This document shows positions 1 to 64,000 of a stretch of 64,000 bases of DNA, piece by piece (positions within the stretch are counted from its first letter, which is position 1; each line of letters opens with the position of its first letter). The notes beneath the pieces are model-generated. The model ran no database searches. It saw only the letters and a program-made list of their open reading frames with translations, and had not been told where the DNA came from. The translations under genes were made by a program, and so were the position numbers. The stretch is from Acidimicrobiia bacterium. Its GTDB lineage: Bacteria; Actinomycetota; Acidimicrobiia; Acidimicrobiales; JANYDT01. The stretch is taken from contig JANNBN010000057.1 of the NCBI GenBank assembly GCA_031385545.1, positions 3,055-67,054 of the forward strand, given 5' to 3'.

Positions 1-374
1 CGCCGCCACGCCTGGCGCTGCTTAGGCCACGGGTCGGAGAACCATATGTGTACTTCTGATAGCGATGCCGGCCGACACATCCAAAGCAACACCTCGTGTG
101 CGTCTGCCGCGATGATCCGGACGTTGGTGATACTCCCCGCCTCAAGGGCGTCGGCCAACACAGCGTGGCCCGCGACGTGAACGTCGATGGCAAGGATGTT
201 CGAATCGGGCCGGGCTGCCGCGAGCGCAAGCGTGCTCTCGCCCATACCGAACCCGATATCGGCGAGCAGGGGAGCGCGCCGACCGAAGACGGCATCGAAG
301 TCGATGCTCGGTTCTGGCGCGATCAAATACTTGGGAAGCGTCTCGGCCAGGGCGCGGTACTTCGTGGGTGACAT
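1..374 (-). CDS. trmB: tRNA (guanine-N7)-methyltransferase TrmB, partial (3' end runs off the window)
   Basis: My minus-strand translation from ATG (complement of 372-374) gives MSPTKYRALAETLPKYLIAPEPSIDFDAVFGRRAPLLADIGFGMGESTLALAAARPDSNILAIDVHVAGH...EVHIWFSDPWPKQRQAW. It has the SAM-binding DIGFGMGE motif and the TrmB-typical FxDPWPK motif. It is absent from the ORF track because it is truncated by the window edge. Confidence 0.8.
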   Translation of the reverse strand, partial: MSPTKYRALAETLPKYLIAPEPSIDFDAVFGRRAPLLADIGFGMGESTLALAAARPDSNILAIDVHVAGHAVLADALEAGSITNVRIIAADAHEVLLWMCRPASLSEVHIWFSDPWPKQRQAWR

Positions 375-520
375 GCGCCCGGTGCGGGGGATGAAGGAGC
401 GCGCGGCCCGGCCAGTGCTCGGGCGGGACCGAGCGGTGAACGGAAAGCCTTGCGTCTCGTCTCGGTCGCTCTGCGTGAGGTCACCTCCACCGGACATGGT
501 TCGAGAGTACCGTCAAGGCG

Positions 521-1411
521 GTGAAGGTCCATCTCCTCGACGGCACCTATGAGTTGTTCCGTCACCATTTCGCAGTTCCGCCGAGAAGCACTGCCGACGG
601 CAGAGAGGTTGGAGCAATCCGCGGGGTTCTCGAATCGGTGATGAACCTGTTGGCCGATGGGGTGACTCACATTGCCGTCGCCACCGACCATGTCATTGAA
701 AGCTTCCGCAACGACCTGTGGGCCGGGTACAAAACCGGCGACGGAATCGACCCCGTCCTGTTCAGCCAGTTCCATCCACTCGAAGATGCGTTGCGAGCGC
801 TTGGCGTGGTGGTGTGGGCCATGGAGGAGTACGAGGCCGACGACGCCCTTGCCGCCGGAGCGTTCATCGCCTCTCAGGACGACCGTGTCGAGCAGGTGTT
901 GATCCTCACCCCGGACAAGGATTTGGGTCAGTGCGTGGTTGGCCGACGGGTCGTGCAGTACGACCGCCGCAAGCGCGCACTGATCGATCACGACGGTGTG
1001 GTCGAGAAGTTTGGCGTGCCGCCCGAATCGATCCCGGACTACCTCGCTCTGGTCGGCGATGCGGCTGATGGCTTTCCGGGGCTGCCGGGCTGGGGTGCGA
1101 AAACGGCGGCTGCGGTTCTCGCCCGCTATGGCCACCTCGAAGCGATCCCTGCGCTCGCCGCGGCCTGGGAGGTACCGGGCTTGCGTGGCGCTCCGAAGCT
1201 TGCGGCGACGCTGGCCGACCATCGCGATGAGGCGATGCTGTTCCGCCTGATCGCCACCACGCGCAACGACGCCATTGAGCTACCTGGTGGCGTCGATTCC
1301 CTCCGTTGGACGGGCCCAACCCCAGCGTTCGACGCTGTCTGTGAGTCACTCGAATCCACCACCATGGCCCAACGCGCAAAGAACCTGTGGAAGGCCCGCA
1401 ACGGGTCCTGA
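521..1411 (+). CDS. 5'-3' exonuclease (FEN / Pol I N-terminal domain family)
   Basis: 296-aa ORF. N-terminal LLDGTYELFRHHF, acidic clusters (ATDH, EADD), and H3TH-like DYLALVGDAADGFPGLPGWGAKTAAAVL typical of 5'-3' exonucleases. Confidence 0.85.
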   Translation: MKVHLLDGTYELFRHHFAVPPRSTADGREVGAIRGVLESVMNLLADGVTHIAVATDHVIESFRNDLWAGYKTGDGIDPVLFSQFHPLEDALRALGVVVWAMEEYEADDALAAGAFIASQDDRVEQVLILTPDKDLGQCVVGRRVVQYDRRKRALIDHDGVVEKFGVPPESIPDYLALVGDAADGFPGLPGWGAKTAAAVLARYGHLEAIPALAAAWEVPGLRGAPKLAATLADHRDEAMLFRLIATTRNDAIELPGGVDSLRWTGPTPAFDAVCESLESTTMAQRAKNLWKARNGS

Positions 1412-1485
1412 TTCGTCGGCGGAACTCCGTTCGGCACCCCGGGACTCCTCAAGTAGGAAATGGGACTGGTACGATGTATTGCACC

Positions 1486-1794
1486 ATGATCACCATCACG
1501 GCCTCCGAGGCTCGCAAGAATCTGTTTCCCTTGATCAAGCAGGTCAATGACGATCAAGCGGCAATCCACATTTCGTCGCGTGGCGGCACCGCTGTGTTGG
1601 TGTCCGAGGCCGAGTGGAACAGCGTGCAGGAGACGAACTACCTGTTGCGTAATCCCGTCAACGCGCGTCGCCTGATGGAATCGTTGGAACGAGTTCGCCA
1701 CGGCGAAGTCGAGCATCACGAACTCGTCGAGTTTGAGGGCGAGGGCGCTGCTGAGACAGCACTCGACGATGTCTGCGGGGGCGACGCTTTGTAA
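1486..1794 (+). CDS. yefM: Phd/YefM-family antitoxin
   Basis: MITITASEARKNLFPLIKQVNDDQAAIHISSRGGTAVLVSEAEWNSVQETNYLLRNP is a classic YefM sequence. The start was taken at an internal ATG of ORF 1387-1794 (alternative ATG at 1474). The stop overlaps the yoeB start (TAATG). Confidence 0.9.
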   Translation: MITITASEARKNLFPLIKQVNDDQAAIHISSRGGTAVLVSEAEWNSVQETNYLLRNPVNARRLMESLERVRHGEVEHHELVEFEGEGAAETALDDVCGGDAL

Positions 1795-2054
1795 TGCGGC
1801 TGGTCTTTGACCAGAGCGCGTGGGCCGACTACACGTATTGGGTAGCCGAAGATCGGGCGATGGTGAAGCGGATCAACCGTCTGCTCGCAGACATGATGCG
1901 GAGTCCGTTCGAGGGAATTGGGAAACCTGAACGCCTCAGCCAAAACCTCTCGGGGGCGTGGTCGCGGCGAATTGATGAGGAGCATCGGCTGGTGTACGTC
2001 GTCGACGGGAGCGATCTCGTCATCGTCCAAGCCCGCTACCACTACGAACCGTAG
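1794..2054 (+). CDS. yoeB: YoeB/Txe-family toxin (mRNA interferase)
   Basis: 86 aa. WADYTYWVAEDRAMVKRINRLLADMMRSPFEGIGKPERL...WSRRIDEEHRLVY...ARYHY is the YoeB hallmark. Confidence 0.9.
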   Translation: MRLVFDQSAWADYTYWVAEDRAMVKRINRLLADMMRSPFEGIGKPERLSQNLSGAWSRRIDEEHRLVYVVDGSDLVIVQARYHYEP

Positions 2055-2125
2055 AGCCCACCTGCTGACCAGTGGGGTCCCCCGCCGAGCCTTTGACCGT
2101 TTCGATGGTTGGCTCACCATCGGGT

Positions 2126-3412
2126 TCAACTCAAATCCCTCCGTTCACCGCTAGGGTTGATCCGGTTGGGGGGAGTGCTGTGCCACAGCCCATCGATCGG
2201 CACGGCGACGAGGCGATCGCCCATCGAGAAGATCCGAGAGCCGGTATAGAGCAGGACGCCGAGATGGAACTGATCGCCGGCGGCATCGCGGAGATGGCGG
2301 AGGTGGCGGAGGTCGTCGCCAGACACTGTGCTCGACGCCTTGACCTCGACCGCGACGACTCGACCATCTGGGTGCTCCAAGACTGCGTCGACCTCTTGTC
2401 CATCTTTGGTCCGGTAGTGGTATGCCCGGGCGAACGTGTCGGACCACGCGAGTTGGCGCAGGAGCTCCGCAATGACAAAACTCTCCAGCAGCGACCCGGC
2501 CCGTGTGGGATCTCGATCGGCGCGTTGACGCGTGATTCCAGCGAGATGCGCGCAGAGACCGGAGTCGACGAACACCAACTTGCGCCCACGCGTTGCCCGC
2601 TTGGTGGCCGAGTTCGTCCAGGCCGCAATCCGCTTCACGAGGAATACTTCCTCGAACAGCGCGACGTAGCGCTCCACGGTGTTCTTCGAGATCCCAAGTC
2701 CGTTCGACAGCCCACCGATGGAGATCGGACTTGCCGTGCGATCGGCCAGCACTGAGATCAGGCGCATCAACTCGTCGCGGCGTTGGATCTCGCCAAGTTG
2801 GGTGACGTCGCGATCGATGAGGTCGCGCACGTACGACTCGAAGAACCTCGACCGACGCGCTTCGACGCGGTCGATAGCATCAGGGAACCCACCCCGAATC
2901 GCCCGCTTCAGGTAGTCCGAACGGTCGAGCGACGCCCCCGTGGTGAATTGCGGCTCCAGCTCGAAGGCGGCGTCGACGAATCGATCCGGCGCGCCGTCTA
3001 TCTCGCCCTGGGAGAAAGGCCACATCTCGACCGTCTCGGACCGACCGACGAGCGCGTCGGGCAGAGCGCGCAGCCCGAGCAGACGAGCGGAGCCGGTGAG
3101 GAGAAATTGGCCGGGCCGATTGTCCTCGTCGACGCGTGCCTTGATCGGGAGGATCAAATCCGGGGCGCGTTGGATCTCGTCGATCACCAGCAGGCCCTCG
3201 TGGGCGACGAACGCTTCCGGGTCGAATCGAGCAGCGGCGAGGTCGTTGGGCCGATCGAGGCGACGCTCCGCTGTATCCACTCTGTCTCGCACCAGGTGGT
3301 GGACGGCCGTGCTCTTCCCGGCCTGCCGGGCTCCGCTGATGATCACGACCCGTGTGTCGGTGAGTGCTGCGCCGATGAGTCGTTCGAGATGGCGCTTTCG
3401 GTACGCGGTCAC
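2126..3412 (-). CDS. AAA-type ATPase with DUF4143-like C-terminal region
   Basis: 428 aa. Walker A is ISGARQAGKST and Walker B is LLVIDEIQ. The overall layout is typical of the ATP-binding protein / DUF4143 family. GTG start. Confidence 0.85.
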   Translation of the reverse strand: MTAYRKRHLERLIGAALTDTRVVIISGARQAGKSTAVHHLVRDRVDTAERRLDRPNDLAAARFDPEAFVAHEGLLVIDEIQRAPDLILPIKARVDEDNRPGQFLLTGSARLLGLRALPDALVGRSETVEMWPFSQGEIDGAPDRFVDAAFELEPQFTTGASLDRSDYLKRAIRGGFPDAIDRVEARRSRFFESYVRDLIDRDVTQLGEIQRRDELMRLISVLADRTASPISIGGLSNGLGISKNTVERYVALFEEVFLVKRIAAWTNSATKRATRGRKLVFVDSGLCAHLAGITRQRADRDPTRAGSLLESFVIAELLRQLAWSDTFARAYHYRTKDGQEVDAVLEHPDGRVVAVEVKASSTVSGDDLRHLRHLRDAAGDQFHLGVLLYTGSRIFSMGDRLVAVPIDGLWHSTPPNRINPSGERRDLS

Positions 3413-3432
3413 GCCGCACCCTAGCTTGCTGA

Positions 3433-3490
3433 CTGACTAATTGTCAGACTTTGAATGACCATCTGCCAGACATCGCCTGACCATCTGCCA
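3433..3490. promoter_or_regulatory. Operator-like repeats in a divergent promoter region
   Basis: A perfect 13-bp direct repeat TGACCATCTGCCA occurs at 3456-3468 and 3478-3490 (22-bp period). The inverted repeat CTGAC-N5-GTCAG lies at 3433-3447. Both sit between the divergent genes starting at 3412 (-) and 3549/3555 (+). Confidence 0.3.
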
Positions 3491-3554
3491 AAGGCTTGAA
3501 CTGCGTGAACACCGTTCGGGAACTCCCGCTCGTGTTGACTTCGTCTCAGTGTTC

Positions 3555-4358
3555 ATGAAAATCAAGCGCCGCCGTAACCTCTTCCTCGTTGGCCCCTTCC
3601 TGCTGATTCTCACGTCGTGTGCCGAAGAGCAGCCAAGAACGGTGACAGCCGTCGCCGCAACGAACGCCAAAACCAGCCAGGAAAAGACTGTGACCGATCC
3701 AGACCAAACCTCCAGCCCTTCGACGGTTCTCGTTCGCACCATCAACGTGCACGGTGTCGGCCGTGCGTCGGAGACACCGGATCAGGCCACGGTCACGATG
3801 GGCGTCGAGACGAACGCGGCAACGGCGCAGTTGGCGTTGCGGGAGAACAACACCAAGGCAGCGGAGTTGATTGCGTTACTGAAGAGCAGCGGGGTGGAAG
3901 ACCGCTTCATCCAGACCAGCCAGTTGTCGGTGTATCCGCAGTTCGACAACCAGGGCCGCAAGATCGTGGGCTACCAGGTATCCAACATCGTCACTGCCAC
4001 GGTGAAGGACGTGAAGAAGGCAGGAGCTGTCATTGATGCGGCTGCCGGCGTTGCCGGAGACGCGATTCGCATCCAGAGTCTCGGGTTCGGTTTGTCCGAT
4101 TCGTCGGAACCAGTGAAACGCGCTCGGACGAGAGCAGTCGAAGACGCCCGGACGCAGGCTGAGCAACTTGCAACAGCCGCTGGCGTGAAGGTGGGCGCGT
4201 TGCGAACCATCTCGTCGTCTTCGGTGAGCGCACCGCCGATCCTGTACCAACAGAACGTGAGCGCAAAGGTTGCTTCTGCTGATTCGTCGGTGCCGCTGGA
4301 AGCCGGGTCTGCAGAAGTCACCGCAGAGGTTGATTTGGTGTTCGACCTCGTCGGCTGA
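3555..4358 (+). CDS. SIMPL/DUF541-family lipoprotein
   Basis: Signal peptide with lipobox LILTSC. The body (QATVTMGVETNAATAQLALRENNTKAAELIALLKSSGV...QVSNIVTATVKDVKKAGAVIDAA...ARTRAVEDARTQAEQLA) matches the SIMPL / 26-kDa periplasmic immunogenic protein pattern. An alternative GTG start lies at 3549. Confidence 0.8.
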   Translation: MKIKRRRNLFLVGPFLLILTSCAEEQPRTVTAVAATNAKTSQEKTVTDPDQTSSPSTVLVRTINVHGVGRASETPDQATVTMGVETNAATAQLALRENNTKAAELIALLKSSGVEDRFIQTSQLSVYPQFDNQGRKIVGYQVSNIVTATVKDVKKAGAVIDAAAGVAGDAIRIQSLGFGLSDSSEPVKRARTRAVEDARTQAEQLATAAGVKVGALRTISSSSVSAPPILYQQNVSAKVASADSSVPLEAGSAEVTAEVDLVFDLVG

Positions 4359-4397
4359 ATGCCGCGAGGTCCGGTTTTTACACCACCCGCTGAGGGG

Positions 4398-5834
4398 TCA
4401 GGCCGGCTTCGGGTTGTAGCCCAGGATGGCCTTTGATTCGAGGAACTCCAGCAGGCCGTGCTTGCCGAACTCGCGGCCGTTGCCAGACTGCTTGTAGCCA
4501 CCGAACAAGGCGTTGGAGTCTGTTCCCGCGCCGTTGAGGTGCACGTTGCCGGCACGCAGCTTGCGCGCCACTGCACGGGCCCGGTCTGTGTCGTTCGACG
4601 AGACGTATGCAGCGAGGCCGTACACGGTGTCGTTGGCGATCTCGATGGCCTGCTCTTCAGACTCGTAACCGAGGATGGACAGGACCGGGCCAAAGATCTC
4701 TTCACGCGCAATGGTCATGTCGTTGGTGACGTTGGCAAAGACGGTTGGCTGCACGTAGTAACCCGACGTGAGTCCATCAGGGCGGCCGACGCCGCCTGCC
4801 ACGAGCGTGGCACCTTCGTCGATCCCCTTTTGGATGAGCCCCTGGATCTTCTCGAACTGCGCTTTGGATGCGACTGGGCCGATGACCGTGCCCTCGCCGT
4901 TCGGGTCGCCGACCGTGATCTTCGCAGCGGCGGCAGCGGCTGCCTCGATTGCTTCACCCATGCGTCCTGCTGGAACGAGCATGCGGGTTCCGGCGTTGCA
5001 GGACTGGCCAGAGTTGAGGCACAACCGACCAACATCGCGCGCCACCACGGCGGAGAGGTCGACGTCGTCGAGGATGATGTTGGCCGACTTGCCGCCCAAC
5101 TCCTGATGAACACGTTTCACGGTAGGAGCCGCGTTCTTGGCAACTTCCACGCCGGCGCGGGTGGAGCCGGTGAACGACACCATGTCCACGTCCGGGTGCG
5201 ACGACAACGCGACGCCGACAGTTGCACCATCGCCATTGACGAGGTTGAACACGCCAGCCGGCACGCCGGCCTCGTGCATGACCTCGGCAAACACGATGGC
5301 GTTGAGCGGTGCCATCTCCGATGGCTTCAGCACCATGGTGCAGCCGGCTGCGATAGCCGGGGCAACCTTGGCAACGATCTGATTGAGCGGCCAGTTCCAT
5401 GGAGTGATGAACGCGCACACGCCGATCGGCTCGTACTCGATGCGACTGGTTCCCACGTCCTCTGCCCACTCGAACTCGGATAGCGCCTTGCTGGTTGCCA
5501 TGAAATGACCGAGGCCGGCGGGGGCCTGTGCACGTGAGGCGATCATGGCCGGCGCGCCCATCTCTGATGTGACCGCGGTGGCGATGTCGCCCATGCGGGT
5601 CTTGTAGACCTCGGTGATGCGGGTGAGCAGGGCGAGCCGCTCAGCGACCGTTGTCTGGGAGAACGTGGCGAAAGCCGCCTTTGCTGCTGCAACAGCTACG
5701 TCGACGTCTTCAGCGGTCCCCATGGCGATGGTTCCAACCGATTGTTCGGTCGCCGGATTCATCACCTCACGCCGATTCGACGAAAGCGGCTCGACCCATG
5801 CACCGTTGATATAGAACTTCGCTTCGTTTCCCAT
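4398..5834 (-). CDS. NAD(P)-dependent aldehyde dehydrogenase
   Basis: 478 aa. Contains FTGSTRAG, the ELGGKSANII catalytic-Glu motif and the NSGQSCNAGTR catalytic-Cys motif. Confidence 0.9.
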   Translation of the reverse strand: MGNEAKFYINGAWVEPLSSNRREVMNPATEQSVGTIAMGTAEDVDVAVAAAKAAFATFSQTTVAERLALLTRITEVYKTRMGDIATAVTSEMGAPAMIASRAQAPAGLGHFMATSKALSEFEWAEDVGTSRIEYEPIGVCAFITPWNWPLNQIVAKVAPAIAAGCTMVLKPSEMAPLNAIVFAEVMHEAGVPAGVFNLVNGDGATVGVALSSHPDVDMVSFTGSTRAGVEVAKNAAPTVKRVHQELGGKSANIILDDVDLSAVVARDVGRLCLNSGQSCNAGTRMLVPAGRMGEAIEAAAAAAAKITVGDPNGEGTVIGPVASKAQFEKIQGLIQKGIDEGATLVAGGVGRPDGLTSGYYVQPTVFANVTNDMTIAREEIFGPVLSILGYESEEQAIEIANDTVYGLAAYVSSNDTDRARAVARKLRAGNVHLNGAGTDSNALFGGYKQSGNGREFGKHGLLEFLESKAILGYNPKPA

Positions 5835-5908
5835 GCCGACACGCTACGCGTCGGAGCTGACGTTTGGCGAAACTGGCACAGGGCAGGGTGGCGGGGTGAT
5901 CGTGTCCA

Positions 5909-6619
5909 TTGGTAGAGACTTGCCCGGTGAGCGTGCCGGTCAACATCCAATCCCCGTGGATGATCATCGAGGAGCAACACCGGGTCTGGCGGTTCGAACG
6001 GGCGTTTCTGCTGAGCAACTGGCGGTGTGTGTACGGCGAGGGGTGTCGTGGTATCCATCCCTCTCAAGACGCCGATCGACGTGACGGGTGCTGCACCTAT
6101 GGTGCGCACTTCGCGGAGGCAGAAGATTTTGCAAAGGTCGCAGCTTTCGTACCCTCCCTCTCCGCTGAGGTCTGGCAGCACGCATCGCACGGCAAGCGGG
6201 TCGGCTGGTTCAAGAAGCTGCCGGACGGCCGCATCGCAACCCGGACCACCAAGGGTGGGTGTGTGTTCCTGAACCGGCCCGGTTTCAGCGGCGGTGTCGG
6301 ATGCGCCCTGCATCTGGCGGCGGTCCAGCAGGGGCGTCGTCAGGTCGACGTGAAACCCGATGTGTGTTGGGAACTCCCAATCAGAACCGAGGACCACGAC
6401 GGTGCAGACGGGCGCCGAGTCATCACGGTCAGGCGATGGCACAAGCAGGACTTCGGGCCGGAAGGCGCAGACATGCACTGGTGGTGCACGGAACCGGAGA
6501 CCGCAGCTGAAGCGTTTTCCGCATCCCAGCCCGTCTACCGATCGCTTCACCAGGAACTGACGGAGCTGTGCGGCCCGGCGGTGTACGCGGAACTGTGCAC
6601 CCGCCTTGAAGGGACGTAA
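5909..6619 (+). CDS. Conserved hypothetical cysteine-rich protein (possible metal/Fe-S binding)
   Basis: 236-aa ORF with protein-like composition and several Cys clusters (WRCVYGEGCRG, GCCTYGAHF, GGCVFLNRPGFSGGVGCALH). I cannot name the family. The start is uncertain. Confidence 0.6.
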   Translation: MVETCPVSVPVNIQSPWMIIEEQHRVWRFERAFLLSNWRCVYGEGCRGIHPSQDADRRDGCCTYGAHFAEAEDFAKVAAFVPSLSAEVWQHASHGKRVGWFKKLPDGRIATRTTKGGCVFLNRPGFSGGVGCALHLAAVQQGRRQVDVKPDVCWELPIRTEDHDGADGRRVITVRRWHKQDFGPEGADMHWWCTEPETAAEAFSASQPVYRSLHQELTELCGPAVYAELCTRLEGT

Positions 6620-6641
6620 ACCCCCTCCGGCCCAGGGGTTT
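6618..6641 (+). terminator. Hairpin directly after the 5909-6619 stop codon
   Basis: AAACCCC-N10-GGGGTTT, a 7-bp stem overlapping the TAA stop. No strong T-tract follows. Confidence 0.3.
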
Positions 6642-6796
6642 GTGCGGTTCGACTCGCGTCGATGGTGGTCGACGAGGCAACTGCGGCGACGGTCCTGGAG
6701 GGGACTCCATCCGGTAAACCCGACCAATACGCTCCTCTGCGACACGCAACGTCGTTGGTAGGTCGAGATGCACGGCCTTGCTTGTGCCTTGGCCTG

Positions 6797-7105
6797 TTAG
6801 GAAGCGAGGAAGGCTTGAATGGCGTCGCGAGCTATGCTCGACGGTGTCGTGTGATCTCGTTCGGCTCGCTCGGCGAGTTGCTGGCGGGTCTGTTCGTCGA
6901 GACGGACTTGGAGCACCGGGGACACGCCTTCGCCGAGTGAGGGCCGACCGCCCTTGGCTCGTGCTCGGGCAAAGACCGCGTCGAAGTCAGGTTCGGTGTG
7001 TTCAGCCTCATCGGCCATCCGCCCGAAGTCCGCTTCGGTAAGGATCTCGCCGTTTGGCATGGTCACGTCTTCGCTCGTGACTCTGAATTTCATAATCTCT
7101 TTCAT
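6797..7105 (-). CDS. Ribbon-helix-helix (CopG/BrnA-like) antitoxin
   Basis: 102 aa. The C-terminal GRPSLGEGVSPVLQVRLDEQTRQQLAERAERDHTTPSSIARDAIQAFL is an RHH fold signature. It overlaps the upstream small gene by 4 nt. Confidence 0.75.
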   Translation of the reverse strand: MKEIMKFRVTSEDVTMPNGEILTEADFGRMADEAEHTEPDFDAVFARARAKGGRPSLGEGVSPVLQVRLDEQTRQQLAERAERDHTTPSSIARDAIQAFLAS

Positions 7106-7359
7106 TGGTTCTCCTTTCGGTCAAGACGTTGTCGGTAGCCCGTTCGTGCGGGCATGGCGTGAAAGATCGTGAACGTGCCCTGTCGGTAGGTACCGATCAG
7201 TTCGAGCACGTTCCCTGCGGAGTCGGGCCCGAGCACGAGCACCTTCGGCGGGTCCACTTCGAACTCGTCGTCGACAAGTAGCGGGTAGGTGGCGGCGTGA
7301 GCGATCGACTCACTGGTGATGCCGTGCTTCAAGGCCGACGGCCTTATGTCTAACTCCAC
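7102..7359 (-). CDS. Small toxin-like protein (BrnT-like by pattern), upstream partner of the RHH antitoxin
   Basis: 85 aa. ALKHGITSESIAHA near the N-terminus and IFHAMPARTGYRQRL near the C-terminus resemble the BrnT pattern (KHGI...; ...MRPA..E). The toxin-first order matches brnTA. The assignment is by eye only. Confidence 0.55.
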   Translation of the reverse strand: MELDIRPSALKHGITSESIAHAATYPLLVDDEFEVDPPKVLVLGPDSAGNVLELIGTYRQGTFTIFHAMPARTGYRQRLDRKENQ

Positions 7360-7847
7360 TCACCGTACTGTAATACAGAACCGGGCCAGGCACACAACGT
7401 CTTGTTGCAACCCGTCCCGCCATAGCGTGTGACTCATGGGCAACGAGCTGCGCAGCAGCGATGGCGCCCGCAACCAGCCCGAGAACCGCAAGCGGACGCT
7501 CCGGTGTCGAAGCGCTCGCGAGCGCCACATGGGCAGATCTTGAACAGGTTTCGAGAGCAAGGCATGTACTGGCGCCTTCGAAAGCTTCGAAACCGTTCGA
7601 CACACCGATTCGTCATTGCCCATGAGGCTGATCCACCCGAGTCCAGCGAGGTGATCGAACGCGTTTCGCTGGATGATCTGCGCCGGGCCGATCTTGCAGC
7701 GCTGAAATTGACACGAGCGGCGGCGGTTACGTTCACTCCATGGATGATGCTGATCGACGATCCGTCGCAATGGTGACCGGGCTCGCAACCAACGTCGGCA
7801 CGCCACGTTTCGGTCCGTGCGTGGGCGCGCCGATAGCCGGAATTCGC

Positions 7848-8120
7848 TCAGGCCGCCGGTCGAGTGAGTTCTACCGTGAGCGACAATCCAAGTGCCTCAG
7901 CGACTCGTTGGGGTGTCGTGACAGTTGCTCCGACGCCGCCCGCTTCGAGCCCGGCAAACGCGGCTTGGCTGGTGCCCATCCTCAGGGCGAGATCGCGCTG
8001 ACTGAACGACCGTCCCAGGGCGGAAACCAACCGGACAACGGCAACCGCGAAGGGACACCCAAGGTTTCCTGAGACTCGCTGAAAGGGGCCCACCGGCGGC
8101 CTGTTGGGTCGGGGGTTCAC
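7848..8120 (-). CDS. XRE-family helix-turn-helix protein
   Basis: SFSQRDLALRMGTSQAAFAGLEAG...PQRVAEALGLSLTVEL is a Cro/C1-type HTH pattern. The true start may be internal. Confidence 0.6.
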   Translation of the reverse strand: MNPRPNRPPVGPFQRVSGNLGCPFAVAVVRLVSALGRSFSQRDLALRMGTSQAAFAGLEAGGVGATVTTPQRVAEALGLSLTVELTRPAA

Positions 8121-8143
8121 GACCCCGGTAGCCTGAGCTTCTT

Positions 8144-9700
8144 ATGGAACACCCCCTTTCGGAGCGGCTCGAAGATTTGGCTCGGCGAAAGGCCGAAGCA
8201 TTCAACGCCGGGTCAGCCCGAGCCGTCGAACGTCAACACGCAAAGGGCAAGATGACGGCGCGCGAACGGATCGACTATCTGCTGGACGACGGTTCGTTCA
8301 TGGAGCTGGACCTGCTCGCACGCCATCGTGCGCAGGGCATGGGTCTCGAGAACGACCGCCCCTACACCGATGGCGTCATCACTGGTTGGGGCACCATCGA
8401 CGGCCGCAAGGTGATGGTGTTTGCCCAGGACTTCACGGTCTTCGGCGGCGCGCTGGGCGAAGTGCACTCCGAGAAGATTGTCAAGGTGATGGACCTCGCC
8501 ACCAGCGTGGGGGTGCCACTGATCGGTCTCAACGACTCGGGTGGCGCTCGCATCCAGGAGGGCGTGGTGTCGCTCGCCTCGTACGGCAACATCTTCTACC
8601 GAAACGTCAAGGCATCAGGGGTCATCCCGCAGATCAGCGTGATCATGGGCCCGTGCGCCGGCGGAGCGGTGTACTCGCCCGCGATGACGGACTTCGTCTA
8701 CATGGTCGACAAGACCAGCTATATGTTCATCACGGGTCCCGACGTCGTGAAGACGGTGACCGGTGAGGACGTCACGCCGGAAGAGCTGGGAGGTGCCACC
8801 ACGCACGCCACCAAGTCCGGTGTGGCCACGTTCGTCGCTCCCGACGACAAGAGCTGCCTGGAAGACGTGCGCTACCTGCTCGGCTTCCTGCCGCAGAACA
8901 ACTTGGAGGAAGCGCCACGCGCCGAAGTCACCGACGACCCCGAACGGTCGTGTCATGCATTGATGACGTTGATGCCTGAAAACCATAATCGTGCATACGA
9001 TATGAAGAAGGTCATCAAGGAAGTGGTCGACGACGGCGATTTCTACGAATACTTCCCGCGGTTCGCGAGCAACATCGTGTGTGGCTTTGCCCGCCTCGAT
9101 GGACACTCGGTCGGCATCGTCGGCAATCAGCCGATGGTCAAAGCAGGTGTCCTGGACATCGACTCGTCCGAGAAGGCTGCACGTTTCGTGCGTACCTGCG
9201 ATGCGTTCAACATCCCCATCGTCACCTTCATCGACGTCCCAGGATTCATGCCGGGTACCGATCAGGAGTACGGAGGCATCATCCGCCACGGGGCGAAGCT
9301 CCTTTACGCGTATTGCGAGGCGTCGGTTCCGCGCATCAGCGTCATCACTCGCAAGGCATATGGAGGCGCGTACGTGGTGATGGACTCGAAGTCCATCGGG
9401 TGCGACCTCGCGTTCGCATGGCCCAACGCCGAGCTCGCGGTGATGGGCGCGCAAGGAGCGGTGAACATCGTCTACCGCCGAGAACTGGACGCTGCACCCA
9501 ATCCTGAAGCACGCCGCGCGGAACTGGTCGAGGATTACAGCGAACGATTCGCCAACCCGTATATCGCGGCGGAGCGTGGATACGTCGACGACGTCATCGA
9601 TCCCGCCGACACTCGGAAGGTGCTCATCCGAGGTATGGCGATGCTGCGGACGAAGCGTGAAGATCTGCCGAAGCGCAAGCACGGGAACGTGCCGTTGTGA
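8144..9700 (+). CDS. Acyl-CoA carboxylase carboxyltransferase beta subunit (propionyl-/acetyl-CoA carboxylase, AccD5/PccB-like)
   Basis: 518 aa with full-length resemblance to PccB. Examples are [66 protein letters not shown] and [11 protein letters not shown]. Confidence 0.92.
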
Positions 9701-9894
9701 TCGAAAGCCAGCGACTGGCCATTGATCCGGCTCCCACCGACGAGGAAGCGGCTGCCATTGTGGCGGCCGTCGAGTTGGCATGGCCGCGGCCTGTGCTGCT
9801 GGCTGCGGTTGGACCCACTCGGGCCGATCCGCCGTCGTGGCGATGGTCCGGACGCTGGTGGGCCAACGGGTTGCAGCGCGGACGCCGAGTTTGA
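9697..9894 (+). CDS. Acyl-CoA carboxylase epsilon subunit (AccE-like)
   Basis: 65 aa, overlapping the beta-subunit stop by 4 nt. The Ala-rich peptide ends in SWRWSGRWW, as in actinobacterial AccE proteins. Confidence 0.7.
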
Positions 9895-10050
9895 ACCCGC
9901 ACTCAGGCCCGAAACAGGATCTGAGCGACTGAAGCAGGATTCACCGGTATTTCGTCCCGGCGATTGAATCAGCCGAACAGGTCTTGAGACCTACCGGCCC
10001 GGTGCCGAAGTCTCACCTCGTGAAGGTCCCGCTCGAAAGTAACGCAGACC

Positions 10051-11685
10051 ATGATGCTTGATCTGCGCGCTGAGAAGCGCCCCGGTCTGCTCGGCCGCAG
10101 TGACACGCTCGCCATGCTCGAGATCTACGTCGAGAAGGCCGTCAAACAGCTCCACATCGCAGTCCCGATCGTCACCGGCCCCGAGGGCATGGGACGGTCC
10201 GCTGTCCTCCACGAGTTGCTGGAACGGTCTCGCAACACAGGCCGCACCGGTGGCTATGGCTGCGTGCGTTCAGGACTGGGTCAAGCACTCATTGACGCAA
10301 CCACGTCACTCGCTGTGTCGATCAAATCGCTGTATCCCGATTCCCACTGCACGACCGACCTGATACTGGCGGCAGAAGATTTCCGCCGGCGTAGCCCCGA
10401 CGAGGCGACGGAGGAAGGTTTCGTTTCGGCAATCGATCACCTGTTGTACGCGTTGTCGACGGCGTTGAGCGAGGTGGCCCGCGGCTACCTGCTGTGCATC
10501 GACGACCTGCAATTTGCCAACGACGGCCGGGTCCGCGTGTTCCTCGAAGGCCTGATCGCGCTGTCCTCGACCGGAGCTCCGATCCCCGTTGTCCTGACCA
10601 GTTCGGTCGGACTGGGCGTGCGGGTGATCCCGCAGGGACTTGACCAGTTGCAGCTGCGACCGCTGACGAACGCAGACCTCGCCGACATCGCGCAGCGCCA
10701 GGGTGTCATCGCCACACCGGAAGTGATCCGTCAGATCGGCGAGTACGTCGAAGGTCGGCCAGGACGAGCCCTCGAGATCATTGAGCGCGCATCGGCCAAA
10801 GGCCTTGTGGACGCGCACACCGTGCGCGCCGTGATCGCCGAGTCCAAGATTCTCGGAGCCGAGCGCGACGCCTTTGCCGATGCCGAGCGGATTGCAGCGC
10901 AGGCCCGCACGGCGGCACCCGATACGTCCGGAGTCCCGGCGCCGACGGAAGCCCCCGAAGACACTCCTGCCGGTCCTGTCACTGCGTCCGCCTTCGGAGG
11001 TGGTTTCGACCGATCGCTGCCCACCGCCCACACCGATCATGTGGTGACCAAGTCTCAGGTGTATTTGGACGGTCTTGAAATGACCGACCCAACGACGAAC
11101 GCCGACCTGATTGCCGCGACCGACATCGAACCTGTTTCGCCGGTAGCCATGACGGGAGTCGAAACGTCGGTCGAGCCGAACGACTTTGCCGACTCCGGCG
11201 ACTCGGCCGACTTTGCGGACTCCGGCGACTCGGCCCCCGTGTCACCTGAACCAGCTGAATCGATTGCACTTCGCGTGGAGTTGGTCGAGGATGCCGTTCG
11301 GCTTACCGTTCCTGTCGCCCGCCCATCGGACGCAGTCGCGCTTCCGGTTCGTGAGGAGGGAATGACCAGGTTCAGCGGGGCTGTTCAGGCTGCCGCAGCC
11401 GCACCTCAGGCACAACTCCTTGCGCTGACTCCGACGCAGCGGCGCGTGCTCGGGTGCATCGCCGAGGCCGCCGATGCTGCCGTCCGAAGCGGATCGGCCC
11501 CCGCCGTCAGAGTTGCGCTTGTCAAGCGGACGCTGGGTGAAGTGTCTCGTTTCGGAGGAGCCGCTTCGCCTGTCGGCGATGCGTTGGAATCGCTGGGTTC
11601 AGCTGGTTTCCTGCAACTGGACGGCGATACGGTCTCGTTGACCGACTTGGGTCGACGGCACTCCTCTGTGACAACCGACGAGTGA
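10051..11685 (+). CDS. AAA_16-like NTPase-fold protein with degenerate Walker A, acidic repeat region and C-terminal wHTH-like segment
   Basis: 544 aa. LLGRSDTLAMLEIYVEK...IVTGPEGMGRSAVLHELLE shows the AAA_16 layout, but the P-loop Lys is replaced (GMGRS). Walker-B-like LLCIDDLQF is present. The C-terminal QRRVLGCIAEA...GFLQLDGDTVSLTDLG looks MarR/wHTH-like. Confidence 0.6.
   Translation: MMLDLRAEKRPGLLGRSDTLAMLEIYVEKAVKQLHIAVPIVTGPEGMGRSAVLHELLERSRNTGRTGGYGCVRSGLGQALIDATTSLAVSIKSLYPDSHCTTDLILAAEDFRRRSPDEATEEGFVSAIDHLLYALSTALSEVARGYLLCIDDLQFANDGRVRVFLEGLIALSSTGAPIPVVLTSSVGLGVRVIPQGLDQLQLRPLTNADLADIAQRQGVIATPEVIRQIGEYVEGRPGRALEIIERASAKGLVDAHTVRAVIAESKILGAERDAFADAERIAAQARTAAPDTSGVPAPTEAPEDTPAGPVTASAFGGGFDRSLPTAHTDHVVTKSQVYLDGLEMTDPTTNADLIAATDIEPVSPVAMTGVETSVEPNDFADSGDSADFADSGDSAPVSPEPAESIALRVELVEDAVRLTVPVARPSDAVALPVREEGMTRFSGAVQAAAAAPQAQLLALTPTQRRVLGCIAEAADAAVRSGSAPAVRVALVKRTLGEVSRFGGAASPVGDALESLGSAGFLQLDGDTVSLTDLGRRHSSVTTDE
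11182..11235 (+). repeat. 2 x 27-bp tandem repeat inside the CDS (DFADSGDSA x2)
   Basis: GACTTTGCCGACTCCGGCGACTCGGCC at 11182-11208 is repeated at 11209-11235 with one mismatch. Confidence 0.9.
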
Positions 11686-11703
11686 CCCGCGCGGGGCGCT
11701 ACA

Positions 11704-12597
11704 TTGCGCTCTGCCATGACTTCTCAACCAGAGCAGGCCAACCTCGATCAGGGCACCAACCGCGCGATCGTCGACGACAAGAACCTGATCGTCGACGAGT
11801 TCGCTGAACGTCTTGCGGCCTTCAAGCAGCTCTCCAAGGATGATGTCGACGGCGCGTCGCAAATCCTTGATCGGCTTGGAGCAAAGGGCAAGGTTGAAGC
11901 GGACATCGTCAAAGAGATGGCTGCAATCAGGCCGCTCTGGCTACCCGGACGGTTCGAGGAGGCGCATCGTATAGCGATGCGAGCCCTCGAGGTCCTCGAC
12001 CGCAACGGCGCCCGTGCGCCGAAGCTCCCGCCGATGGGACCACTGGCCCCCGTTGCCTCGTTTCTCATCCAGTTGGTTGCACGGTTCATCGTGAGGAACC
12101 ACCAGGCCGAGGTCATCAAGGCCATCAAACACATCTACATCCGGCGAGAAACGCAGTGTCCGCCCACGTCGCCGGAGCGGTTCATCGTCCGACGGGCCCG
12201 TATCGACGCCGAACGGGTGCAGCCCACGCTGCGGTCCAATCCGATCGGGGTGCCAGCGTTCCTTCTCGGTGGCGCGTTCCTGAGTTCCATCCTGTCCAGT
12301 ATCGGGCGAGGTCTGTCCAACGCCAGCGGTTCCAAGGTCGGGGTGCTCATCGCTGCGTTGGTTCTGTGCTTCGTCATCGCTGGTGTGTCCTGGACCGTTG
12401 TGCGTGGCGCAGCAGTGGCTCGCAGCCGTATCCGGCTCAGCCTTGACCGCCCGCTGAACGGACTGTGGGAAACAATCGGAGCAGCAGGCAACCCTCCGAA
12501 AGACCAATCACGCGTGTTTGCTCTGATCGCGACCGTGCTGCCGCTTTTCGGTGCAGTGGTGCTGTTTGCCGGAGTGGTTTTCGCGGCACTGCGCTAA
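11704..12597 (+). CDS. Hypothetical membrane protein
   Basis: 297 aa, 18 nt downstream of the previous gene. It has a soluble N-terminal half and then at least 3 hydrophobic spans (VPAFLLGGAFLSSILSSI, VLIAALVLCFVIAGVSWTVV, FALIATVLPLFGAVVLFAGVVFAAL). Confidence 0.55.
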   Translation: MRSAMTSQPEQANLDQGTNRAIVDDKNLIVDEFAERLAAFKQLSKDDVDGASQILDRLGAKGKVEADIVKEMAAIRPLWLPGRFEEAHRIAMRALEVLDRNGARAPKLPPMGPLAPVASFLIQLVARFIVRNHQAEVIKAIKHIYIRRETQCPPTSPERFIVRRARIDAERVQPTLRSNPIGVPAFLLGGAFLSSILSSIGRGLSNASGSKVGVLIAALVLCFVIAGVSWTVVRGAAVARSRIRLSLDRPLNGLWETIGAAGNPPKDQSRVFALIATVLPLFGAVVLFAGVVFAALR

Positions 12598-12637
12598 CGG
12601 TTGCCCTATTGCTGAGCGCCCTTCGAGGTCCCCGCCG

Positions 12638-14587
12638 CTAGCTACCGGCCCGATACTGCACCACGAGGTCGGCAATGTCGTCCATGATGCGCGACAGGTC
12701 GAAGTCCTTCGGTGTGTACACCCGTGCAACCCCGTCGGCAAGCAGTGAAGCGGCGTCTGCATCGGGGATGATCCCACCGACCACAACCGGCGCGTCGATA
12801 CCCATGGAACGAAGTCGGCCGACGAGCCCGGGAACCAGTTGCAGATGCGAACCCGACAGAATGGACAGGCCGATGAGGTCCGGGTCCTCGTCGCGTGCCG
12901 ACGCCAGTATCTCTTCGGGCGTCGACCTGATGCCGTGATAGATGACCTCCATCCCAGCATCGCGGGCCGCGACGGCGATCTGTTCGGCACCGTTGGAATG
13001 ACCATCCAGGCCGGGTTTGGCGACCAGGATTCGGGGCGGCCCACCCGCCATCGACCGTGATCGGGCGGCCACGGCCGACAGGCCGGCGCTGGCTATTGCT
13101 ACGCCGGCGCCCACCCCTGTCGGGGCGCGGAACTCGCCGAACTCCGCCCGCAGCAGCGCGGCCCATTCGCCCGTGGTGCCACCAGCCTGAGCAAGAGCGA
13201 TCGACGGTTCCATGATGTTCGCGCCGGTCCGGGCTGCTTCACGAAGCGCCCCGAGCGCAATCGAAACTGCGCCCCCGTCACGCGTGTTGCGCCACCGCAC
13301 GATGTCGTCGATGGCGTCCTGCTGCACCCGGGGATCGACAGTGACGATGAGGTTGCCGGTCGCCAGGGGCGAGGCTTCGGTCTCGGTAAAGCAGTTGACT
13401 CCGACAACCTTGATGTCACCGGACTCGATGCGACGGAGACGTTCAGTATGTGAACGTACTAACCGGCTCTTGAGTTCTCCGATGCACCGGAAGGCACCAC
13501 CTCGGTCGAGGACGTCCTGGAGTTCTGCCCACGCCGCGGCTTCGAGTTCTCTCGTCTTTGCCTCGACCACGTGCGAGCCGTTGAACAGATCGTCGTACTC
13601 CAGAAGGTCAGTTTCGTAGGCGAGCACCTGCTGCAGTCGGAGCGACCACTGCTGGTCCCACGGGGTGGGGAGACCGAGCGCTTCGTTCCAGGCCGGCAGC
13701 TGCACTGCCCGGGCGCGGGCGTCCTTCGAGAGCGTGACGCCCAGCATCTCAAGCACGATCCGCGCCACGTTGTTTTCCGGCTGGGCCTCGGTGAGCCCGA
13801 GCGAGTTGACCTGCAGCCCATAGCGGAACCTGCGCAACTTCGGATCAGTGACGCCGTAGCGTTCTGCGCAGATGCGGTCCCATAGCGACGTGAACGCGCG
13901 CATCTTGCACAACTCCTCGACGAACCGGATCCCGGCATTGACGAAGAACGAGATGCGTCCGACGATGAGTGCGAAATCCGTATCGGGGATCTGTCCGCCT
14001 GCCTGTACAGCGTCGAGCACGTCGATTGCAGTGGCCAGCGCGTAGGCGAGTTCTTGGACGGTCGTCGCTCCGGCTTCCTGCAGGTGATAGCTGCACACGT
14101 TGATCGGGTTCCACTTCGGAACGTTGACCACGGTGTACGAAACCATGTCCACGATCAGGCGCTTCGATGCGTCGGGCGGAAAGATGTACGTTCCGCGCGA
14201 CAGGTACTCCTTCACGATGTCGTTCTGGGTGGTCCCCTGTAAGTTGCGCCTGTCAGCACCCTGCGCGTCTGCGTTGGCCAGATAGAGCGCCAACATCCAC
14301 GCAGCTGTCGCGTTGATCGTCATCGAGGTGTTCATGCGCTCGAGGGGAATATCAGTCAGGAGGGCGTGCATATGTCCGATGTGCGCGACAGGGACGCCGA
14401 CCTTTCCGACTTCGCCGACAGCTCGTGGATCATCGGGGTCGTAACCGGTTTGGGTCGGCAGGTCGAACGCGATGGACAGGCCCGTTTGGCCTTTTGCGAG
14501 GTTGGTCCGGTAGAGCTGATTCGAAGCGGCTGCCGTCGAGTGGCCGGCGTAGGTGCGCATGACCCAAGGCGCCTCTGGTCGATTCAT
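12638..14587 (-). CDS. B12-dependent acyl-CoA mutase, fused catalytic and cobalamin-binding domains (MeaA / ethylmalonyl-CoA mutase-like)
   Basis: 649 aa. PWVMRTYAGHSTAAASNQLYRTNLAKGQTGLSIAFDLPTQTGYDPD is the ICM/ECM-type N-terminus. The C-terminal B12 domain carries the DxHxxG motif (KPGLDGHSNGA). Confidence 0.88.
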   Translation of the reverse strand: MNRPEAPWVMRTYAGHSTAAASNQLYRTNLAKGQTGLSIAFDLPTQTGYDPDDPRAVGEVGKVGVPVAHIGHMHALLTDIPLERMNTSMTINATAAWMLALYLANADAQGADRRNLQGTTQNDIVKEYLSRGTYIFPPDASKRLIVDMVSYTVVNVPKWNPINVCSYHLQEAGATTVQELAYALATAIDVLDAVQAGGQIPDTDFALIVGRISFFVNAGIRFVEELCKMRAFTSLWDRICAERYGVTDPKLRRFRYGLQVNSLGLTEAQPENNVARIVLEMLGVTLSKDARARAVQLPAWNEALGLPTPWDQQWSLRLQQVLAYETDLLEYDDLFNGSHVVEAKTRELEAAAWAELQDVLDRGGAFRCIGELKSRLVRSHTERLRRIESGDIKVVGVNCFTETEASPLATGNLIVTVDPRVQQDAIDDIVRWRNTRDGGAVSIALGALREAARTGANIMEPSIALAQAGGTTGEWAALLRAEFGEFRAPTGVGAGVAIASAGLSAVAARSRSMAGGPPRILVAKPGLDGHSNGAEQIAVAARDAGMEVIYHGIRSTPEEILASARDEDPDLIGLSILSGSHLQLVPGLVGRLRSMGIDAPVVVGGIIPDADAASLLADGVARVYTPKDFDLSRIMDDIADLVVQYRAGS

Positions 14588-14949
14588 TCGTCCATTCTGG
14601 CCGTGCGAGCGTGTTGGTTACCAGACGCGGGTTCGGTGGGGACGACAGAGAGAGCCCCGGAGACGGTGTCGGCGCGATCGAAGTGAAACAGTGCCAGCCG
14701 TCGACGGTCTGCTGCGGCTCGGAGTTGATACCACCGCCATACCAACCATGCGGGCGGAACAAACGCGATAGCTGATCCGACGGTGCCGACGAACTTGCCG
14801 ATGTTCTCGCCGCTGGTCCGTGCTGTGACCAGAATAGCGAGGGTCAGCACGACGATGTTCCACAACAGAAATGCACCGCCGAGAAGGACCCATCTCCGGA
14901 AGTTGGGCCTATCTGTCTGTCGAAACTCGGGGCGATCGGTGAGGCTCAT
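14584..14949 (-). CDS. Small two-TM membrane protein, coupled to the mutase gene
   Basis: 121 aa with two hydrophobic spans. Its stop overlaps the mutase ATG (ATGA). Confidence 0.5.
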   Translation of the reverse strand: MSLTDRPEFRQTDRPNFRRWVLLGGAFLLWNIVVLTLAILVTARTSGENIGKFVGTVGSAIAFVPPAWLVWRWYQLRAAADRRRLALFHFDRADTVSGALSVVPTEPASGNQHARTARMDE

Positions 14950-15004
14950 CGACCCAGTCTGGCCGAGTGTCTCGTGGATCAGGACAATTCAGTAACGTCA
15001 GGTC

Positions 15005-15394
15005 ATGCCAGCTACCCGCCGCTCACTCGACATGGTGGCCGAAGCCTCGGCCCGCATCCGTACCTATTCGGTGGCCGAGGCCACAGCCAAGCTGGGTGCC
15101 GAGGGCGTGACATTCGTCGATCTGCGCGACCCTCGAGAACTCGACCGTGACGGGCGTATCCCCGGTGCACTCCACGCGACCCGAGGCATGTTGGAGTTCT
15201 GGGTCGACCCCGAAAGCCCGTACTACCGGTCCGTCTTCGGAGAAGACCGAGAGTTCGTGCTGTTCTGTGGTGGCGGGTGGCGCTCGGCCCTTGCGGCCGC
15301 AACGCTGCTGGATATGGGATTCGACCACGAATCCGTGGCGCACATCGACGGGGGATTCGCTGCCTGGAAGAAGGCCGCCGCGCCGATGGAGTGA
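15005..15394 (+). CDS. Rhodanese-domain sulfurtransferase
   Basis: 129 aa. FVDLRDPRE...GRIPGALH and the active-site loop FCGGGWRS. Confidence 0.85.
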
Positions 15395-15398
15395 CTGC

Positions 15399-15890
15399 TC
15401 AGCGTTTTGCCAGCGGTGCGAACATCGCGCCGGTCAACGCCGCAAGGTCGTCCGGTGCCAGTTCAATCTCAAGGCCGCGCCGCCCGGCACTGACGAAGAT
15501 CGTGTCCCAGAGCTGAGCGTCCTCGTCGATCAGTGTGCGGTGCCTCTGGCGTTGGCCGAGCGGACTGATACCGCCGAGGACGTATCCGGTCGCTCGTTGC
15601 GCGTCGCGTTGGCCGGCCATTTCGGCCCGTCGAGCGCCCAGCGTGACAGCAAGCACCTTCAAGTCGCATGTGCTGTCAGACGGAACCACTGCCACCACCA
15701 ATTCGTCTCGGGGGTCGCCCTTCACGATCACAAGCAACGTCTTGTACACCCGCGCCGGATCGACGTCCAGAGCCAACGATGCTTCGTGTGCATACGAAGC
15801 CGCCGCTGGATCATGGATGTATTCGTGCAGTTTGTGTGTGATACCTCCATGCGCTGCCGCAGCCGTCGCCGGCGTCTGCCTTCCGCTCAT
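15399..15890 (-). CDS. ybaK: Cys-tRNA(Pro)/Cys-tRNA(Cys) deacylase YbaK
   Basis: This is the C-terminal 163 aa of ORF 15399-16358. [12 protein letters not shown]...[15 protein letters not shown]...[14 protein letters not shown]...[14 protein letters not shown] is the YbaK/ProX pattern. The longer ORF upstream is antisense to the cyclophilin gene. Confidence 0.85.
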
Positions 15891-15959
15891 CTCGGCAACC
15901 GCTGCACCATGGCGACAGTCTGCTCCGGCACACCGGCACCCGCCAGTAAGGTTGTACGC

Positions 15960-16493
15960 ATGGCAACCGTGAACCCCACCGCAACCTGTGAGACCAGCCT
16001 CGGCACGTTCGAAGTCGAGCTCTTTCTCCGTGAAATGCCACTCACCGCGGGCAATTTCATCGACCTGGCAGAGAGTGGCTTCTACAACGGCCTGCACTTC
16101 CATCGGGTCATCGACAATTTCATGATCCAGTTCGGCTGCCCCCATAGCAAAGACCCGTTCAGCTCGCAGGCCGGCACCGGTCAGAGCCCGAAGGGCCGCA
16201 TCCGCGACGAGTTCCCCGACAGCTTCAAGGCCTCCAACGAGCCAGGCACGCTGTCGATGGCCAACACCGGCCAGCCCAACTCCGGTGGTTCGCAGTTCTT
16301 CATCAACACCAAGCACAACACCTACCTGGACTGGTTTGCACCAGGTGCATCCCGCCATCCCGTATTCGGCAAGATTGTCGGCGGCACCGATGTCATCTCG
16401 GCAATCGAGAAGACCCAGACCGACGGGCGAGACCGTCCAGTTACCCCGGTGCAGATGATCTCAGTCACCATCAACCGGCCAGTCGAAGCCTGA
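15960..16493 (+). CDS. Cyclophilin-type peptidyl-prolyl cis-trans isomerase
   Basis: 177 aa. [29 protein letters not shown] and [18 protein letters not shown]. The start is an internal ATG of ORF 15147-16493 (alternative ATG 51 nt upstream). Confidence 0.9.
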
Positions 16494-16563
16494 TTCCCTG
16501 GCCGAATAGTCCCGGCAAGATAGAGCCCGGTAGGGCCCGAGCGGGCAATGCCCCGTGGTCCCG

Positions 16564-17382
16564 CTACTGGGCTGCGACCGATGTTGACGACGTTGCGGTT
16601 CCGCCTTCACCCTCGGCGACGATCTCGAGGCTCTTGATCGTGACGAGCTGCGACGACACCTCGGAACCCTCGACCGCCAGCGCGTCGATCTTGCGCACCA
16701 CATCGAGTCCCTGGCTGACCTTGCCCAGCGGAGCGAAGTCGGCCGGGTTCAGTGCAGCTCCGGACGCACCCGAGATGATCAGGAACTGGCTGCCGTTCGC
16801 CCTGTCAGCCATGACAACCGACCCGGGTTGCAACGGCTCTGCGCCAGATTCTGGTGGAATCGTGTAGCCGGGTCCGCCTTCGCCGCTGGCATCAGGGCTG
16901 CCGCTTTGGACGAGGAAGTCGCCGATGACCCGGTGGAACGGCAGGCCGTCATAGAAGCTGTAACGGGCCAGGTAGATGAAGTTGTTCACGGTCTTCGGGG
17001 CCGCGTTCTGGTCGAGGTCGATCCAGATGGTTCCCTTGTCCGTCTTGAGTTTCGCCCGGTATTTCGCTGCGAGGTCGATGCACATTGGCGGGTCAAGGGG
17101 GAAGACGCGTGTTTGGTTGTTCCCGCCCGTCGGGCTGGGGCAGGGAAGGGCCTCTGGCGCCAAGGTGGTCGGTGGCAACGTGATCGGTGTCGTGGGGACA
17201 ATTTCGGGCGCGCTGACCGTGACATCGGGCACCGGTGAAGCCGCTGTTTCGGTATCGCGGACTGCAGAACCGACGAGCGCGGCGACTGCCGTCAGGACGA
17301 CCACCCCTCCGGCAACGACCATCGCGCGGCCCCGAACCCCTCGGGTGTCTCCAGGTTCATCGTCTGTTTCGTACGTGGCCAT
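16564..17382 (-). CDS. Membrane-anchored cyclophilin-type PPIase
   Basis: 272 aa. It has an N-terminal TM helix and a Pro/Thr linker, followed by NNFIYLARYSFYDGLPFHRVIGDFLVQSG and VVMADRANGSQFLI. Confidence 0.85.
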   Translation of the reverse strand: MATYETDDEPGDTRGVRGRAMVVAGGVVVLTAVAALVGSAVRDTETAASPVPDVTVSAPEIVPTTPITLPPTTLAPEALPCPSPTGGNNQTRVFPLDPPMCIDLAAKYRAKLKTDKGTIWIDLDQNAAPKTVNNFIYLARYSFYDGLPFHRVIGDFLVQSGSPDASGEGGPGYTIPPESGAEPLQPGSVVMADRANGSQFLIISGASGAALNPADFAPLGKVSQGLDVVRKIDALAVEGSEVSSQLVTIKSLEIVAEGEGGTATSSTSVAAQ

Positions 17383-17481
17383 ATGGTCGAGGGTAGTTCA
17401 CCCCCCAGGCAAGTGAGCGGATTGCGCCGGAAAGGACTCCCCTGCCGGTAGGCTGCGACGGCCTGTTCCGGGCGAGCTCTT

Positions 17482-19257
17482 GTGATGCGCCATCGTCGAA
17501 CGTCCCGCCTTGCCCGGCGCGCTACTGCCAGCGTGTTCGTTGCCGCTCTTGTGTTTGTTCCGCGCGCCACGGCACTGATCCCTCCGGAGCTCTCGACCAC
17601 CATCCCCCCGGTGTCCGTGGGGACCACGTTATCGACCACGTCCACCGGCTCAACGATCATTGCGTCTCCGATCCCTTCCGTCGTCCCAGCCGTGGTGCCA
17701 ATCGAAGCGGGGACGGTTCGTCCGGCAGCGCCTGATTCGTCGAGCACCATCGCAGTATCGACCATTCCCGCCGATGGCAGTTCATCGCTCGCCACGTCGT
17801 CCACGGTTCCGCCGGATCTCTCGATCTCGCCGATTCCGACCGTTCCGGGGGAAGACCTCCCTGATGCGTTCATCGTCCCGGGAGTCGACCCCACGACCGA
17901 CGCAAACTTCGATGATGCACTTCCCGAAGAAGTACCGCTCACGGGGGCGACAGCATCAACCTATGGTGCTCCTTTCAACGGAACATCGTTCGCTGCAGAA
18001 CTGGCCAAGCTCACCGCCGGCGAACGCCGGCGAGTGCTTGACATCCAGGCCAGGCTTGCCGCCGCAACTCAGCGAGTTGGTGCTGCGAAGGATTCACTCG
18101 AGGACCTCACGAACTCCGGCCGTCAGAGCCGCGACGATCTGGCGAAGCTTCACGCATTGCGAGACCGGTTGGCGGTTTCCATGCGACAGCGTGCATTACG
18201 TCAGTACACCGGCGAATCTGCTCGTTACCTGAGGCTTATCCTCGAAGCGAAGGACCTCAACGTCCTGCGTCGTCGGACAGACCTCATCTCGCAGGCGCAG
18301 CGGCGTGACGCAGCCCTCGTGCAGACATACCGGCAGTCAGCCCGGTCACTCGAAGAAGAGACGGCGCACTACAACGCCATCAGGGACGCGCGTCAGTTCG
18401 AGATCGACCAGCTGGTTGCTGATGAGGCCGCACTGAAGAAGGACTTCGATTCCCTGAGTTCCCTCCTGGGTGCATTGGACGCACCGGTTGCCTTCGAGGG
18501 CTTTGTGTTCCCGGTGCAGCCGCCATATGCGTACATCGATACATACGGGGCTGACCGGATGAACGGCTCCCCGTTCCAGCACAAGCACCAGGGAGTCGAC
18601 ATCTTTGCCCGGGAGGGCACACCGGTGATCGCAACGAAACGTGGTGTCGTCTACAGCATCGGTGTGGCCCGCCTCGGTGGCAATAGGGTGTGGCTCAAAG
18701 ACGTCGACGGTACCTGCTATTACTATGCACACTTAATATCATTCGCGAGCGGGCTGTATGAGAACAAGATCGTCGAGTCCGGCGAGGTCCTCGGGTTTGT
18801 CGGAACGACCGGTAATGCCGTCGGCACGCCACCCCACCTGCACTACGAAATCCATCCGCAGTGCACCGGTCCCACCAACCCCACGCCGATTCTGAAGGCG
18901 GTGGAGAACAGCAATCTCGAGCAGTACGTGGCTGCAGTTCGTCCTGTCTTCGGTGGCGGCCAACTTCCTACCGGTGCAGCGCCAGTTGTAACAACCGTGC
19001 CTGGCGCCGCCACCGTGCCGGGTGCAACGGTTGCGTCCACTCAACCCGGGCAGGGCGTCCCCCCGCCGCTAGTCGGCAACGCGCCTGGGGGAAGTACCAA
19101 AATCGTGCCCACTTCGGCTGTGGCGCGGCCGGCACCAACAGCGGTGCCGCTGCCGGTTCCGCGTGCCAACAAGGTCACCATTCCGCCTCCGACGACTGCA
19201 CCCCCGCCGACCAAGCCTGCCTCCACAGGGCCCACGTCGACGAAGCCGACGGCCTGA
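17482..19257 (+). CDS. Secreted M23-family metallopeptidase with coiled-coil and Pro-rich tail
   Basis: 591 aa. It has a signal-like N-terminus and a coiled-coil region. The M23 motifs are HQGVDIFA, GTPV.A and PHLHYEIHP. Confidence 0.85.
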   Translation: MMRHRRTSRLARRATASVFVAALVFVPRATALIPPELSTTIPPVSVGTTLSTTSTGSTIIASPIPSVVPAVVPIEAGTVRPAAPDSSSTIAVSTIPADGSSSLATSSTVPPDLSISPIPTVPGEDLPDAFIVPGVDPTTDANFDDALPEEVPLTGATASTYGAPFNGTSFAAELAKLTAGERRRVLDIQARLAAATQRVGAAKDSLEDLTNSGRQSRDDLAKLHALRDRLAVSMRQRALRQYTGESARYLRLILEAKDLNVLRRRTDLISQAQRRDAALVQTYRQSARSLEEETAHYNAIRDARQFEIDQLVADEAALKKDFDSLSSLLGALDAPVAFEGFVFPVQPPYAYIDTYGADRMNGSPFQHKHQGVDIFAREGTPVIATKRGVVYSIGVARLGGNRVWLKDVDGTCYYYAHLISFASGLYENKIVESGEVLGFVGTTGNAVGTPPHLHYEIHPQCTGPTNPTPILKAVENSNLEQYVAAVRPVFGGGQLPTGAAPVVTTVPGAATVPGATVASTQPGQGVPPPLVGNAPGGSTKIVPTSAVARPAPTAVPLPVPRANKVTIPPPTTAPPPTKPASTGPTSTKPTA

Positions 19258-19366
19258 AGGCAAGCGGGCAGCTCGACCGGAGTCGAGGTCTGGCGAACTT
19301 CGGACTGCCGTGAGACCCATCGATCCGGACGGTCGCGGCGGGGTGCGCTGGTAGCGTGTCACCCCC

Positions 19367-20635
19367 GTGGCCCTCATCGTCCAGAAGTTCGGTGGAAGCA
19401 GCGTCGCTGACCCAGAACGTATCCGTTCCGTCGCCGACCATGTCGCCCGCACCGTCAAGCGGGGAAATCAGGTCGTGGTTGTCGTGTCAGCCATGGGCAA
19501 GACCACCGACGACCTCATCCGCCTGTCGAACGCTGTCCTCACCAGTCAGAGCGGGCCGGTCGAGAAAGCCACGCAGAAGGGCGACGTGCCCGTCAAAGGC
19601 GACTCGAGGGAGATGGACATGCTCCTCTCCACCGGTGAACGGGTGTCGGCGGCGCTCGTCGCCATGGCCATCGAAGATCTCGGCGTCCGTTCCGCCAGTT
19701 TCACGGGAAGCCAGGTCGGCATCGTCACCGATACGCAGCACGGCCGGGCGAAGATCATCGAGGTCAAAGGCGATCGTCTCCGCCAGGCACTTGCCGCGGG
19801 CGTCGTGCCAGTCGTTGCCGGGTTTCAGGGCGTTTCCACCGCACACGACGTCACCACGCTGGGGCGCGGTGGTTCCGATACCACTGCGGTGGCGCTCGGC
19901 GCGGCCCTCGGCGCAGACTCCTGCGAGATCTATACCGATGTCACCGGCGTTTTCACCGCAGACCCACGGGTGGCGCCGAGGGCTCATCGCATGAAGCAGG
20001 TCAGCTTCGAAGAAATGCTGGAGATGGCTGGTTCGGGTTCTGGCGTTGTGGCCCTGCGCGCCGTGGAGTTCGCCAGCCGTCACAAGGTACCGCTGCACGT
20101 GCGTTCGAGCTTCACCTGGGAGCCCGGCACCATCATCACCGAGGAGGATCCGTCCATGGAACAGGCTGTTGTCACCGGCATCACACACGACACGTCCGAG
20201 GCCAAGGTCACGGTCACCGATACACCTGACCGTCCGGGTGTTGCGGCGCAACTGTTCAGGGCGTTGGCCGATGCTCGGGTCAACGTCGACATGATCGTGC
20301 AGAACGTTGGCCACGATGCCAAGACCGACATCAGTTTCACGGTGCCGAAGGCGGATCTCAATACCGCCATCGATGTCTGCGAACGGATCGCCTTTGACCT
20401 TGGGGCCGGTACGGTCGACGCTGACCGCGAGGTTGCACGGGTATCAATCGTCGGAGCCGGTATGCGCACCAACCCTGGTGTGTCAGCCACGATGTTCGAG
20501 ACTCTGGCTACTGCCGGGGTGAACATCGAGATGATCTCCACGTCGACAATCCGTCTGTCGTGTGTCGTCCGCGCCGATCAGGTCGAAACCGCTGTGCAGG
20601 CGCTTCACACCGCGTTCGAACTCGACGCGGACTAA
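19367..20635 (+). CDS. lysC: Aspartate kinase (alpha subunit reading frame)
   Basis: 422 aa. [34 protein letters not shown] and C-terminal ACT domains. GTG start. Confidence 0.93.
20156..20635 (+). CDS. lysC: Probable in-frame internal start for the aspartate kinase beta subunit
   Basis: GAGGAGGA at 20141-20148 lies 7 nt upstream of the in-frame ATG at 20156 ([12 protein letters not shown]...), just before the ACT domains. This matches the alpha/beta arrangement known from Corynebacterium and Mycobacterium lysC. Confidence 0.5.
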
Positions 20636-20662
20636 AGCCCGACTCGGTGCGCACGAGGGTGA

Positions 20663-22359
<1,697 letters not shown>

Positions 22360-22361
<2 letters not shown>

Positions 22362-22401
22362 CCTGCGTCAACCCTGTCTCACCCTGTCTCACCCTGCGTC
22401 A
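22360..22401. repeat. Four tandem 10/11-bp repeats (A-B-B-A) spanning the junction of two LuxR genes
   Basis: ACCCTGCGTCA (22360-22370), ACCCTGTCTC (22371-22380), ACCCTGTCTC (22381-22390) and ACCCTGCGTCA (22391-22401). The array covers the 27-nt gap between the stop at 22389-22391 and the GTG start at 22359-22361. Confidence 0.85.
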
Positions 22402-25400
22402 GCGTGAGCGACCCGAGTGGCGGACCGGACTGCCAGTTCGGCCCGGCTGCTGATCCCGAGCTTCTCGTATACATGAACCAGGTGGGTCTTCACCGTGGCC
22501 CGCGAGACGAACAGCCGGTCGGCGATCTGCGGGTTGGTCAGGCCAGCCTCGACCAGTTCGACCACCTGCACCTCCATCGGCGTGAGGCTGTCCCATCCGA
22601 AGCTCGCCCGTCCGCGTTCGCCACGCATCCGCTGGGCCAGTTCGATTGCAGTGACGAGCGACATCGTGAGCCCCTCGACCCAGCCGACGGTTGGTCTTGC
22701 GACGATATGGGCCGCGTCGACGTACGTCCTGCGATGCGCGAACCGGAATCGATACTCCATTCGGTCGCGTTCGGCGTGTGCGGCACCGAGCAGCCGAGCA
22801 CCATCGACGACACGATGGTTTTCGATCAAGAGCACCCCGATGGCTTCGAGGGCATCAACAGCGGCTGTCCACAGCCCGTATTCCGCTGCCGAGGCCAACG
22901 AACGGTGTGCCTGGTCGAACCCCGAGCGGATGTCGGTGGCCATCGCACATTCGGCGAGGACAAGGTGGCCAACGGCTTCGAATGCGGGTGTACGCAGATG
23001 GGGCCAATCGTTCAACAGGGCCGTTGCCGATGCATGTGCTGCGGCTCTGTCGCCCAGGGCAAGGTGCACGCGTGATAGCCAGAGATGCGCGTAAGCCCGG
23101 TAGATCTTTGCGGGCGACTTGGCGGTGACCAGCAAACTCTTCACTGCTGACCTGTCGTCGTTCAAGCTCAGCGACGAGAAGGCTTCGAAGAAGTGCACTG
23201 TGTCGGTGAACATGCCGATTGACCTGCCGCGCAGCTGCTGCCAGATCTGGGAACTGTTCAGCGCGCTTCGTTCTCGGGCGAGCGAGATCTGTGCTTCGAC
23301 AAAGCCAACCTCGGCGATCTCGGCGACTGGGTTATTGAGGTCGGCGTCGACGCTGGCCGATGCCTGGGCCGTGAGACGGCTAGCCAGATCGAGCTGACCA
23401 CGCCACAATGCGCATGTCGCTTCGACCAGCAGAACTCGATGGTTGACGAAGCTCTCCAGGTTTGACTCCGCTTCATCCAGTAATCCGAATTCTGCACAGA
23501 CACTGGCCGGAACGTATGAGCAATTCGTGAACGTGAACCAGTCGTTGGTTGCAGCGGATCGGGTGCGAAGTTCGGCGTACCGCTGCAACAGCATCGGAGT
23601 TGGCCCGTGCTCCCCGACCTCGCCATGGCTCATCGAGCCGGAGAGACGGGTTCGGACGCGGCTGTCGAGGAAGGCACCGGACCCGGAGACCGTTTCTGCA
23701 AGTTCGGACCCTTCTTTGAGGCTGGCGTTGTAGATCACCCCCGCCATCCACATGGCAGCGTCGCCCCACTCGACCGTCGTGCGGTCACCGGCCTGAATCG
23801 CCGCTAACCCGTAGCGAACTGCTTCGTCGTAGGAACCGCTGATCAGCCAGTAATAGCCAAGGCCAGCTGACAACCGCAAGGAAACTGGCCCCCCGGCCGG
23901 AACCCAGTTGAACGCGGCGTAGCAGTTGCCGATTTCGTTCCCGATGGTCTGCACCCATGCAGGGGTTTGGTTGATGAATTGCTGCGCGTCCTGCGCATGC
24001 GCTGCCCGGTCCAACATGCCCAGCCAATCGGCGAACCATGTTGCGTGCGCGTCGCACGCAGTGGGTCCTTCGTCGAAGTCGTCGAGTCGCTCCAACGCGA
24101 ACGACCTGATGGTTTCCAGCATCAGGAATCGGTCGTGCTCGTCGTCGAGCACCAGCAAACTCTTGTCGACCAGCCGGCGTATCGCCTCTGCGACCTCGTA
24201 CGGGTCGACGTCTGCGAACGCTTCCATGAGGGCCTGGGCTGCATCCAGCGTGAACCCGCCAACGAAAACGCCCAGACGACGGAAGACGATCTGATCGACA
24301 TCGTCGAGTAACGCCTCGCTCCACGCAATGCAGGACCGCAGTGTTTCGTGGCGTCCGCCGGTTCCACCGACGACCGGGGGGAGAGATTGCAGCTGGTGTA
24401 TCAACTCGGCCGCGATGCGATCGGGCGGCATGGACCGCACCCGAGCTGCGGCCAATTCGATCGCCAATGGAAGCCCGTCGAGGCGAGCGCAGATTGCCGC
24501 AACGTGCGCAGCATTGGCGGCAGTGATCGTGAAGCCGCGGCGTACGCGAGCTGCGCGTTCGAGGAACAGTTGAACCGACTCGAACTGGCACAGTGAATCG
24601 ATGTCGCGGTGCAGTCCTGCACGTGGTGCCGAAAGCGGGGGCACTCGCCAGACCAGTTCGCCTGGCACGTCGAGGGGCTCGCGGCTGGTACACAGAATCC
24701 GGACTCCGTTTGATGCGTCGAGGGTGCGTCGGACGATGTCCGAAACGGATGCCAAGAGGTGCTCGGCGTTATCGAGGACGAGCACTGTGTCTGTTCGATC
24801 CGCCAACGCGAGAACGATGTGATCAGCGAGATCGCTCTGTTCGATCTCGATGATGCCAAGAGCTGCCGACAACGCGTTCAGCACGCCAGGACCGTCTGTC
24901 CGCCGAGCCAGTTCCACCCACCTGATGTCCAGCGCGGTCGTATTCGCAAGGCGATGAATGACTTCTTGGACCAACCGGGTCTTGCCGCAGCCCCCAGGCC
25001 CGGTGACGGTAATCAACCGCTCAACCGGAATCAACTGCAGCAGCTCACGTGTCTCGGCCTCACGGCCGATGAACGGGGTGAGCGGAACCGGTGCCGAGGT
25101 CACGCGGCGACGGGGTTTGTCGGACCCCAGTGTCGAGGTGATCTGAACAATTCGGCCTGGAACGCCGCGTGCGTGCTCGATGAGCGAAAGCTCTGCTTCG
25201 GACGGGTCACGGCCCAAGCTGGCCGCTGCGAGTTCCAACGCGTCCTTGGGCTCCAGCGGTCGCAGGAGGAGGGTCGGAGACCCCGCGGCTTCGGCGGCGC
25301 GCCGGAGTGATACCACCCGCTCTCGGGTGCTAAAAGCCAGCGCCATCACGACGAGGTGCGCAGATGCGTCCGCAGGTCGAGTGATGAGTTCATGCAGGCG

Positions 25401-25745
25401 AACGAGGCTCTCGTCGTCCAAGTCGTCGGCGTTGTCCGCGAACACCACCGTCGGGTTGCCACGAAGACCCACCGAGTTGTCCGCGGAAGGTCCGGTCAGG
25501 GATGCGCAGGTGTCGGCCAGACGCTGGGCGAAAAGATGAACCGGGTCGGACTCGACAGCCGTCCAACCCATGGCTGTGGCAGCGGAGGCCATTTCCGAAA
25601 GAAGCCGTGAGGACCCAAGCCCTCGCTCAGCCTCGATCACCATGACTTCGGGTAAGCCTGTCTCGGCCCGGGACAGGGCGGCGATGAACTGGCGCAGTTC
25701 GGGTGCACGTCCCAGCAAACGGCTCGAACTCGATCGGGGCAACAT
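22389..25745 (-). CDS. Large STAND/LAL-type LuxR-family regulator (AAA_16-like, NB-ARC-like P-loop, TPR-like repeats, LuxR HTH)
   Basis: 1118 aa. The N-terminal LLGRAPELRQF...IEAERGLGSSRLL is a degenerate P-loop. A second module, FIGREAETRELL...VTGPGGCGKTRLVQEV, has an intact Walker A. The C-terminal LTPMEVQVVELVEAGLTNPQIADRLFVSRATVKTHLVHVYEKLG is the LuxR HTH. Confidence 0.85.
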   Translation of the reverse strand: MLPRSSSSRLLGRAPELRQFIAALSRAETGLPEVMVIEAERGLGSSRLLSEMASAATAMGWTAVESDPVHLFAQRLADTCASLTGPSADNSVGLRGNPTVVFADNADDLDDESLVRLHELITRPADASAHLVVMALAFSTRERVVSLRRAAEAAGSPTLLLRPLEPKDALELAAASLGRDPSEAELSLIEHARGVPGRIVQITSTLGSDKPRRRVTSAPVPLTPFIGREAETRELLQLIPVERLITVTGPGGCGKTRLVQEVIHRLANTTALDIRWVELARRTDGPGVLNALSAALGIIEIEQSDLADHIVLALADRTDTVLVLDNAEHLLASVSDIVRRTLDASNGVRILCTSREPLDVPGELVWRVPPLSAPRAGLHRDIDSLCQFESVQLFLERAARVRRGFTITAANAAHVAAICARLDGLPLAIELAAARVRSMPPDRIAAELIHQLQSLPPVVGGTGGRHETLRSCIAWSEALLDDVDQIVFRRLGVFVGGFTLDAAQALMEAFADVDPYEVAEAIRRLVDKSLLVLDDEHDRFLMLETIRSFALERLDDFDEGPTACDAHATWFADWLGMLDRAAHAQDAQQFINQTPAWVQTIGNEIGNCYAAFNWVPAGGPVSLRLSAGLGYYWLISGSYDEAVRYGLAAIQAGDRTTVEWGDAAMWMAGVIYNASLKEGSELAETVSGSGAFLDSRVRTRLSGSMSHGEVGEHGPTPMLLQRYAELRTRSAATNDWFTFTNCSYVPASVCAEFGLLDEAESNLESFVNHRVLLVEATCALWRGQLDLASRLTAQASASVDADLNNPVAEIAEVGFVEAQISLARERSALNSSQIWQQLRGRSIGMFTDTVHFFEAFSSLSLNDDRSAVKSLLVTAKSPAKIYRAYAHLWLSRVHLALGDRAAAHASATALLNDWPHLRTPAFEAVGHLVLAECAMATDIRSGFDQAHRSLASAAEYGLWTAAVDALEAIGVLLIENHRVVDGARLLGAAHAERDRMEYRFRFAHRRTYVDAAHIVARPTVGWVEGLTMSLVTAIELAQRMRGERGRASFGWDSLTPMEVQVVELVEAGLTNPQIADRLFVSRATVKTHLVHVYEKLGISSRAELAVRSATRVAHADAG

Positions 25746-25890
25746 GACGATCGATCACCTTACGGCGAGCACCGCATTGCCACCACTCGCCGCAGTGAAT
25801 TCGATCGGGTTTTGCGAGCCGCTACCATCGGGAACGCCGTTGGTCGGTGTTGTGTCTGTCTGCAGCATCGGGCGAAAAGGCAAGCATCAC

Positions 25891-25964
25891 CGGGATGTAG
25901 CGCAGCTTGGTAGCGCGCCACGTTCGGGACGTGGAGGCCGGGGGTTCAAGTCCCCCCATCCCGA
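25891..25964 (+). tRNA. tRNA-Pro (anticodon CGG)
   Basis: Hand-folded cloverleaf of 74 nt. Acceptor is CGGGATG/CATCCCG plus discriminator A. D-arm is GCGC/GCGC. Anticodon stem is CCACG/CGTGG with loop TTCGGGA. T-arm is GGGGG-TTCAAGT-CCCCC. CCA is not encoded. Confidence 0.9.
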
Positions 25965-25980
25965 CAAACCCGAAAACGCA

Positions 25981-26007
25981 GAAGGACCCGCTTGTTGCGG
26001 GTCCTTC
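25981..26007. terminator. Strong hairpin between tRNA-Pro and the convergent minus-strand gene
   Basis: GAAGGACCCGC-TTGTT-GCGGGTCCTTC, an 11-bp perfect stem. On the minus strand it is followed by TGCGTTTTCGGGTTT, so it is the likely terminator of the 26062-26967 gene. Confidence 0.6.
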
Positions 26008-26061
26008 TCGACTGCTCGACTGCTCGGGTTCTCGACTTCGGACAACCGAGCCGGTGGTTCG

Positions 26062-26967
26062 TTACTTGTCAGACTTACCCTTGGTGCGGGCGGCCTTTGC
26101 GGCCTCGTGTTCGGCCTTCTTCTCAGCCTTCTCGGCTTCGTGTTCGGCCTTCTTCTCAGCCTTCTCGGACTTGGCCTGCGTTCCGAGCGCCTGTGCGGTC
26201 TGCTTCAGGAGGTCGGCGGCCTTGTCGAAGCTGGCATCGGCGAGCTTGATCTGCGCCTTGGCAGCGTCGACAGCGGCCGCGTTGGCTGTCTTGGTGGCCT
26301 CGTTGCCCTGATCCGGTGCCAGCCCGGTGAGGGATCCACTCGCTGCTGCTGCCGTTGCCTTACCTGTCGCGATGACCGGGGCGACCTGGGCAAGAAGTGC
26401 CTCGGCCGCAGCAGTGTTGACACCCTTTGCCTTGGCGGCTGCGATCTTGGTGGTCAGCTCAGCGATGGATGTCGTCTGTTTGGTGCCCCGAGCCCACTGC
26501 TTGTCGCAGGCGAGCGAGACGTGAACAACCGGTGAAACGACCAGATACACACGCTGGTGAGTGAAGATCTGCTGGTAGAGGGGCTTGGCAATCTCTGGGG
26601 TGGCCGCCGCTGCAATCGATGTTCCGAGGACGGTCAATCCTGCCTGGGTCAATCCGATGCGTGACAGCGACGAGGCGTTCTGGCCGCAGTCGGTCGTCTG
26701 TGACGAGACCTTTGCCGACCATGAGCCCAGGTCGCGCTGGCGCTTGGCGATCGCCTCTGCTGCCCGTGCTTTGATGGCTGCCAGGTTGTCCGGGGCTGTC
26801 TGGGTCTTCTTCTCCTGCTGAGCGTCGGAGGAGTTGAGCGCCGCCTCCAGCCCCGGGGTTGCTTGCTCGGTCTTCGCAGACTTGGACGAGTCCGAGTCAG
26901 CGAAGGCGGCAGCCGGTGTGAGCGCAAGGAGCGAAGCGGTCAGGACGAAGGTTGTGAGCTTGTTCAT
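26062..26967 (-). CDS. Secreted hypothetical protein with Ala/Lys/Glu-rich repeat tail
   Basis: The start was taken at MNKLTTFVLTASLLALTPAAAFA (signal peptide) inside ORF 26062-27030. The C-terminus is KSEKAEKKAEHEAEKAEKKAEHEAAKAA. No family was recognised. Confidence 0.65.
   Translation of the reverse strand: MNKLTTFVLTASLLALTPAAAFADSDSSKSAKTEQATPGLEAALNSSDAQQEKKTQTAPDNLAAIKARAAEAIAKRQRDLGSWSAKVSSQTTDCGQNASSLSRIGLTQAGLTVLGTSIAAAATPEIAKPLYQQIFTHQRVYLVVSPVVHVSLACDKQWARGTKQTTSIAELTTKIAAAKAKGVNTAAAEALLAQVAPVIATGKATAAAASGSLTGLAPDQGNEATKTANAAAVDAAKAQIKLADASFDKAADLLKQTAQALGTQAKSEKAEKKAEHEAEKAEKKAEHEAAKAARTKGKSDK
26106..26171 (-). repeat. 2 x 33-bp tandem repeat in the CDS
   Basis: CGTGTTCGGCCTTCTTCTCAGCCTTCTCGGCTT is repeated with a 2-nt difference. 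It encodes AEKKAEHEAEK x2. Confidence 0.85.
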
Positions 26968-27175
26968 GAGGCCACTCTGCGAGGCCGCTATGAGCTGCTC
27001 AGGCGGGGGTTGTGAGGAGTTTGTGTGCAATTGAACGGAAGATTCGGTTCGCTCTCCTCACGGTGGGTGAGCGGTTCATCAAGGTTGAGTAGACGCACGA
27101 AACCCGGCCCGAGTTCTCGGTCGGAGTTCGTGTTGAAACGATTCCCAGCGGCTCGACCGCGACTGAACGGTTGAA

Positions 27176-30127
27176 CTACGGGACGTAACCGGTGACGTCG
27201 ACTACCAAATGGGTCGTAGCCGAGGTATACAGGCAGACCTTTCCGCTTGTCCCCAGCCGAGCCACAACAGCGTTCGAGATGGTCTGTCCGGCGGTGAAAT
27301 TGTTATTTGAAGCGAGTGGCAAGGTTGACCCGCACGGATACACCGTGACGAATCCGGCAGTGCCGGGCTGGGTGACGGCAATGTTGAGCGTGACGGCATA
27401 GGCATTTGCCGGGATGCCTGCACGGCCGCCCGCGGTCAGCTCGAGACTCGAACCGCTGTCCAGGGGTCCTGCCCCGGCTTGCTGGTTGTCGAACGTGCTT
27501 GCGCCCTGCCGAGTGTCGAGGAGGCGGGCAGGAAGCATCGCAATGTAGGGCGAGGTCGCCGGAAAATAGCCGCTGGCATCGACAACGATGTGAGCTGCCG
27601 CGGAGGTAAAGATGCAGACCTTTCCGTCTGTACCCAAGCGTGCAGAAACCGAGTTGGCGATGGTCTGGCCCGCTGTGAAATTCAGATTTGAGGCCACTGG
27701 TAACGGGGATCCGCAGGGGAACACCGTCAAAAAACCGGCTGCCGTCGGTTCGGTGATTGCAACACTGATCGAGGCGGCTTTCGCTGTCATTGGAATACCG
27801 CCGCGCCCACCAATGGTGAGTTCGATGGTGGAACCGGCCGACCGTCCACCGATACCGGCGAATAGGTTGTCGATCGTGAATTGACCGACCCGAGTATCCA
27901 TGAGGCGTGCCGGGCTTGTTGATGTGAAGAAAGAAGGTGCCCTGGAATAGGCCGACGCATCAACAACGACGTGGGTTCCCTTGGACACGTAGATACACGC
28001 CCTGCCGCCTGCACCGACGCCTGCGGGCACCATTCCGGAAAGAGTCGCGCCTTGCACAAAATTGACGTTCGAAGACGTCGGGCGGGCTGTGCCACAGGGG
28101 AATACGGTGACGAACCCGGCACCCGTGGCTTGGGTGATGGCTACATTCAGCCAAACCGTGGTTGCGTCAGCGGGGATGCCGGCTCGGCCGGTCAATTGCA
28201 GTTCTGTGGTCGTTCCATCTCCCAGTATTCCAATTCCTGCCATCTGGCTGTCGATGGTCTGCTGGCCGGCTCGTGAATCAAGAAGTCGGGCCGGGCTGAA
28301 GGCGACGAACGTGGGCAAGTTGTTCGGCGGTGTTGTCGTCGTGGTGGAGGTCGTGGAGGTCGTGGAGGTCGTGGAGGTCGTGGAGGTCGTGGAGGTCGTG
28401 GTAGTCGAAGTCGTTGTTGGAGTTGTTGAACTGGTGGCCGTGGTTGTACCGGTGGTTAGTTCGAGCAGGGTGATAGAGGCGGGAGCGAAGGTGCGGGTGT
28501 AGCTGGAGGCGCCTCCGCGGTTGGTGGTAACGCCAGGTGCGTTGGAGAAGTCGTCAGCGGGGGCGACGAGGCCGTTGTAGGTGGGGAGGGTGTCGTTGAT
28601 CGTGGTCCCGGCGAACGTATCGGCATACTCGCTGACGATGCCCTTGCCATCGATGCTGATGGCTGCAGTCTTGGGGCTGTTCGTCTTGTTGATGACCATC
28701 AAGGTGGTGTTGCCGTTCTTCTGGCCGGCGTAGATGGAAAGATCACTGCTGGCGTTGAATGAGGTGTCGACGTCCTTGATGCTTGTTCCGAATCGCTTCC
28801 AAAGAGCCATGGCGTAGTACGTAGGGAAACGGTAGGCGTCTTCGTAGTTGTTGTCCTTGAAGCCCATCAGCCCGAACTCATTACCGAACCAGGAGTCATA
28901 GTACATCGTGAATTGGTTTGATCCGATGAATCGATCCTTCAAAGCCATCTGGCCAATGGAGTCGCCGACCATCATGGCGTTCATAATCTGATTGAGACGC
29001 ATTCCTTCTCGTTCTTGCCAGCCCTCGGAAGTTAGGCCGAATTCCGACATCAAGACCGGTGTCTTGCTCGTAATCCCGGCGATTGATTCGAGTACCGATA
29101 GCTGCTGGTCGAGTTGCGCCAGTTTGACTTCAGGGAAGGCAAGGATGGTTGCGTTCCCGGAGGGGGTGTTTGGTGGCGGATCGTACTGGTAGTAGGTATG
29201 GATGATCAAGAAGTCGATGTCTGTTCCAGCCCGGTTGAACAGCGGCTGCATCCACGGGTTCGACGCGTTGAGTTCACCCTGGGTGCCTGGGATGCCAACC
29301 TTGATGGTCGGGTCGATGGTCTTGAGGAACGTCTTCGTTTCGGAGTACCCGTTGCGACGGGTTGCCCCTGAACCGATGCCTTCGTAGAACTCGACCGAAC
29401 TGCAGGTCCAGACCGTCTCCCATCCGAACGCGAGACACCCGGGAGACCCTTTGCCGCCCATGGTTTCGTTGCCGAATTCCCAGGTCTTGATGTTCATCGG
29501 AGAGGTCACACCTCCGTTCACCCTCTTCTGTGCCCAAAAGCCGACCGTCTTCCAGTCGATACCGAGTTGGTCGACACCAATCACCCGCGTGTCGTCGACG
29601 GTGCCGTTCGAGAATGCAACCAGAGCGGCGTTCTCCTTCATTGTGGCATTGGCATTAAGCGTCATGACCAGTTGCTCCGTACCCACCTGATTCGCCCATT
29701 TGAAGAACTCAGAGGTACGAATGAGCGGGTCGGTGGTGAGGTTACGTTTTGCTGCAGGAAAGCAGGGCGTACCGTAGGTGACTGCGCCGGGAGTGGTTGA
29801 CAACTCACAGGACGCCCATCCCCAGTCCTGGGCCGCGACCCCGCCCGGAAACCGCATGAAATCGGTTGCCTGGCTGCCGCGGCTCGCCAACTGGGTGTTC
29901 AGGAACGACGGATGCACGAAGAACGACGCGTTCGTGCCCCACTTCATCGGGCCGAAATCACGGAAGGGCCGCCCGTCGACGCGAATGGTGCCGTCAGCGA
30001 CGCTCTGAGCGGACCCGACGCCGCTTCCGACTATCGACCCAACCGCGGCAGCAGCCGCCAGCAATGACACCATTGTTCGTCTCCGTCGAGCGAACGGGTG
30101 TGTGATCGACGAGATCCTCGGTGTCAT
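27176..30127 (-). CDS. Secreted clan GH-A-like glycoside hydrolase (GH51/GH79-like by motif), Thr/Ser linker and three 127-aa C-terminal repeats
   Basis: 983 aa with a signal peptide. MRFPGG, the WEFGNE acid/base-type motif, the LMSEFG nucleophile-type motif and a beta-sandwich-like LMVINKTN segment are present. A TTSTTS linker and three repeats follow. GAGGAG RBS. Confidence 0.8.
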   Translation of the reverse strand: MTPRISSITHPFARRRRTMVSLLAAAAAVGSIVGSGVGSAQSVADGTIRVDGRPFRDFGPMKWGTNASFFVHPSFLNTQLASRGSQATDFMRFPGGVAAQDWGWASCELSTTPGAVTYGTPCFPAAKRNLTTDPLIRTSEFFKWANQVGTEQLVMTLNANATMKENAALVAFSNGTVDDTRVIGVDQLGIDWKTVGFWAQKRVNGGVTSPMNIKTWEFGNETMGGKGSPGCLAFGWETVWTCSSVEFYEGIGSGATRRNGYSETKTFLKTIDPTIKVGIPGTQGELNASNPWMQPLFNRAGTDIDFLIIHTYYQYDPPPNTPSGNATILAFPEVKLAQLDQQLSVLESIAGITSKTPVLMSEFGLTSEGWQEREGMRLNQIMNAMMVGDSIGQMALKDRFIGSNQFTMYYDSWFGNEFGLMGFKDNNYEDAYRFPTYYAMALWKRFGTSIKDVDTSFNASSDLSIYAGQKNGNTTLMVINKTNSPKTAAISIDGKGIVSEYADTFAGTTINDTLPTYNGLVAPADDFSNAPGVTTNRGGASSYTRTFAPASITLLELTTGTTTATSSTTPTTTSTTTTSTTSTTSTTSTTSTTSTTTTTPPNNLPTFVAFSPARLLDSRAGQQTIDSQMAGIGILGDGTTTELQLTGRAGIPADATTVWLNVAITQATGAGFVTVFPCGTARPTSSNVNFVQGATLSGMVPAGVGAGGRACIYVSKGTHVVVDASAYSRAPSFFTSTSPARLMDTRVGQFTIDNLFAGIGGRSAGSTIELTIGGRGGIPMTAKAASISVAITEPTAAGFLTVFPCGSPLPVASNLNFTAGQTIANSVSARLGTDGKVCIFTSAAAHIVVDASGYFPATSPYIAMLPARLLDTRQGASTFDNQQAGAGPLDSGSSLELTAGGRAGIPANAYAVTLNIAVTQPGTAGFVTVYPCGSTLPLASNNNFTAGQTISNAVVARLGTSGKVCLYTSATTHLVVDVTGYVP
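28344..28397 (-). repeat. 6 perfect copies of a 9-bp tandem repeat (Thr/Ser linker)
   Basis: GTGGAGGTC x6 on the plus strand, encoding (TST)n on the minus strand. Confidence 0.95.
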
Positions 30128-30414
30128 TCAGATGCTCCTCACAGAAAACTGAACTGGTGTTCAGCCGCCACGAAGAGTAGCAACAAGCGTCTGAATGAGG
30201 AGCACTAATCGTCTATTCAGAGCGATTTCATCAAGTCTGGCGAAATCATCCTCGATCGGTCGCATGGCCATTGACCAGGCAAAATACCCAAACCAACGTG
30301 GCGTTAGGGGCAAGGCCGTCGCCGGTGACAGCGGCCGGCCGGACCACTCTCAGCGTGATTTCGAACGAGGTTCGCCCGGCCCAGGTCCGGTTGCCCGGCC
30401 TTTAGGCTTGCCGG

Positions 30415-30903
30415 GTGGTACCGCTCAGAAGATTGTGGCTGCGGATGCGCGCCTTCCGCCGACTGCCACGTCGTTCGCAAGCTGTCTTCTTCCCTGCCCT
30501 CGTTCTCAATCCGTTGTTCCGGCTCGTTGCCAAGCGTCGGGGCATCAAGTCGGCAACTGCATTGGCTCGACGCCTCGCGGGTCACGCCGTGCAGCCGCCG
30601 CAGCCGGTCGACCCGACCGGAACGCACACGTCGCTCCCGATCGCACGTCAGGTGGTTCTGGGGGTACGCGCAGCGGCTGGCGCGCTCCCGGTTGAGCTTG
30701 TCTGCCTACCACGGTCGCTGACCGCCTGGACCATCCTCAATCGGATGGGAATTTCGGCCACCCTGCGGATCGGTATGGATGCCTCGACCGATCACAAGAC
30801 AGCACACGCATGGATCGATGTTCTGGGTGAACCCATCGGCGAGGCGCCTGGCCAGATCCAGCAGATGGCGGAGTTCTCCGAACCGATACTCGGGCGAACA
30901 TGA
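30415..30903 (+). CDS. Lasso peptide biosynthesis B2 protein (transglutaminase-like leader peptidase)
   Basis: 162 aa. LVCLPRSLTAWTILNRMGISATLRIGMD....AHAWIDVLGEPIG carries the Cys and His (CLxRSL ... AHAW) arrangement of McjB-C-terminal/B2 proteins. The stop overlaps the next gene (ATGA). Confidence 0.85.
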   Translation: MVPLRRLWLRMRAFRRLPRRSQAVFFPALVLNPLFRLVAKRRGIKSATALARRLAGHAVQPPQPVDPTGTHTSLPIARQVVLGVRAAAGALPVELVCLPRSLTAWTILNRMGISATLRIGMDASTDHKTAHAWIDVLGEPIGEAPGQIQQMAEFSEPILGRT

Positions 30904-31859
30904 CTGAGGTTGCATCGCGGCGCGTCCTCCTGCACGGGTTGGTTGTCGAGACCAACATGCCCGTTGCAGCGCGTCCGTCGACTGCGTCTCCGCAGGTTTG
31001 TTGCAGTACCGACAACGGTGTGTTGCGGTCCGACAACTCAAATTCAGGAACTGTGCTTGCGCAGGACTTGGTCGCTGGTGTTGTGACAATGCGGGTGATG
31101 ACGAACGGCTTCGGGTATTTCATCGAATGGCCCGGCTTCATGCGCGCGACGTTGGATCGAGCGTCGAGGAGTGCAGCGTTCGAACTTGGCTTCAGTGTCA
31201 GTGATCCTCGGTCCGCTGCGGTTGCGCCGGTGATGCTTTCCCCGGCGGTCGGGGTTGTGTCAATGCTCAACGGTGCAATCGTGCTGCACACATCCGCTGT
31301 TGTCGTGCGGGGCCGGGCGGTGCTGTTGCTCGCGGATCGAGGCGGTGGAAAGTCTTCCATCGCGGCCCTCCTTGGGAGTGCCGGGGTTCCGCTCCTTGCT
31401 GAGGACGTCTGTGCGCTCACAATCGATTCCCTCGGCACCCCCGTCGCCCACTCAGGGATTCATGAACTTCGCCTCCGCACCACCACACCGTGGTTGGCCG
31501 ATCTTCACGGTCTCGTGCGATCGGCGCCGCATTTTGATGGCCGCATCGTTGTCCGGCCGCCCGTAGCGTCTCAGGCCGTTGTTCCTGTATCTGCGATCCT
31601 GGTCGTGCGACTTTCCCACTCCGCCAAGCGAGTGACTATGGAACGCATTCCGGTGGCCCAATCCGTACGTGTACTGATGACTTCGCAGCGATGTTCGCCG
31701 ATTCTGACCAACTCCCTCGCTCTGTCGATGTTCAACAGTGCCGTCGATTGTGTTGACCGGGCCGTCACCTCGATTCTCAATGTGCCGTGGGCAGAACACA
31801 GACGCAACCGCGAACTGGGCCTTGAGCTGGCTGAAGCGATCTCGGCAAGCATCCCGTGA
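30900..31859 (+). CDS. HPr-kinase-like lasso-cluster kinase 1
   Basis: 319 aa. LHTSAVVVRGRAVLLLADRGGGKSSIAALLGSAGVPLLAEDVCAL matches the HprK C-domain core (H..v....g.avLl.G.sG.GKS...L...G..L.aDD). Confidence 0.8.
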   Translation: MTEVASRRVLLHGLVVETNMPVAARPSTASPQVCCSTDNGVLRSDNSNSGTVLAQDLVAGVVTMRVMTNGFGYFIEWPGFMRATLDRASRSAAFELGFSVSDPRSAAVAPVMLSPAVGVVSMLNGAIVLHTSAVVVRGRAVLLLADRGGGKSSIAALLGSAGVPLLAEDVCALTIDSLGTPVAHSGIHELRLRTTTPWLADLHGLVRSAPHFDGRIVVRPPVASQAVVPVSAILVVRLSHSAKRVTMERIPVAQSVRVLMTSQRCSPILTNSLALSMFNSAVDCVDRAVTSILNVPWAEHRRNRELGLELAEAISASIP

Positions 31860-31870
31860 TTTCGCCTCTG

Positions 31871-32164
31871 CTACCGATGTCGGCCTTCAGCTTTGGACGA
31901 CGACGCCATTCTCCTGCTGGCCAGATCCACTAAGAAGCGGTGAATGTCGAGACGCGCAATCTCCTCGCTGACGTCGAAGCGTTCGGTGACGACACGTACC
32001 AAATGATCGAGGTTCGCGCCCGGTGTGAGTGCCTCCCAGATCACCACCCCGGGCCCATCGATCGATACCGACGTTGAGGTGCGCAAGTCGAAGACGATGA
32101 CGGCGTCGTCGACCTTCTGCCAGGTAATCGTGTCAGTCTGCAGTCTCCAGACCTCTTCGAGCAT
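31871..32164 (-). CDS. PqqD-family protein (lasso B1 / RiPP recognition element)
   Basis: 97 aa. VIVFDLRTSTSVSIDGPGVVIWEALTPGANLDHLVRVVTERFDVSEEIARLDIHRFLVDLASRRM is the PqqD/RRE pattern. Confidence 0.85.
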   Translation of the reverse strand: MLEEVWRLQTDTITWQKVDDAVIVFDLRTSTSVSIDGPGVVIWEALTPGANLDHLVRVVTERFDVSEEIARLDIHRFLVDLASRRMASSSKAEGRHR

Positions 32165-32202
32165 TCGACCAGACTAGGTCTCTCAGCGAGAATCGACTCC
32201 GA

Positions 32203-33414
32203 ATGCCGCCGACTTTGTACTCAAATCCCAAGATCCTTTCTCCTGACGCTGCAACGATTCGGTGGAACTTTCCCCTGTTCAGTGAGCTTGACTCTTTCGA
32301 CGAACTGGCTTGCCCTTCACCGGTCGATCCCGATACCCGTGCACGCAACAAACAGCGAGGCTCGCTGTTCGAGGTGTTGATCGACCTGATTCAGCAGCGT
32401 CTCGACGACACTCCCGTTTACGTTCAGTTCTCAGGCGGATGCGATTCGTCTCTGGTGCTGTCTGCCGCCGTTGTCGCGTGCCGCCGATGTGATCATGATG
32501 CACCCATACCAATCTCGTTTCGGTACCCGCTGCTACCAGAGACCGACGAAAATGACTTCCAAGCTCTCGTTCTCGATTTTCTGAAACTGCCTCAGGGTCG
32601 GATCGAATCAATAACGTCCGAGTTTGATCTTGTGGGTCCAGCGGCGCAGAGGGGCCTTCGGGAGTTGGGGCTCGTGTGGCCGGCTCCGGTGGTCGCCTGT
32701 GCAGACGTGTTCCGGTCCCTGCCGCCGGGTTTGGTGCTTTCCGGCGAGGGCGGGGACGAGGTGATGGGACCTCGTCGCATAGCCGGCGTGTTCCGGGCGG
32801 CCGAGATGCTCAGACAGGGCCGTCTGAAATCGACGGCGGGCAACTTGGCAGTCGCGCTCGGCCCGTCGGCTTTGCGCACGAGAGCAATGATGCGCAGTGG
32901 CGGAATGGTTGGAGAATGGATAGCGGCCAACGAAGCCGAACGGTTCGTTTCGAGGATAGGCGAAACATACGGAAGCGAACCGTTGCTGCCCAGCCGTTAC
33001 GCGAAATACTACGCGCGCCTATCGAGTTCGGCGTTGGCTTTTCATCAGATCACCGCCATCATGAACTGGGCTGGGCAGCAGTACTGTGCGCCGATCATGG
33101 AGCACGCCTTCGTAGTCGGGGTGAACGACCTCACACCGGCATCGGACTTACGGAACCGTTACCGGGTCCTCGGACGCCATTTCAGTGAACACCTGCCCCC
33201 TGAGATCGTGAAACGAACAACCAAGCGGTACATGCAAGCGGTGTACTTCAACGAGCACGCACGCGAATTTGCCCGCCATTGGGACGGGCAAATTGACGAC
33301 GAAGCTGTGGATGGACGCCTGTTGCGGAACCATTGGGTGACTGCCGAACGAGATGGGGTCTGGTCGCAGACCTTTCTGTTGTTGCAGTCGGCGTGGCTTG
33401 CTTCAGCGGCCTAA
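32203..33414 (+). CDS. Asparagine-synthetase-like lasso cyclase (C protein), synthetase domain only
   Basis: 403 aa. PP-loop VYVQFSGGCDSSLVLSAA and LVLSGEGGDEVMG. An in-frame TAA lies at 32125-32127 with no start codon before 32203, so the ORF cannot be longer. Confidence 0.8.
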   Translation: MPPTLYSNPKILSPDAATIRWNFPLFSELDSFDELACPSPVDPDTRARNKQRGSLFEVLIDLIQQRLDDTPVYVQFSGGCDSSLVLSAAVVACRRCDHDAPIPISFRYPLLPETDENDFQALVLDFLKLPQGRIESITSEFDLVGPAAQRGLRELGLVWPAPVVACADVFRSLPPGLVLSGEGGDEVMGPRRIAGVFRAAEMLRQGRLKSTAGNLAVALGPSALRTRAMMRSGGMVGEWIAANEAERFVSRIGETYGSEPLLPSRYAKYYARLSSSALAFHQITAIMNWAGQQYCAPIMEHAFVVGVNDLTPASDLRNRYRVLGRHFSEHLPPEIVKRTTKRYMQAVYFNEHAREFARHWDGQIDDEAVDGRLLRNHWVTAERDGVWSQTFLLLQSAWLASAA

Positions 33415-33417
33415 GGC

Positions 33418-33552
33418 TCAGGAACTCGTGAGCGGCTGACCGGCTGGAATGGCCTGATCTGCGAAAGCCTTCGGGCTTGCTGCAAGCGTGGTTTCCGTCA
33501 CTGAGCCGATCTCCTGAACGGCAGGGGCGGTGTAAGGCTGTTTGGTTGACAT
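33418..33552 (-). CDS. Lasso peptide precursor (A peptide), 44 aa
   Basis: My translation is MSTKQPYTAPAVQEIGSVTETTLAASPKAFADQAIPAGQPLTSS. The leader fits YxxPxLx3Gx5Tx (Y7, P10, V12, G16, T22). The predicted core AASPKAFADQAIPAGQPLTSS has a single acidic residue at position 9 and a C-terminal SS. It is below the 60-aa ORF-track cutoff. Confidence 0.75.
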   Translation of the reverse strand: MSTKQPYTAPAVQEIGSVTETTLAASPKAFADQAIPAGQPLTSS

Positions 33553-33614
33553 ACCGGTATTCTGGACGACAGCGCGGGAAGCAAGTAATCGTCAGTTTCC
33601 CGTACGGGAGTAGT

Positions 33615-34652
33615 GTGGTGCACCTGAAACAGTTGAACTGGCTCCACGGTCTCCGGGTCCAGGCCGACCTGAACCTTCCCTGTGTTCCCGCCGAGAGCGG
33701 GGGCCCTGACCTGGTTCTGTCCACCGGGGTCGACAGTTCCGGCCTCGCGAAATCGAAGCTCCGCTCTCGGGCGCCATCATCAGTCTCCGACCGAGTGGCA
33801 TTGACCGGAGTCGACAACGGGGAGGTCGATGGCCACGAGGTGGTGTTCCTTGACCAGGCTATGTCAATCCGGCGCGCTGTTGGTGCGCCTCGCGTCACAG
33901 TTCGGTACCCGGCCGTTGGGCTGCGATTCAGCATCGACAGCTCAGGAACTCCGGCGCTGGTGGTTGCCTCGGCAGACCACGGCGAGTGGCTGCCGTGGAT
34001 CACGGTACTCGTTCAAGGAGCTGTCGTTGCTGTGGCGGTCGCCATGTCCGGGAGGGCCGCGTTCCATGCCAACACCGTCGACGTAGCTGGGCAGGGCATT
34101 CTCGTCGGTGGGGCGTCCGGTGCAGGAAAGACGGTCGCGACGGCGCTCTTGGTCCTTGCCGGACACACGCTCGTCGCCGATGACGTCAGTGTTGTCGATC
34201 CGGACCTGCCGGTCCGGCCGGGCCTGCTTGAACTGCGGGTCCGCACCTGGGAAAACCCTCTTGGCCAGTTGCTGGTCGACGAGCTGGTCGGCCTGCCCGG
34301 TACCAGCCAACAAGAAACAGTTGACTTCCGGGTCGCAGTCCGGCTCGGGACGGACCCTCACCCCGATGGCGTTCTACCCGCTCGCATGGTCTTGCCAACG
34401 TTCGACGATGAAACGAAACACCCGAGACTTGAGACCATTCGTGGCGCTGAGGCAGTCAAAGCCCTTCTTCCGACGATGCGCCTCGTGGGCTGGAAGGACC
34501 CCCACCGCCAACGCGCAGACTTCGGGCATTGTGCAGACTTGGCCCTCCGGGTCCCGATTCAACGACTTTTCCTCCCGCGCCTCGGCGGCGATGAACCAGC
34601 GCTGCTTCGAGACACTGCAGCTGAGCTGTCCGACCTGATCAGAAACTGTTAG
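33615..34652 (+). CDS. HPr-kinase-like lasso-cluster kinase 2
   Basis: FHANTVDVAGQGILVGGASGAGKTVATALLVLAGHTLVADDVSVV is a very good HprK C-domain core. The start was taken at GTG 33615 (GGGAG 5 nt upstream) inside ORF 33477-34652. Confidence 0.8.
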   Translation: MVHLKQLNWLHGLRVQADLNLPCVPAESGGPDLVLSTGVDSSGLAKSKLRSRAPSSVSDRVALTGVDNGEVDGHEVVFLDQAMSIRRAVGAPRVTVRYPAVGLRFSIDSSGTPALVVASADHGEWLPWITVLVQGAVVAVAVAMSGRAAFHANTVDVAGQGILVGGASGAGKTVATALLVLAGHTLVADDVSVVDPDLPVRPGLLELRVRTWENPLGQLLVDELVGLPGTSQQETVDFRVAVRLGTDPHPDGVLPARMVLPTFDDETKHPRLETIRGAEAVKALLPTMRLVGWKDPHRQRADFGHCADLALRVPIQRLFLPRLGGDEPALLRDTAAELSDLIRNC

Positions 34653-34710
34653 CGGTGCAGGTTCATCGTTCAGGATCGAGGACCCGATCAGCCATCCGAG
34701 GTGGTGCCTC

Positions 34711-35406
34711 CTACTCGGCGCCAGGTAACTCCCGAAAGCGCTGGAGCGCTTGCTCGCGGTTACGGGCTCCGAGTTTGCGATAGAGAATCCGTTGCAACGA
34801 TTCGACGGTCTTCGGAGTCACCCCAAGGTCGAGGGCGATTGACTTGTTCCCCGCGCCAGACTTCATCAACTGGATCAACTCTCGCTCCCGCGCGGTGATC
34901 CGGGTCTCCCGGTGGTTCGCAGGGAATGGCGACGTGCCGACCGCCCGCAAGAGCTGCTGTGCGTTCCAACCCGCCGCACCTTCTGCCAAAGCGGCTACTG
35001 CTGTTTGCAGCGCACGTATACCATCGTCTGGGTCAACGAACCACATCACTCCGCGGCTGAGGGCAATGGACAGGTCGTGGGCCCGCTGCGTCGGTGTGGT
35101 GACCAATACGACGGGTGTCCCGGATCGCACGAGCTGTAACGCCGGTCCAGCTCCCACGCCTCTGTCGTCGAGGACAACGGTAATGGTCTCGCCGATGGGT
35201 TGACGCTTCGTCAGTGTGGAGGTCGACCCCGAACTCCGGCGCGGCCCGTTCGGGACAATGACGGATCCGATCTTTTCCAAGTTGGCGCGTCGGAGAAGTG
35301 CCGCCACCCCCAAAGCCACTAAAGGGTTGTCGGCAACGACCACCAATGTGATCGCTGCGGCGGGTGCGGGCGCAGCATCAGCTGCCACAGAAGTCAGGCG
35401 GATCAT
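34711..35406 (-). CDS. LuxR-family regulator with atypical receiver-like N-terminal domain
   Basis: 231 aa. The C-terminal ITARERELIQLMKSGAGNKSIALDLGVTPKTVESLQRILYRKLG is the HTH. The N-terminal VVVADNPLV...VVLDD...VVLVTT is receiver-like but carries an insertion and lacks the conserved Lys region. Confidence 0.75.
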   Translation of the reverse strand: MIRLTSVAADAAPAPAAAITLVVVADNPLVALGVAALLRRANLEKIGSVIVPNGPRRSSGSTSTLTKRQPIGETITVVLDDRGVGAGPALQLVRSGTPVVLVTTPTQRAHDLSIALSRGVMWFVDPDDGIRALQTAVAALAEGAAGWNAQQLLRAVGTSPFPANHRETRITARERELIQLMKSGAGNKSIALDLGVTPKTVESLQRILYRKLGARNREQALQRFRELPGAE

Positions 35407-35969
35407 CTACCTTTGGGGATCCCGTCAGGACCGCGGTCTTCGTTTTCCAGCAGGCCGGCCGATCGTGCGATCGCGACAGCTTGACCAGCCGTATGGACGG
35501 CCCACTTCTTGTACAGCTTGCGCCGGTGCGTTGACACGGTGCTGTTGCTGACTCCGATTTCGATGGCGATCTCGGCAGTTGTCCTGCCTTCGGCAATTCT
35601 TCGCAACACGGCAAGCTCCCGGTTCGTCGCGGGCATCACCTTCACTGACGGCGCTCGCCAAGGGTGTTTCAACCGCAGGGCAGCTCCGCTCCGCGGAACG
35701 CTTGGACCTTTCCGGGACGCAAGTTCGCCAGTGAGCCAGACAAGGGCATCCCGCGTCGGCGCAAGCTCGAGACTGAGAAGCGCGTCGGTTGAGCGCTGTG
35801 ACGGGGTGGCGGAATGATTCGAAACCCGGACAACTTGAACGATTGACTTGTCGGAGGTCCAATCTTGGTCCAGGGATTCGATCACAACAACCGACGCATC
35901 GGCCTCGCGCAGCACAGCGCTGATTGCCTCGCACCACAGTGCAGTGGACTCGACCACGGCTACTTTCAC
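35403..35969 (-). CDS. LuxR-family regulator with pseudo-receiver-like N-terminus
   Basis: The C-terminal TNRELAVLRRIAEGRTTAEIAIEIGVSNSTVSTHRRKLYKK is the HTH. The start was chosen at GTG 35969 (VKVAVVES...); the ORF extends to 36011. ATGA overlap with the downstream regulator. Confidence 0.7.
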   Translation of the reverse strand: MKVAVVESTALWCEAISAVLREADASVVVIESLDQDWTSDKSIVQVVRVSNHSATPSQRSTDALLSLELAPTRDALVWLTGELASRKGPSVPRSGAALRLKHPWRAPSVKVMPATNRELAVLRRIAEGRTTAEIAIEIGVSNSTVSTHRRKLYKKWAVHTAGQAVAIARSAGLLENEDRGPDGIPKGR

Positions 35970-36039
35970 TTCACAAGTGTTGCAGTTGCGAACGGACCGG
36001 TGCGATTGCATTCGTCAGTCGTCCGGGTACATTGAGACC

Positions 36040-37173
36040 GTGGAAGGTCCGATTGGTGCGTTGGTCGATCTTGCAATCGGACGTGCAACAGACCTGCACC
36101 ATCTTGCGAATTTCGGGCCGCGGCTGTTGGACTGCGCGCTCGAGCACCGCCTTGTCCCCATGCTCTGGGAGACGCTGGCAACGGTGCCAGGACTGGATCG
36201 CCAACGTGTAGCGGCGATCGACCTTCAAGCCCGACACCGGTATCGGATCGTGGAGGAAGAACTCGTCCGCGTCAGCGAGGTAGCGGCCGCCGTCGGCGTG
36301 CAGATCGGTGTCGTCAAAGGGGTGGTCAATTCCGAACGATGGTTCGCATCAGACCCTTCGGTTCGACCGTGTTCAGACATCGACCTGTTCCTCGACCCGA
36401 CCGATCCTGGAGGCACTGACCGCTTGTTGGCTGCGCTCGAACCGGCGAGCCCGCTGTGTGGCCACGCGGGGCATCTGATGGCTCGTGGCGTGCTGCCCGA
36501 CATCCCGATCACCAGCGGACGGTTGTTGGTCGAGATCCACGCGAACCCGATGACGCTGCAACTCAGCAGGAGCCGAATCAACGCGCTGTGGAATTCGACG
36601 GTGGGGACCACCACTCGCGCCGGTGGCTCGGTCCGGTGCCTTGACACCACAACGGCACTCGTCCATGCGCTGATCAATTCGGCCAAGGACAACCACGCGT
36701 TCCTGTTGCAGGTGCTTGAAGTAGGTCGTGCGCTGCACGATCCACAAGTCGACTGGGGTCGCTTCGAGCAGATTGTTCGTGACAACCGCTGGGACACCGT
36801 CATCGACGATGCCCTCGGCTACGTGTGCGCGTTGTTGGACCAACCCGGCCCGCCCGTCGACCTCAAGCCAGAAGCTGCATCCGTGTGGGCCATGCACCGA
36901 CTTGCTCCAGTCGCCGATCGGCTTGGGGGGCGAGCCTCGTGGCGTCGAGCCCAGCGTTTCTGCAAGCTGGACCTCGTCGTGCCGGGAACACGGGTCGCAA
37001 CGGCGAAAGGAATCGTCACCCGCACGTTTTCACCCGATGAATACATCTCCGCTTTCGCTCCTGATCTCCGTGGTCCTTACCCTCTGCGCGCTGCCAAGTT
37101 CTGGGTTCGTCGCCAGCAGTACGTGAAGGGCACGCGGTCTTCGCTGGCCGGCCCGCTCCCGAAGCAAGGTTGA
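36040..37173 (+). CDS. Nucleotidyltransferase-fold protein (PF14907/NTP_transf_5-like), lasso-cluster associated
   Basis: VVKGVVNSERWFASDPSVRPCSDIDLFLDP...LLVEIHANPM fits the pattern of the uncharacterised nucleotidyltransferase family. The start was taken at GTG 36040 inside ORF 35848-37173, because the 5' part overlaps the divergent regulator. Confidence 0.65.
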   Translation: MEGPIGALVDLAIGRATDLHHLANFGPRLLDCALEHRLVPMLWETLATVPGLDRQRVAAIDLQARHRYRIVEEELVRVSEVAAAVGVQIGVVKGVVNSERWFASDPSVRPCSDIDLFLDPTDPGGTDRLLAALEPASPLCGHAGHLMARGVLPDIPITSGRLLVEIHANPMTLQLSRSRINALWNSTVGTTTRAGGSVRCLDTTTALVHALINSAKDNHAFLLQVLEVGRALHDPQVDWGRFEQIVRDNRWDTVIDDALGYVCALLDQPGPPVDLKPEAASVWAMHRLAPVADRLGGRASWRRAQRFCKLDLVVPGTRVATAKGIVTRTFSPDEYISAFAPDLRGPYPLRAAKFWVRRQQYVKGTRSSLAGPLPKQG

Positions 37174-39014
37174 TTCGGTTGAGGGGCGTGCTCCGGCTGT
37201 TCGCAGGGCTGTCGACCAACCTTCGACAGACCTATCGATTGGTCTGGGACGGTGCCCGATCACAGGTGACCATCGGTCTTGCGCTCGACGTTGTGCTGAC
37301 CGTCGCCACGATCGGCCAACTGGCCTTGGTGAAGCGGTTGCTCTCGCAATTGCGGGTCGGCGCTCAGCAAGGCGAGTTAGCGCAGCCGTTGCTCCTCACG
37401 ATCGCCGTCAGTGGAGTCCTCGCTGCCACGGTGGCGGCGATCGGTGCGGTGCAGATGTTCATTCGGCCACTGGCAGTTGAGATGCTCACTCGCCACACGT
37501 ACGCCAAGGTGCTCGAACGACTGCGCACGGCTCCCCTCGAGGACTTCGACGAGCCCACGTTCCATGACCGTCTTGAACGGCTTTCGAAGGACGGGGTCGA
37601 GCGTCCGGCCGAACTGGTGTGGGCGGCGTCCGGGCTGCTTGCCAGCCTGATCGGCATCATTGGCATCGGCGCGTTCGTGACGTCGATCCTTCCGGAGATC
37701 ATGCCGATGGTGATCGTCGGGGCGATACCGCTGCTCGTCGCCAGCCGTGTCGACGCCCACGCCTACTACCAATACATCCAGGGTGTGGGATCACTTCGCC
37801 GCAGAACCCAATACCTGCGAGACGTGCTCACCGAACGCAAGATGGCGCCCGAACTTCTTGGTTACGGGCTTCGGCCCAGGCTGGAGGAGTGGCACGAAGC
37901 TTTTCAGCAACAGCGGATCGACCGGCTTGCGACGATGGTCAAGTCCCGCTCCATCCGCTCCATCTACACGGCGATTGCAACCATCATCGTCACGATTGCA
38001 GCCATGTCGCTCATCGCGTGGAGGGCTACACATGGTGACCTCACCATCGACGAAGCCGTCGCTGTGGTGTTGGGCGTCCAGCAGTTGACGGGAAGGCTTT
38101 CGACCCTTCGGTCCGCCCTGTCTGTCGTGCAACAGAATCGACTGTTCCTCTCGGACCTGTTCAGCTTCCTCAACGACGTCGCCCCGCCGAGCACCGACCA
38201 GCGCCCGTCTGTCAGCGAATCGGGCACGGAGCCGGTGCCCGTCGGGCTGGGCAGCGACATCCAGGTCGACTCCGTGGTCTTTCGCTACCCGGCGCAGACC
38301 CGAAATGCTGTCGACACCATCGATGTGCACATTCCGAAGGGACAGGTCGTCGCGCTGGTCGGAGAGAACGGGTCAGGCAAGACGACGCTCGCCAAAATCA
38401 TTGCGGGGCTGTACTCGCCGACGTCGGGAACTGTGCGGGTCGGTGGAGTCGACCTGGCCGGGTTGCAGGGCTCGGCCCGCACCCGCCACGCCGTGACCGT
38501 ATTCCAGGACTTTGCTCGGTTCGCCCTCAGCGCCCACGACAACATCGCGTTGGGTGACACGGCGCGGATGAACGACCCGGCACGAGTGCAGCAGTCGATC
38601 GATGCGGCCGGTCTGGGTGGAGTCATCGATGCGCTTCCCAACGGCTTGGACACCATCCTGGCGTCGCAGTTCGAGGGCGGGGTTGATGTGTCATCGGGGC
38701 AGTGGCAGCGGTTCGCACTCGCCCGTGCGTTCTACCGTGATGCCCCGGTCCTGCTCTTGGACGAACCCACCGCTGCACTCGACGCTCGGTCCGAGTACCT
38801 GCTGTTCGAACGAGTCCGCGAAATCGCCCGAGGTCGCACCGTCATTCTGATCTCGCACCGTCTGGCCTCAGTTCGCGACGTCGACCGGATCATCGTCATG
38901 CGCACCGGACGCATCGTGGAGTCAGGAACGCACCAGGAACTGATCGCGTCTGGCGGGCTGTACGCAGAACTGACGGACCTGCAGGAACGAACGAGCCTCG
39001 CCAACCTGGACTGA
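37170..39014 (+). CDS. ABC exporter, fused permease and ATPase (McjD-like lasso D protein candidate)
   Basis: 614 aa. The N-terminal half has 6 TM helices. Walker A is GENGSGKTTL, the signature is SSGQWQR and Walker B is LLLDEPTAALD. TTGA overlap with the upstream gene (alternative starts at 37179 and 37188). Confidence 0.9.
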   Translation: MIRLRGVLRLFAGLSTNLRQTYRLVWDGARSQVTIGLALDVVLTVATIGQLALVKRLLSQLRVGAQQGELAQPLLLTIAVSGVLAATVAAIGAVQMFIRPLAVEMLTRHTYAKVLERLRTAPLEDFDEPTFHDRLERLSKDGVERPAELVWAASGLLASLIGIIGIGAFVTSILPEIMPMVIVGAIPLLVASRVDAHAYYQYIQGVGSLRRRTQYLRDVLTERKMAPELLGYGLRPRLEEWHEAFQQQRIDRLATMVKSRSIRSIYTAIATIIVTIAAMSLIAWRATHGDLTIDEAVAVVLGVQQLTGRLSTLRSALSVVQQNRLFLSDLFSFLNDVAPPSTDQRPSVSESGTEPVPVGLGSDIQVDSVVFRYPAQTRNAVDTIDVHIPKGQVVALVGENGSGKTTLAKIIAGLYSPTSGTVRVGGVDLAGLQGSARTRHAVTVFQDFARFALSAHDNIALGDTARMNDPARVQQSIDAAGLGGVIDALPNGLDTILASQFEGGVDVSSGQWQRFALARAFYRDAPVLLLDEPTAALDARSEYLLFERVREIARGRTVILISHRLASVRDVDRIIVMRTGRIVESGTHQELIASGGLYAELTDLQERTSLANLD

Positions 39015-39034
39015 CGCGGGTCCTACGTACGGTC

Positions 39035-39478
39035 CTAGCGCGCGGTTGAGTCAGCTGTTGCGCGGTAGTTGGTGGAAGCGTCGCCTGCCTGTGGGCGGTC
39101 TTCGTAGCGCTCGCCCGCGAGCACAGCGCGCATTGCCTTGCGGACGCGGATCGGGTCGAGCGGCTTGATGAGCCATCCGTCGGCGTCGCATTTCTGGGCC
39201 AGATACGTGTCGGCGTTGCGGTCGAGCAGCAACAGCACGGGCACTTCGGGGGAACGGCCGCCAGAGGCCTCGAGGCGTAGGTCGTAGGTGACCGCAATCG
39301 CCCCCATGTCCGAGATCTGCATGTCGAGGATGACAAGGTCCGGCTCTTCGGTGGCCACGATATCTCGGACGGCCCGGCCGGCGGTAACGCTGCGGATGAC
39401 GGTATCGCCACCCGGGATGGCGGCGCGGATCTCGTCGTGCACCCAGGGGGCGTCGCTACAGATCAAGACGGTGGGCAT
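39035..39478 (-). CDS. Stand-alone response-regulator receiver domain protein
   Basis: 147 aa. VLICSDAP, DLVILDMQISDMG (phospho-acceptor Asp), VLLLLDR and GWLIKPLD (conserved Lys). Confidence 0.85.
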   Translation of the reverse strand: MPTVLICSDAPWVHDEIRAAIPGGDTVIRSVTAGRAVRDIVATEEPDLVILDMQISDMGAIAVTYDLRLEASGGRSPEVPVLLLLDRNADTYLAQKCDADGWLIKPLDPIRVRKAMRAVLAGERYEDRPQAGDASTNYRATADSTAR

Positions 39479-39489
39479 GGCTGTTGAGA

Positions 39490-40875
39490 CTAGTGCCCGG
39501 CAGGTGCAGGACCAGCGGCACCGGTGGCCGTGGCGGCTACGAACCCCGGTTTGAACAGCAGCCAGAACAAGATGCCGGCGGCCAAGGTGAGTCCGGCGCC
39601 GGCGACGAGCGGCGTGTTCGAGCTCACGCTCGACGCGACGTATCCCACGAGGACCGATGCCGGAACCTGGGCGAGGCTGGACACGCTGGAGTAGATACCC
39701 ATCGCCTCGCCTTGGCGGCCCATCTCGGCGGAGCGCGACATGAGCGAGGTGAGGTTGGCCATGGACAGACCCTGGAAGAGCGCCAGGACCGGGATGAACA
39801 GGTACAGGATGGCGGACCGGGTGATGAGGCAGTACGCCGTGAGTGCCACTACTTGGCCGAAGATCGAGAAGCGGAGCACCTTGTAGTCAGCCAGCTTCTT
39901 TGCCACCACGCCGACCAAGGCGCCTTGGGTGATGGCGATGAACACGCCAACGATGGCGAAGTAGTCACCGGTCTTGGATTGGGAGAAACCGAATTTGTTC
40001 TTGACGTATACCCCGAAGAACGTGGTGAAGAACGTGAACCCACAGACCCAGAAGAACGCTGTGGTCAGGACGGGGCGAAGCCGTGGACTGGAGAAGCCCT
40101 CCTGCACGTTGCGGACGGCCTTTGACAGTTCGAGCTTTCCGCTGCGTTTGTGGACCAGCGTCTCGGGAAGCCTGAAGAACACCGAGGCCGCGTTGAGCGC
40201 CGCCAAGAGCGAAGCGAACAGGAACGGTGTTGTCGCTCCGAACCACGAGGGCGTGTCGAACAGGCCGTAGAAGCTGGTGTCCGGAGCGCTGAGCCGACCG
40301 CCGATGTAGGGCCCGAGGATGAACCCGAGACCGAACGCAGCACCGATGAGACCGAAGTTCTTGGCTCGGTTCTCGTTGGTCGAGACGTCGCCGATTGCAG
40401 CTTGGGCAACGGCCAGGTTGCCACCGGTGATGCCGTCGATGGCTCGGCCAAGGAACAACAACGGGATGGACTTGGCGCTGATGCCGGCGGCGAAGATCAG
40501 GTAGCCGACAGCTGTTCCGGCGATAGAGATTGCGAGGATGGGCCGGCGGCCCATGCGGTCCGAAAGCTGCCCGAGAATCGGTGCCGCAAGGAAGATGCAG
40601 AGGGGATACACCGCTTGGAGCCAACCAAGCATGATGAGCCCGGTCGTTGGAGACCAATCCAACGGGGTGACGCGGAACGCGGCCCCGGGCCGTGGATCGA
40701 TGAGGAGCGGGAAGACGGGGATGAGAATGGAGAAACCAACGAGATCGATGAAGATCGTGAAGAACAACGGCAACAGGGCCTTTCGCTGGCGGGGTTGCGT
40801 TCCGCTGCCAGCAGTGCCGGGGCTATCGGTTGGAAAGACTTTCGGAAGGACTTCCGGAGGTTCGGAGTTCGGCAC
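39490..40875 (-). CDS. MFS transporter
   Basis: 461 aa with about 12 hydrophobic spans. MFS motif A is GQLSDRMGRRPIL. Confidence 0.85.
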   Translation of the reverse strand: MPNSEPPEVLPKVFPTDSPGTAGSGTQPRQRKALLPLFFTIFIDLVGFSILIPVFPLLIDPRPGAAFRVTPLDWSPTTGLIMLGWLQAVYPLCIFLAAPILGQLSDRMGRRPILAISIAGTAVGYLIFAAGISAKSIPLLFLGRAIDGITGGNLAVAQAAIGDVSTNENRAKNFGLIGAAFGLGFILGPYIGGRLSAPDTSFYGLFDTPSWFGATTPFLFASLLAALNAASVFFRLPETLVHKRSGKLELSKAVRNVQEGFSSPRLRPVLTTAFFWVCGFTFFTTFFGVYVKNKFGFSQSKTGDYFAIVGVFIAITQGALVGVVAKKLADYKVLRFSIFGQVVALTAYCLITRSAILYLFIPVLALFQGLSMANLTSLMSRSAEMGRQGEAMGIYSSVSSLAQVPASVLVGYVASSVSSNTPLVAGAGLTLAAGILFWLLFKPGFVAATATGAAGPAPAGH

Positions 40876-40917
40876 TCGATCACCTTAACGGGAGGGGTGA
40901 GACAACCTTTTGGCCGG

Positions 40918-42003
40918 TCACCACTGCGACGCCAGCCTGCTGAGCGCTGCGCCTTCGTCCAAGCGGGGGTCGAACTGCTCGACCAAAGCGACGATGGGTG
41001 TTGAGAGCGATGATCGGAGCGTGTCTGCTGCAGCTTCGTCGCGCACGCGACGGGCCTGGTGGTCGGCGAGTATCTCGTTGACGGCGTTCGCCTGCGCAGA
41101 CTTTCCGGGAGACGAGTTCGGAAGACCTTCGTAGAACGGTTCAGCCCGATTCACAATGGCACCGTGGACGGTGATGCCGGTCTGCCCGATCTCCCCGGCG
41201 AAATCCAACGCAGCGCGGAGCGGCTCGTGTTCCGATGTCGTGATCAGGATCCACGCTGTGCGTTGATCCGTGAGGATTTCGAGCGCGTCTGCCGCCCGCT
41301 CACGAAAGCCTGACTCCAGCCCGTCGAAGAGCCGGAAGAACTCAATCGCATCGGACACGACAGCGCCGCCGATGACCTGCGTCAGTGGCTTCAGCACGGC
41401 TTGGGCTGCACTTGAAACCAGACGGAACGCGCCTTTCCCCGGAGCGATGACCAGACGAAACAGAGTGTGGTCGAGGAACCGGACCAAGCGACGCGGTGCG
41501 GTGACGAAGTCCAGCGCGTTTGCGGCGGGCGGGGTGTCGACCACCACCACGTCGAACCGCTCATCTGCGACCAGTTGGTGAACCTTCTCCGCGGCCATGT
41601 ACTCCTGGGTTCCCGACAGCGTGCCGGAGATGTTCGCATAGAGCCGGTTGGCCAGAATGGCGGCCGCCTGGCCTGGCGCTGCGTGCGTGCGGATGACATC
41701 GTCGAAGGTCGCTTTGGTGTCGAGCATGCAAGCCCACAGCTCACCGGCGAGCGGCTCAGCGGGTTGCGAACCGTTGACGGTCAAAGAGACGCGGCGAGGT
41801 GTGTTGTCGAGCGCGACGACACCCAGCGTTTCTGCGAGACGCTTCGCCGGATCAATCGTGACCACCACGCAGCGCCTGCCGCGTTGCGCCTGCGACAAGG
41901 CGATTGCCGACGCGAGCGTGGTCTTGCCGACGCCGCCTGTCCCTGCGGTCACGATGACCCGGGCCGACGCAAGTACCGAAGCCAGGTCACCTTCTGGGAT
42001 CAT
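40918..42003 (-). CDS. ArsA-family ATPase (second gene of a pair)
   Basis: VIVTAGTGGVGKTTLASAIAL P-loop. The start at ATG 42003 overlaps the upstream stop (ATGA); ORF-track start is 42102. Confidence 0.85.
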   Translation of the reverse strand: MIPEGDLASVLASARVIVTAGTGGVGKTTLASAIALSQAQRGRRCVVVTIDPAKRLAETLGVVALDNTPRRVSLTVNGSQPAEPLAGELWACMLDTKATFDDVIRTHAAPGQAAAILANRLYANISGTLSGTQEYMAAEKVHQLVADERFDVVVVDTPPAANALDFVTAPRRLVRFLDHTLFRLVIAPGKGAFRLVSSAAQAVLKPLTQVIGGAVVSDAIEFFRLFDGLESGFRERAADALEILTDQRTAWILITTSEHEPLRAALDFAGEIGQTGITVHGAIVNRAEPFYEGLPNSSPGKSAQANAVNEILADHQARRVRDEAAADTLRSSLSTPIVALVEQFDPRLDEGAALSRLASQW

Positions 42004-42932
42004 CCGATCTCCTCGGCGGTGATTTGCTGGACGATTTGTTGGAGGGCTTCCTGGAGGGCTTCCTGGAGGCGAGTACGCCGCTGCACCGCTGACGGGTCCC
42101 ACACCGCAGGCAGTTCGACCAACGGGAGCGGAAGCTGAGCCCGGAGACGTTGAATCAACTCGGTCTGCGAGGACTCTCGTGTTGCCCGGTCATGTATGAG
42201 TCGTTTTAGCGGGTCGCTCAACACGCTCTGTTTCAGCGTTCCGGCGAGGCGACTCTCGACCCGGTTCACGATCAGTGGACCAAGCCGCACGTGCACGCGG
42301 TCCTCGAGCGCAAATGCTGTTTCGACCGTCTCCGAGACGGGCGTCTGTTCGGGAAGGGTCACCAGGACCACCTGTGTTATGGCAGGGTCCGCCAGCGTTG
42401 CTGCTACCTCGTCCGCCTGCTGGCGGATTGCGCCGACTGAAACCGATTCGCGCAGACCTGCGGCGGTATGCAACATCGTGATGGCGTGCCCGGAAGCCGG
42501 TCCATCGACAACCACCAAGTCATGGTCACCTTGGTTGACAAGCGCTTTGATCCTCCCGAGCACGAGGATGTCGCGAATGCCGGGCACGGCGGTTGCGATC
42601 ATGTCCAGCGCGCCGGAAGCACGCAGGCGGTCCGCAACCCGCCCGAGCCGCTTGTCGGAGAGCCAGTCGGCCAGTGCCCGGTCCGCTAAGACCATCTGAG
42701 CCTCGAGCCGATCGGCGACAACCACACGCGACTCGCTGAACGGCTCGGCGCCGAACAGGGCGGCAAGCGACGCCGGAGACTCCAGTCCGACCAGCAATGT
42801 GCGCAGTCCGGATGCCGCCGCTGCGGCCGCGGTGACTGCTGCCACAGTGGTTTTTCCCACTCCGCCCTTGCCGGCGACGATGAGGAGTCTGGAGTCACGG
42901 AAGAATGGGGGTCGCATGCGATGTGACCACAC
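42000..42932 (-). CDS. ArsA-family ATPase (first gene of a pair)
   Basis: 310 aa. LIVAGKGGVGKTTVAAVTA P-loop. The paired arrangement resembles the mycobacterial Rv3679/Rv3680-type loci. Confidence 0.85.
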   Translation of the reverse strand: MWSHRMRPPFFRDSRLLIVAGKGGVGKTTVAAVTAAAAAASGLRTLLVGLESPASLAALFGAEPFSESRVVVADRLEAQMVLADRALADWLSDKRLGRVADRLRASGALDMIATAVPGIRDILVLGRIKALVNQGDHDLVVVDGPASGHAITMLHTAAGLRESVSVGAIRQQADEVAATLADPAITQVVLVTLPEQTPVSETVETAFALEDRVHVRLGPLIVNRVESRLAGTLKQSVLSDPLKRLIHDRATRESSQTELIQRLRAQLPLPLVELPAVWDPSAVQRRTRLQEALQEALQQIVQQITAEEIG

Positions 42933-42990
42933 CTTCTCAACCTCCGATCAGCGCTCCCGTTCTCAGGACCGGACCGATCGATTAATCCGC

Positions 42991-44295
42991 ATGTGGCTGA
43001 CGCGCACACTAGCCACCGTTGGTGTCTGTGCGGCAGCGCTGCTGTCGCTGCTGCCCCCGGCAGTGGCCACCGAGGTTCCACCGTCGTCCACACTGGTCCC
43101 GGCTGTGGTCGACTCCGGCGACCGTCCTGCCGGGCCGTTCGTCGACATTCTCGAAGTCGAAGGGCGCGTCGACCCGGTCACGGCCGATTTTATCGTGTCC
43201 TCGCTGCGCAAGGCAGCACTCGACGGCGCACAGGCCGTCGTGATCCAGCTCAACTCGCCCGGGTCGTTCCTCACCGCCGCGCAGATGGCCGAGGTGACCG
43301 ATGCCATGAGCAAGCCGGGGCACGTCCCGGTAGCGGTCTGGGTGGGGCCCTCCGGAGCGCGGGCCCGCGGGCAGTCCGTCGAGCTGCTGGCAGCAGCGGA
43401 CTTCGTGGGAGTCGGCGGCAAGGTCGAGGTGCAACCGTCCGGCTCCGCACCGCTTGACGCAAAGCAGGCGATCGACGCGAAAACGGCTGATGTGCAGGCA
43501 CCCGTGCTCGCGGACTTCATTGGGCAGCTCGATGGAAAGACACTCGCCGGCCAGACGCTCGACACGGCAGGCGACACCGTGAAACAGGCCAACGGCCGCG
43601 AGACCGCACAGCTTCGCACGGTCAGGTTCCAGCGGCTGGGGCTGCTCCAACAGTTGCTGCACAACATGGCCAACCCGGGGATCACGTTTCTGTTCCTCAC
43701 CATCGGTCTCGCGTTGGCTGTCTTCGAGTTCTTCACGGGCGGCGTCGGAATTGCCGCCAGTGTGGCGGTCATTTGCGCCGGTCTTGGTGCCTACGGCCTT
43801 GGTGTTCTACCCACCCGGCCGCTGGGTGCTTTCCTGGTGGTGGCATCGTTCCTGGCGTTCGCCGTTGACGTGCAGGCTGGTCAACCGAGGTTCTGGACGG
43901 GGGTGGCCACCGTTGCACTTTCGGCCGGCTCGCTGCTGCTGTTCGGCTCCGGTGTTTCGGTGCCGCTGTGGTGGGCTGCAATTGTGGTCGTGATGATCGT
44001 CGTGTTCATGGTGGGCGGTATGCCGACCATGATCCGCACCCGGTTCGCAACGCCCACCATCGGCCGTGAGTCCATGGTCGGAGAGCTGGGAACGGCACGC
44101 ACAGATGTCTCCCCCGACGGTGTGGTCGAGGTGAAGGGTGCGCCGTGGCGGGCACGGACCAACCGCAGCACGCCGATCACCGCCGGGTCGCCGCTGCGCG
44201 TGGCCTCGATCGATGGGCTGGTGCTTGAGGTGGAACCGCTTGAAGGTGCGGCGCGTGACCATCGGGAGCGCCGACGCCCAGACACAGCGGACTGA
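42991..44295 (+). CDS. Membrane-bound ClpP-class serine protease NfeD
   Basis: Signal/TM N-terminus MWLTRTLATVGVCAAALL. ClpP-like VVIQLNSPGS, multiple TM helices and the C-terminal NfeD OB segment VVEVKGAPWRARTN...GSPLRVASIDGLVLEVEP are present. Confidence 0.8.
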   Translation: MWLTRTLATVGVCAAALLSLLPPAVATEVPPSSTLVPAVVDSGDRPAGPFVDILEVEGRVDPVTADFIVSSLRKAALDGAQAVVIQLNSPGSFLTAAQMAEVTDAMSKPGHVPVAVWVGPSGARARGQSVELLAAADFVGVGGKVEVQPSGSAPLDAKQAIDAKTADVQAPVLADFIGQLDGKTLAGQTLDTAGDTVKQANGRETAQLRTVRFQRLGLLQQLLHNMANPGITFLFLTIGLALAVFEFFTGGVGIAASVAVICAGLGAYGLGVLPTRPLGAFLVVASFLAFAVDVQAGQPRFWTGVATVALSAGSLLLFGSGVSVPLWWAAIVVVMIVVFMVGGMPTMIRTRFATPTIGRESMVGELGTARTDVSPDGVVEVKGAPWRARTNRSTPITAGSPLRVASIDGLVLEVEPLEGAARDHRERRRPDTAD

Positions 44296-44337
44296 CCGGA
44301 GACGCCGCAACTGGGTCGCAGCAAACGGGTGCCTCGC

Positions 44338-45006
44338 TCAGCGCGGCGAGCGGTGGTCGGCGAGCGAGCCGCGCACGAGCATCAGCACATCGGTGTGGAC
44401 CGCATCGACGCTGCGGCCTTCCACCTCGACGATGACCCCGTGTCCGCGTTCCGCCGCTCGCCGATACAGGCGTCGTGATGCCCGCAGGAGCGCCTCGTGG
44501 GACTCGTACACGTCCGGAGTGTTGCCAGCCGACTCAGCTCGGTCGATAGCCCGTGCCATGGACGTTTCGACGCTGATGTCCAGCAACACGGTGAGCGCCG
44601 GAATGGGAAGGCCAAGGCGTTCCATCTCAAGCTGGAGAACCCAGTCGAACACAGCGTCAGCCTCGGCAGCATCGCCCGCCCGCGCTCCTTGGTAGACGGC
44701 GTTGGACAGCGTCCACCGGTTGATCAGCAATATGTCGCAGTCAGGCAACCCGTTGGTGACTGCATCCCACCTGTCCATGGCGAACCAGAGGGCCATCGAA
44801 CGTGGGTCCAGCGTGTCGGCGGTGGCGTCCTCCGCTCCGCTGAGGAGCGCACCGATCCGAGACCCGAAGAACGTGCTGTACCGGGGGAACGACAGGGTGC
44901 CGACGCGGCTCCCCGAACCGGTCAGCGCGTCGGCGAGCAGCGCTGCTTGGGTCGTCTTGCCAGACGCGTCCAGCCCTTCGACCGCGATGATCGTCGGTGT
45001 GGTCAC
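44338..45006 (-). CDS. tmk: Thymidylate kinase
   Basis: IIAVEGLDASGKTTQAALLA P-loop, FPRY and NRW motifs. GTG start at 45006 inside ORF 44338-45099. Confidence 0.85.
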   Translation of the reverse strand: MTTPTIIAVEGLDASGKTTQAALLADALTGSGSRVGTLSFPRYSTFFGSRIGALLSGAEDATADTLDPRSMALWFAMDRWDAVTNGLPDCDILLINRWTLSNAVYQGARAGDAAEADAVFDWVLQLEMERLGLPIPALTVLLDISVETSMARAIDRAESAGNTPDVYESHEALLRASRRLYRRAAERGHGVIVEVEGRSVDAVHTDVLMLVRGSLADHRSPR

Positions 45007-45013
45007 GGTGTGG

Positions 45014-45928
45014 TCACGGTGTGTCGGAGGCAGCCGCTGCGGCCGCAATGACGCCCAGGTCCAGGTTCTCGAAGCGCACCCGCAGGTCCAGATAGGCAAA
45101 CACCATGAAGGCCGCCGTCAGGGCCGTGCCCAAGGCTGTTCCAACCGAACCCAGCACGATCTGCGCAATGGTGCCGACCGACGAGGCAGAGGTCCCGATC
45201 ACCTGCGAGATCAGGCTGAACGGAAGCCCGATCAGCGTCGAGATGAAGCCGCCCACGACGATGAGCCCAAGGATCGGCCAGAACCGTCGAGCGGTCAGGT
45301 GCCAGCTGCGCTTCATGGCGGCCACTGCGCCCGCCCGTTCGACCACCACCACCTGAGGAGTGACGGCAAAACGCGTCATCGTGAACAGGATTCCGACGCA
45401 GCACGCCAACAGCCCGAGCATGTTGGCAAGACCGGTCAGGATGACGGCGCCGATGAGTGCCGGGGCCAGACCGAGGACGGACCGCATGCAATCGCGGATC
45501 GGGGTCTTTCTCATCAGGATGCGGTCCGTGTAATACGCCGTGAGCACGCCCTGGACGAGGGTGGCTGTCACCAGCATCAGGATCAAGGACGGCAGTTCTC
45601 CGCCCAATGCTCCGTTGAAGCCTGACAGATCGACGGTATCGCCGGGCTGCAGGTTGTTGGTCTGGGTCTGAAAGCTCGTCAACCAGTTCTGCAGGCTTCC
45701 ACTGCGATGCGAGCTGAGAACTGAGACGATCTGCGACGGGATGACCAGGACAAGAGCGAACGGCAGCACAGAGCGGATGGAGCGCCACCAGAGCCGAAAG
45801 CCGCGGTCGATGACTTCGCCGAACTCCAGTGGAGGAGTGCCCGAACGGGGCGGTAACGCCCATTGCGTCGGGTCTGCGGGGGATCCGGACCACGGTGGCT
45901 CTGGTGGCGGTGGCGGCTGGTCAGTCAC
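45014..45928 (-). CDS. Hypothetical polytopic membrane protein with Pro-rich N-terminus
   Basis: 304 aa with about 6 hydrophobic spans. The competing frame 45003-45893 is Arg/Pro-rich and unlikely. Confidence 0.6.
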   Translation of the reverse strand: MTDQPPPPPEPPWSGSPADPTQWALPPRSGTPPLEFGEVIDRGFRLWWRSIRSVLPFALVLVIPSQIVSVLSSHRSGSLQNWLTSFQTQTNNLQPGDTVDLSGFNGALGGELPSLILMLVTATLVQGVLTAYYTDRILMRKTPIRDCMRSVLGLAPALIGAVILTGLANMLGLLACCVGILFTMTRFAVTPQVVVVERAGAVAAMKRSWHLTARRFWPILGLIVVGGFISTLIGLPFSLISQVIGTSASSVGTIAQIVLGSVGTALGTALTAAFMVFAYLDLRVRFENLDLGVIAAAAAASDTP

Positions 45929-46055
45929 CCTGCAACCGTACCGCCGCCGTACACGCCCTCACGGGACGCAGACGGACTCTCGAAACTTGCCCCTTGCCTT
46001 TGTGACCTACGACACGTACGTTTGCATTCTGTACAGAACCTTGGGGGTCAAGGAA

Positions 46056-46313
46056 ATGGGTTTGGCCGAAGAACTGTGGCAGCGCAAAGCTGCCTGTAAG
46101 GGTCCGCAATCAGCGATGTTCTTCCCACCTGCGCATTTCGAGCGCAAGGAGGACAAAGAACGCCGTGAGCGCTCTGCCAAAACAATCTGTGGCCAGTGCA
46201 GCGTCAGGGGTGACTGCCTTGACTACGCGATCGAGATCCGTGAACCGCACGGAATCTGGGGCGGCCTCAACGAGAACGAACGGCGGGTTCTCCTTGGTCG
46301 CGTTGCTTCCTGA
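46056..46313 (+). CDS. WhiB-family (Wbl) Fe-S transcription factor
   Basis: 85 aa. It has four Cys (AACKG; CGQCSVRGDC), GIWGG and a basic tail. AAGGAA RBS. Confidence 0.9.
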   Translation: MGLAEELWQRKAACKGPQSAMFFPPAHFERKEDKERRERSAKTICGQCSVRGDCLDYAIEIREPHGIWGGLNENERRVLLGRVAS

Positions 46314-46410
46314 CTCAAATCGGTAGGGCCATCAGGTCCCTCTGGTAGTCGACGGCACCAAGCGGAGTGCCGGGGATCTGGCAGTTGCTGCACCTATTGT
46401 TGTCTGCCAT

Positions 46411-47619
46411 ATGGCAGGTGGATCGAGCTTCAGCACAAACGTTGTCGTGGTCGGAGGGTGTGGGCACGTCGGCCTGCCGCTGGCCATCGCCTTCGCAGAC
46501 CGTGGGCTTCGCACGGTTTCCTTCGACATCAACCCGACGACGGTGGAACTGGTCAATGCGGGCCAATTGCCCTTTGACGAGCCCGACGCCGGTCCGGTCA
46601 TCACGCGGGTCGTTGACTCACATATGTTCAGGGCGTCAACCGACCCATCCGTCATCTCCGATGCTGCCCACGTCGTGGTGGTCATCGGCACACCGGTCGA
46701 TGAGCACCTCAACCCCGACGCCCGCGCTGTTCCCGACGCCGTTGCGGCAGTTCACCAGCATCTGCGCCCCGGCCAGCTTCTCGTGCTGCGCTCGACGGTC
46801 TACCCCGGCGTCACCGCGCTGGTCGAACAGGGTCTCGCCCGCGCCGGGTTGAGCAGCGTTGAGGTTGCGTTCTGTCCAGAGCGGATTGCCGAAGGCAAAG
46901 CAATGACGGAGCTGTTCGAGTTGCCACAGATTGTCAGTGCACGAACCGATGCAGCGATGGACAAGGCCGAAAAGCTGTTCCGCCACCTCACCGCATCCAC
47001 GGTGCAGGTGACACCCGAGGAAGCCGAACTGGCGAAGCTGTTCACCAACACCTGGCGCTACATCAAGTTCGCTGCCGCGAACCAGCTGTTCATGATGGCC
47101 AACGACTTCGGTCTCGACTTCGAACGAATCCGTCATGCCATCACGTTCGACTATCCGCGCGCTGCCGACATGCCCGGGCCGGGTTTTGCCGCTGGTCCGT
47201 GCCTGTTCAAGGACACCATGCAGCTGGCTGCGTTCAACGACAATAAATTTGTGCTCGGGCACTCCGCGATGCTGGTCAACGAGGGTCTCCCGTTGTACGT
47301 GGTGTCCCGCATGGCAGCCCGGTTCGACATCGCCAGCATGACCGTCGGAATTCTCGGCATGGCGTTCAAGGGCGAGTCGGATGACACCCGTTCGTCGTTG
47401 TCCTACAAGTTGAAGCGCATCTTGCGGTTTCGTGCTGCCAACGTGCTCTGCGCCGATCCGTACGTCCGCACCGACCCAGATCTGGTCGACGAGGCTGAGC
47501 TGCTCGAACGAAGCGATGTTGTCGTCATCGGCGCTCCGCACCGGCGTTATCGCGAGCTGACGGCGACCCAGCCTGTGATCGACATCTGGAACATCACCGG
47601 CAACGGTGTGCGGATCTGA
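46411..47619 (+). CDS. UDP-glucose/GDP-mannose dehydrogenase-family nucleotide-sugar dehydrogenase
   Basis: 402 aa. Rossmann motif VVVVGGCGHVGL, catalytic-Cys region AAGPCLFKD, and the C-terminal UDP-binding domain GMAFKGESDDTRSS. Confidence 0.88.
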   Translation: MAGGSSFSTNVVVVGGCGHVGLPLAIAFADRGLRTVSFDINPTTVELVNAGQLPFDEPDAGPVITRVVDSHMFRASTDPSVISDAAHVVVVIGTPVDEHLNPDARAVPDAVAAVHQHLRPGQLLVLRSTVYPGVTALVEQGLARAGLSSVEVAFCPERIAEGKAMTELFELPQIVSARTDAAMDKAEKLFRHLTASTVQVTPEEAELAKLFTNTWRYIKFAAANQLFMMANDFGLDFERIRHAITFDYPRAADMPGPGFAAGPCLFKDTMQLAAFNDNKFVLGHSAMLVNEGLPLYVVSRMAARFDIASMTVGILGMAFKGESDDTRSSLSYKLKRILRFRAANVLCADPYVRTDPDLVDEAELLERSDVVVIGAPHRRYRELTATQPVIDIWNITGNGVRI

Positions 47620-47627
47620 CTGCGACC

Positions 47628-48455
47628 ATGAGCTATCTGCATCGCCGTCTTACGGACCCGGTTGCCGCTCTCGCTGACGACTCCGAACTAGCACCCCGGG
47701 TCTCGATCGTGGTCACGGTGTACAACGAGGGTGATGCGGTCGTCGAGTGCCTCGACCGGATCTTCGAGGCTGTCCGGCTTCCGTGCGAAGTCATCGTCGT
47801 CTACGACTCGGCCGATGACACCACGGCTCCCTTCATCGAGGAATATGCCAAACGTGATCCGCGGGTTCGCCCCACGCTGAACACGCTTGGCCGCGGTCCT
47901 GCGAAGGCCATTCGGTTCGGGTTCGGTGTCGCAACGGCTCCGGTGATGGTGGTGACCATGGCCGACGGGTGCGACGATCCTGCGCAGATCGATCCTCTTG
48001 TGAAGCTGGTCGAGCGCGGTGTCGTCATTGCGTCGGCGTCTCGTTACATGCGCGGCGGCCAGCAGGTGGGCGGCCCGTGGTTCAAACAGGCGCTGTCGCG
48101 TACGGCTGGGCGCACACTGGCGACGTTCGGGCGGGTGGGTACCAACGATGCCACCAACTCGTTCAAGGCCTACTCGACGAACTTCGTCCGCCAGGTCGGC
48201 ATCGAATCAGACTCGGGCTTCGAGGTGGCGCTGGAACTGGTGGCCAAGGCCCGCCGCTATCGTCAACCGGTCGCAGAGATCCCAACGATCTGGCTGGATC
48301 GTACCTTCGGCGAGTCCAACTTCAAGTTGGCCAGATGGCTGCCGAAGTATCTGCGGTGGTACCGCTACGCGTACGGTCCCGCTCTCACGCTTCCGTCACT
48401 GCTGGCGCCAGAGTCAGATGCAACACCCCGTCTCCCCAACAGTTCTCCGAGGTAG
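47628..48455 (+). CDS. Family 2 glycosyltransferase (DPM1-like)
   Basis: 275 aa. VSIVVTVYNEGD, VVYDSADDTT and MADGCDDP motifs. Confidence 0.85.
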   Translation: MSYLHRRLTDPVAALADDSELAPRVSIVVTVYNEGDAVVECLDRIFEAVRLPCEVIVVYDSADDTTAPFIEEYAKRDPRVRPTLNTLGRGPAKAIRFGFGVATAPVMVVTMADGCDDPAQIDPLVKLVERGVVIASASRYMRGGQQVGGPWFKQALSRTAGRTLATFGRVGTNDATNSFKAYSTNFVRQVGIESDSGFEVALELVAKARRYRQPVAEIPTIWLDRTFGESNFKLARWLPKYLRWYRYAYGPALTLPSLLAPESDATPRLPNSSPR

Positions 48456-48457
48456 TC

Positions 48458-49492
48458 ATGTCATACACAGTGCTCGTTTCCGGTTCGGCCGGCTTCATCG
48501 GCGGCTACGTCGTCGAGGAGTTGCTTGGTCGCGGTCACACGGTCATCGGCATCGACAACTACTCGAAGTACGGCCTGGTCACCAAGAGCTATGACGATCA
48601 TCCCAACTACCGGTTCGTCAAGGGTGAGTGCACAGATGTCGCGCTGATGACCGAACTGGCCAGTCAGTGCGATCACTTCATCGCCGGCGCTGCGCTCATC
48701 GGCGGCATTTCGTACTTCCATGCGTACGCATACGATCTGTTGGCAACGAACGAAAGAATCATGGCTGCATCTTGTGACGCTGCGCTCAAGGCGTATGCAG
48801 GCGGCACTGGCAAGCTGCAGAAGGTCACATACCTGTCGTCGTCCATGGTGTTCGAGTCAACCGAGCACTGGCCGTCGGTCGAAGGCGACGAGCGCACGGT
48901 TGCGCCGCCACTGTCGTCGTACGGGTTCCAGAAATTGGCAGTCGAGTACTTCGCCCGGTCAGCTCACCAGCAGTACGGCTTGCCGTTCACCATCGTGCGC
49001 CCGTTCAACTGTGTGGGCATCGGCGAGAGCCGCGCCAAGGGCGAGCATGAAGTGATGTCGGGCAATGTGGCGCTGGCCATGAGCCATGTGGTTCCGGACC
49101 TGGTGCAGAAGGTCGTGAAGGGGCAGGACCCGCTGCACATCCTTGGCGATGGTTCGCAGGTTCGTCACTACACATACGGTGGAGACCTGGCCAAGGGCAT
49201 TGCCGTCTGTATGGAGCACCCGGCTGCGCTCAACGAAGACTTCAACATCTCCACCGCAGAAGGCACAACAGTCCGGGACCTTGCCGAGGTCATCTGGCGC
49301 AAGATCAAGGGTCCTGGTGTTCCCCTGTCACTGGTCAGCGACGAGGCGTACACCTACGACGTGCAGAAGCGCGTGCCGTCGGTCGAGAAGGCGAAGAACG
49401 TGCTGGGCTTCGAAGCCACCACGTCGCTTGCGACCATGCTCGACGAGGTCATCCCCTGGATCGTCGACGCGGTGAACGCCGGCACGATCTGA
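48458..49492 (+). CDS. NAD-dependent epimerase/dehydratase (SDR family)
   Basis: MSYTVLVSGSAGFIGGYV (GxxGxxG) and YGFQK (YxxxK). The internal start was chosen in ORF 47969-49492, whose 5' part overlaps the GT2 gene. Confidence 0.88.
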   Translation: MSYTVLVSGSAGFIGGYVVEELLGRGHTVIGIDNYSKYGLVTKSYDDHPNYRFVKGECTDVALMTELASQCDHFIAGAALIGGISYFHAYAYDLLATNERIMAASCDAALKAYAGGTGKLQKVTYLSSSMVFESTEHWPSVEGDERTVAPPLSSYGFQKLAVEYFARSAHQQYGLPFTIVRPFNCVGIGESRAKGEHEVMSGNVALAMSHVVPDLVQKVVKGQDPLHILGDGSQVRHYTYGGDLAKGIAVCMEHPAALNEDFNISTAEGTTVRDLAEVIWRKIKGPGVPLSLVSDEAYTYDVQKRVPSVEKAKNVLGFEATTSLATMLDEVIPWIVDAVNAGTI

Positions 49493-49552
49493 GCCGTATC
49501 TGCAGGATCTGAGCAGGACCTGCAACCCGGGTCCACTGCGGGTCGCCCGGCA

Positions 49553-49654
49553 ACACAACTTGGCCCCGACATACGCGCAACTTGGCGTTTTCGGGCAAAA
49601 AATCGGCCCGGAAACGCCAAGTTGTGTCAGAAACGGGGTCGAGTTGCGCGTATG
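49553..49654. other. Interleaved inverted repeats / alternative stem-loops in a convergent intergenic region
   Basis: Three perfect pairings share the CAACTT/AAGTTG core. The first is 49553-49564 with 49616-49627 (12 bp). The second is 49578-49596 with 49606-49624 (19 bp including one G-U, loop AAAAAATCG). The third is 49570-49582 with 49642-49654 (13 bp). Confidence 0.6.
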
Positions 49655-49676
49655 GAGCCAGCCGAGTCCCGACGGG

Positions 49677-51413
49677 TTATACGTGGGGAAGGCGGGGGCC
49701 GGGAATGCGGAGGTCGCCGCGGCGGCGGGTGATGCCGTTGGCGTCGAACCACCCGACGATGGGCAGGATGTACTTGCGGCTGGTTCCGAGCGCATCGCGG
49801 ATCTGGGCAACGGTGATTCCGTCCGGATGATCAGCCAGCAGCACAGCAGTGGCCCGAGCCGCAGCGTCGAGAGCGCCAGGCGCGAAGTGGATCCCGTCGG
49901 ACACAACCACCAGTTTGCGCCGGACCAGTTCTCGTAACTCACCACGGTCCACACCCGTGGGGTCCGGAGGCTGGAACGGTGCTGCCAACAGCGCTGCGAC
50001 GTATGGATGGTCGATCAGCGGATCGACGATCTCGCCGCGCTTCAGCCGCCCGTCGCGCAGCGCAATGCCCTCGTCGTGCAGGTCGGGCAGCACGGCGCGT
50101 TCGTGTTCGTCGAGCTGTGCCGGGTCCAACCCGAGAGGACCCGCATCGTCAGTACGCGTACGAATGTTTGCCAGGGTCCGATGATAAGCGTCCTCGCCGA
50201 CCGCCCACCGCTGTGCAACGACGCGCCCGGTCCACGGGCTGGGTGAGAGGCGAAACAGGTGATCCAGCTCGACCCATCGTCGTTCACCGACCAGCCGCTC
50301 CACCGACCCATCCGGCACGGTGCCAGCAGCTGACCGGCGTGGATCCACGTCGAGTACTTCAACGCCGCCAATGGTTTCCTCGCGACCGTAATCACGCAGG
50401 ATGCCACGGTCCCCCGGGAGCAGTGGTAGCTCCAGCGGCAAGTGCACCCGCACGAAACCCGATGCGCCACCGGGAATGCGCCCGTCACCAAGTACACGCA
50501 CACGAACCGGAAACTCGCCGCTACCGATCGCCAACGCAAAAGCACCACGACGCGACACGTCGTGGTCGACCGCGGCCAACACGTCGAGGCGCGCATCGAA
50601 CCGAACGCAGCGATGCCATTGCGACTGGCGAACGAGGGCATCGCCGCGCTGAAGATCCTCGTGTGACACGCCACCAAGATTGAGCGCAACCCGGTTGCCA
50701 GGCCCCATGCCGGGTTCCTTCGCTCCGTGGCTCTGGATGCTGCGTACCCGTACCTGGTGAACCGCGCCATGGCCGACTACTGCCAGGTCTTCATCGGCCT
50801 TGATCTGCCCTCCGGTGAGCGTGCCGGTGACAACCGTGCCTGACCCCTTCGCTGCGAAGACTCGGTCTATCCAGAGGCGTGGCCGACCGCGGTCGATGGC
50901 GGCCGGGGTACGCGCCACCAAGTTGTCGAGGGCCTCACGCAGTTCGTGGATGCCGACGCCTGAAGGAGCATCTACGGGGATGATACGGGCACCTTCCAGG
51001 AACGTGCCCGCGACGTGTTCCTCGACGTCCATGAGGGCAAGCTCTCGCCACTCCATGTCGACCAGGCCGACCTTTGTGAGCACGATCAAACCATGCCGGA
51101 TGCCGAGCAGATCGAGGATGCGGAGGTGTTCCTCGCTTTGCGGCTTCCAGCCTTCGGTGGCTGCGACAACGAACATGCATGCGTCGATGGCACCGACACC
51201 GGCGAGCATGTTCTTGAGGAACCGAATGTGCCCGGGTACATCGATGAACGAGACGCCAGCACCGCTGGGAAGTGTGGTGTGCGCGAAGCCAAGGTCGATG
51301 GTCAGCCCACGTTCCTTCTCTTCCTGCCACCGATCCGGGTCGGTTCCGGTGAGTGCCTGGATGAGCGTCGACTTGCCGTGGTCGACGTGCCCGGCTGTGG
51401 CGATGATGCGCAC
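49677..51413 (-). CDS. selB: Selenocysteine-specific elongation factor SelB
   Basis: 578 aa. The G domain has AGHVDHGKSTL, DVPGH and VLTKVGL. Long C-terminal winged-helix-type extensions follow. Confidence 0.9.
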   Translation of the reverse strand: MRIIATAGHVDHGKSTLIQALTGTDPDRWQEEKERGLTIDLGFAHTTLPSGAGVSFIDVPGHIRFLKNMLAGVGAIDACMFVVAATEGWKPQSEEHLRILDLLGIRHGLIVLTKVGLVDMEWRELALMDVEEHVAGTFLEGARIIPVDAPSGVGIHELREALDNLVARTPAAIDRGRPRLWIDRVFAAKGSGTVVTGTLTGGQIKADEDLAVVGHGAVHQVRVRSIQSHGAKEPGMGPGNRVALNLGGVSHEDLQRGDALVRQSQWHRCVRFDARLDVLAAVDHDVSRRGAFALAIGSGEFPVRVRVLGDGRIPGGASGFVRVHLPLELPLLPGDRGILRDYGREETIGGVEVLDVDPRRSAAGTVPDGSVERLVGERRWVELDHLFRLSPSPWTGRVVAQRWAVGEDAYHRTLANIRTRTDDAGPLGLDPAQLDEHERAVLPDLHDEGIALRDGRLKRGEIVDPLIDHPYVAALLAAPFQPPDPTGVDRGELRELVRRKLVVVSDGIHFAPGALDAAARATAVLLADHPDGITVAQIRDALGTSRKYILPIVGWFDANGITRRRGDLRIPGPRLPHV

Positions 51414-52766
51414 TCAGCCTGCCTGCATGACGCTGGTGATGTGAGAGATGAGCAAGGCATCGTCTGCCGGGTCGATGGTCCGCAGGTCAATCACGGTGTC
51501 GCCCGCCGCGACCCGCACGATCACAGGAGGTTGCTGGTGCCGGAATGCCGCAGAGAGGTCCCCGGTGATGGCAATTCCGTACGACGGGATTTCCGCATCG
51601 GGAAGCGTTCCGCCTCCGGGCACCGAACTGCATGGGGCTGCCGTGACCGACACCGAAGAAACGACGCTGGCAATGTGCTCTGCGCGCAGACGAAGTGCTT
51701 CAACGGACCGTACCGCCATCTCCCAGAACGGGATCTCAGGTGCCCGGCCGTCCAGGTACAGCGAGCACACCTCTTGCAGTTCGGACAACACGCTTCCGCC
51801 CGGCCGCAGCGCGCGTGCCAGCGGATGGGTAGCGCACTTATCGACAAGGTCTGCTCGGCCCGCAATGACGCCGGCCTGTGGCCCACCGAGCAGCTTGTCA
51901 CCGGAGAACACGATGAGGTCTGCGCCTGCCTCGAGGGTTTGGCGGCTGGCGGGTTCCTGGGCCAGCCATGAAAGTGCTGGAACCCGCCCCGACTTGTCTG
52001 CAAGCCACGGCATGCGTGCATCGAGCAGGCCTGATCCGGTGTCGACCACCAGGGGGACCCGACGTGCACGAGCGACCGTTGCGAGTTGGGGAATGGTTGC
52101 CGTTTCCGTGAACCCGCTGATCCGGTAATTGGACCGGTGCACCGAGAGGATCATGCCCACGTTGTTGGTTGGCGTGGCAAGGGCTCGTTCGTAGTCCGCT
52201 GCCCGGGTGCGGTTGGTCGTACCGACCTCGACCAGTTCAGCGCCTTGCGAAGCCAACACGTCGGGGATACGGAACGCTCCACCGATCTCGACCAGTTCAC
52301 CACGGCTGACGGCGACTCCCCGGCCGCGGGCTACGGCGGCAATGACCAGCATCAGCGCAGCGGCACAGTTGTTGACCACAAGGGCCGCGGGAGCACCCGA
52401 GAGCGTGGCGAGGAGTGTGGACGCATGCGTGCGACGTGACCCGCGCCGGCCCGATGCCAGGTCGAATTCCAGCGAGGAGTAGCGGACAGGTGCTGCGTCG
52501 CCCTGCAACTGGCCACTGCGACGGTGGGGGGCGCGGCCAAGGTTGGTGTGCAGCAGCGTGCCGGTCCCGTTGATCACCGGTTGCAGCAGCGATCGCTGGA
52601 GTGTGCGCGCGGCGGCGGAAGCCAGATCGGCTGACTGGTCGGGCGCGCCTGTCGCCACTGCCGCAGCGATGCCCGTGCGGGCAGCCTGCACCAATAGTGC
52701 GCGCGGCAGAGAAGGATGGGCTTGACCCAATTCCTTGGCCAGGGTATCGACCGAAGGGGGCCTCAT
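51414..52766 (-). CDS. selA: L-seryl-tRNA(Sec) selenium transferase SelA
   Basis: MRPPSVDTLAKEL N-terminus, TGTLLHTNLGRAP and the PLP-Lys motif FSGDKLLGGPQAG. The stop abuts the selB start. The internal start was chosen in ORF 51414-53006. Confidence 0.9.
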   Translation of the reverse strand: MRPPSVDTLAKELGQAHPSLPRALLVQAARTGIAAAVATGAPDQSADLASAAARTLQRSLLQPVINGTGTLLHTNLGRAPHRRSGQLQGDAAPVRYSSLEFDLASGRRGSRRTHASTLLATLSGAPAALVVNNCAAALMLVIAAVARGRGVAVSRGELVEIGGAFRIPDVLASQGAELVEVGTTNRTRAADYERALATPTNNVGMILSVHRSNYRISGFTETATIPQLATVARARRVPLVVDTGSGLLDARMPWLADKSGRVPALSWLAQEPASRQTLEAGADLIVFSGDKLLGGPQAGVIAGRADLVDKCATHPLARALRPGGSVLSELQEVCSLYLDGRAPEIPFWEMAVRSVEALRLRAEHIASVVSSVSVTAAPCSSVPGGGTLPDAEIPSYGIAITGDLSAAFRHQQPPVIVRVAAGDTVIDLRTIDPADDALLISHITSVMQAG

Positions 52767-52797
52767 TCCTGCGAAGCTAGCGCTCGTGTTCCGGACA

Positions 52798-55209
52798 ATG
52801 TTGCGCGTGTTCGGGTCGATCTGGCGTGTGCTCCGCGCGTTCGTGAAAACCGTCGTGGTGCTCATCGTCGCGTTCACCATCCTGCCTGGCTCAATGGCCC
52901 TTGCCGGCGTGTCGTTGGCGTTGTTCGCTCCTGTCCCGGTAACCATCCCGCAGCGGCGTGAACTGCCCACCATCCTGTCGACGGTCGTGTACGACTCCGG
53001 CAACAATCAGATCGCAGTGTTCAAGGAGTTCGACTCCAACATTCCGGTGGACCGGACCGACATTCCGCTGATCCTGAAGCAGGCGCTGATCGCCACCGAG
53101 GATCGCCGCTTCATGAAGCACAAGGGTGTCGACCTACGCGGTATTGCCCGTGCGGTCAAGGCCGACCTCGACGGTACCGCCACCGAGCAGGGCGCGTCGA
53201 CCATCACGATGCAGTTGGTGAAGCAGCGCTATTCCGGCGACGAGCAGGCTGACCTGCGAGACGAGAGCCTGTCTGCGACCGCTCGGGTTTCGGCGAAATT
53301 CCGCCAGGCGGTGGTTGCCAACCGCATCGACAGGGAGACGTCGAAGGAAGACATCCTGTTCGACTATCTCACGGCGGTGTATTTGGGCCAGGGTGCCTAC
53401 GGCGTGGGGGCCGCTTCGCAGACCTATTTCCGCAAATCGGTGTCCTCCATCACCGTCAGCGAAGCCGCCACGCTGGTCGGCATCATCCCGGCCCCCTCCC
53501 GTTATGACCCACGCGAACACCGCGACTCCAGCGAGGTCAAGCGCAAGTTGGTGTTAGGCAAGATGCTGTCCGAGGGGTACATCTCTCAACTCGAGCACGA
53601 CGAGGCCCTCCGCCAAGAACTGTGGGTCGACAATGAAGACGGGACCGCACCGCCCATCGGTAAGCCGGTCACGGTTGTGTATCAACGGCCCAAGACGTTG
53701 GTGACGCATCCGTATTTCGTTGACTACGTACGCCGCTATCTCATTGCGAAATACGGCGAAGAGCGTGTGTATCGGGGTGGCCTCGCCGTCTACACGACCA
53801 TCGACCCGGCGATGCAGGCCAAGGCCGAAGAAGCGGCGGCGTGGTTGCTGAAGGGCGCGCCGAAAGGGGTTGAGACGTCCATCGTCAGCGTTGAGCCGTC
53901 AACCGGGTTCGTACGCGCGCTTGTGGGTGGGCAGGACTTCGATGCGCCTGGTGGCCAGGTGAACCTGGCCCTCGGCCTGTGCCCTGAACTCGCAACCCTG
54001 CGCAAACGACTGGGCCACGAACCAGACCTTGCACCCGAGTGCCTTCAGAGTGGCGACATCGACGGTGGTGGTACCGGCCGGTCACCTGGTTCGTCGATCA
54101 AGCCGATCGTGCTGGCTACCGGGTTCGCACGAGGGGTGACCCCCGAGACGCAATATTTGGGCACCACCTATCAGCCGCCCGACGGGTCTCGTCCTATCAA
54201 GAACTACGAAGGTGCCGGCTACGGCAAGGTCACGATGCGGGTTGCCACGGCAAAGTCAGTCAACACGGCATATGTCCGTCTTGGCATGGACGTCGGCATC
54301 CGCAACGTGGCCAAGATGGCACAAGACCTAGGCATCACCGGTGCCTGGTACGACCGCAAGGTGCATGGTGCGTCGTATTCCATCGGTGGCTTCGACGTGT
54401 CACCGCTGGAAATGGCTTCCGCCTATTCGGTGTTCGCCAACCGCGGCCTCCGGATGCCCCAGACGCCGGTTGTGAAGATCGTCGACTCCTCCGGCCAGGT
54501 GCTGGAAGACAACAGCAAGCGTGCGGGCAAGCGGGTGCTGTCCGAGGTTGTCGCCGACAACGTGATCGACGTGATGCGCGGAGTTGTTGCCCCTGGTGGG
54601 ACGGGCGTGCGCGCTGCGCTGGCCGACCGTCCGGTGGCCGGTAAGACCGGAACGTCGCAGGGCAACGGCAACGCATGGTTCGTCGGCTGCACGCCGAACC
54701 TGTCCACCGCGGTGTGGATCGGTTACAAGGACAGCCTGAAGCCGCTGCGCAACATCAAGGGCGTGCGCGGCGGCATTACCGGTGGTTCGCTGCCGGCCCT
54801 GACCTGGCACCGGTACATGGCGGCTGCGCTGGAGAACGAACCGGTGCTGCAGTTCGCCGCACCCCTGCCCATCAAGAAAGAGGCGCAACTGTCGCGGACG
54901 GAAACTCTTCGCCGCCAGGCCCGCGGCGGGTTGGATCCTGGCGCTCGCAGGGCTCCGATTCAGATCCCCGCTCGCCGGCTCGTTGAGTCCGCCGGCAATC
55001 CTCCCGTGCCGGACGACGAGACCGGTGCGTTCGGTGTCGGCGCAACCCTGCCGCCAGTGCCCGTACCTGACCCCGCCCAGCCAGAAGTCACGACTGCGCC
55101 CGCTGAACCGGTTCCGGTGATCCCAGCCACCGAGCCCCCGCAAGCCGTGCCACCACCGCCCGAAGCCACCACCGTGGTGCCACCCGTCGCCGTGGCTTCC
55201 GCCCGCTGA
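52798..55209 (+). CDS. Class A penicillin-binding protein (GT51 transglycosylase plus transpeptidase)
   Basis: A TM anchor is present. The GT51 motif is ATEDRRFMKHKGVD. The transpeptidase motifs are SSIKP (SxxK) and KTGT. The C-terminal tail is Pro-rich. Confidence 0.9.
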   Translation: MLRVFGSIWRVLRAFVKTVVVLIVAFTILPGSMALAGVSLALFAPVPVTIPQRRELPTILSTVVYDSGNNQIAVFKEFDSNIPVDRTDIPLILKQALIATEDRRFMKHKGVDLRGIARAVKADLDGTATEQGASTITMQLVKQRYSGDEQADLRDESLSATARVSAKFRQAVVANRIDRETSKEDILFDYLTAVYLGQGAYGVGAASQTYFRKSVSSITVSEAATLVGIIPAPSRYDPREHRDSSEVKRKLVLGKMLSEGYISQLEHDEALRQELWVDNEDGTAPPIGKPVTVVYQRPKTLVTHPYFVDYVRRYLIAKYGEERVYRGGLAVYTTIDPAMQAKAEEAAAWLLKGAPKGVETSIVSVEPSTGFVRALVGGQDFDAPGGQVNLALGLCPELATLRKRLGHEPDLAPECLQSGDIDGGGTGRSPGSSIKPIVLATGFARGVTPETQYLGTTYQPPDGSRPIKNYEGAGYGKVTMRVATAKSVNTAYVRLGMDVGIRNVAKMAQDLGITGAWYDRKVHGASYSIGGFDVSPLEMASAYSVFANRGLRMPQTPVVKIVDSSGQVLEDNSKRAGKRVLSEVVADNVIDVMRGVVAPGGTGVRAALADRPVAGKTGTSQGNGNAWFVGCTPNLSTAVWIGYKDSLKPLRNIKGVRGGITGGSLPALTWHRYMAAALENEPVLQFAAPLPIKKEAQLSRTETLRRQARGGLDPGARRAPIQIPARRLVESAGNPPVPDDETGAFGVGATLPPVPVPDPAQPEVTTAPAEPVPVIPATEPPQAVPPPPEATTVVPPVAVASAR

Positions 55210-55391
55210 ACGTACCCACCGCCGTTCTGATTTTTCATAATCCGGTCCGTCGTTCGACACCGGTGCCTGGATCGCGATTGTTGAGCATGCAATCTCTTCA
55301 ATGAAATGGAAGGTCGAAGTCGCCACGGTCGCGCCATTTGGCTGATCTACACCCCTGTCCCGGACTCTTCTGAGAGGGGATCGCTGCGTGG

Positions 55392-56882
55392 TCAGCGTTG
55401 GGCGCCGGCGCCGTCGACTCGGTTGTTGAGGCAGCGCAACACTTGTTCGCAAGAGGCGGAGATGGGTGGGGCGAAGAAGACACCGGTTGATGTGAACCCC
55501 AGGGGCGCGTAGTTCCACGAGGCGACGGCTACGACCCGGCTCTGCGAGTCGATGATCGGCCCACCGCGGAAGTGCGTGCCGATAGGTGCGGTGTGTTGGA
55601 TTCCATCGGCGAACACGTCGCCGACGCGGCCTTCAACGATGGATGCGTCGTTGGCTCCGAAGCCCGACATGATGAATACCTGATCACCCAGGCGGGTGGC
55701 CGTGGGTGCGGCCCAGCTGAGCGGCGGTTGGTTGCCAAGGCCGGTGACGACCAGGAGCGCAAGATCGCGTTTGTCGTCCCAGGTCCACAACGTGGCTGCG
55801 GACTCGTTGTTGCCCTTACGAACCAGGATCTGTGGCCCTGGCTTTGCAGTCGACGCCTTGACCACGGACAACGACGTGACCATGAACGTCTTTTCGTCGT
55901 CGCTCGCCACCACGAATGCGGTCCCGGCAGTGCCTTGCCCGTCCACGTCGAACGTGCGCACGGCCCACACCGACGGTTCGGCTGCGGTGAGCACCGTGGT
56001 GAGTGTTTCGGCCGTCGCTGCCAGCTTCCGCAGCGGTTCGAGTTCGTCCTGAATGAGCGACCGAGCGTTGCGGCCCTCGTTCTGCACCGCTCGTTGTGCC
56101 TGGCGCACCTGCTGCGGGAAGTTGCGCACCAACGCGTCGGACTGGTCCTGCCGGTACCGATAATTCATATAGAGCAGCGTCCCGCTGACCGCCATGGCGA
56201 GACCGCTGACCAGCATCGTGAAGGTGATGCCGAGCACGGTCTTGGGAATGACCCTGCCTCGCCACAGCGGGCGACGGTGCATCAGTGCCTTGGCTTCGCG
56301 TTCAGCAAGCCGCTTGTCCGCCCGGCGTGCCCGCCGACGACCGGACCACGTGTCGTGGGTCCGGCCCGACGGCCGTGCTGGACCGCTGGATTTGTGGTCC
56401 GACGGTTTGGATGTGCGGGCAGGCTTGGACTGCTTCGGTTCCTGTGGCGTGCTTCGGTCGGCTGTGCGCTGCGCTGCGTCAACGCCCGGACCGTCTCGGT
56501 TTTCGGGACCTGCCGCAGACTCCAACGACGAGGTCGCAGCGGACTGTTCGAGCCTCCGGGTGGTTCGATCGGTGTCGGATTCGTCGCCGATAACCGTGCG
56601 TTCCCACGACGCCGAGTCGTCGTCGACCGCAACTGCGCCGTATGCATCGATTCCACCGTCGACAGTTCCGGAAGCCCACGCTGCTGGCGTGATGGGCAGC
56701 GGTTGGTTCGCTCGCCCACTTGTCGGTGCAAGCGCGGGGAGTTCACGTGATGGTTCGTCGTCCAGGCTGGCAGTCAACCAGTCACCGGTCTGGTCCCCGG
56801 ACAGGTCGTCGGATAGGTCGGTGGTGAGTTCCGCGGTGAGGTCGCCTGCATCGAGAGGGTCACGAGAGACGTCAGCGCTCAT
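55392..56882 (-). CDS. Membrane-anchored trypsin-fold (S1C-like) domain protein, probably catalytically inactive
   Basis: It has an acidic/basic disordered N-terminus and one TM helix (VLGITFTMLVSGLAMAVSGTLLY). The C-terminal domain shows GTAFVV..., DLALLVV and GGPII. The expected His (TNAHV is replaced by TSLSV) and Ser (GNSGGP is replaced by HFRGGP) are substituted. Confidence 0.65.
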   Translation of the reverse strand: MSADVSRDPLDAGDLTAELTTDLSDDLSGDQTGDWLTASLDDEPSRELPALAPTSGRANQPLPITPAAWASGTVDGGIDAYGAVAVDDDSASWERTVIGDESDTDRTTRRLEQSAATSSLESAAGPENRDGPGVDAAQRTADRSTPQEPKQSKPARTSKPSDHKSSGPARPSGRTHDTWSGRRRARRADKRLAEREAKALMHRRPLWRGRVIPKTVLGITFTMLVSGLAMAVSGTLLYMNYRYRQDQSDALVRNFPQQVRQAQRAVQNEGRNARSLIQDELEPLRKLAATAETLTTVLTAAEPSVWAVRTFDVDGQGTAGTAFVVASDDEKTFMVTSLSVVKASTAKPGPQILVRKGNNESAATLWTWDDKRDLALLVVTGLGNQPPLSWAAPTATRLGDQVFIMSGFGANDASIVEGRVGDVFADGIQHTAPIGTHFRGGPIIDSQSRVVAVASWNYAPLGFTSTGVFFAPPISASCEQVLRCLNNRVDGAGAQR

Positions 56883-57016
56883 CGCAGCCGCGCCCGGTTG
56901 AATTCTGCCTGCCTGGTCGGTACACCCACGGATCAACGGTACCTGCCCTGTAGAGTTTTCCGGTGACACAGGCAGGCGAAGCCCAGGCTGGCAGTTCAAC
57001 AGGTGACCCGAGGCCC

Positions 57017-57709
57017 ATGTTCCCTCAGACTGCCGCTCCCGGCCCTACACCGGTTCGCCATGCTGCAACTGTCTTGGTTCTGCGTGAAGGCAACGAGGGC
57101 CCTGAAGTGCTGATGCTTCGTCGCTCTGCCTCTGCATCGTTTCTTCCGGGCGCATATGTGTTCCCAGGCGGCGTGGTTGACGAGAGCGACCACGCGCCGC
57201 AAGTCATCGATCGGCTGACGGGCATGTCGGACGCCGACGCGTCCACGTTTCTGGGGCTCCCCCGACATGGGTTGGCGTTCTGGGTGGCTGCGGTGAGGGA
57301 GTGCTTCGAAGAGTCCGGCCTGCTTCTGGCACGGACCAGTGTCTCCCAGCACAACCACTTGCACCGATCCCGTTCCGGGCTCCTTGACGGCCACCATGGC
57401 TTCCACGACGTGTTGCAAAGCCACGACGCCATCATCGACGCCTCTTCGATCGTGCCCTGGTCCCGGTGGATCACCCCGATCGGCGGGCCGCGCAGATTCG
57501 ACACCCGATTTTTCGTCACGTCAGCGGCCGACGCTGGAAGCCTTTCGGCAGACGATAGGGAGATGAGCGATCTTCGATGGTTCCGCCCCAGCGATGCACT
57601 GCAGGACCCCGATGTGATGCTGATCACACCGACTGTTTCGGCGCTGCGGATGCTCGCTCGAAGCAACTCGGCGGCGGCTGCGCTATCCGCAGCCCGCAGC
57701 CGAATCTGA
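57017..57709 (+). CDS. NUDIX hydrolase
   Basis: Nudix-box elements are FPGGVVDE...VRECFEESGLLL. The internal ATG was chosen in ORF 56963-57709. Confidence 0.8.
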   Translation: MFPQTAAPGPTPVRHAATVLVLREGNEGPEVLMLRRSASASFLPGAYVFPGGVVDESDHAPQVIDRLTGMSDADASTFLGLPRHGLAFWVAAVRECFEESGLLLARTSVSQHNHLHRSRSGLLDGHHGFHDVLQSHDAIIDASSIVPWSRWITPIGGPRRFDTRFFVTSAADAGSLSADDREMSDLRWFRPSDALQDPDVMLITPTVSALRMLARSNSAAAALSAARSRI

Positions 57710-57719
57710 GTGTTCGTTG

Positions 57720-57754
57720 TGGCCGTCGGGCGGGGGCGAAGACGGCCAGTTTTT
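57720..57754 (+). terminator. Intrinsic terminator after the NUDIX gene
   Basis: TGGCCGTC-N13-GACGGCCA, an 8-bp stem followed by GTTTTT. Confidence 0.6.
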
Positions 57755-57825
57755 CACTGAATCCCACGTCACGGGTGGATGACGAATCGTTCAAGCGACG
57801 GTCCTGAGGTGCCGAAGAGAACGTT

Positions 57826-59718
57826 ATGTCAGAACCGACTGGTGACTCCGGGGAGCCGACGCGCCCCGACCGGGTCCCAACGAACGGTTCCCTCCGCCGG
57901 CTCGATCTGTCGCAGGAAGTCAGCTGGCACCATGACCCGTCGCTGCAACACGGCGGGGGCGTTTCGTCCGAGTGGCCCATGCGCGAAACTGGATCCCGGT
58001 TGGACATGACGGACTACGCACACATTGCCGACGGTCTGTCTGCCGACAGGTTCGTCGTTGTCCTGCGTGCAGGCCAGCCAACCCTCGAGCAGATGAGCCG
58101 CGCCGAGGCGATCCAACGGGGCCTCACGGTGCTTGACGCCGATGCGGCGATGGTCACCAGCCTTGTTCAAAGCGGGCGTGCCCCGGGGCTGGACGTGTCT
58201 GCCGGGCTTCCGCTGCGCGATCTCCGGGACGACACCGATGCGCCGTCGACCGACATGGCCATCATCGAGCAGGTCCGCGCAGAGATGTCGGTTCCCATCC
58301 GGCCCGAGGTCGTGGAACCCGTTCTGGCCACGCCCACAACGCGCGTCGCCGAAGCGTCGGTCGACCTGCCGCCGGGGAATCGGGTTGCCGAGGATGGCCG
58401 CCCGGCCGTTCGCCAGGTGACACCGTGGGGCGTCCAGCCTCCGCCCGTGATGGTGGGACGAGCCGTCGATGCCAGCGATGGCACAGATGCCACCGGCGAG
58501 GGTGACATGCGGGCTGAGGTGGGTGGACTTGCTGCAGCAGTCCCGGTCGTGTACTCGGTCCCTGTCCCTGTCCCTGACCCTGTCCCTGTCCCTGACCCTG
58601 TCCCGCCCTCGATCCGAACAGTCCTGCTCCGGACACTCGACATCGACGACGACCTCACCATTCCGCAATGGGTGGTCATCGAAGCAGTGCCTGAAGCAGT
58701 TCCCGAAGCCGTGTCCGAAGCCGTGCCCGAAATGGGGCCTGCTCCTCTTGCCCCTGCTCCCCATGTCGACGCTGCTCCTGCGCCTTCGTTCGCAGAGGCC
58801 CAGCCAATTCCGGTCACGGCGTGGCAGGAGCCGGTGTGGACCCACTCCCGTCCGCCGATCGAGTCTGCCCCGGTGATCGAGTCTGTCCCGGTGATCGAGT
58901 CTGTCCCGGTGCTTCAGTCTGTCCCGGTGCTTGAGTCGGTTCCGCAGTGGTTGGAACAGCCCGCTGGTGAGGTGCCGTCCAGCGAACTAACCGCCGACGG
59001 AGACCCGGCCGATACCGCAGTTCCTGCGATCTCGGTCATTAACCTCGAGCGCACGTTCATCGGGCCGGTTGGCCCGGTGCCGGTGCTGCGCGGGGTCAAC
59101 CTCGACCTCGCTCCCGGCGATCTGCTCGTCGTACGGGGCCAGTCCGGCGCGGGGATGACCACGTTGCTGGCGTGTCTCGCAGGTCTTGACCTTCCCGATG
59201 CCGGCCAGGTCTATGTGAACGGCGAAGAGATGGGGGCATGGACCGAGGCTGACAGGGCACGGTTCAGGGCCGCGTCATCGGGCTTCATCCCGCAGTCGCA
59301 CGATCTGGTCGACGACCTCAATACCCGGGACAACGTCTCGCTTCCCCTGCTTGCAGCCGGCTGGGGCGCAGCCGCAGCCCGCGCCGAAGCCGCCCGCCTG
59401 CTGGAGGACTTCGGGCTATCGGAGCGAACGTTCTTCTACCCGTCGCAGATGTCGCACAGCGAGCGGGCCAGGACAGCCGTTGCGCGGGCGTTGGCCGGCG
59501 ATCCGTTCGTGGTCTGGGCCGACGATCCAACTGCGGGTCTCGACGCCGATCAGGCGCAAGTCGTTGTCGATGCGCTCATTGCGCACCACCATCGTGGGGC
59601 CACGGTGGTTGTTGCGTCACGTGATCACCGTTTCGCAGCGACGACCGCCCGTGTGGCCGACCTGGCCAACGGGGTGGTGCACATCGTTGATGCTGCACCG
59701 CTCCGGTGGGACACCTGA
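57826..59718 (+). CDS. ABC-type ATPase domain with degenerate catalytic motifs, fused to a ~400-aa Pro/Val-rich repeat N-terminal region
   Basis: 630 aa. The C-terminal NBD-like domain has Walker A GQSGAGMT (Lys replaced by Met, codon 59155-59157). The Q-loop is IPQSHD, the signature is MSHSE instead of LSGGQ, and Walker B is VVWADDPT. Confidence 0.75.
   Translation: MSEPTGDSGEPTRPDRVPTNGSLRRLDLSQEVSWHHDPSLQHGGGVSSEWPMRETGSRLDMTDYAHIADGLSADRFVVVLRAGQPTLEQMSRAEAIQRGLTVLDADAAMVTSLVQSGRAPGLDVSAGLPLRDLRDDTDAPSTDMAIIEQVRAEMSVPIRPEVVEPVLATPTTRVAEASVDLPPGNRVAEDGRPAVRQVTPWGVQPPPVMVGRAVDASDGTDATGEGDMRAEVGGLAAAVPVVYSVPVPVPDPVPVPDPVPPSIRTVLLRTLDIDDDLTIPQWVVIEAVPEAVPEAVSEAVPEMGPAPLAPAPHVDAAPAPSFAEAQPIPVTAWQEPVWTHSRPPIESAPVIESVPVIESVPVLQSVPVLESVPQWLEQPAGEVPSSELTADGDPADTAVPAISVINLERTFIGPVGPVPVLRGVNLDLAPGDLLVVRGQSGAGMTTLLACLAGLDLPDAGQVYVNGEEMGAWTEADRARFRAASSGFIPQSHDLVDDLNTRDNVSLPLLAAGWGAAAARAEAARLLEDFGLSERTFFYPSQMSHSERARTAVARALAGDPFVVWADDPTAGLDADQAQVVVDALIAHHHRGATVVVASRDHRFAATTARVADLANGVVHIVDAAPLRWDT
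58561..58605 (+). repeat. 18-bp tandem repeat (PVPVPD x2 plus a partial copy)
   Basis: CCTGTCCCTGTCCCTGAC x2, followed by a partial third copy. Confidence 0.9.
58861..58950 (+). repeat. 18-bp tandem repeat, about 5 copies (ESVPVI-type hexapeptide repeat)
   Basis: GAGTCTGNCCCGGTGATC-type units at 58861, 58879, 58897, 58915 and 58933 (progressively diverged). A 12-bp EAVP repeat x4 lies at about 58684-58731. Confidence 0.9.
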
Positions 59719-59730
59719 CCGCAGCGTCCG

Positions 59731-62700
59731 ATGTCCGAACACTTCAACGGTTCCCTGCGACGGAGTCTTCTCACGATCTTCGTGGTTGACCTGTCGCTGC
59801 TGCTGATCCTTGCCGCGTTCTTCGTGGACGGTCCATGGCTACGCCTCTGCGCAGCCCTGTCCGCCGTGCTGCTGCCGATGGGGGTCTTCGCATTGACCGA
59901 TGCGCCGTTCGCTCGCTTGGCCTTGAGGGAATGGCGGTTGCATACGGCCCGCAGCCTCGCTGCCGCGCTAGGGGTGCTGCTGGGAACAGCGGCGCTTGCC
60001 GTTTCGGCTGGCACGCAGCCGAACGCGGCGATCGGCCAACAGATCGTTGCCGTTGCGAGCGGCGGTCCCGCAGACATCGTGGTCGAATCGGTGAACGCCG
60101 ATGATGCAACACTGGTTCGCGAGTCGATCGACGACATGCTGAAGCGGCCGGACCTCCAGCAGATGGTCGACGCCCGCCCGCTCGAACTGCGGTGGGCGCC
60201 TGCGTGGGTGCGTACCAGTTCGGCGCACCGAGTTCGTATCGTGGCGCTGGACATCGAGTCCGCTCGTGCGTTCGGTGGTGACTCAAGATGGACGGGCCTT
60301 GCTGGCGCAACGGCCGGTTCAGGCGTCACGATGGGTCGACGCACAGCAGATCTTCTGGCTGTCAATGCGAGCCCGACGCCTGGGCGCTTAGAGATACAGA
60401 CGGGCAGCGCGAATGCAGCGGTCGATGTGTTGCAGCTGCTCGATGACACCGGCTTGCTTGGGCTGCCGGGCCCCGACGGGCGCTACGAGCCAACCCTGTT
60501 CGTCGACCCGGGCACGTTCGATCGTCTGCACGCAGATGGTTGGGCCGAGCCTGTGCGTCAGTGGTCTGTGCTTTCGCTGTGCGGAACTGCCCAACCGGCC
60601 GCATCGACGCCGGTTGCTGGTACCTCGGGTGAAACGGACACCACTGACGGAACTCTTGGCCGACGATGCACTGCCGACCCGTGGTCGTCGGTTGCCTACT
60701 CCGATCGCATCGAGCAGGAACTCAACCTGGTGATCGCCCGGAACGTTGCAGCCCGCGCTTCCGAGGCGACGGCGAGCACACCCGGCTCAGTGCCTGCACC
60801 ACCACCCGAGTCGCCAGCAGATGACAGCGTGCTCTTCGATCAGCCGGGCGACGGTGAAGGCATCGCCGTGGTCCAGTTCGACGAACCGATCGACTCAGTT
60901 GTGCCAGGAGATTCCGACTCAGCCGCTGCGCCGGGTAATGCAACGGTGGCCGCGGGCCCGATCCGCGTCGACCCGGTGAAGTATCTCGCCATGCAGCGTG
61001 GCGTGTGGAGCAATGCATCCACGAACTATTGGGACCGTGTCGTCGGCGGCCTGCTCGCCACCGGGTCGTTCGTGATGATCGTCGCCGGATGCTTCGTCGA
61101 CCGTCGCCGGCGTTCCGCCCGTGAGCGGCTGGTCGGCGTCTCCGGAGGTGCAATCACCGGCACTTGGGTGATCGTCATCGGGCTCTCGGCACTCCCGGGA
61201 GCCGTTATCGGGGCCGCAATCGGTTCAGGTTTGGTCAGCATCGTCTCGCGCGTGTCGTTCGGTCACTCACTGATCCCGTGGGGTTCTGCTCTGTCGGCAA
61301 CCGATCGATTTGCGAGTTCGCTGGCGTGGGCTGCGGTTGCGAGCGCGCTCGTCTCGCTTGTGTTGGGTTTCTTGACGCAGAAGATCCCGCTCGTGCAAGC
61401 CGTGCGTGGCGCGCCGTTGATGACAGCCCGGCGCTGGATTCCGTTTGCAATCGGCTGCACCGCAGTCGGCGGAGTGCTGTTCGCCCGTTCGGGACTGCGC
61501 GGCTGGAGCTCGCAAGTCGGTGTTGGGCTCGTCGCGCCAGGCGTGGGGCTGTTGGCGTGGTCCCTCGTGCGATCGCGCCGTGTTGTTGCCGTAATCGGTG
61601 CCGCTGCCGCGATCACCAGCCTGGCCTTGCTGCGCCGAACATGGGCCACTTCATTCGCTTCAGGCCCTTCGACGACTGTCCTGGTGACCGCCGTTGTGGT
61701 CATTGTCGGCGGACTCGTCGGCGCGTATGCGGCAACGGCACCAGGTCAGCATGTGGCCAGTTTCGGTGTTCCGCGCACCGATGCCCCTGCGTTGTCTGCG
61801 TTGCGGACACGTGTGGCGACGCGTCCGGGGCCGTGGCCGATGTCGCCGTTGGTCGGCACAACCCTTGCCATGACGGTCACGTGTGTGGCGGCGTCGGTGA
61901 TGATCGGCAACGGGTCTGCGGACCCCATTCCGGGTGGTCAACGTGACGGGGTCGTGCTGCGTGAGGCGGTTGACGGTGCTGCCCGAGCAGCACTGAGTTC
62001 GGTGGCTTCGCTGAAGCAGTCGGAACTCCTCCAGACGCGCACTGCGCTCACGTCGGGTCTGCTGCCTGCCACGGACCCGGCCAACCCTGCGTCCGAGCAC
62101 CGGCGTGTGCTGCAGGTCGGGTCGCTTGGCGGCTCGGCCTATCTCTGGCCGTTGCTGATCGGGAATGGGCCTGCCGCAGCGTTGGGCGCTGAGTCAGCCG
62201 ATCAAGCTGAGCCAGGCCAAGTCGTGGTCGTTTCCGACGTGATCCGGTCGGTCTTTGGTGTCACCCCACCAGTTGGCTCCACCATCAGGCTGATTGGAAG
62301 CGGTGGCATCGAACGGTCTGTCACCGTCGCCGCCATCGTGGCCCGCGGGCCGGGCGACGTGGCGTTGTGGGGGACGGACCAACTGTTCGAATCGGTTGCC
62401 GGTTCCCTGCCGCAGGATCGGCTGTTGTTCGTCCCGGCGGACGGTTCAGCGTCAACGCTTCGACGCGACATTCAGCGGGCCAGCGTGGGAGGCGACGTGT
62501 CCGTGTCGGAAACCTTCACCCGTGTCCGAGAGCGAACCGAGGTTGAATCGTTCGGCCGTGGGCTGCTTGATGCGGTCATCGGTCTGCATCTCCTGAACGC
62601 GGCTGTGCTTGTGTGGCGGTGGTCATCGGAACGTCGACGCTCGCTGCTGACCACACGCAGCGCCGCGCTCGGGCCGGCCTTTCTGGCACGGTCGGTGAAC

Positions 62701-62934
62701 CAGGACGCGACCGCCCACGTCGGTGTGGCAGCGGTTATCGGCTCCGTGGCTGGGCTGGTGTTGGGGTGGACACTCCTCCCGGCCGGAAGCCGGTGGACGC
62801 CTGGATATCTGCACGTGCTGGTGATCCTGGTTGCGCCGCCGCTGGTAGCAGCGCTGGTGGCTCGGGTTCCGTATGTGAACGGATCAACTCGCCGTGCCAC
62901 TGGAAACGACGGCTCCGAAGACCGGGCCGCTTGA
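59731..62934 (+). CDS. Large polytopic membrane protein, probable FtsX/MacB-type ABC permease partner
   Basis: 1067 aa, starting 12 nt after the ATPase-like gene. It has multiple TM clusters separated by two large soluble regions. The family assignment is inferred from context and architecture only. Confidence 0.65.
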   Translation: MSEHFNGSLRRSLLTIFVVDLSLLLILAAFFVDGPWLRLCAALSAVLLPMGVFALTDAPFARLALREWRLHTARSLAAALGVLLGTAALAVSAGTQPNAAIGQQIVAVASGGPADIVVESVNADDATLVRESIDDMLKRPDLQQMVDARPLELRWAPAWVRTSSAHRVRIVALDIESARAFGGDSRWTGLAGATAGSGVTMGRRTADLLAVNASPTPGRLEIQTGSANAAVDVLQLLDDTGLLGLPGPDGRYEPTLFVDPGTFDRLHADGWAEPVRQWSVLSLCGTAQPAASTPVAGTSGETDTTDGTLGRRCTADPWSSVAYSDRIEQELNLVIARNVAARASEATASTPGSVPAPPPESPADDSVLFDQPGDGEGIAVVQFDEPIDSVVPGDSDSAAAPGNATVAAGPIRVDPVKYLAMQRGVWSNASTNYWDRVVGGLLATGSFVMIVAGCFVDRRRRSARERLVGVSGGAITGTWVIVIGLSALPGAVIGAAIGSGLVSIVSRVSFGHSLIPWGSALSATDRFASSLAWAAVASALVSLVLGFLTQKIPLVQAVRGAPLMTARRWIPFAIGCTAVGGVLFARSGLRGWSSQVGVGLVAPGVGLLAWSLVRSRRVVAVIGAAAAITSLALLRRTWATSFASGPSTTVLVTAVVVIVGGLVGAYAATAPGQHVASFGVPRTDAPALSALRTRVATRPGPWPMSPLVGTTLAMTVTCVAASVMIGNGSADPIPGGQRDGVVLREAVDGAARAALSSVASLKQSELLQTRTALTSGLLPATDPANPASEHRRVLQVGSLGGSAYLWPLLIGNGPAAALGAESADQAEPGQVVVVSDVIRSVFGVTPPVGSTIRLIGSGGIERSVTVAAIVARGPGDVALWGTDQLFESVAGSLPQDRLLFVPADGSASTLRRDIQRASVGGDVSVSETFTRVRERTEVESFGRGLLDAVIGLHLLNAAVLVWRWSSERRRSLLTTRSAALGPAFLARSVNQDATAHVGVAAVIGSVAGLVLGWTLLPAGSRWTPGYLHVLVILVAPPLVAALVARVPYVNGSTRRATGNDGSEDRAA

Positions 62935-64000
62935 CTGGCTTGCGTCTGAATTGCTGGCGACATCTGAATCGCTGGTGACGGCGCGACCGGCTTCCGGCAC
63001 GGCGGCGGCGAGCGCTGTCAACAGGCGTGCACTGCATCCGACCATGTCGATAGGCGGCGCAACACTTGTGACGATCTGTTGAGCCAGTGCGGCGAACGCC
63101 GCCGCAACAGGTTCACTTGGTTGCAGCGCAGCTGGCTCGCCGATGTCGCCGCCCCGTGAAACGGATGGTTCGAGAGGAATTTGCGCAAGCAGTGGGGTGC
63201 CGGTTTCCTGGGCCAACCGGCGGCCGCCGCCTTCGCCGAAGAGCGCATGTTGACGGCCTTCGGGGTCAACGAACCAGCTCATGTTCTCGATGACTCCGGC
63301 AACGCGGAGGTAACTGCGGCGGGCCATGTCGGCAACACGGACAGCAACCTTTTGCGCCGCGAGCGCCGGTGTTGTGACGATGAGCATCTCGGTGCGAGGG
63401 AGCAGGCGGCCGAGCGCCATCTGCACGTCGCCGGTGCCCGGGGGCATATCGATCAGGAGATAGTCGAGGTCACCCCAGCGCACCTTGGTGAGGAATTCTT
63501 CGACGGCCTTGGCCAGCATCAGCCCGCGCCACATGATCGCCTTGTCTTCGTCGTCCACGACCAGCCCCATCGAGACAACCTTGAGCTGTCCGCCCGTCGT
63601 TCCGACCGCGCGGACGCTGGGTTCGATCTTGCCGCTGTCGCCGCCGAGGCGGCCTTCGAGCCCGAGCATGCGCGGGATGGAGAAGCCCCAGATATCAGCG
63701 TCGAGCACGCCGACTTGGTACCCGAGGTTGGCAAGTGCTGCGGCAAGGTTGGCGGTGACGCTGGACTTGCCGACGCCACCCTTGCCGGACGCGATTGCGA
63801 GGACCCGTGTGCTGGCGGCTATCTCGGTGTTCGGTGCGTTGAGGCTGGCCTTGAGACGTGCCCGCTGCATCACGTTGGTGCGCTGCGCAGCGGTGAGTTC
63901 GCCGAACGAGATGAGCACACCGGTGACACCGGGTATCGACAGCACCCGCGCTTCGGTGTCCCGTTTGATCTGGCCGCGCAAGGGGCACCCGGCGATGGTG
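62884..64000 (-). CDS. Mrp/ApbC/NBP35-family Fe-S cluster carrier ATPase, partial (5' end beyond the window)
   Basis: VLAIASGKGGVGKSSVTANLA deviant Walker A. The frame stays open to the window end, reading TIAGCPLRGQIKRD (DUF59-type N-domain). The 3' end overlaps the convergent permease gene by 51 nt. Confidence 0.88.
   Translation of the reverse strand, partial: TIAGCPLRGQIKRDTEARVLSIPGVTGVLISFGELTAAQRTNVMQRARLKASLNAPNTEIAASTRVLAIASGKGGVGKSSVTANLAAALANLGYQVGVLDADIWGFSIPRMLGLEGRLGGDSGKIEPSVRAVGTTGGQLKVVSMGLVVDDEDKAIMWRGLMLAKAVEEFLTKVRWGDLDYLLIDMPPGTGDVQMALGRLLPRTEMLIVTTPALAAQKVAVRVADMARRSYLRVAGVIENMSWFVDPEGRQHALFGEGGGRRLAQETGTPLLAQIPLEPSVSRGGDIGEPAALQPSEPVAAAFAALAQQIVTSVAPPIDMVGCSARLLTALAAAVPEAGRAVTSDSDVASNSDASQSSGPVFGAVVSSGTAS

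Follow-up and report, generated by a model that had tools for sequence, protein, structure and literature searches.

Canonical actinobacterial lasso peptide clusters of the split-B type, such as those of lariatin and fusilassin, contain separate B1 and B2 proteins and an ABC exporter and follow the YxxP…T(-2) leader logic, and canonical lasso cyclases are about 500-650 aa long with an N-terminal domain included. Characterised phosphorylated lasso peptides come from Firmicutes and Proteobacteria, as had been stated in an earlier interpretation of the present DNA (hereafter, the sequence-only reading) and in agreement with reviews (PMC8498205, PMC9266682). In these organisms, HprK-homologous kinases of the paeninodin (pade) and ThcoK/SyanK systems, which carry a His-Lys-Asp-Asp motif, place a phosphate on the C-terminal Ser of the still linear precursor, and pade has no N gene (PMC8498205, PMC9266682). 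The pseudomycoidin cluster (psm) of Bacillus pseudomycoides DSM 12442 comprises A, C, B1, B2, an HprK-like K, a PF14907-type N, and D, and PsmN transfers hexose onto phospho-Ser, which may lock the thread (PMC6993621). The bsf cluster of Bradymonas sediminis likewise combines A, B1, B2, C, and D with K and N; phosphorylation by its kinase BsfK, which B1 accelerates, targets Ser3 in the ring of a precursor with leader Ile(-2) and a terminal Asp (PMC10368454). In the literature surveyed, no report was found of kinase plus N tailoring of characterised actinobacterial lasso peptides.

The window analysed here is a stretch of 64,000 nucleotides from an Acidimicrobiia bacterium (GCA_031385545.1, JANNBN010000057.1:3055-67054). 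With good confidence, its positions 30415-39014 are read from the sequence as an intact lasso-type RiPP gene cluster, kept by selection, on an Acidimicrobiia (Actinomycetota) host chromosome, operating by the pathway proposed below. The genes, with the matches that identify them, are as follows.

30415-30903, plus strand: B2, leader peptidase, a transglutaminase-like Cys protease of 162 aa (PF13471, NF033537)
30900-31859, plus strand: K1, divergent HprK-like kinase paralog of 319 aa (BLASTP to K2, motifs, AF2 fold)
31871-32164, minus strand: B1, PqqD-like RiPP recognition element of 97 aa (PF05402)
32203-33414, plus strand: C, short lasso cyclase candidate, a stand-alone Asn-synthetase-type PP-loop domain of 403 aa (PF00733)
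33418-33552, minus strand: A, precursor peptide of 44 aa, leader MSTKQPYTAPAVQEIGSVTETTL and core AASPKAFADQAIPAGQPLTSS (NF033521 near cut-off, dN/dS)
33615-34652, plus strand: K2, family-type HprK-like peptide kinase of 345 aa (PF07475)
34711-35406, minus strand: R1, LuxR/GerE-type regulator of 231 aa with a degenerate receiver-like N-terminus (GerE)
35403-36011, minus strand: R2, LuxR/GerE-type regulator of 202 aa (GerE)
36040-37173, plus strand: N, PsmN-like tailoring enzyme of the PF14907 nucleotidyltransferase fold, 377 aa (PF14907)
37170-39014, plus strand: D, ABC exporter of 614 aa with permease and ATPase fused (ABC_tran, MsbA/HlyB-type matches)

All ten ORFs lie where the sequence-only reading had placed them, and the two 4-bp overlaps that it described, ATGA at 30900-30903 (B2-K1) and TTGA at 37170-37173 (N-D), are present together with a third, ATGA at 35403-35406 on the minus strand, in which the stop of R2 meets the start of R1. 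The K2 start at 33615, identical to that of its ortholog in the relative L001, does not overlap A. B2, B1, C, K2, N, D, and both LuxR genes exceeded curated Pfam/NCBIfam cut-offs, and a lasso cluster with kinase and nucleotidyltransferase tailoring genes is thus borne out gene by gene, by domains, by motifs, and for K1 by fold. Synteny points the same way: the identical ten-gene set is kept in two relatives at the same tRNA-Pro/response-regulator locus, collinear in L001 and with the central block inverted in L002. The mixed strand orientation to which significance had been attached is real and conserved, with this block inversion, in close relatives, but it has no chemical meaning. The high-GC actinobacterial context (GC content 59-66%) also holds, because the nearest relatives are Acidimicrobiia MAGs sharing flank synteny.

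The split-B pair was recognised by both general and lasso-specific models. B2 scored 60.6 bits against PF13471 (cut-off 26) and 62.7 bits against NF033537 lasso_biosyn_B2 (cut-off 33), the NCBI lasso B2 equivalog-domain model, and 68 of 69 family members retain the catalytic Cys97 (VCLPRS) and His131 (AHAW) of this transglutaminase-like Cys protease; the third, acidic triad residue is ambiguous. B1 matched PF05402 at 36.4 bits (cut-off 23.4), as a split-B RiPP recognition element, and gave weak matches to the lasso PqqD models NF033530 and NF033536. Membership in the HPr-rel-A system (TIGR04352 HprK_rel_A/TIGR04353 PqqD_rel_X) was rejected, as B1 reached 20.7 bits against a TIGR04353 cut-off of 35, and K1 and K2 reached 20.1 and 26.5 bits against a TIGR04352 cut-off of 200.

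Precursor A is a real gene under strong purifying selection: it is 93% identical to its L001 ortholog, with 22 synonymous and 3 non-synonymous changes (dN/dS 0.02). Its leader contains Y7-T-A-P10 … T22-L23, that is, the YxxP motif and penultimate Thr of split-B lasso precursors, and scored 18.7 bits against NF033521 lasso_leader_L3, just below the cut-off of 19. The core starts with Ala1, has Asp9 within the usual positions 7-9, and ends in …PLTSS, giving the Ser-terminated precursor of the paeninodin type. The 21-aa core and dehydrated mass of 2009.02 Da calculated previously by hand were reproduced (2009.0218 Da). The leader motif adjoins the cyclase gene in 64 loci; among the 74 motif matches, Thr occurs at -2 in 70, Gly or Ala at position 1 in 67, Asp or Glu at position 9 in 59, and a C-terminal Ser in 50 (Ser background, 9.8%). 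L002 has two precursors, one of which ends in -SR and not in Ser. Assignment to the bsf-type ring-phosphorylated class (Ile/Val(-2), Ser/Thr3 as target) was rejected, since A has Thr(-2) and since Ser3, found in the window and L001 cores, is missing from the K1-bearing L002 and L083 cores.

Cyclase candidate C matched PF00733 at 39.8 bits (cut-off 21) over residues 61-375, and its alignments were confined to positions 239-514 of 517 in TIGR01536 and residues 204-452 of AsnB. The PP-loop S77-G-G-x-D-S-S83 (SGGCDSS) is invariant, as in ATP-dependent Asn-synthetase-type cyclases. The AF2 model is a single domain (pLDDT 93.5, pTM 0.92) resembling Asn-synthetase synthetase domains, with ASNS and TsnB9 as the nearest folds. 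At 403 aa, C does not have the full-length cyclase architecture of an N-terminal plus a synthetase domain (about 500-650 aa), and none of the NCBIfam lasso-specific cyclase models matched it; lasso threading by C is therefore putative. Public records label C only as 'asparagine synthase-related'. The description of C as truncated did not hold, for a length of about 330-440 aa was found in all 74 close homologs and in nearly all of the best 150 of 957 representatives. On sequence comparison, proteins of this family are normally about 400 aa long, and absence of the AsnB-type N-terminal half is a family trait. The family comprises 957 clusters at 50% identity, with representatives counted at E<=1e-30, and 342 genomic loci, almost all in Actinomycetota.

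The unspecific annotation of C and the failure of lasso-cyclase-specific models to match could also mean that the short Asn-synthetase-like enzyme carries out some other ATP-dependent modification, the likeness to a lasso system being superficial or the cluster decaying. We regard this as highly improbable, given that B2 passes the NCBI lasso B2 equivalog-domain model, that the leader lies near the cut-off of the lasso leader model, that Ala/Gly at position 1 co-varies with Asp at position 9 over about 60 loci, and that all genes of the cluster are intact and conserved.

For a lasso-type cluster, the kinase and N genes are not a novelty in themselves, contrary to the earlier suggestion of a new combination: kinase and nucleotidyltransferase occur together in the characterised pseudomycoidin (PMC6993621) and Bradymonas bsf (PMC10368454) systems, and in 80 related loci the short cyclase co-occurred with K in 76, B1 in 70, B2 in 67, D in 64, and N in 55. 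Most family loci examined encode B1, B2, an HprK-like kinase, a PF14907 nucleotidyltransferase, and an ABC exporter next to mostly Ser-ended precursors, so that kinase and N are family-typical; Pfam confirmed the co-occurrence independently in Nocardioides and Amycolatopsis. The features specific to the window cluster are the rare second kinase coupled to B2, the paired LuxR regulators, and a tail that has no bulky plug residues. Compared with lariatin/fusilassin-type clusters, it shares the phylum, the split B1/B2, the ABC exporter, and the leader logic, whereas those cyclases have an N-terminal domain that the family of C lacks throughout.

K2 is the kinase typical of the family. It matched PF07475 at 36.4 bits (cut-off 33.3) over the P-loop stretch only, and alignment to the HprK/P structures 1jb1 and 2qmh placed H151, GASGAGKT166-173 (K172), and D189-D190 at the His-Lys-Asp-Asp positions of paeninodin-type kinases; in a rough NJ tree, it clustered with the kinase that the wider family carries as its only one. 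The window cluster resembles the paeninodin type in these residues, in its Ser-ended precursor, and in its split B protein, although its kinases are very distant in sequence from those of pade, ThcoK, and SyanK. The motif H…G…GxGKS…DD is also shared with the bsf kinase, which B1 assists.

Of the two HprK-like kinases proposed earlier, K2 is thus confirmed by PF07475, while K1 stands by paralogy, motifs, and predicted fold and not by Pfam, which gave no match at E<0.01 (PF07475, E=0.036). K1 matched TIGR04352 at E=2.7e-4 and K2 by BLASTP at E=6e-7 across the P-loop region. H130, G148-G-G-K-S-S153 (K151), and E168-D169 are invariant in the six members of its family, with E168 replacing the first Asp of the catalytic pair. 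The best matches of its AlphaFold model (pLDDT 74.5) were the HprK/P structures 3tqf, 1kkm, 2qmh, and 1jb1, with PEPCK also found. By its K2 paralogy, invariant H/GGGKS/ED motifs, and modelled fold, K1 is thus classed as HprK-like. It is also the truly rare feature of the cluster, with 6 protein clusters in 5.8 billion. In all five of the six loci that were testable, the gene upstream of K1 is B2, and a 4-nt overlap was present in every contig.

The role of K1 may be read in two ways. HprK/P is both a kinase and a phosphorylase, and K1, long-branched in the rough NJ tree, forms a clade apart from that of the family kinase, carries Glu for the first catalytic Asp, has no significant Pfam match, and always overlaps B2 by 4 nt, never A or N. 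It could be a catalytically altered HprK-like paralog with a scaffolding or adaptor role towards B2 or the short cyclase, or one that acts in immunity or as a phosphorylase, and the product would then carry K2 and N modifications only. We hold this to be the less likely possibility, as none of the six members departs from the His, the complete GGGKS P-loop, or the second Asp, Glu would still be able to ligate Mg2+, and the multi-hydroxyl T-S-S tail is mostly shared by the K1-bearing loci with known precursors. Addition of a second phosphate by K1, to a different hydroxyl in the conserved T-S-S tail or to the phosphate already in place, would be the most likely function, and it is the least certain step of the pathway.

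N matched PF14907 at 68.8 bits (cut-off 31.2), and D113-x-D115, conserved in 56 of 58 family members, is equivalent to D134/D136, which are essential in PsmN (PMC6993621); the cluster thus contains a PF14907 gene with a catalytic DxD, as in the pseudomycoidin type. No sugar-activation genes were found near the window cluster, in contrast to the locus L081, and hexose as the group transferred by N therefore stays putative. The nucleotidyltransferase fold of the PF14907 family, its DxD motif, and the missing sugar-activation genes would also suit a true nucleotidyltransferase that places an NMP (e.g. AMP, +329 Da) instead of hexose on the C-terminal Ser or on the phosphate that it carries, and the authors of the pseudomycoidin study could not rule out that nucleotidylation comes first and the host then glycosylates (PMC6993621, PMC9266682). 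The nucleotidyl transfer remains the less likely candidate beside the sole experimental precedent, the PsmN-dependent hexose adducts of +162 Da (PMC6993621), and the Amycolatopsis relative in which sugar-nucleotide genes adjoin the cluster. D gave 98.5 bits for ABC_tran and full-length MsbA/HlyB-type matches of 215-245 bits, among them an MsbA-like one at 244 bits, and shows about 80% identity to its L001 and L002 counterparts.

R1 (GerE, 44.7 bits, with a weak full-length NarL-type alignment) and R2 (GerE, 50.7 bits) are kept with the cluster in L001 and L002. R2 and N are divergent with a gap of 28 bp. The convergent and divergent genes of the cluster lie 3-62 bp apart and showed no promoter or terminator signal above background; three very short divergent promoter regions are probably controlled by R2 and R1.

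The chemistry of the pathway is proposed by homology to the described systems. B1 would bind A via the YxxP…T(-2) leader, and K2 would phosphorylate the C-terminal Ser of A, as suggested by the paeninodin, ThcoK, and PsmK precedents and the family-wide C-terminal Ser. N would then elaborate the Ser phosphate with one or two hexoses according to precedent, a nucleotidyl group also being possible. B2 (Cys97/His131) would cleave after Leu(-1), C would adenylate Asp9 and close the 9-residue Ala1-Asp9 isopeptide ring around the tail, and D would export the product. The predicted product is AASPKAFADQAIPAGQPLTSS, 2009.02 Da dehydrated + n × 79.97 Da, possibly +162.05 Da. By analogy with the described systems, it is probably a lasso peptide with phosphate, and perhaps also sugar, on its tail.

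The tail QAIPAGQPLTSS is devoid of F, W, Y, R, H, and K and so of bulky plug residues; the lasso may thus be held in its threaded state by the C-terminal phospho(-glycosyl) group in the role of a plug, an idea put forward earlier for pseudomycoidin. Aromatic-rich tails occur in many other family members. The closest parallel is psm, in which N likewise stands just upstream of D with its DxD motif conserved, Ala1 is joined to an acidic position 9 in a 9-residue ring, the C-terminal Ser is the modification site, and the tail does not hold the thread when unmodified, a property that for the window peptide is predicted from sequence. The two differ in that psm is from Firmicutes and has one kinase, whereas the window cluster, known from its genes alone, contains an additional divergent kinase that is coupled to B2 and has two LuxR regulators, genes on both strands, and a 403-aa cyclase without the N-terminal domain. 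A branched-cyclic, unthreaded macrolactam would result if this minimal cyclase, in which the entire N-terminal half known from AsnB-type enzymes is missing, closed the Ala1-Asp9 ring without pre-folding the tail, or if the plug-less tail slipped out, and unmodified pseudomycoidin was in fact isolated unthreaded (PMC6993621). Such a product is judged rather unlikely, as the leader, B1, and B2 are of the usual lasso kind and under selection, aromatic residues abound in the tails of many family members, and the C-terminal phospho-sugar could itself act as the plug.

As a threaded product of such enzymes, the window peptide would come from a pathway that works in the paeninodin/pseudomycoidin manner with a minimal cyclase, and the short cyclase marks a large and apparently unstudied branch, in actinobacteria, of a pathway type that is itself known. 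We tentatively go further and speculate that the ~400-aa enzymes define an uncharacterised, Actinomycetota-wide lasso lineage that combines the minimal cyclase with a near-obligatory HprK-like kinase and a PF14907 enzyme, in which the C-terminal phospho(-glycosyl) group would take part in threading or locking; in the sub-lineage of the window cluster, K1, co-translated with B2, would add an extra phosphate on the T-S-S tail. If true, the product would be the first multiply, differentially phosphorylated lasso peptide and the first described from Acidimicrobiia. Hundreds of species would belong to the proposed lineage, among them cultured members of Nocardioides, Isoptericola, Georgenia, Tessaracoccus, and Amycolatopsis.

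All of the open reading frames listed by the sequence-only reading, which had proposed a lasso-peptide cluster, were present in the window, and most, not all, of them scored above the curated Pfam or NCBIfam thresholds, the exceptions being the kinase gene K1 and, narrowly, the precursor gene A. The genes of the cluster are as follows.

30415-30903: B2, cysteine protease; PF13471 at 60.6 bits (cut-off 26) and NF033537, "lasso peptide biosynthesis B2 protein", at 62.7 bits (cut-off 33)
30900-31859: K1, HprK-like kinase; the weakest call of the set
31871-32164, minus strand: B1, PqqD-like RRE; PF05402 at 36.4 bits
32203-33414: C, cyclase; PF00733 at 39.8 bits
33418-33552, minus strand: A, precursor of 44 aa; NCBI lasso_leader_L3 model at 18.7 bits (cut-off 19)
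33615-34652: K2, HprK-like kinase; PF07475 at 36.4 bits (cut-off 33.3)
minus strand: R1 and R2, GerE/LuxR regulators
36040-37173: N, nucleotidyltransferase-fold enzyme; PF14907 at 68.8 bits
37170-39014: D, ABC exporter of the MsbA/HlyB type

HMM searches thus matched each family named beforehand for B2 (PF13471), B1 (PF05402), C (PF00733), K2 (PF07475) and N (PF14907), and the proposed start/stop overlaps were genuine (ATGA between B2 and K1, TTGA between N and D), with a third, ATGA, found between R2 and R1. The cluster finding is genuine and its original interpretation essentially correct. When compared with split-B lasso clusters of the paeninodin/pseudomycoidin type, the window agreed in every testable feature but one, the full-length cyclase architecture, and Haft's HPr-rel-A system was rejected as the home of the cluster, the scores lying far under the cut-offs. 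The cluster is an uncharacterised member of its pathway class, which standard genome-mining tools should already flag because PF13471 and PF00733 are both present.

The cyclase had been described as truncated; its short form proved to be the normal state of a large family and not gene damage. A homolog search returned 74 cyclases, every one of 236-420 aa, and a library-wide profile search returned 957 representatives at E<=1e-30, the best 150 of which were 330-440 aa long with one exception. The alignment of C with AsnB-type enzymes covered their C-terminal synthetase half only (TIGR01536 239-514 of 517; AsnB residues 204-452), and the PP-loop SGGxDSS was invariant in the family. Its structure model consisted of one confident domain (pLDDT 93.5, pTM 0.92), to which asparagine synthetases and TsnB9 were the nearest solved folds. 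Searches of the cyclase profile against PDB sequences, together with the fold search, recovered AsnB-type and PP-loop enzymes only and no lasso cyclase; according to a 2026 review, the structure of a lasso cyclase has yet to be solved (PMC13352647). A compact natural cyclase of 400 aa that is confidently modelled is an attractive structural target, and the family allows the purpose of the N-terminal domain in canonical cyclases to be asked. In a scan of species-representative genomes, 342 cyclase loci were confirmed, almost all in Actinomycetota (Acidimicrobiia, Nocardioides, Isoptericola, Tessaracoccus, Georgenia, Jiangella, Solirubrobacterales and others), and a search of plasmids with the cyclase found nothing.

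Gene content was counted by iterative profile searches over all open reading frames of 80 related loci that were fetched, and homologs were found for K in 76/80, B1 in 70/80, B2 in 67/80, D in 64/80 and N in 55/80. By plain tblastn, B2 and N had been detected in only 6/80 and 4/80, as if most relatives were without them; the iterative profiles gave 67 and 55, Pfam agreed, and the scarcity is a sensitivity artefact. The layout B1-A-C-B2-K-N(-)-D was Pfam-confirmed in Nocardioides halotolerans DSM 19273 and was upheld in Amycolatopsis endophytica by independently called genes. A candidate unknown gene of 409 aa, "U", between K and D in Nocardioides was discarded as an antisense shadow ORF of N. 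Shadow ORFs are typical of high-GC DNA, and this one mimics a conserved 409-aa "hypothetical protein" in at least 19 loci, an annotation trap; in one locus (L014), for example, the open frame at 12500-13729 (+) lies antisense to the PF14907 gene at 12532-13728 (-). In A. endophytica (L081, 1729-15128) a single locus encoded two cyclases of the short type and a pair of precursors, of which one has Thr and the other Ser at its C-terminus, as well as B1, B2, K, D and N. Directly beside these lay sugar-activation genes (GHMP kinase, NTP_transferase, epimerase and GT4 glycosyltransferase), a gene content that fits phospho-glycosyl tailoring in the family.

Kinase-tailored lasso peptides have been characterised from Firmicutes and Proteobacteria (paeninodin and the ThcoK/SyanK substrates; PMC8498205, PMC9266682), and kinase-plus-N clusters from Bacillus pseudomycoides (pseudomycoidin, PMC6993621) and Bradymonas sediminis (PMC10368454). 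The earlier claim that characterised phosphorylated lasso peptides originate from these two phyla is consistent with reviews, which place the phosphorylated and phospho-glycosylated examples there only (PMC8498205, PMC9266682). Its placing of novelty in the combination of kinase and N and in the short cyclase was misdirected, both being family traits not peculiar to this locus; they belong to a whole Actinomycetota lasso lineage that is large and apparently uncharacterised. A literature search found no description of an actinobacterial kinase/N-type lasso group or of the short cyclase family, which may have been tabulated earlier. Three features of the window locus are rare: a second kinase that is coupled to B2, a pair of LuxR regulators, and a tail that ends in T-S-S and has no plug residues. 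Together with the hundreds of loci related to it, this one would carry phospho- or phospho-glycosyl lasso chemistry into Actinomycetota, and cultured type strains such as N. halotolerans DSM 19273 make the lineage directly testable.

The 44-aa open reading frame at 33418-33552 is a real gene, and its predicted core is right. Between the window and the closest relative, L001, the precursor shared 93% protein identity, and its DNA differed by 22 synonymous and only 3 non-synonymous changes (dN/dS ~0.02), a stronger purifying constraint than on any cluster enzyme tested. The hand-calculated mass of the core also held, AASPKAFADQAIPAGQPLTSS minus water giving 2009.0218 Da. A search of the precursor against a set of 5.8 billion proteins gave no match. 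A leader motif, Y-x-x-P-x5-G-S/T-x4-T-x, adjoined the cyclase gene in 64 loci; among the 74 motif hits tallied, a few of which are visibly frame noise, Thr occupied position -2 in 70/74, Gly or Ala was core position 1 in 67/74, Asp or Glu stood at core position 9 in 59/74, and a C-terminal Ser was found in 50/74 (Ser background, 9.8%). These counts place the cleavage site at T-L|A, with a predicted ring of Ala1-Asp9, and make the C-terminal Ser the hallmark of the family.

Two loci departed from this pattern in the ring: the precursors of L003 (9724-9885) and L062 (7327-7488) have cores beginning AQSPLFPKSDGFY… and AKSPLNPKSDGYY…, with the first acidic residue at position 10, not 7-9, which as read from these sequences would imply an unprecedented 10-residue ring or else a non-canonical cleavage site. 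In five others (L056, L057, L060, L063 and L073) the precursor gene lay some 2 kb downstream of that for the cyclase, with cores of the form GGxGIxHGDxLLxxGSLLxxxxKxGL/I that end in Leu or Ile, not Ser. The kinases of this subfamily form a separate clade, are encoded on the opposite strand and may have a different substrate site.

K1 had no match in Pfam at E<0.01 (PF07475, E=0.036). Its earlier assignment as HprK-like is backed, despite the lack of a significant Pfam match, by paralogy to K2, conserved motifs and the predicted fold. K1 was paralogous to K2 across the P-loop region (BLASTP E=6e-7), and H130, G148-G-G-K-S-S153 and E168-D169 were invariant in the small K1 family. The motif H…GxGKS…DD is essential in lasso kinases (PMC10368454); K1 differs from it in having Glu in place of the first Asp. 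The AlphaFold model of K1 (pLDDT 74.5) was closest to HprK/P structures (3tqf, 1kkm, 2qmh and 1jb1) and to PEPCK, whose fold is related. In a rough neighbour-joining tree, K2 clustered with the lone kinase found in the wider family and K1 formed its own long-branched clade; only six K1-like protein clusters were found among 5.8 billion. K1 was overlapped by 4 nt by the upstream gene in 6/6 K1-bearing loci, and that gene was a PF13471 B2 in all five where this was testable. The K1-family proteins P0079 and P0077 of L083 and L084 had a weak precomputed match to PF27840 "ScmC", the HprK-related protein in the SynChlorMet RiPP cassette, a hint that HprK-like proteins of RiPP pathways may make up a wider class.

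K1 and K2 occurred together in at least four loci (the window, L001, L002 and L083). Since the precursors end in T-S-S in 3/4 of these loci, the tail sequences suggest that the two kinases could act on different tail hydroxyls or add successive phosphates. Ser3 in the window core prompted the alternative that K1 is a BsfK-like kinase acting on this ring residue; it was unsupported, because the cores of L002 and L083 (the latter predicted as ASLNQQIADKNIQAGQQNTSS) have Asn3 and Leu3 and hence no Ser or Thr at this position.

In the order of tailoring that we infer, as we do the role of K1, K2 would phosphorylate the linear precursor with the help of B1, and N would then elaborate the phosphorylated precursor; B2 would remove the leader, C would close the Ala1-Asp9 ring in an ATP-dependent reaction, and D would export the product. 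Pseudomycoidin unthreads when unmodified, and a phospho-hexose was proposed by its authors as the lock (PMC6993621). The tail of the window core, QAIPAGQPLTSS, is without a bulky residue, and by analogy a C-terminal modification may lock it likewise. The double-kinase sub-lineage with its plug-less tail offers a natural experiment on whether C-terminal modifications are the steric lock.

The gaps of the divergent gene pairs were short (B1/C, 38 bp, 32165-32202; A/K2, 62 bp, 33553-33614; R2/N, 28 bp, 36012-36039), and no obvious Shine-Dalgarno sequence was found in them. TANNNT-like hexamers lay 6 nt upstream of the start codons of B1 (TAGTCT) and A (CAGAAT); a promoter/terminator consensus scan gave nothing over shuffled background. 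The only motifs shared among the three regions were the 8-mers TCGTCAGT, common to two regions, and TAATCGTC, which were too weak to be claimed as shared operators. Judged from these short signals, leaderless transcripts and LuxR operator half-sites may be present in the gaps.

L001, an Acidimicrobiia MAG whose cyclase is 74% identical, was collinear with the window over all ten genes and both flanks, and L002, an Acidimicrobiales MAG, had the same ten genes with two precursor copies. In L002 the orientation of the central B1-C-A-K2-R1-R2 block with respect to the B2-K1 and N-D modules was reversed (L002 9714-13896 versus window 31871-36011); inverted repeats bounding this block were sought in the window, where only short imperfect matches consistent with chance were found. 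In all three genomes the cluster was flanked by the following features.

tRNA-Pro(CGG): window 25891-25965 (+), L001 3579-3653, L002 16630-16706
single-domain response regulator, 147 aa: window 39035-39478, minus strand, 97% identical in all three genomes

Because the flanks are the same, the cluster is a conserved chromosomal feature of the lineage, and its ten genes travel together.

The GC content of the 26-34 kb region was 58.6-61%, below the 62-66% of the rest of the window, and this lower GC near the tRNA could reflect an old tRNA-linked acquisition. Upstream of the cluster, 27176-30127 (-) encodes a secreted protein of 983 aa with a signal-like N-terminus (RRRR…AAAAVGS) and no Pfam or NCBIfam family; it was 77% identical in L001 and probably lies outside the cluster, since L002 lacks it and has B2 immediately next to the neighbouring gene. 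Just beyond the tRNA, a STAND/AAA_16 plus GerE regulator (LAL-type LuxR) of 1118 aa is encoded at 22389-25745 (-), on a segment of about 4 kb present in L002 and missing in L001; an MFS transporter gene (39490-40875) was also missing from L001. A protein of 322 aa that is rich in Ala and Lys and carries a signal peptide (26062-27030, minus strand) had no family match and was kept beside the tRNA in all three genomes, and the plus-strand open reading frame at 25570-26535, which overlaps its gene and crosses the tRNA gene, is probably spurious.

Follow-up and report, generated by a model that had tools for sequence, protein, structure and literature searches.

Which peptide does the lasso-like gene cluster of this Acidimicrobiia bacterium act on, and what would the cluster make of it? 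An earlier reading of the 64,000 nucleotides analysed here (the window), made without database searches and referred to below as the sequence-only reading, had proposed an unannotated minus-strand ORF of 44 amino acids as the likely lasso precursor. We find this ORF exactly as claimed: translation of positions 33418-33552 on the minus strand gives MSTKQPYTAPAVQEIGSVTETTLAASPKAFADQAIPAGQPLTSS, followed by a stop codon, and the ATG at 33552 is the earliest start codon past the upstream in-frame stop. Translation, selection, orthologues and a family profile all point to these 44 codons and their stop as a precursor peptide gene, which we call A. We consider it very probable that A is the precursor gene of the cluster, and we also think, with strong though slightly more guarded conviction, that its predicted product is a class-II-type lasso peptide.

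The residues that had been assigned to the two parts of the peptide can be read directly at the claimed positions. The leader, residues 1-23 (MSTKQPYTAPAVQEIGSVTETTL; 33484-33552, minus strand), has Y7, P10, V12, G16 and, at position -2, T22, with the spacing of the recognition motif to which it had been compared. The core, residues 24-44 (AASPKAFADQAIPAGQPLTSS; 33421-33483, minus strand), starts with Ala1 and ends in Thr-Ser-Ser, the last two being the terminal Ser-Ser of the original claim; given cleavage after Leu23, Asp9 (codon GAT, 33457-33459, minus strand) is its sole acidic residue. The apparent intergenic position also holds, as A lies in a 200-nt gap between the stop codon of the putative cyclase gene C at 33414 and the inferred start of the kinase gene K2 at 33615. 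A adjoins C and is convergent with it, 3 nt separating the stop codons, and is divergent from K2, 62 nt separating the start codons.

Gene A is conserved and under purifying selection

Spurious long ORFs are common at about 60% GC, and two listed ORFs overlap A, one of 251 aa (33248-34003, minus strand) and one of 391 aa (33477-34652, plus strand, from a TTG). With no Shine-Dalgarno sequence in front of its ATG, A might therefore be taken for an ORF that arose by chance in GC-rich DNA between genes, or for a piece of one of these longer frames. The pattern of substitutions speaks against this. In comparison with the orthologue in L001, the closest locus (C 74% identical) and our reference for the substitution count, the 135 nt show 25 differences, of which 22 are third-position changes, and the codon changes comprise 19 synonymous and 3 non-synonymous ones. 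A is under purifying selection in its own frame. The third-position pattern fits the frame of A alone, which excludes both overlapping ORFs; the 251-aa ORF was rejected on this codon-position evidence, and the 391-aa ORF on the same evidence together with the start sites of its homologues, as the starts of the K2 orthologues lie downstream of A.

Orthologues are kept down to 48% identity in C, with the functional residues invariant. Ten precursor genes occur in seven loci in which C is 48-100% identical to that of the window, and all are convergent after C: the window and the related loci L001, L002, L084 and L085 have one each, L003 has two and L086 three. Identity of C to the window is 74% in L001, 73% in L084, 59% in L085, 56% in L002, 49% in L003 and 49% and 48% for the two C genes of L086. 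An ORF that was absent or frameshifted in relatives had been named as an observation that would count against the proposal; an orthologue is present in every related locus. Aligned across the ten subclade precursors, Met1, Tyr7, Pro10, Glu14, Gly16, Thr22 (-2) and Asp32 (core Asp9) are invariant, and the core is otherwise more variable than the leader. A conserved leader joined to a variable core is the pattern expected of a RiPP. Nine of the ten peptides end in Ser, the exception being one L003 paralogue that ends in Ser-Arg, and orthologues read ASQ, ASL, AQN, AAA or ATN at core positions 1-3, so that Ser3 is not conserved.

We trained a profile on 87 leader-plus-ring segments, all of them from loci that lie outside the subclade, and it matches A alone among the 1393 six-frame segments of the window (E 6.3e-6; next best 0.86), a test that is not fully independent of the hypothesis because the training set was chosen by a regular expression derived from the motif of the sequence-only reading. 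The possibility that another peptide is the substrate had likewise been raised at the outset, and the profile yields no second candidate in the window. A regular-expression match at 45925-46047, tried as a second precursor candidate, has no plausible core and no profile score and was rejected. With the specific profile match added to the substitution bias and the conserved orthologues, the chance-ORF explanation is effectively refuted.

The NCBIfam model NF033521 (lasso_leader_L3) aligns leader residues 7-23 of A to its positions 1-17 and scores 18.7 bits (E 1.2e-3), missing by 0.3 bits the curated cut-off of 19 bits, an annotation threshold rather than a biochemical criterion. The L001 precursor scores 16.9 bits and those of L002 and L003 score 24.3-29.2 bits, and the orthologues and wider-family members that pass the cut-off lie between 19.3 and 33 bits. 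The sub-threshold scores of the window and L001 peptides are probably caused by a T-T-L where (E/D)-L-T-L is usual, and the near miss could plausibly explain why A was left unannotated. The L001 orthologue was missed by the gene caller, and the L002 orthologue was called by JGI as a 43-aa gene. A search of the 44-aa peptide against a collection of 5.8 billion proteins returned no match, not even the peptide itself, and is uninformative at a query length near the word-index limit.

The genes around A

All three genes that a lasso precursor would be expected to accompany are found alongside A within 3.2 kb. B2, a transglutaminase-like leader peptidase (30415-30903, plus strand), matches PF13471 at 60.6 bits and NF033537 (lasso_biosyn_B2) at 62.7 bits against a cut-off of 33, and is 70% identical to its L003 orthologue. 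B1 is a PqqD-type RiPP recognition element (RRE; 31871-32164, minus strand) that matches PF05402 at 36.4 bits and the lasso PqqD chaperone models weakly. C is a short Asn-synthase-like putative macrolactam synthetase of 403 aa (32203-33414, plus strand) with a PF00733 match and the PP-loop motif SGGCDSS. Homology places A next to apparent B1, B2 and C genes, the setting of a lasso precursor.

Two HprK-like genes are present. K2 (33615-34652, plus strand; His...SGAGKT...DD) matches PF07475 at 36.4 bits and a PDB HPr kinase at E 1.7e-5; its inferred GTG start at 33615 was set by aligning K2 with the genes called in L001-L003, and a start at TTG 33477 would overlap A. K1 (30900-31859, plus strand) encodes a divergent HprK-like P-loop protein (His...GGGKS...ED) with a weak match to TIGR04352 (E 2.7e-4); it is 30% identical to K2 over 151 aa, its motif is kept in its orthologues, and a search against PDB sequences gave spurious matches only. 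Both proteins keep the pattern His...GxGK[ST]...[DE]D, with DD in K2 and ED in K1, in agreement with the catalytic motif that is known from lasso kinases and whose importance there was established by mutagenesis (PMC10368454).

Beyond K2 lie two tandem LuxR/GerE-family regulators (34711-35406 and 35403-36011, minus strand), both with PF00196, a pair that is conserved in L001, L002, L003, L085 and L086. They are followed by N, a PsmN-like NTP_transf_5 protein (35848-37173, plus strand; PF14907, 68.8 bits), whose true start is probably near 35977-36030, judging from homology to L001 that begins at ORF residue 62, and by D, an MsbA-like ABC exporter with fused permease and ATPase (37170-39014, plus strand; PF00005, TIGR02203 and related models). 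Among the ten cluster ORFs scanned, none has an SpI-type signal-peptidase domain.

A short, single-domain putative cyclase

Canonical lasso cyclases are two-domain proteins of about 510-650 aa that resemble AsnB and beta-lactam synthetase. C departs from this architecture: PF00733 spans residues 61-375, TIGR01536 is matched at its positions 239-514 only, and there is no equivalent of the N-terminal domain of AsnB. Members of the C family are 236-420 aa long. C had no match to the NCBIfam lasso-cyclase models at E <= 0.01 and none to the PDB by sequence. Its AF2 model (pLDDT 94) has as its best PDB fold matches beta-lactam synthetase, asparagine synthetase and TsnB9, and so confirms, at the level of a predicted structure, an AsnB/beta-lactam-synthetase fold; no lasso cyclase structures exist for comparison (PMC13352647). 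On its length of 403 aa and its single predicted domain, C is atypical as a lasso cyclase.

This bears on the main rival explanation, in which A is a genuine RiPP precursor whose product is not a stably threaded lasso and is instead an unthreaded branched-cyclic macrolactam, or a peptide defined by phosphorylation, possibly polyphosphorylation, and glycosylation, the short C working in another way than canonical lasso cyclases. The lack of the N-terminal domain and of any lasso-cyclase model match fits such a product, as does the predicted tail QAIPAGQPLTSS, which has no aromatic or other large plug residue, where steric locks are usually bulky aromatics (PMC13352647). Furthermore, an HprK-like kinase, an RRE, an NTP-transferase and a transporter resembling MsbA are the core components of the non-lasso LPP family (PMC13381572). 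Yet B2, above the NF033537 cut-off, and a C homologue are conserved in all loci, the invariant Asp9 and small residue 1 are only sensible given ring formation, and the presence of B2 and C, together with the lack of an SpI-type peptidase among the ten cluster ORFs, excludes the LPP family for the window. We therefore regard a product of this other kind as quite improbable. For the lasso peptide that we favour, the tail implies that a stable threaded state may depend on a modification of the C terminus, or may not exist.

A wider family centred on Actinomycetota

When genomes were scanned with aligned homologues of C, 342 matches were confirmed, mostly in Actinomycetota. Among the 80 matches that were kept, nearly all are from Actinomycetota, with a single MAG labelled Gemmatimonadetes; they include Acidimicrobiia MAGs, which are the closest genomes among them, as well as Nocardioides, Isoptericola, Tessaracoccus, Georgenia, Terrabacter and Jiangella. 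In nearly every family locus a precursor carries the leader signature of A, Asp stands at core position 9 in 74 of 92 family cores, Gly or Ala comes first in 69 of 92, and a core motif, D-x-x-[ILF]-P-A-G, recurs in distant loci. In Nocardioides halotolerans the genes are ordered B1-A-C-B2-K-unknown-ABC, which argues that clusters with a short C are genuine lasso-type clusters. The wider family mostly has A before C on the same strand; the subclade of the window is marked by A lying antisense between C and K2, by the second kinase and by the tandem LuxR pair. The gene order of the window is also unusual for the family in that B1 is on the strand opposite to C.

The C-terminal Ser of A had been likened to that of precursors in HprK-containing clusters, and the comparison is borne out by the nine subclade peptides that end in Ser and by 46 of the 63 precursors whose loci include an HprK-like kinase. 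The corresponding count in kinase-free loci is 5 of 12 (Fisher p 0.045, uncorrected for phylogeny), a weak tie between a C-terminal Ser and the presence of a kinase. That the C-terminal Ser of the A product becomes phosphorylated is, by analogy with characterized systems, somewhat likely.

A different target, alone or in addition, is conceivable, with one kinase acting on core Ser3, Thr19 or Ser20. There are two distinct, conserved HprK-like paralogues in K1 and K2, and the core does contain a Ser3, the position that BsfK and LppK phosphorylate in their own substrates (PMC10368454, PMC13381572). However, it is the terminal or near-terminal Ser that is conserved in the orthologues and not Ser3, and most family loci have only one kinase and still a C-terminal Ser. 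We judge such an alternative site unlikely and retain the C-terminal Ser as the expected target.

Candidate expression signals upstream of A

On the minus strand, 6 nt before the ATG of A, lies a -10-like hexamer, CAGAAT (33559-33564), of the general form CA(G/A)A(A/C)T. Related hexamers (CAGAAT, CAGACT, GAAACT or CAAACT) stand 6-7 nt before the start codon in nine of the ten subclade genes, L086c being the one that differs. Within the 62-nt gap between A and K2, a perfect palindrome, TCCCGTACGGGA, occupies 33598-33609 and is the single exact match in the window. The same palindrome is found in L001, L002, L084 and L085, and L003 and L086 have variants of the form CCCnTAnGGG. For nine of the ten precursor genes, both tandem copies of L003 included, the palindrome ends upstream of the start codon at a distance of 44-46 nt. 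The conserved spacing of hexamer and palindrome supports the start codon assigned to A.

Further copies of the palindrome in the window, at two mismatches, number 18 against 19.4 expected, which gives no evidence of more sites. A scan with the consensus sigma-70 pattern found no promoter site, and the sole terminator-like hairpin (33355-33374, plus strand) lies inside the coding region of C. The sequence pattern suggests that the mRNA of A is leaderless and that its promoter depends on an activator, and we infer that the palindrome is a candidate operator for the adjacent LuxR-type regulators.

Comparison with known systems

The likeness to paeninodin on which the sequence-only reading had drawn proves accurate: paeninodin (AGPGTSTPDAFQPDPDEDVHYDS) and pseudomycoidin (AGPGKRLVDQVFEDEDEQGALHHS) each have Ala1, Asp9 and a C-terminal Ser (PMC12427821), as does the core of A. 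The pade cluster of Paenibacillus dendritiformis C454 shares with the window the split B1 and B2, a nine-residue Ala1-Asp9 ring, predicted here, and a C-terminal Ser that in paeninodin is phosphorylated by the HprK homologue PadeK; it differs in having no NTP-transferase, and the window differs in its Tyr-type leader and Acidimicrobiia-like host. The psm cluster of Bacillus pseudomycoides DSM 12442 is closer in gene content, with A, C, an HprK-like K, B1, B2, the NTP-transferase N and the ABC exporter D, and its product, pseudomycoidin, similarly has no effective plug, a phospho-hexose being the proposed lock. It comes, however, from a Bacillota host with a single kinase, whereas the window has a single-domain C of 403 aa, a YxxP leader and A antisense between C and K2; the core sequences share only positions 1, 9 and the C terminus, and the LuxR regulators and putative palindromic operator are specific to the subclade of the window.

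The RREs of paeninodins are described as preferring leaders that contain Trp, and the group as confined to Bacillota (PMC13381572); the same study states the leader motif YxxPx[L/V/I/F/A]. With its Tyr leader and Acidimicrobiia-type taxonomy, the cluster of A falls outside the Bacillota clade, though it would work like the paeninodin and pseudomycoidin systems. The Bsf system of Bradymonas sediminis (BsfK) and the LPP system of Paenibacillus alginolyticus (LppK) also pair an HprK-like kinase, which shares the motif His...GxxGxGKS...DD, with an RRE; both likewise have an NTP-transferase and an ABC transporter, and in both the RRE speeds phosphorylation of the linear precursor (PMC10368454, PMC13381572). 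Unlike what we predict here, their kinases modify core Ser3; BsfA carries Ile at -2 and has Asp as its last residue, and LPP has an SpI-like peptidase and no cyclase.

A proposed route to the product

These comparisons lead us to put forward the following pathway. A would be transcribed alone, its weak promoter probably giving a leaderless mRNA, and control would lie with the palindrome that ends 45 nt upstream, on which the two adjacent LuxR-type regulators probably act. The PqqD-type B1 would bind the leader through Tyr7, Pro10 and Val12; the paeninodin counterpart PadeB1 has nanomolar affinity for its leader, and cleavage by B2 depends on PadeB1 (PMC5067487). Ser44 would be phosphorylated on the precursor under the guidance of B1, and PadeK, ThcoK and SyanK do phosphorylate the C-terminal Ser hydroxyl of the linear precursor before lasso formation (PMC9266682, PMC8498205).

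B2 would then cleave after Leu23, guided by Thr22 at -2, and the short C would adenylate Asp9 and join it to the amine of Ala1, so that a macrolactam of 9 residues would be followed by a loop and tail of 12 residues; by analogy, we rate this cleavage site and the Ala1-Asp9 linkage as highly probable. N may add a hexose to the phospho-Ser, as does PsmN, the NTP-transferase-like protein that transfers one or two hexoses onto the phospho-Ser of pseudomycoidin, a bulky group that, the authors of that study suggest, locks the thread (PMC6993621). As the tail QAIPAGQPLTSS has no bulky aromatic residue, a phospho-hexose group may act as the steric lock here too. Glycosylation and stable threading, both argued by analogy, we hold with less confidence than phosphorylation of the Ser. 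The ABC transporter D would export the product.

Discussion

In this work, the reading of a short unannotated ORF as a lasso precursor was supported in every part that can be tested by sequence. The precursor itself is conventional, and what is odd lies at the level of the cluster: the putative cyclase has a single domain, there are two kinases, the host is an actinobacterium, and a candidate operator is conserved along with a promoter that is probably leaderless. We speculate that the cluster belongs to an uncharacterized branch of lasso biosynthesis centred on Actinomycetota, in which a single-domain C of about 400 aa without the AsnB-type N-terminal domain would close a 9-residue ring on a tail with no bulky plug, and a post-hoc phospho- or phospho-glycosyl lock at the C terminus would hold the thread. 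In the Acidimicrobiia subclade, two HprK-like kinases and an NTP-transferase would install this lock, and A would be expressed from a leaderless promoter that LuxR proteins operate, antisense to what may be a C-K2 transcript, but in this full form the proposal is a tentative one, with the chances leaning against it. A literature search of a limited collection returned no specific report of an Acidimicrobiia lasso peptide, of a phosphorylated Nocardioides lasso peptide or of such short cyclases, an absence that is no proof of novelty.

The analysis sets the probable substrate, cleavage site and ring residue for a lasso cluster in the poorly studied and largely uncultured Acidimicrobiia, which makes the product predictable and the cluster expressible. 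A is also a concrete case of a real precursor that falls narrowly below a curated annotation threshold. The large family of unusually short cyclases offers possible minimal scaffolds for lasso engineering. Lastly, lasso pathways tailored by a kinase and an NTP-transferase, characterized only in Bacillota and Proteobacteria, appear to have common counterparts in Actinomycetota.

Candidate upstream signals and opposed orientation of the precursor gene

Upstream of nine of the ten precursor genes in the window and its six closest related loci lies a conserved palindrome (TCCCGTACGGGA or CCCnTAnGGG), which ends 44-46 nt before the start codon. It occupies positions 33598-33609 in the window, 9397-9408 in L001, 9393-9404 in L002, 1768-1779 in L084 and 2284-2295 in L085, and it also precedes the precursor genes of L003 and L086, except the third of L086, which has none. 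A -10-like hexamer (window 33559-33564) sits 6-7 nt before the precursor start codon, and no Shine-Dalgarno sequence was found upstream of that start. Taken together, these sequence features suggest that the precursor mRNA is leaderless, and that the palindrome is a candidate operator for the adjacent pair of LuxR-type regulators. The window copy of this palindrome also overlaps the probable ribosome-binding site of K2, one of the two HprK-like kinases of the cluster.

The minus-strand precursor gene is flanked on both sides by plus-strand genes, those of the putative cyclase C and of K2 (window 32203-34652). Any transcription reading through from C into K2 would yield RNA complementary to the precursor mRNA, and the transcript of the precursor gene would itself extend in antisense orientation over the 3' end of C. 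Transcription of the precursor and that of C-K2 may therefore interfere with each other.

Two HprK-like kinases and a short putative cyclase

The kinases K1 (window 30900-31859, plus strand) and K2 (33615-34652, plus strand) are HprK-like paralogues with 30% identity over 151 aa, which carry the motifs ...GGGKS...ED and ...SGAGKT...DD, respectively. They form separate orthologous lines, each kept in L001-L003. Most loci of the wider family encode only one such kinase.

C (window 32203-33414, plus strand) is only 403 aa long and consists of an asparagine synthase-type synthetase domain without the N-terminal domain; lengths across the alignment of its family range from 236 to 420 aa. There were 342 genomic matches to this family, and the 80 loci kept (L004-L083) are nearly all from Actinomycetota. 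The only name that its members carry in the source is 'asparagine synthase-related protein'.

Precursor variation among relatives

Some relatives have multiple precursor genes, all on the minus strand: two in L003 (9166-9300 and 9475-9606), one of which encodes a C-terminal ...GSR instead of Ser, and three in L086 (2876-3043, 3160-3375 and 6822-6965), accompanied by two C genes. The window core motif D9-x-x-[ILF]-P-A-G-x-[PS], which starts at the predicted ring aspartate, was found again in the distant Acidimicrobiales loci L058, L079, L018, L053 and L010. Its presence in these loci, whose C proteins are only 28-35% identical, may reflect a feature conserved in the loop or a target-binding element. 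Separately, some family precursors from Nocardioides and its relatives (L031, L033, L040, L064 and L067) have long poly-Gly tails ending in ...GGGGGGGFGS, a composition that is unusual for a lasso tail.

Chromosomal neighbourhood

Also encoded in the window (27176-30127, minus strand) is a 983-aa protein, predicted to be secreted and without a Pfam match, in which a Thr/Ser-rich linker (TTTATSSTTPTTTSTTTTSTTSTT...) is followed by three repeats of about 110 aa ending in ...VVDASGY; a 966-aa gene product at the equivalent position in L001 likewise has no Pfam match. One flank of the cluster (window 39035-44295) encodes a response-regulator receiver protein, an MFS transporter, an ArsA-like ATPase pair and NfeD, and asd lies on the opposite flank in L001 and L002. 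Because this neighbourhood is conserved when compared with the flanks of L001-L003, vertical inheritance of the cluster in this Acidimicrobiia lineage fits better than recent transfer.
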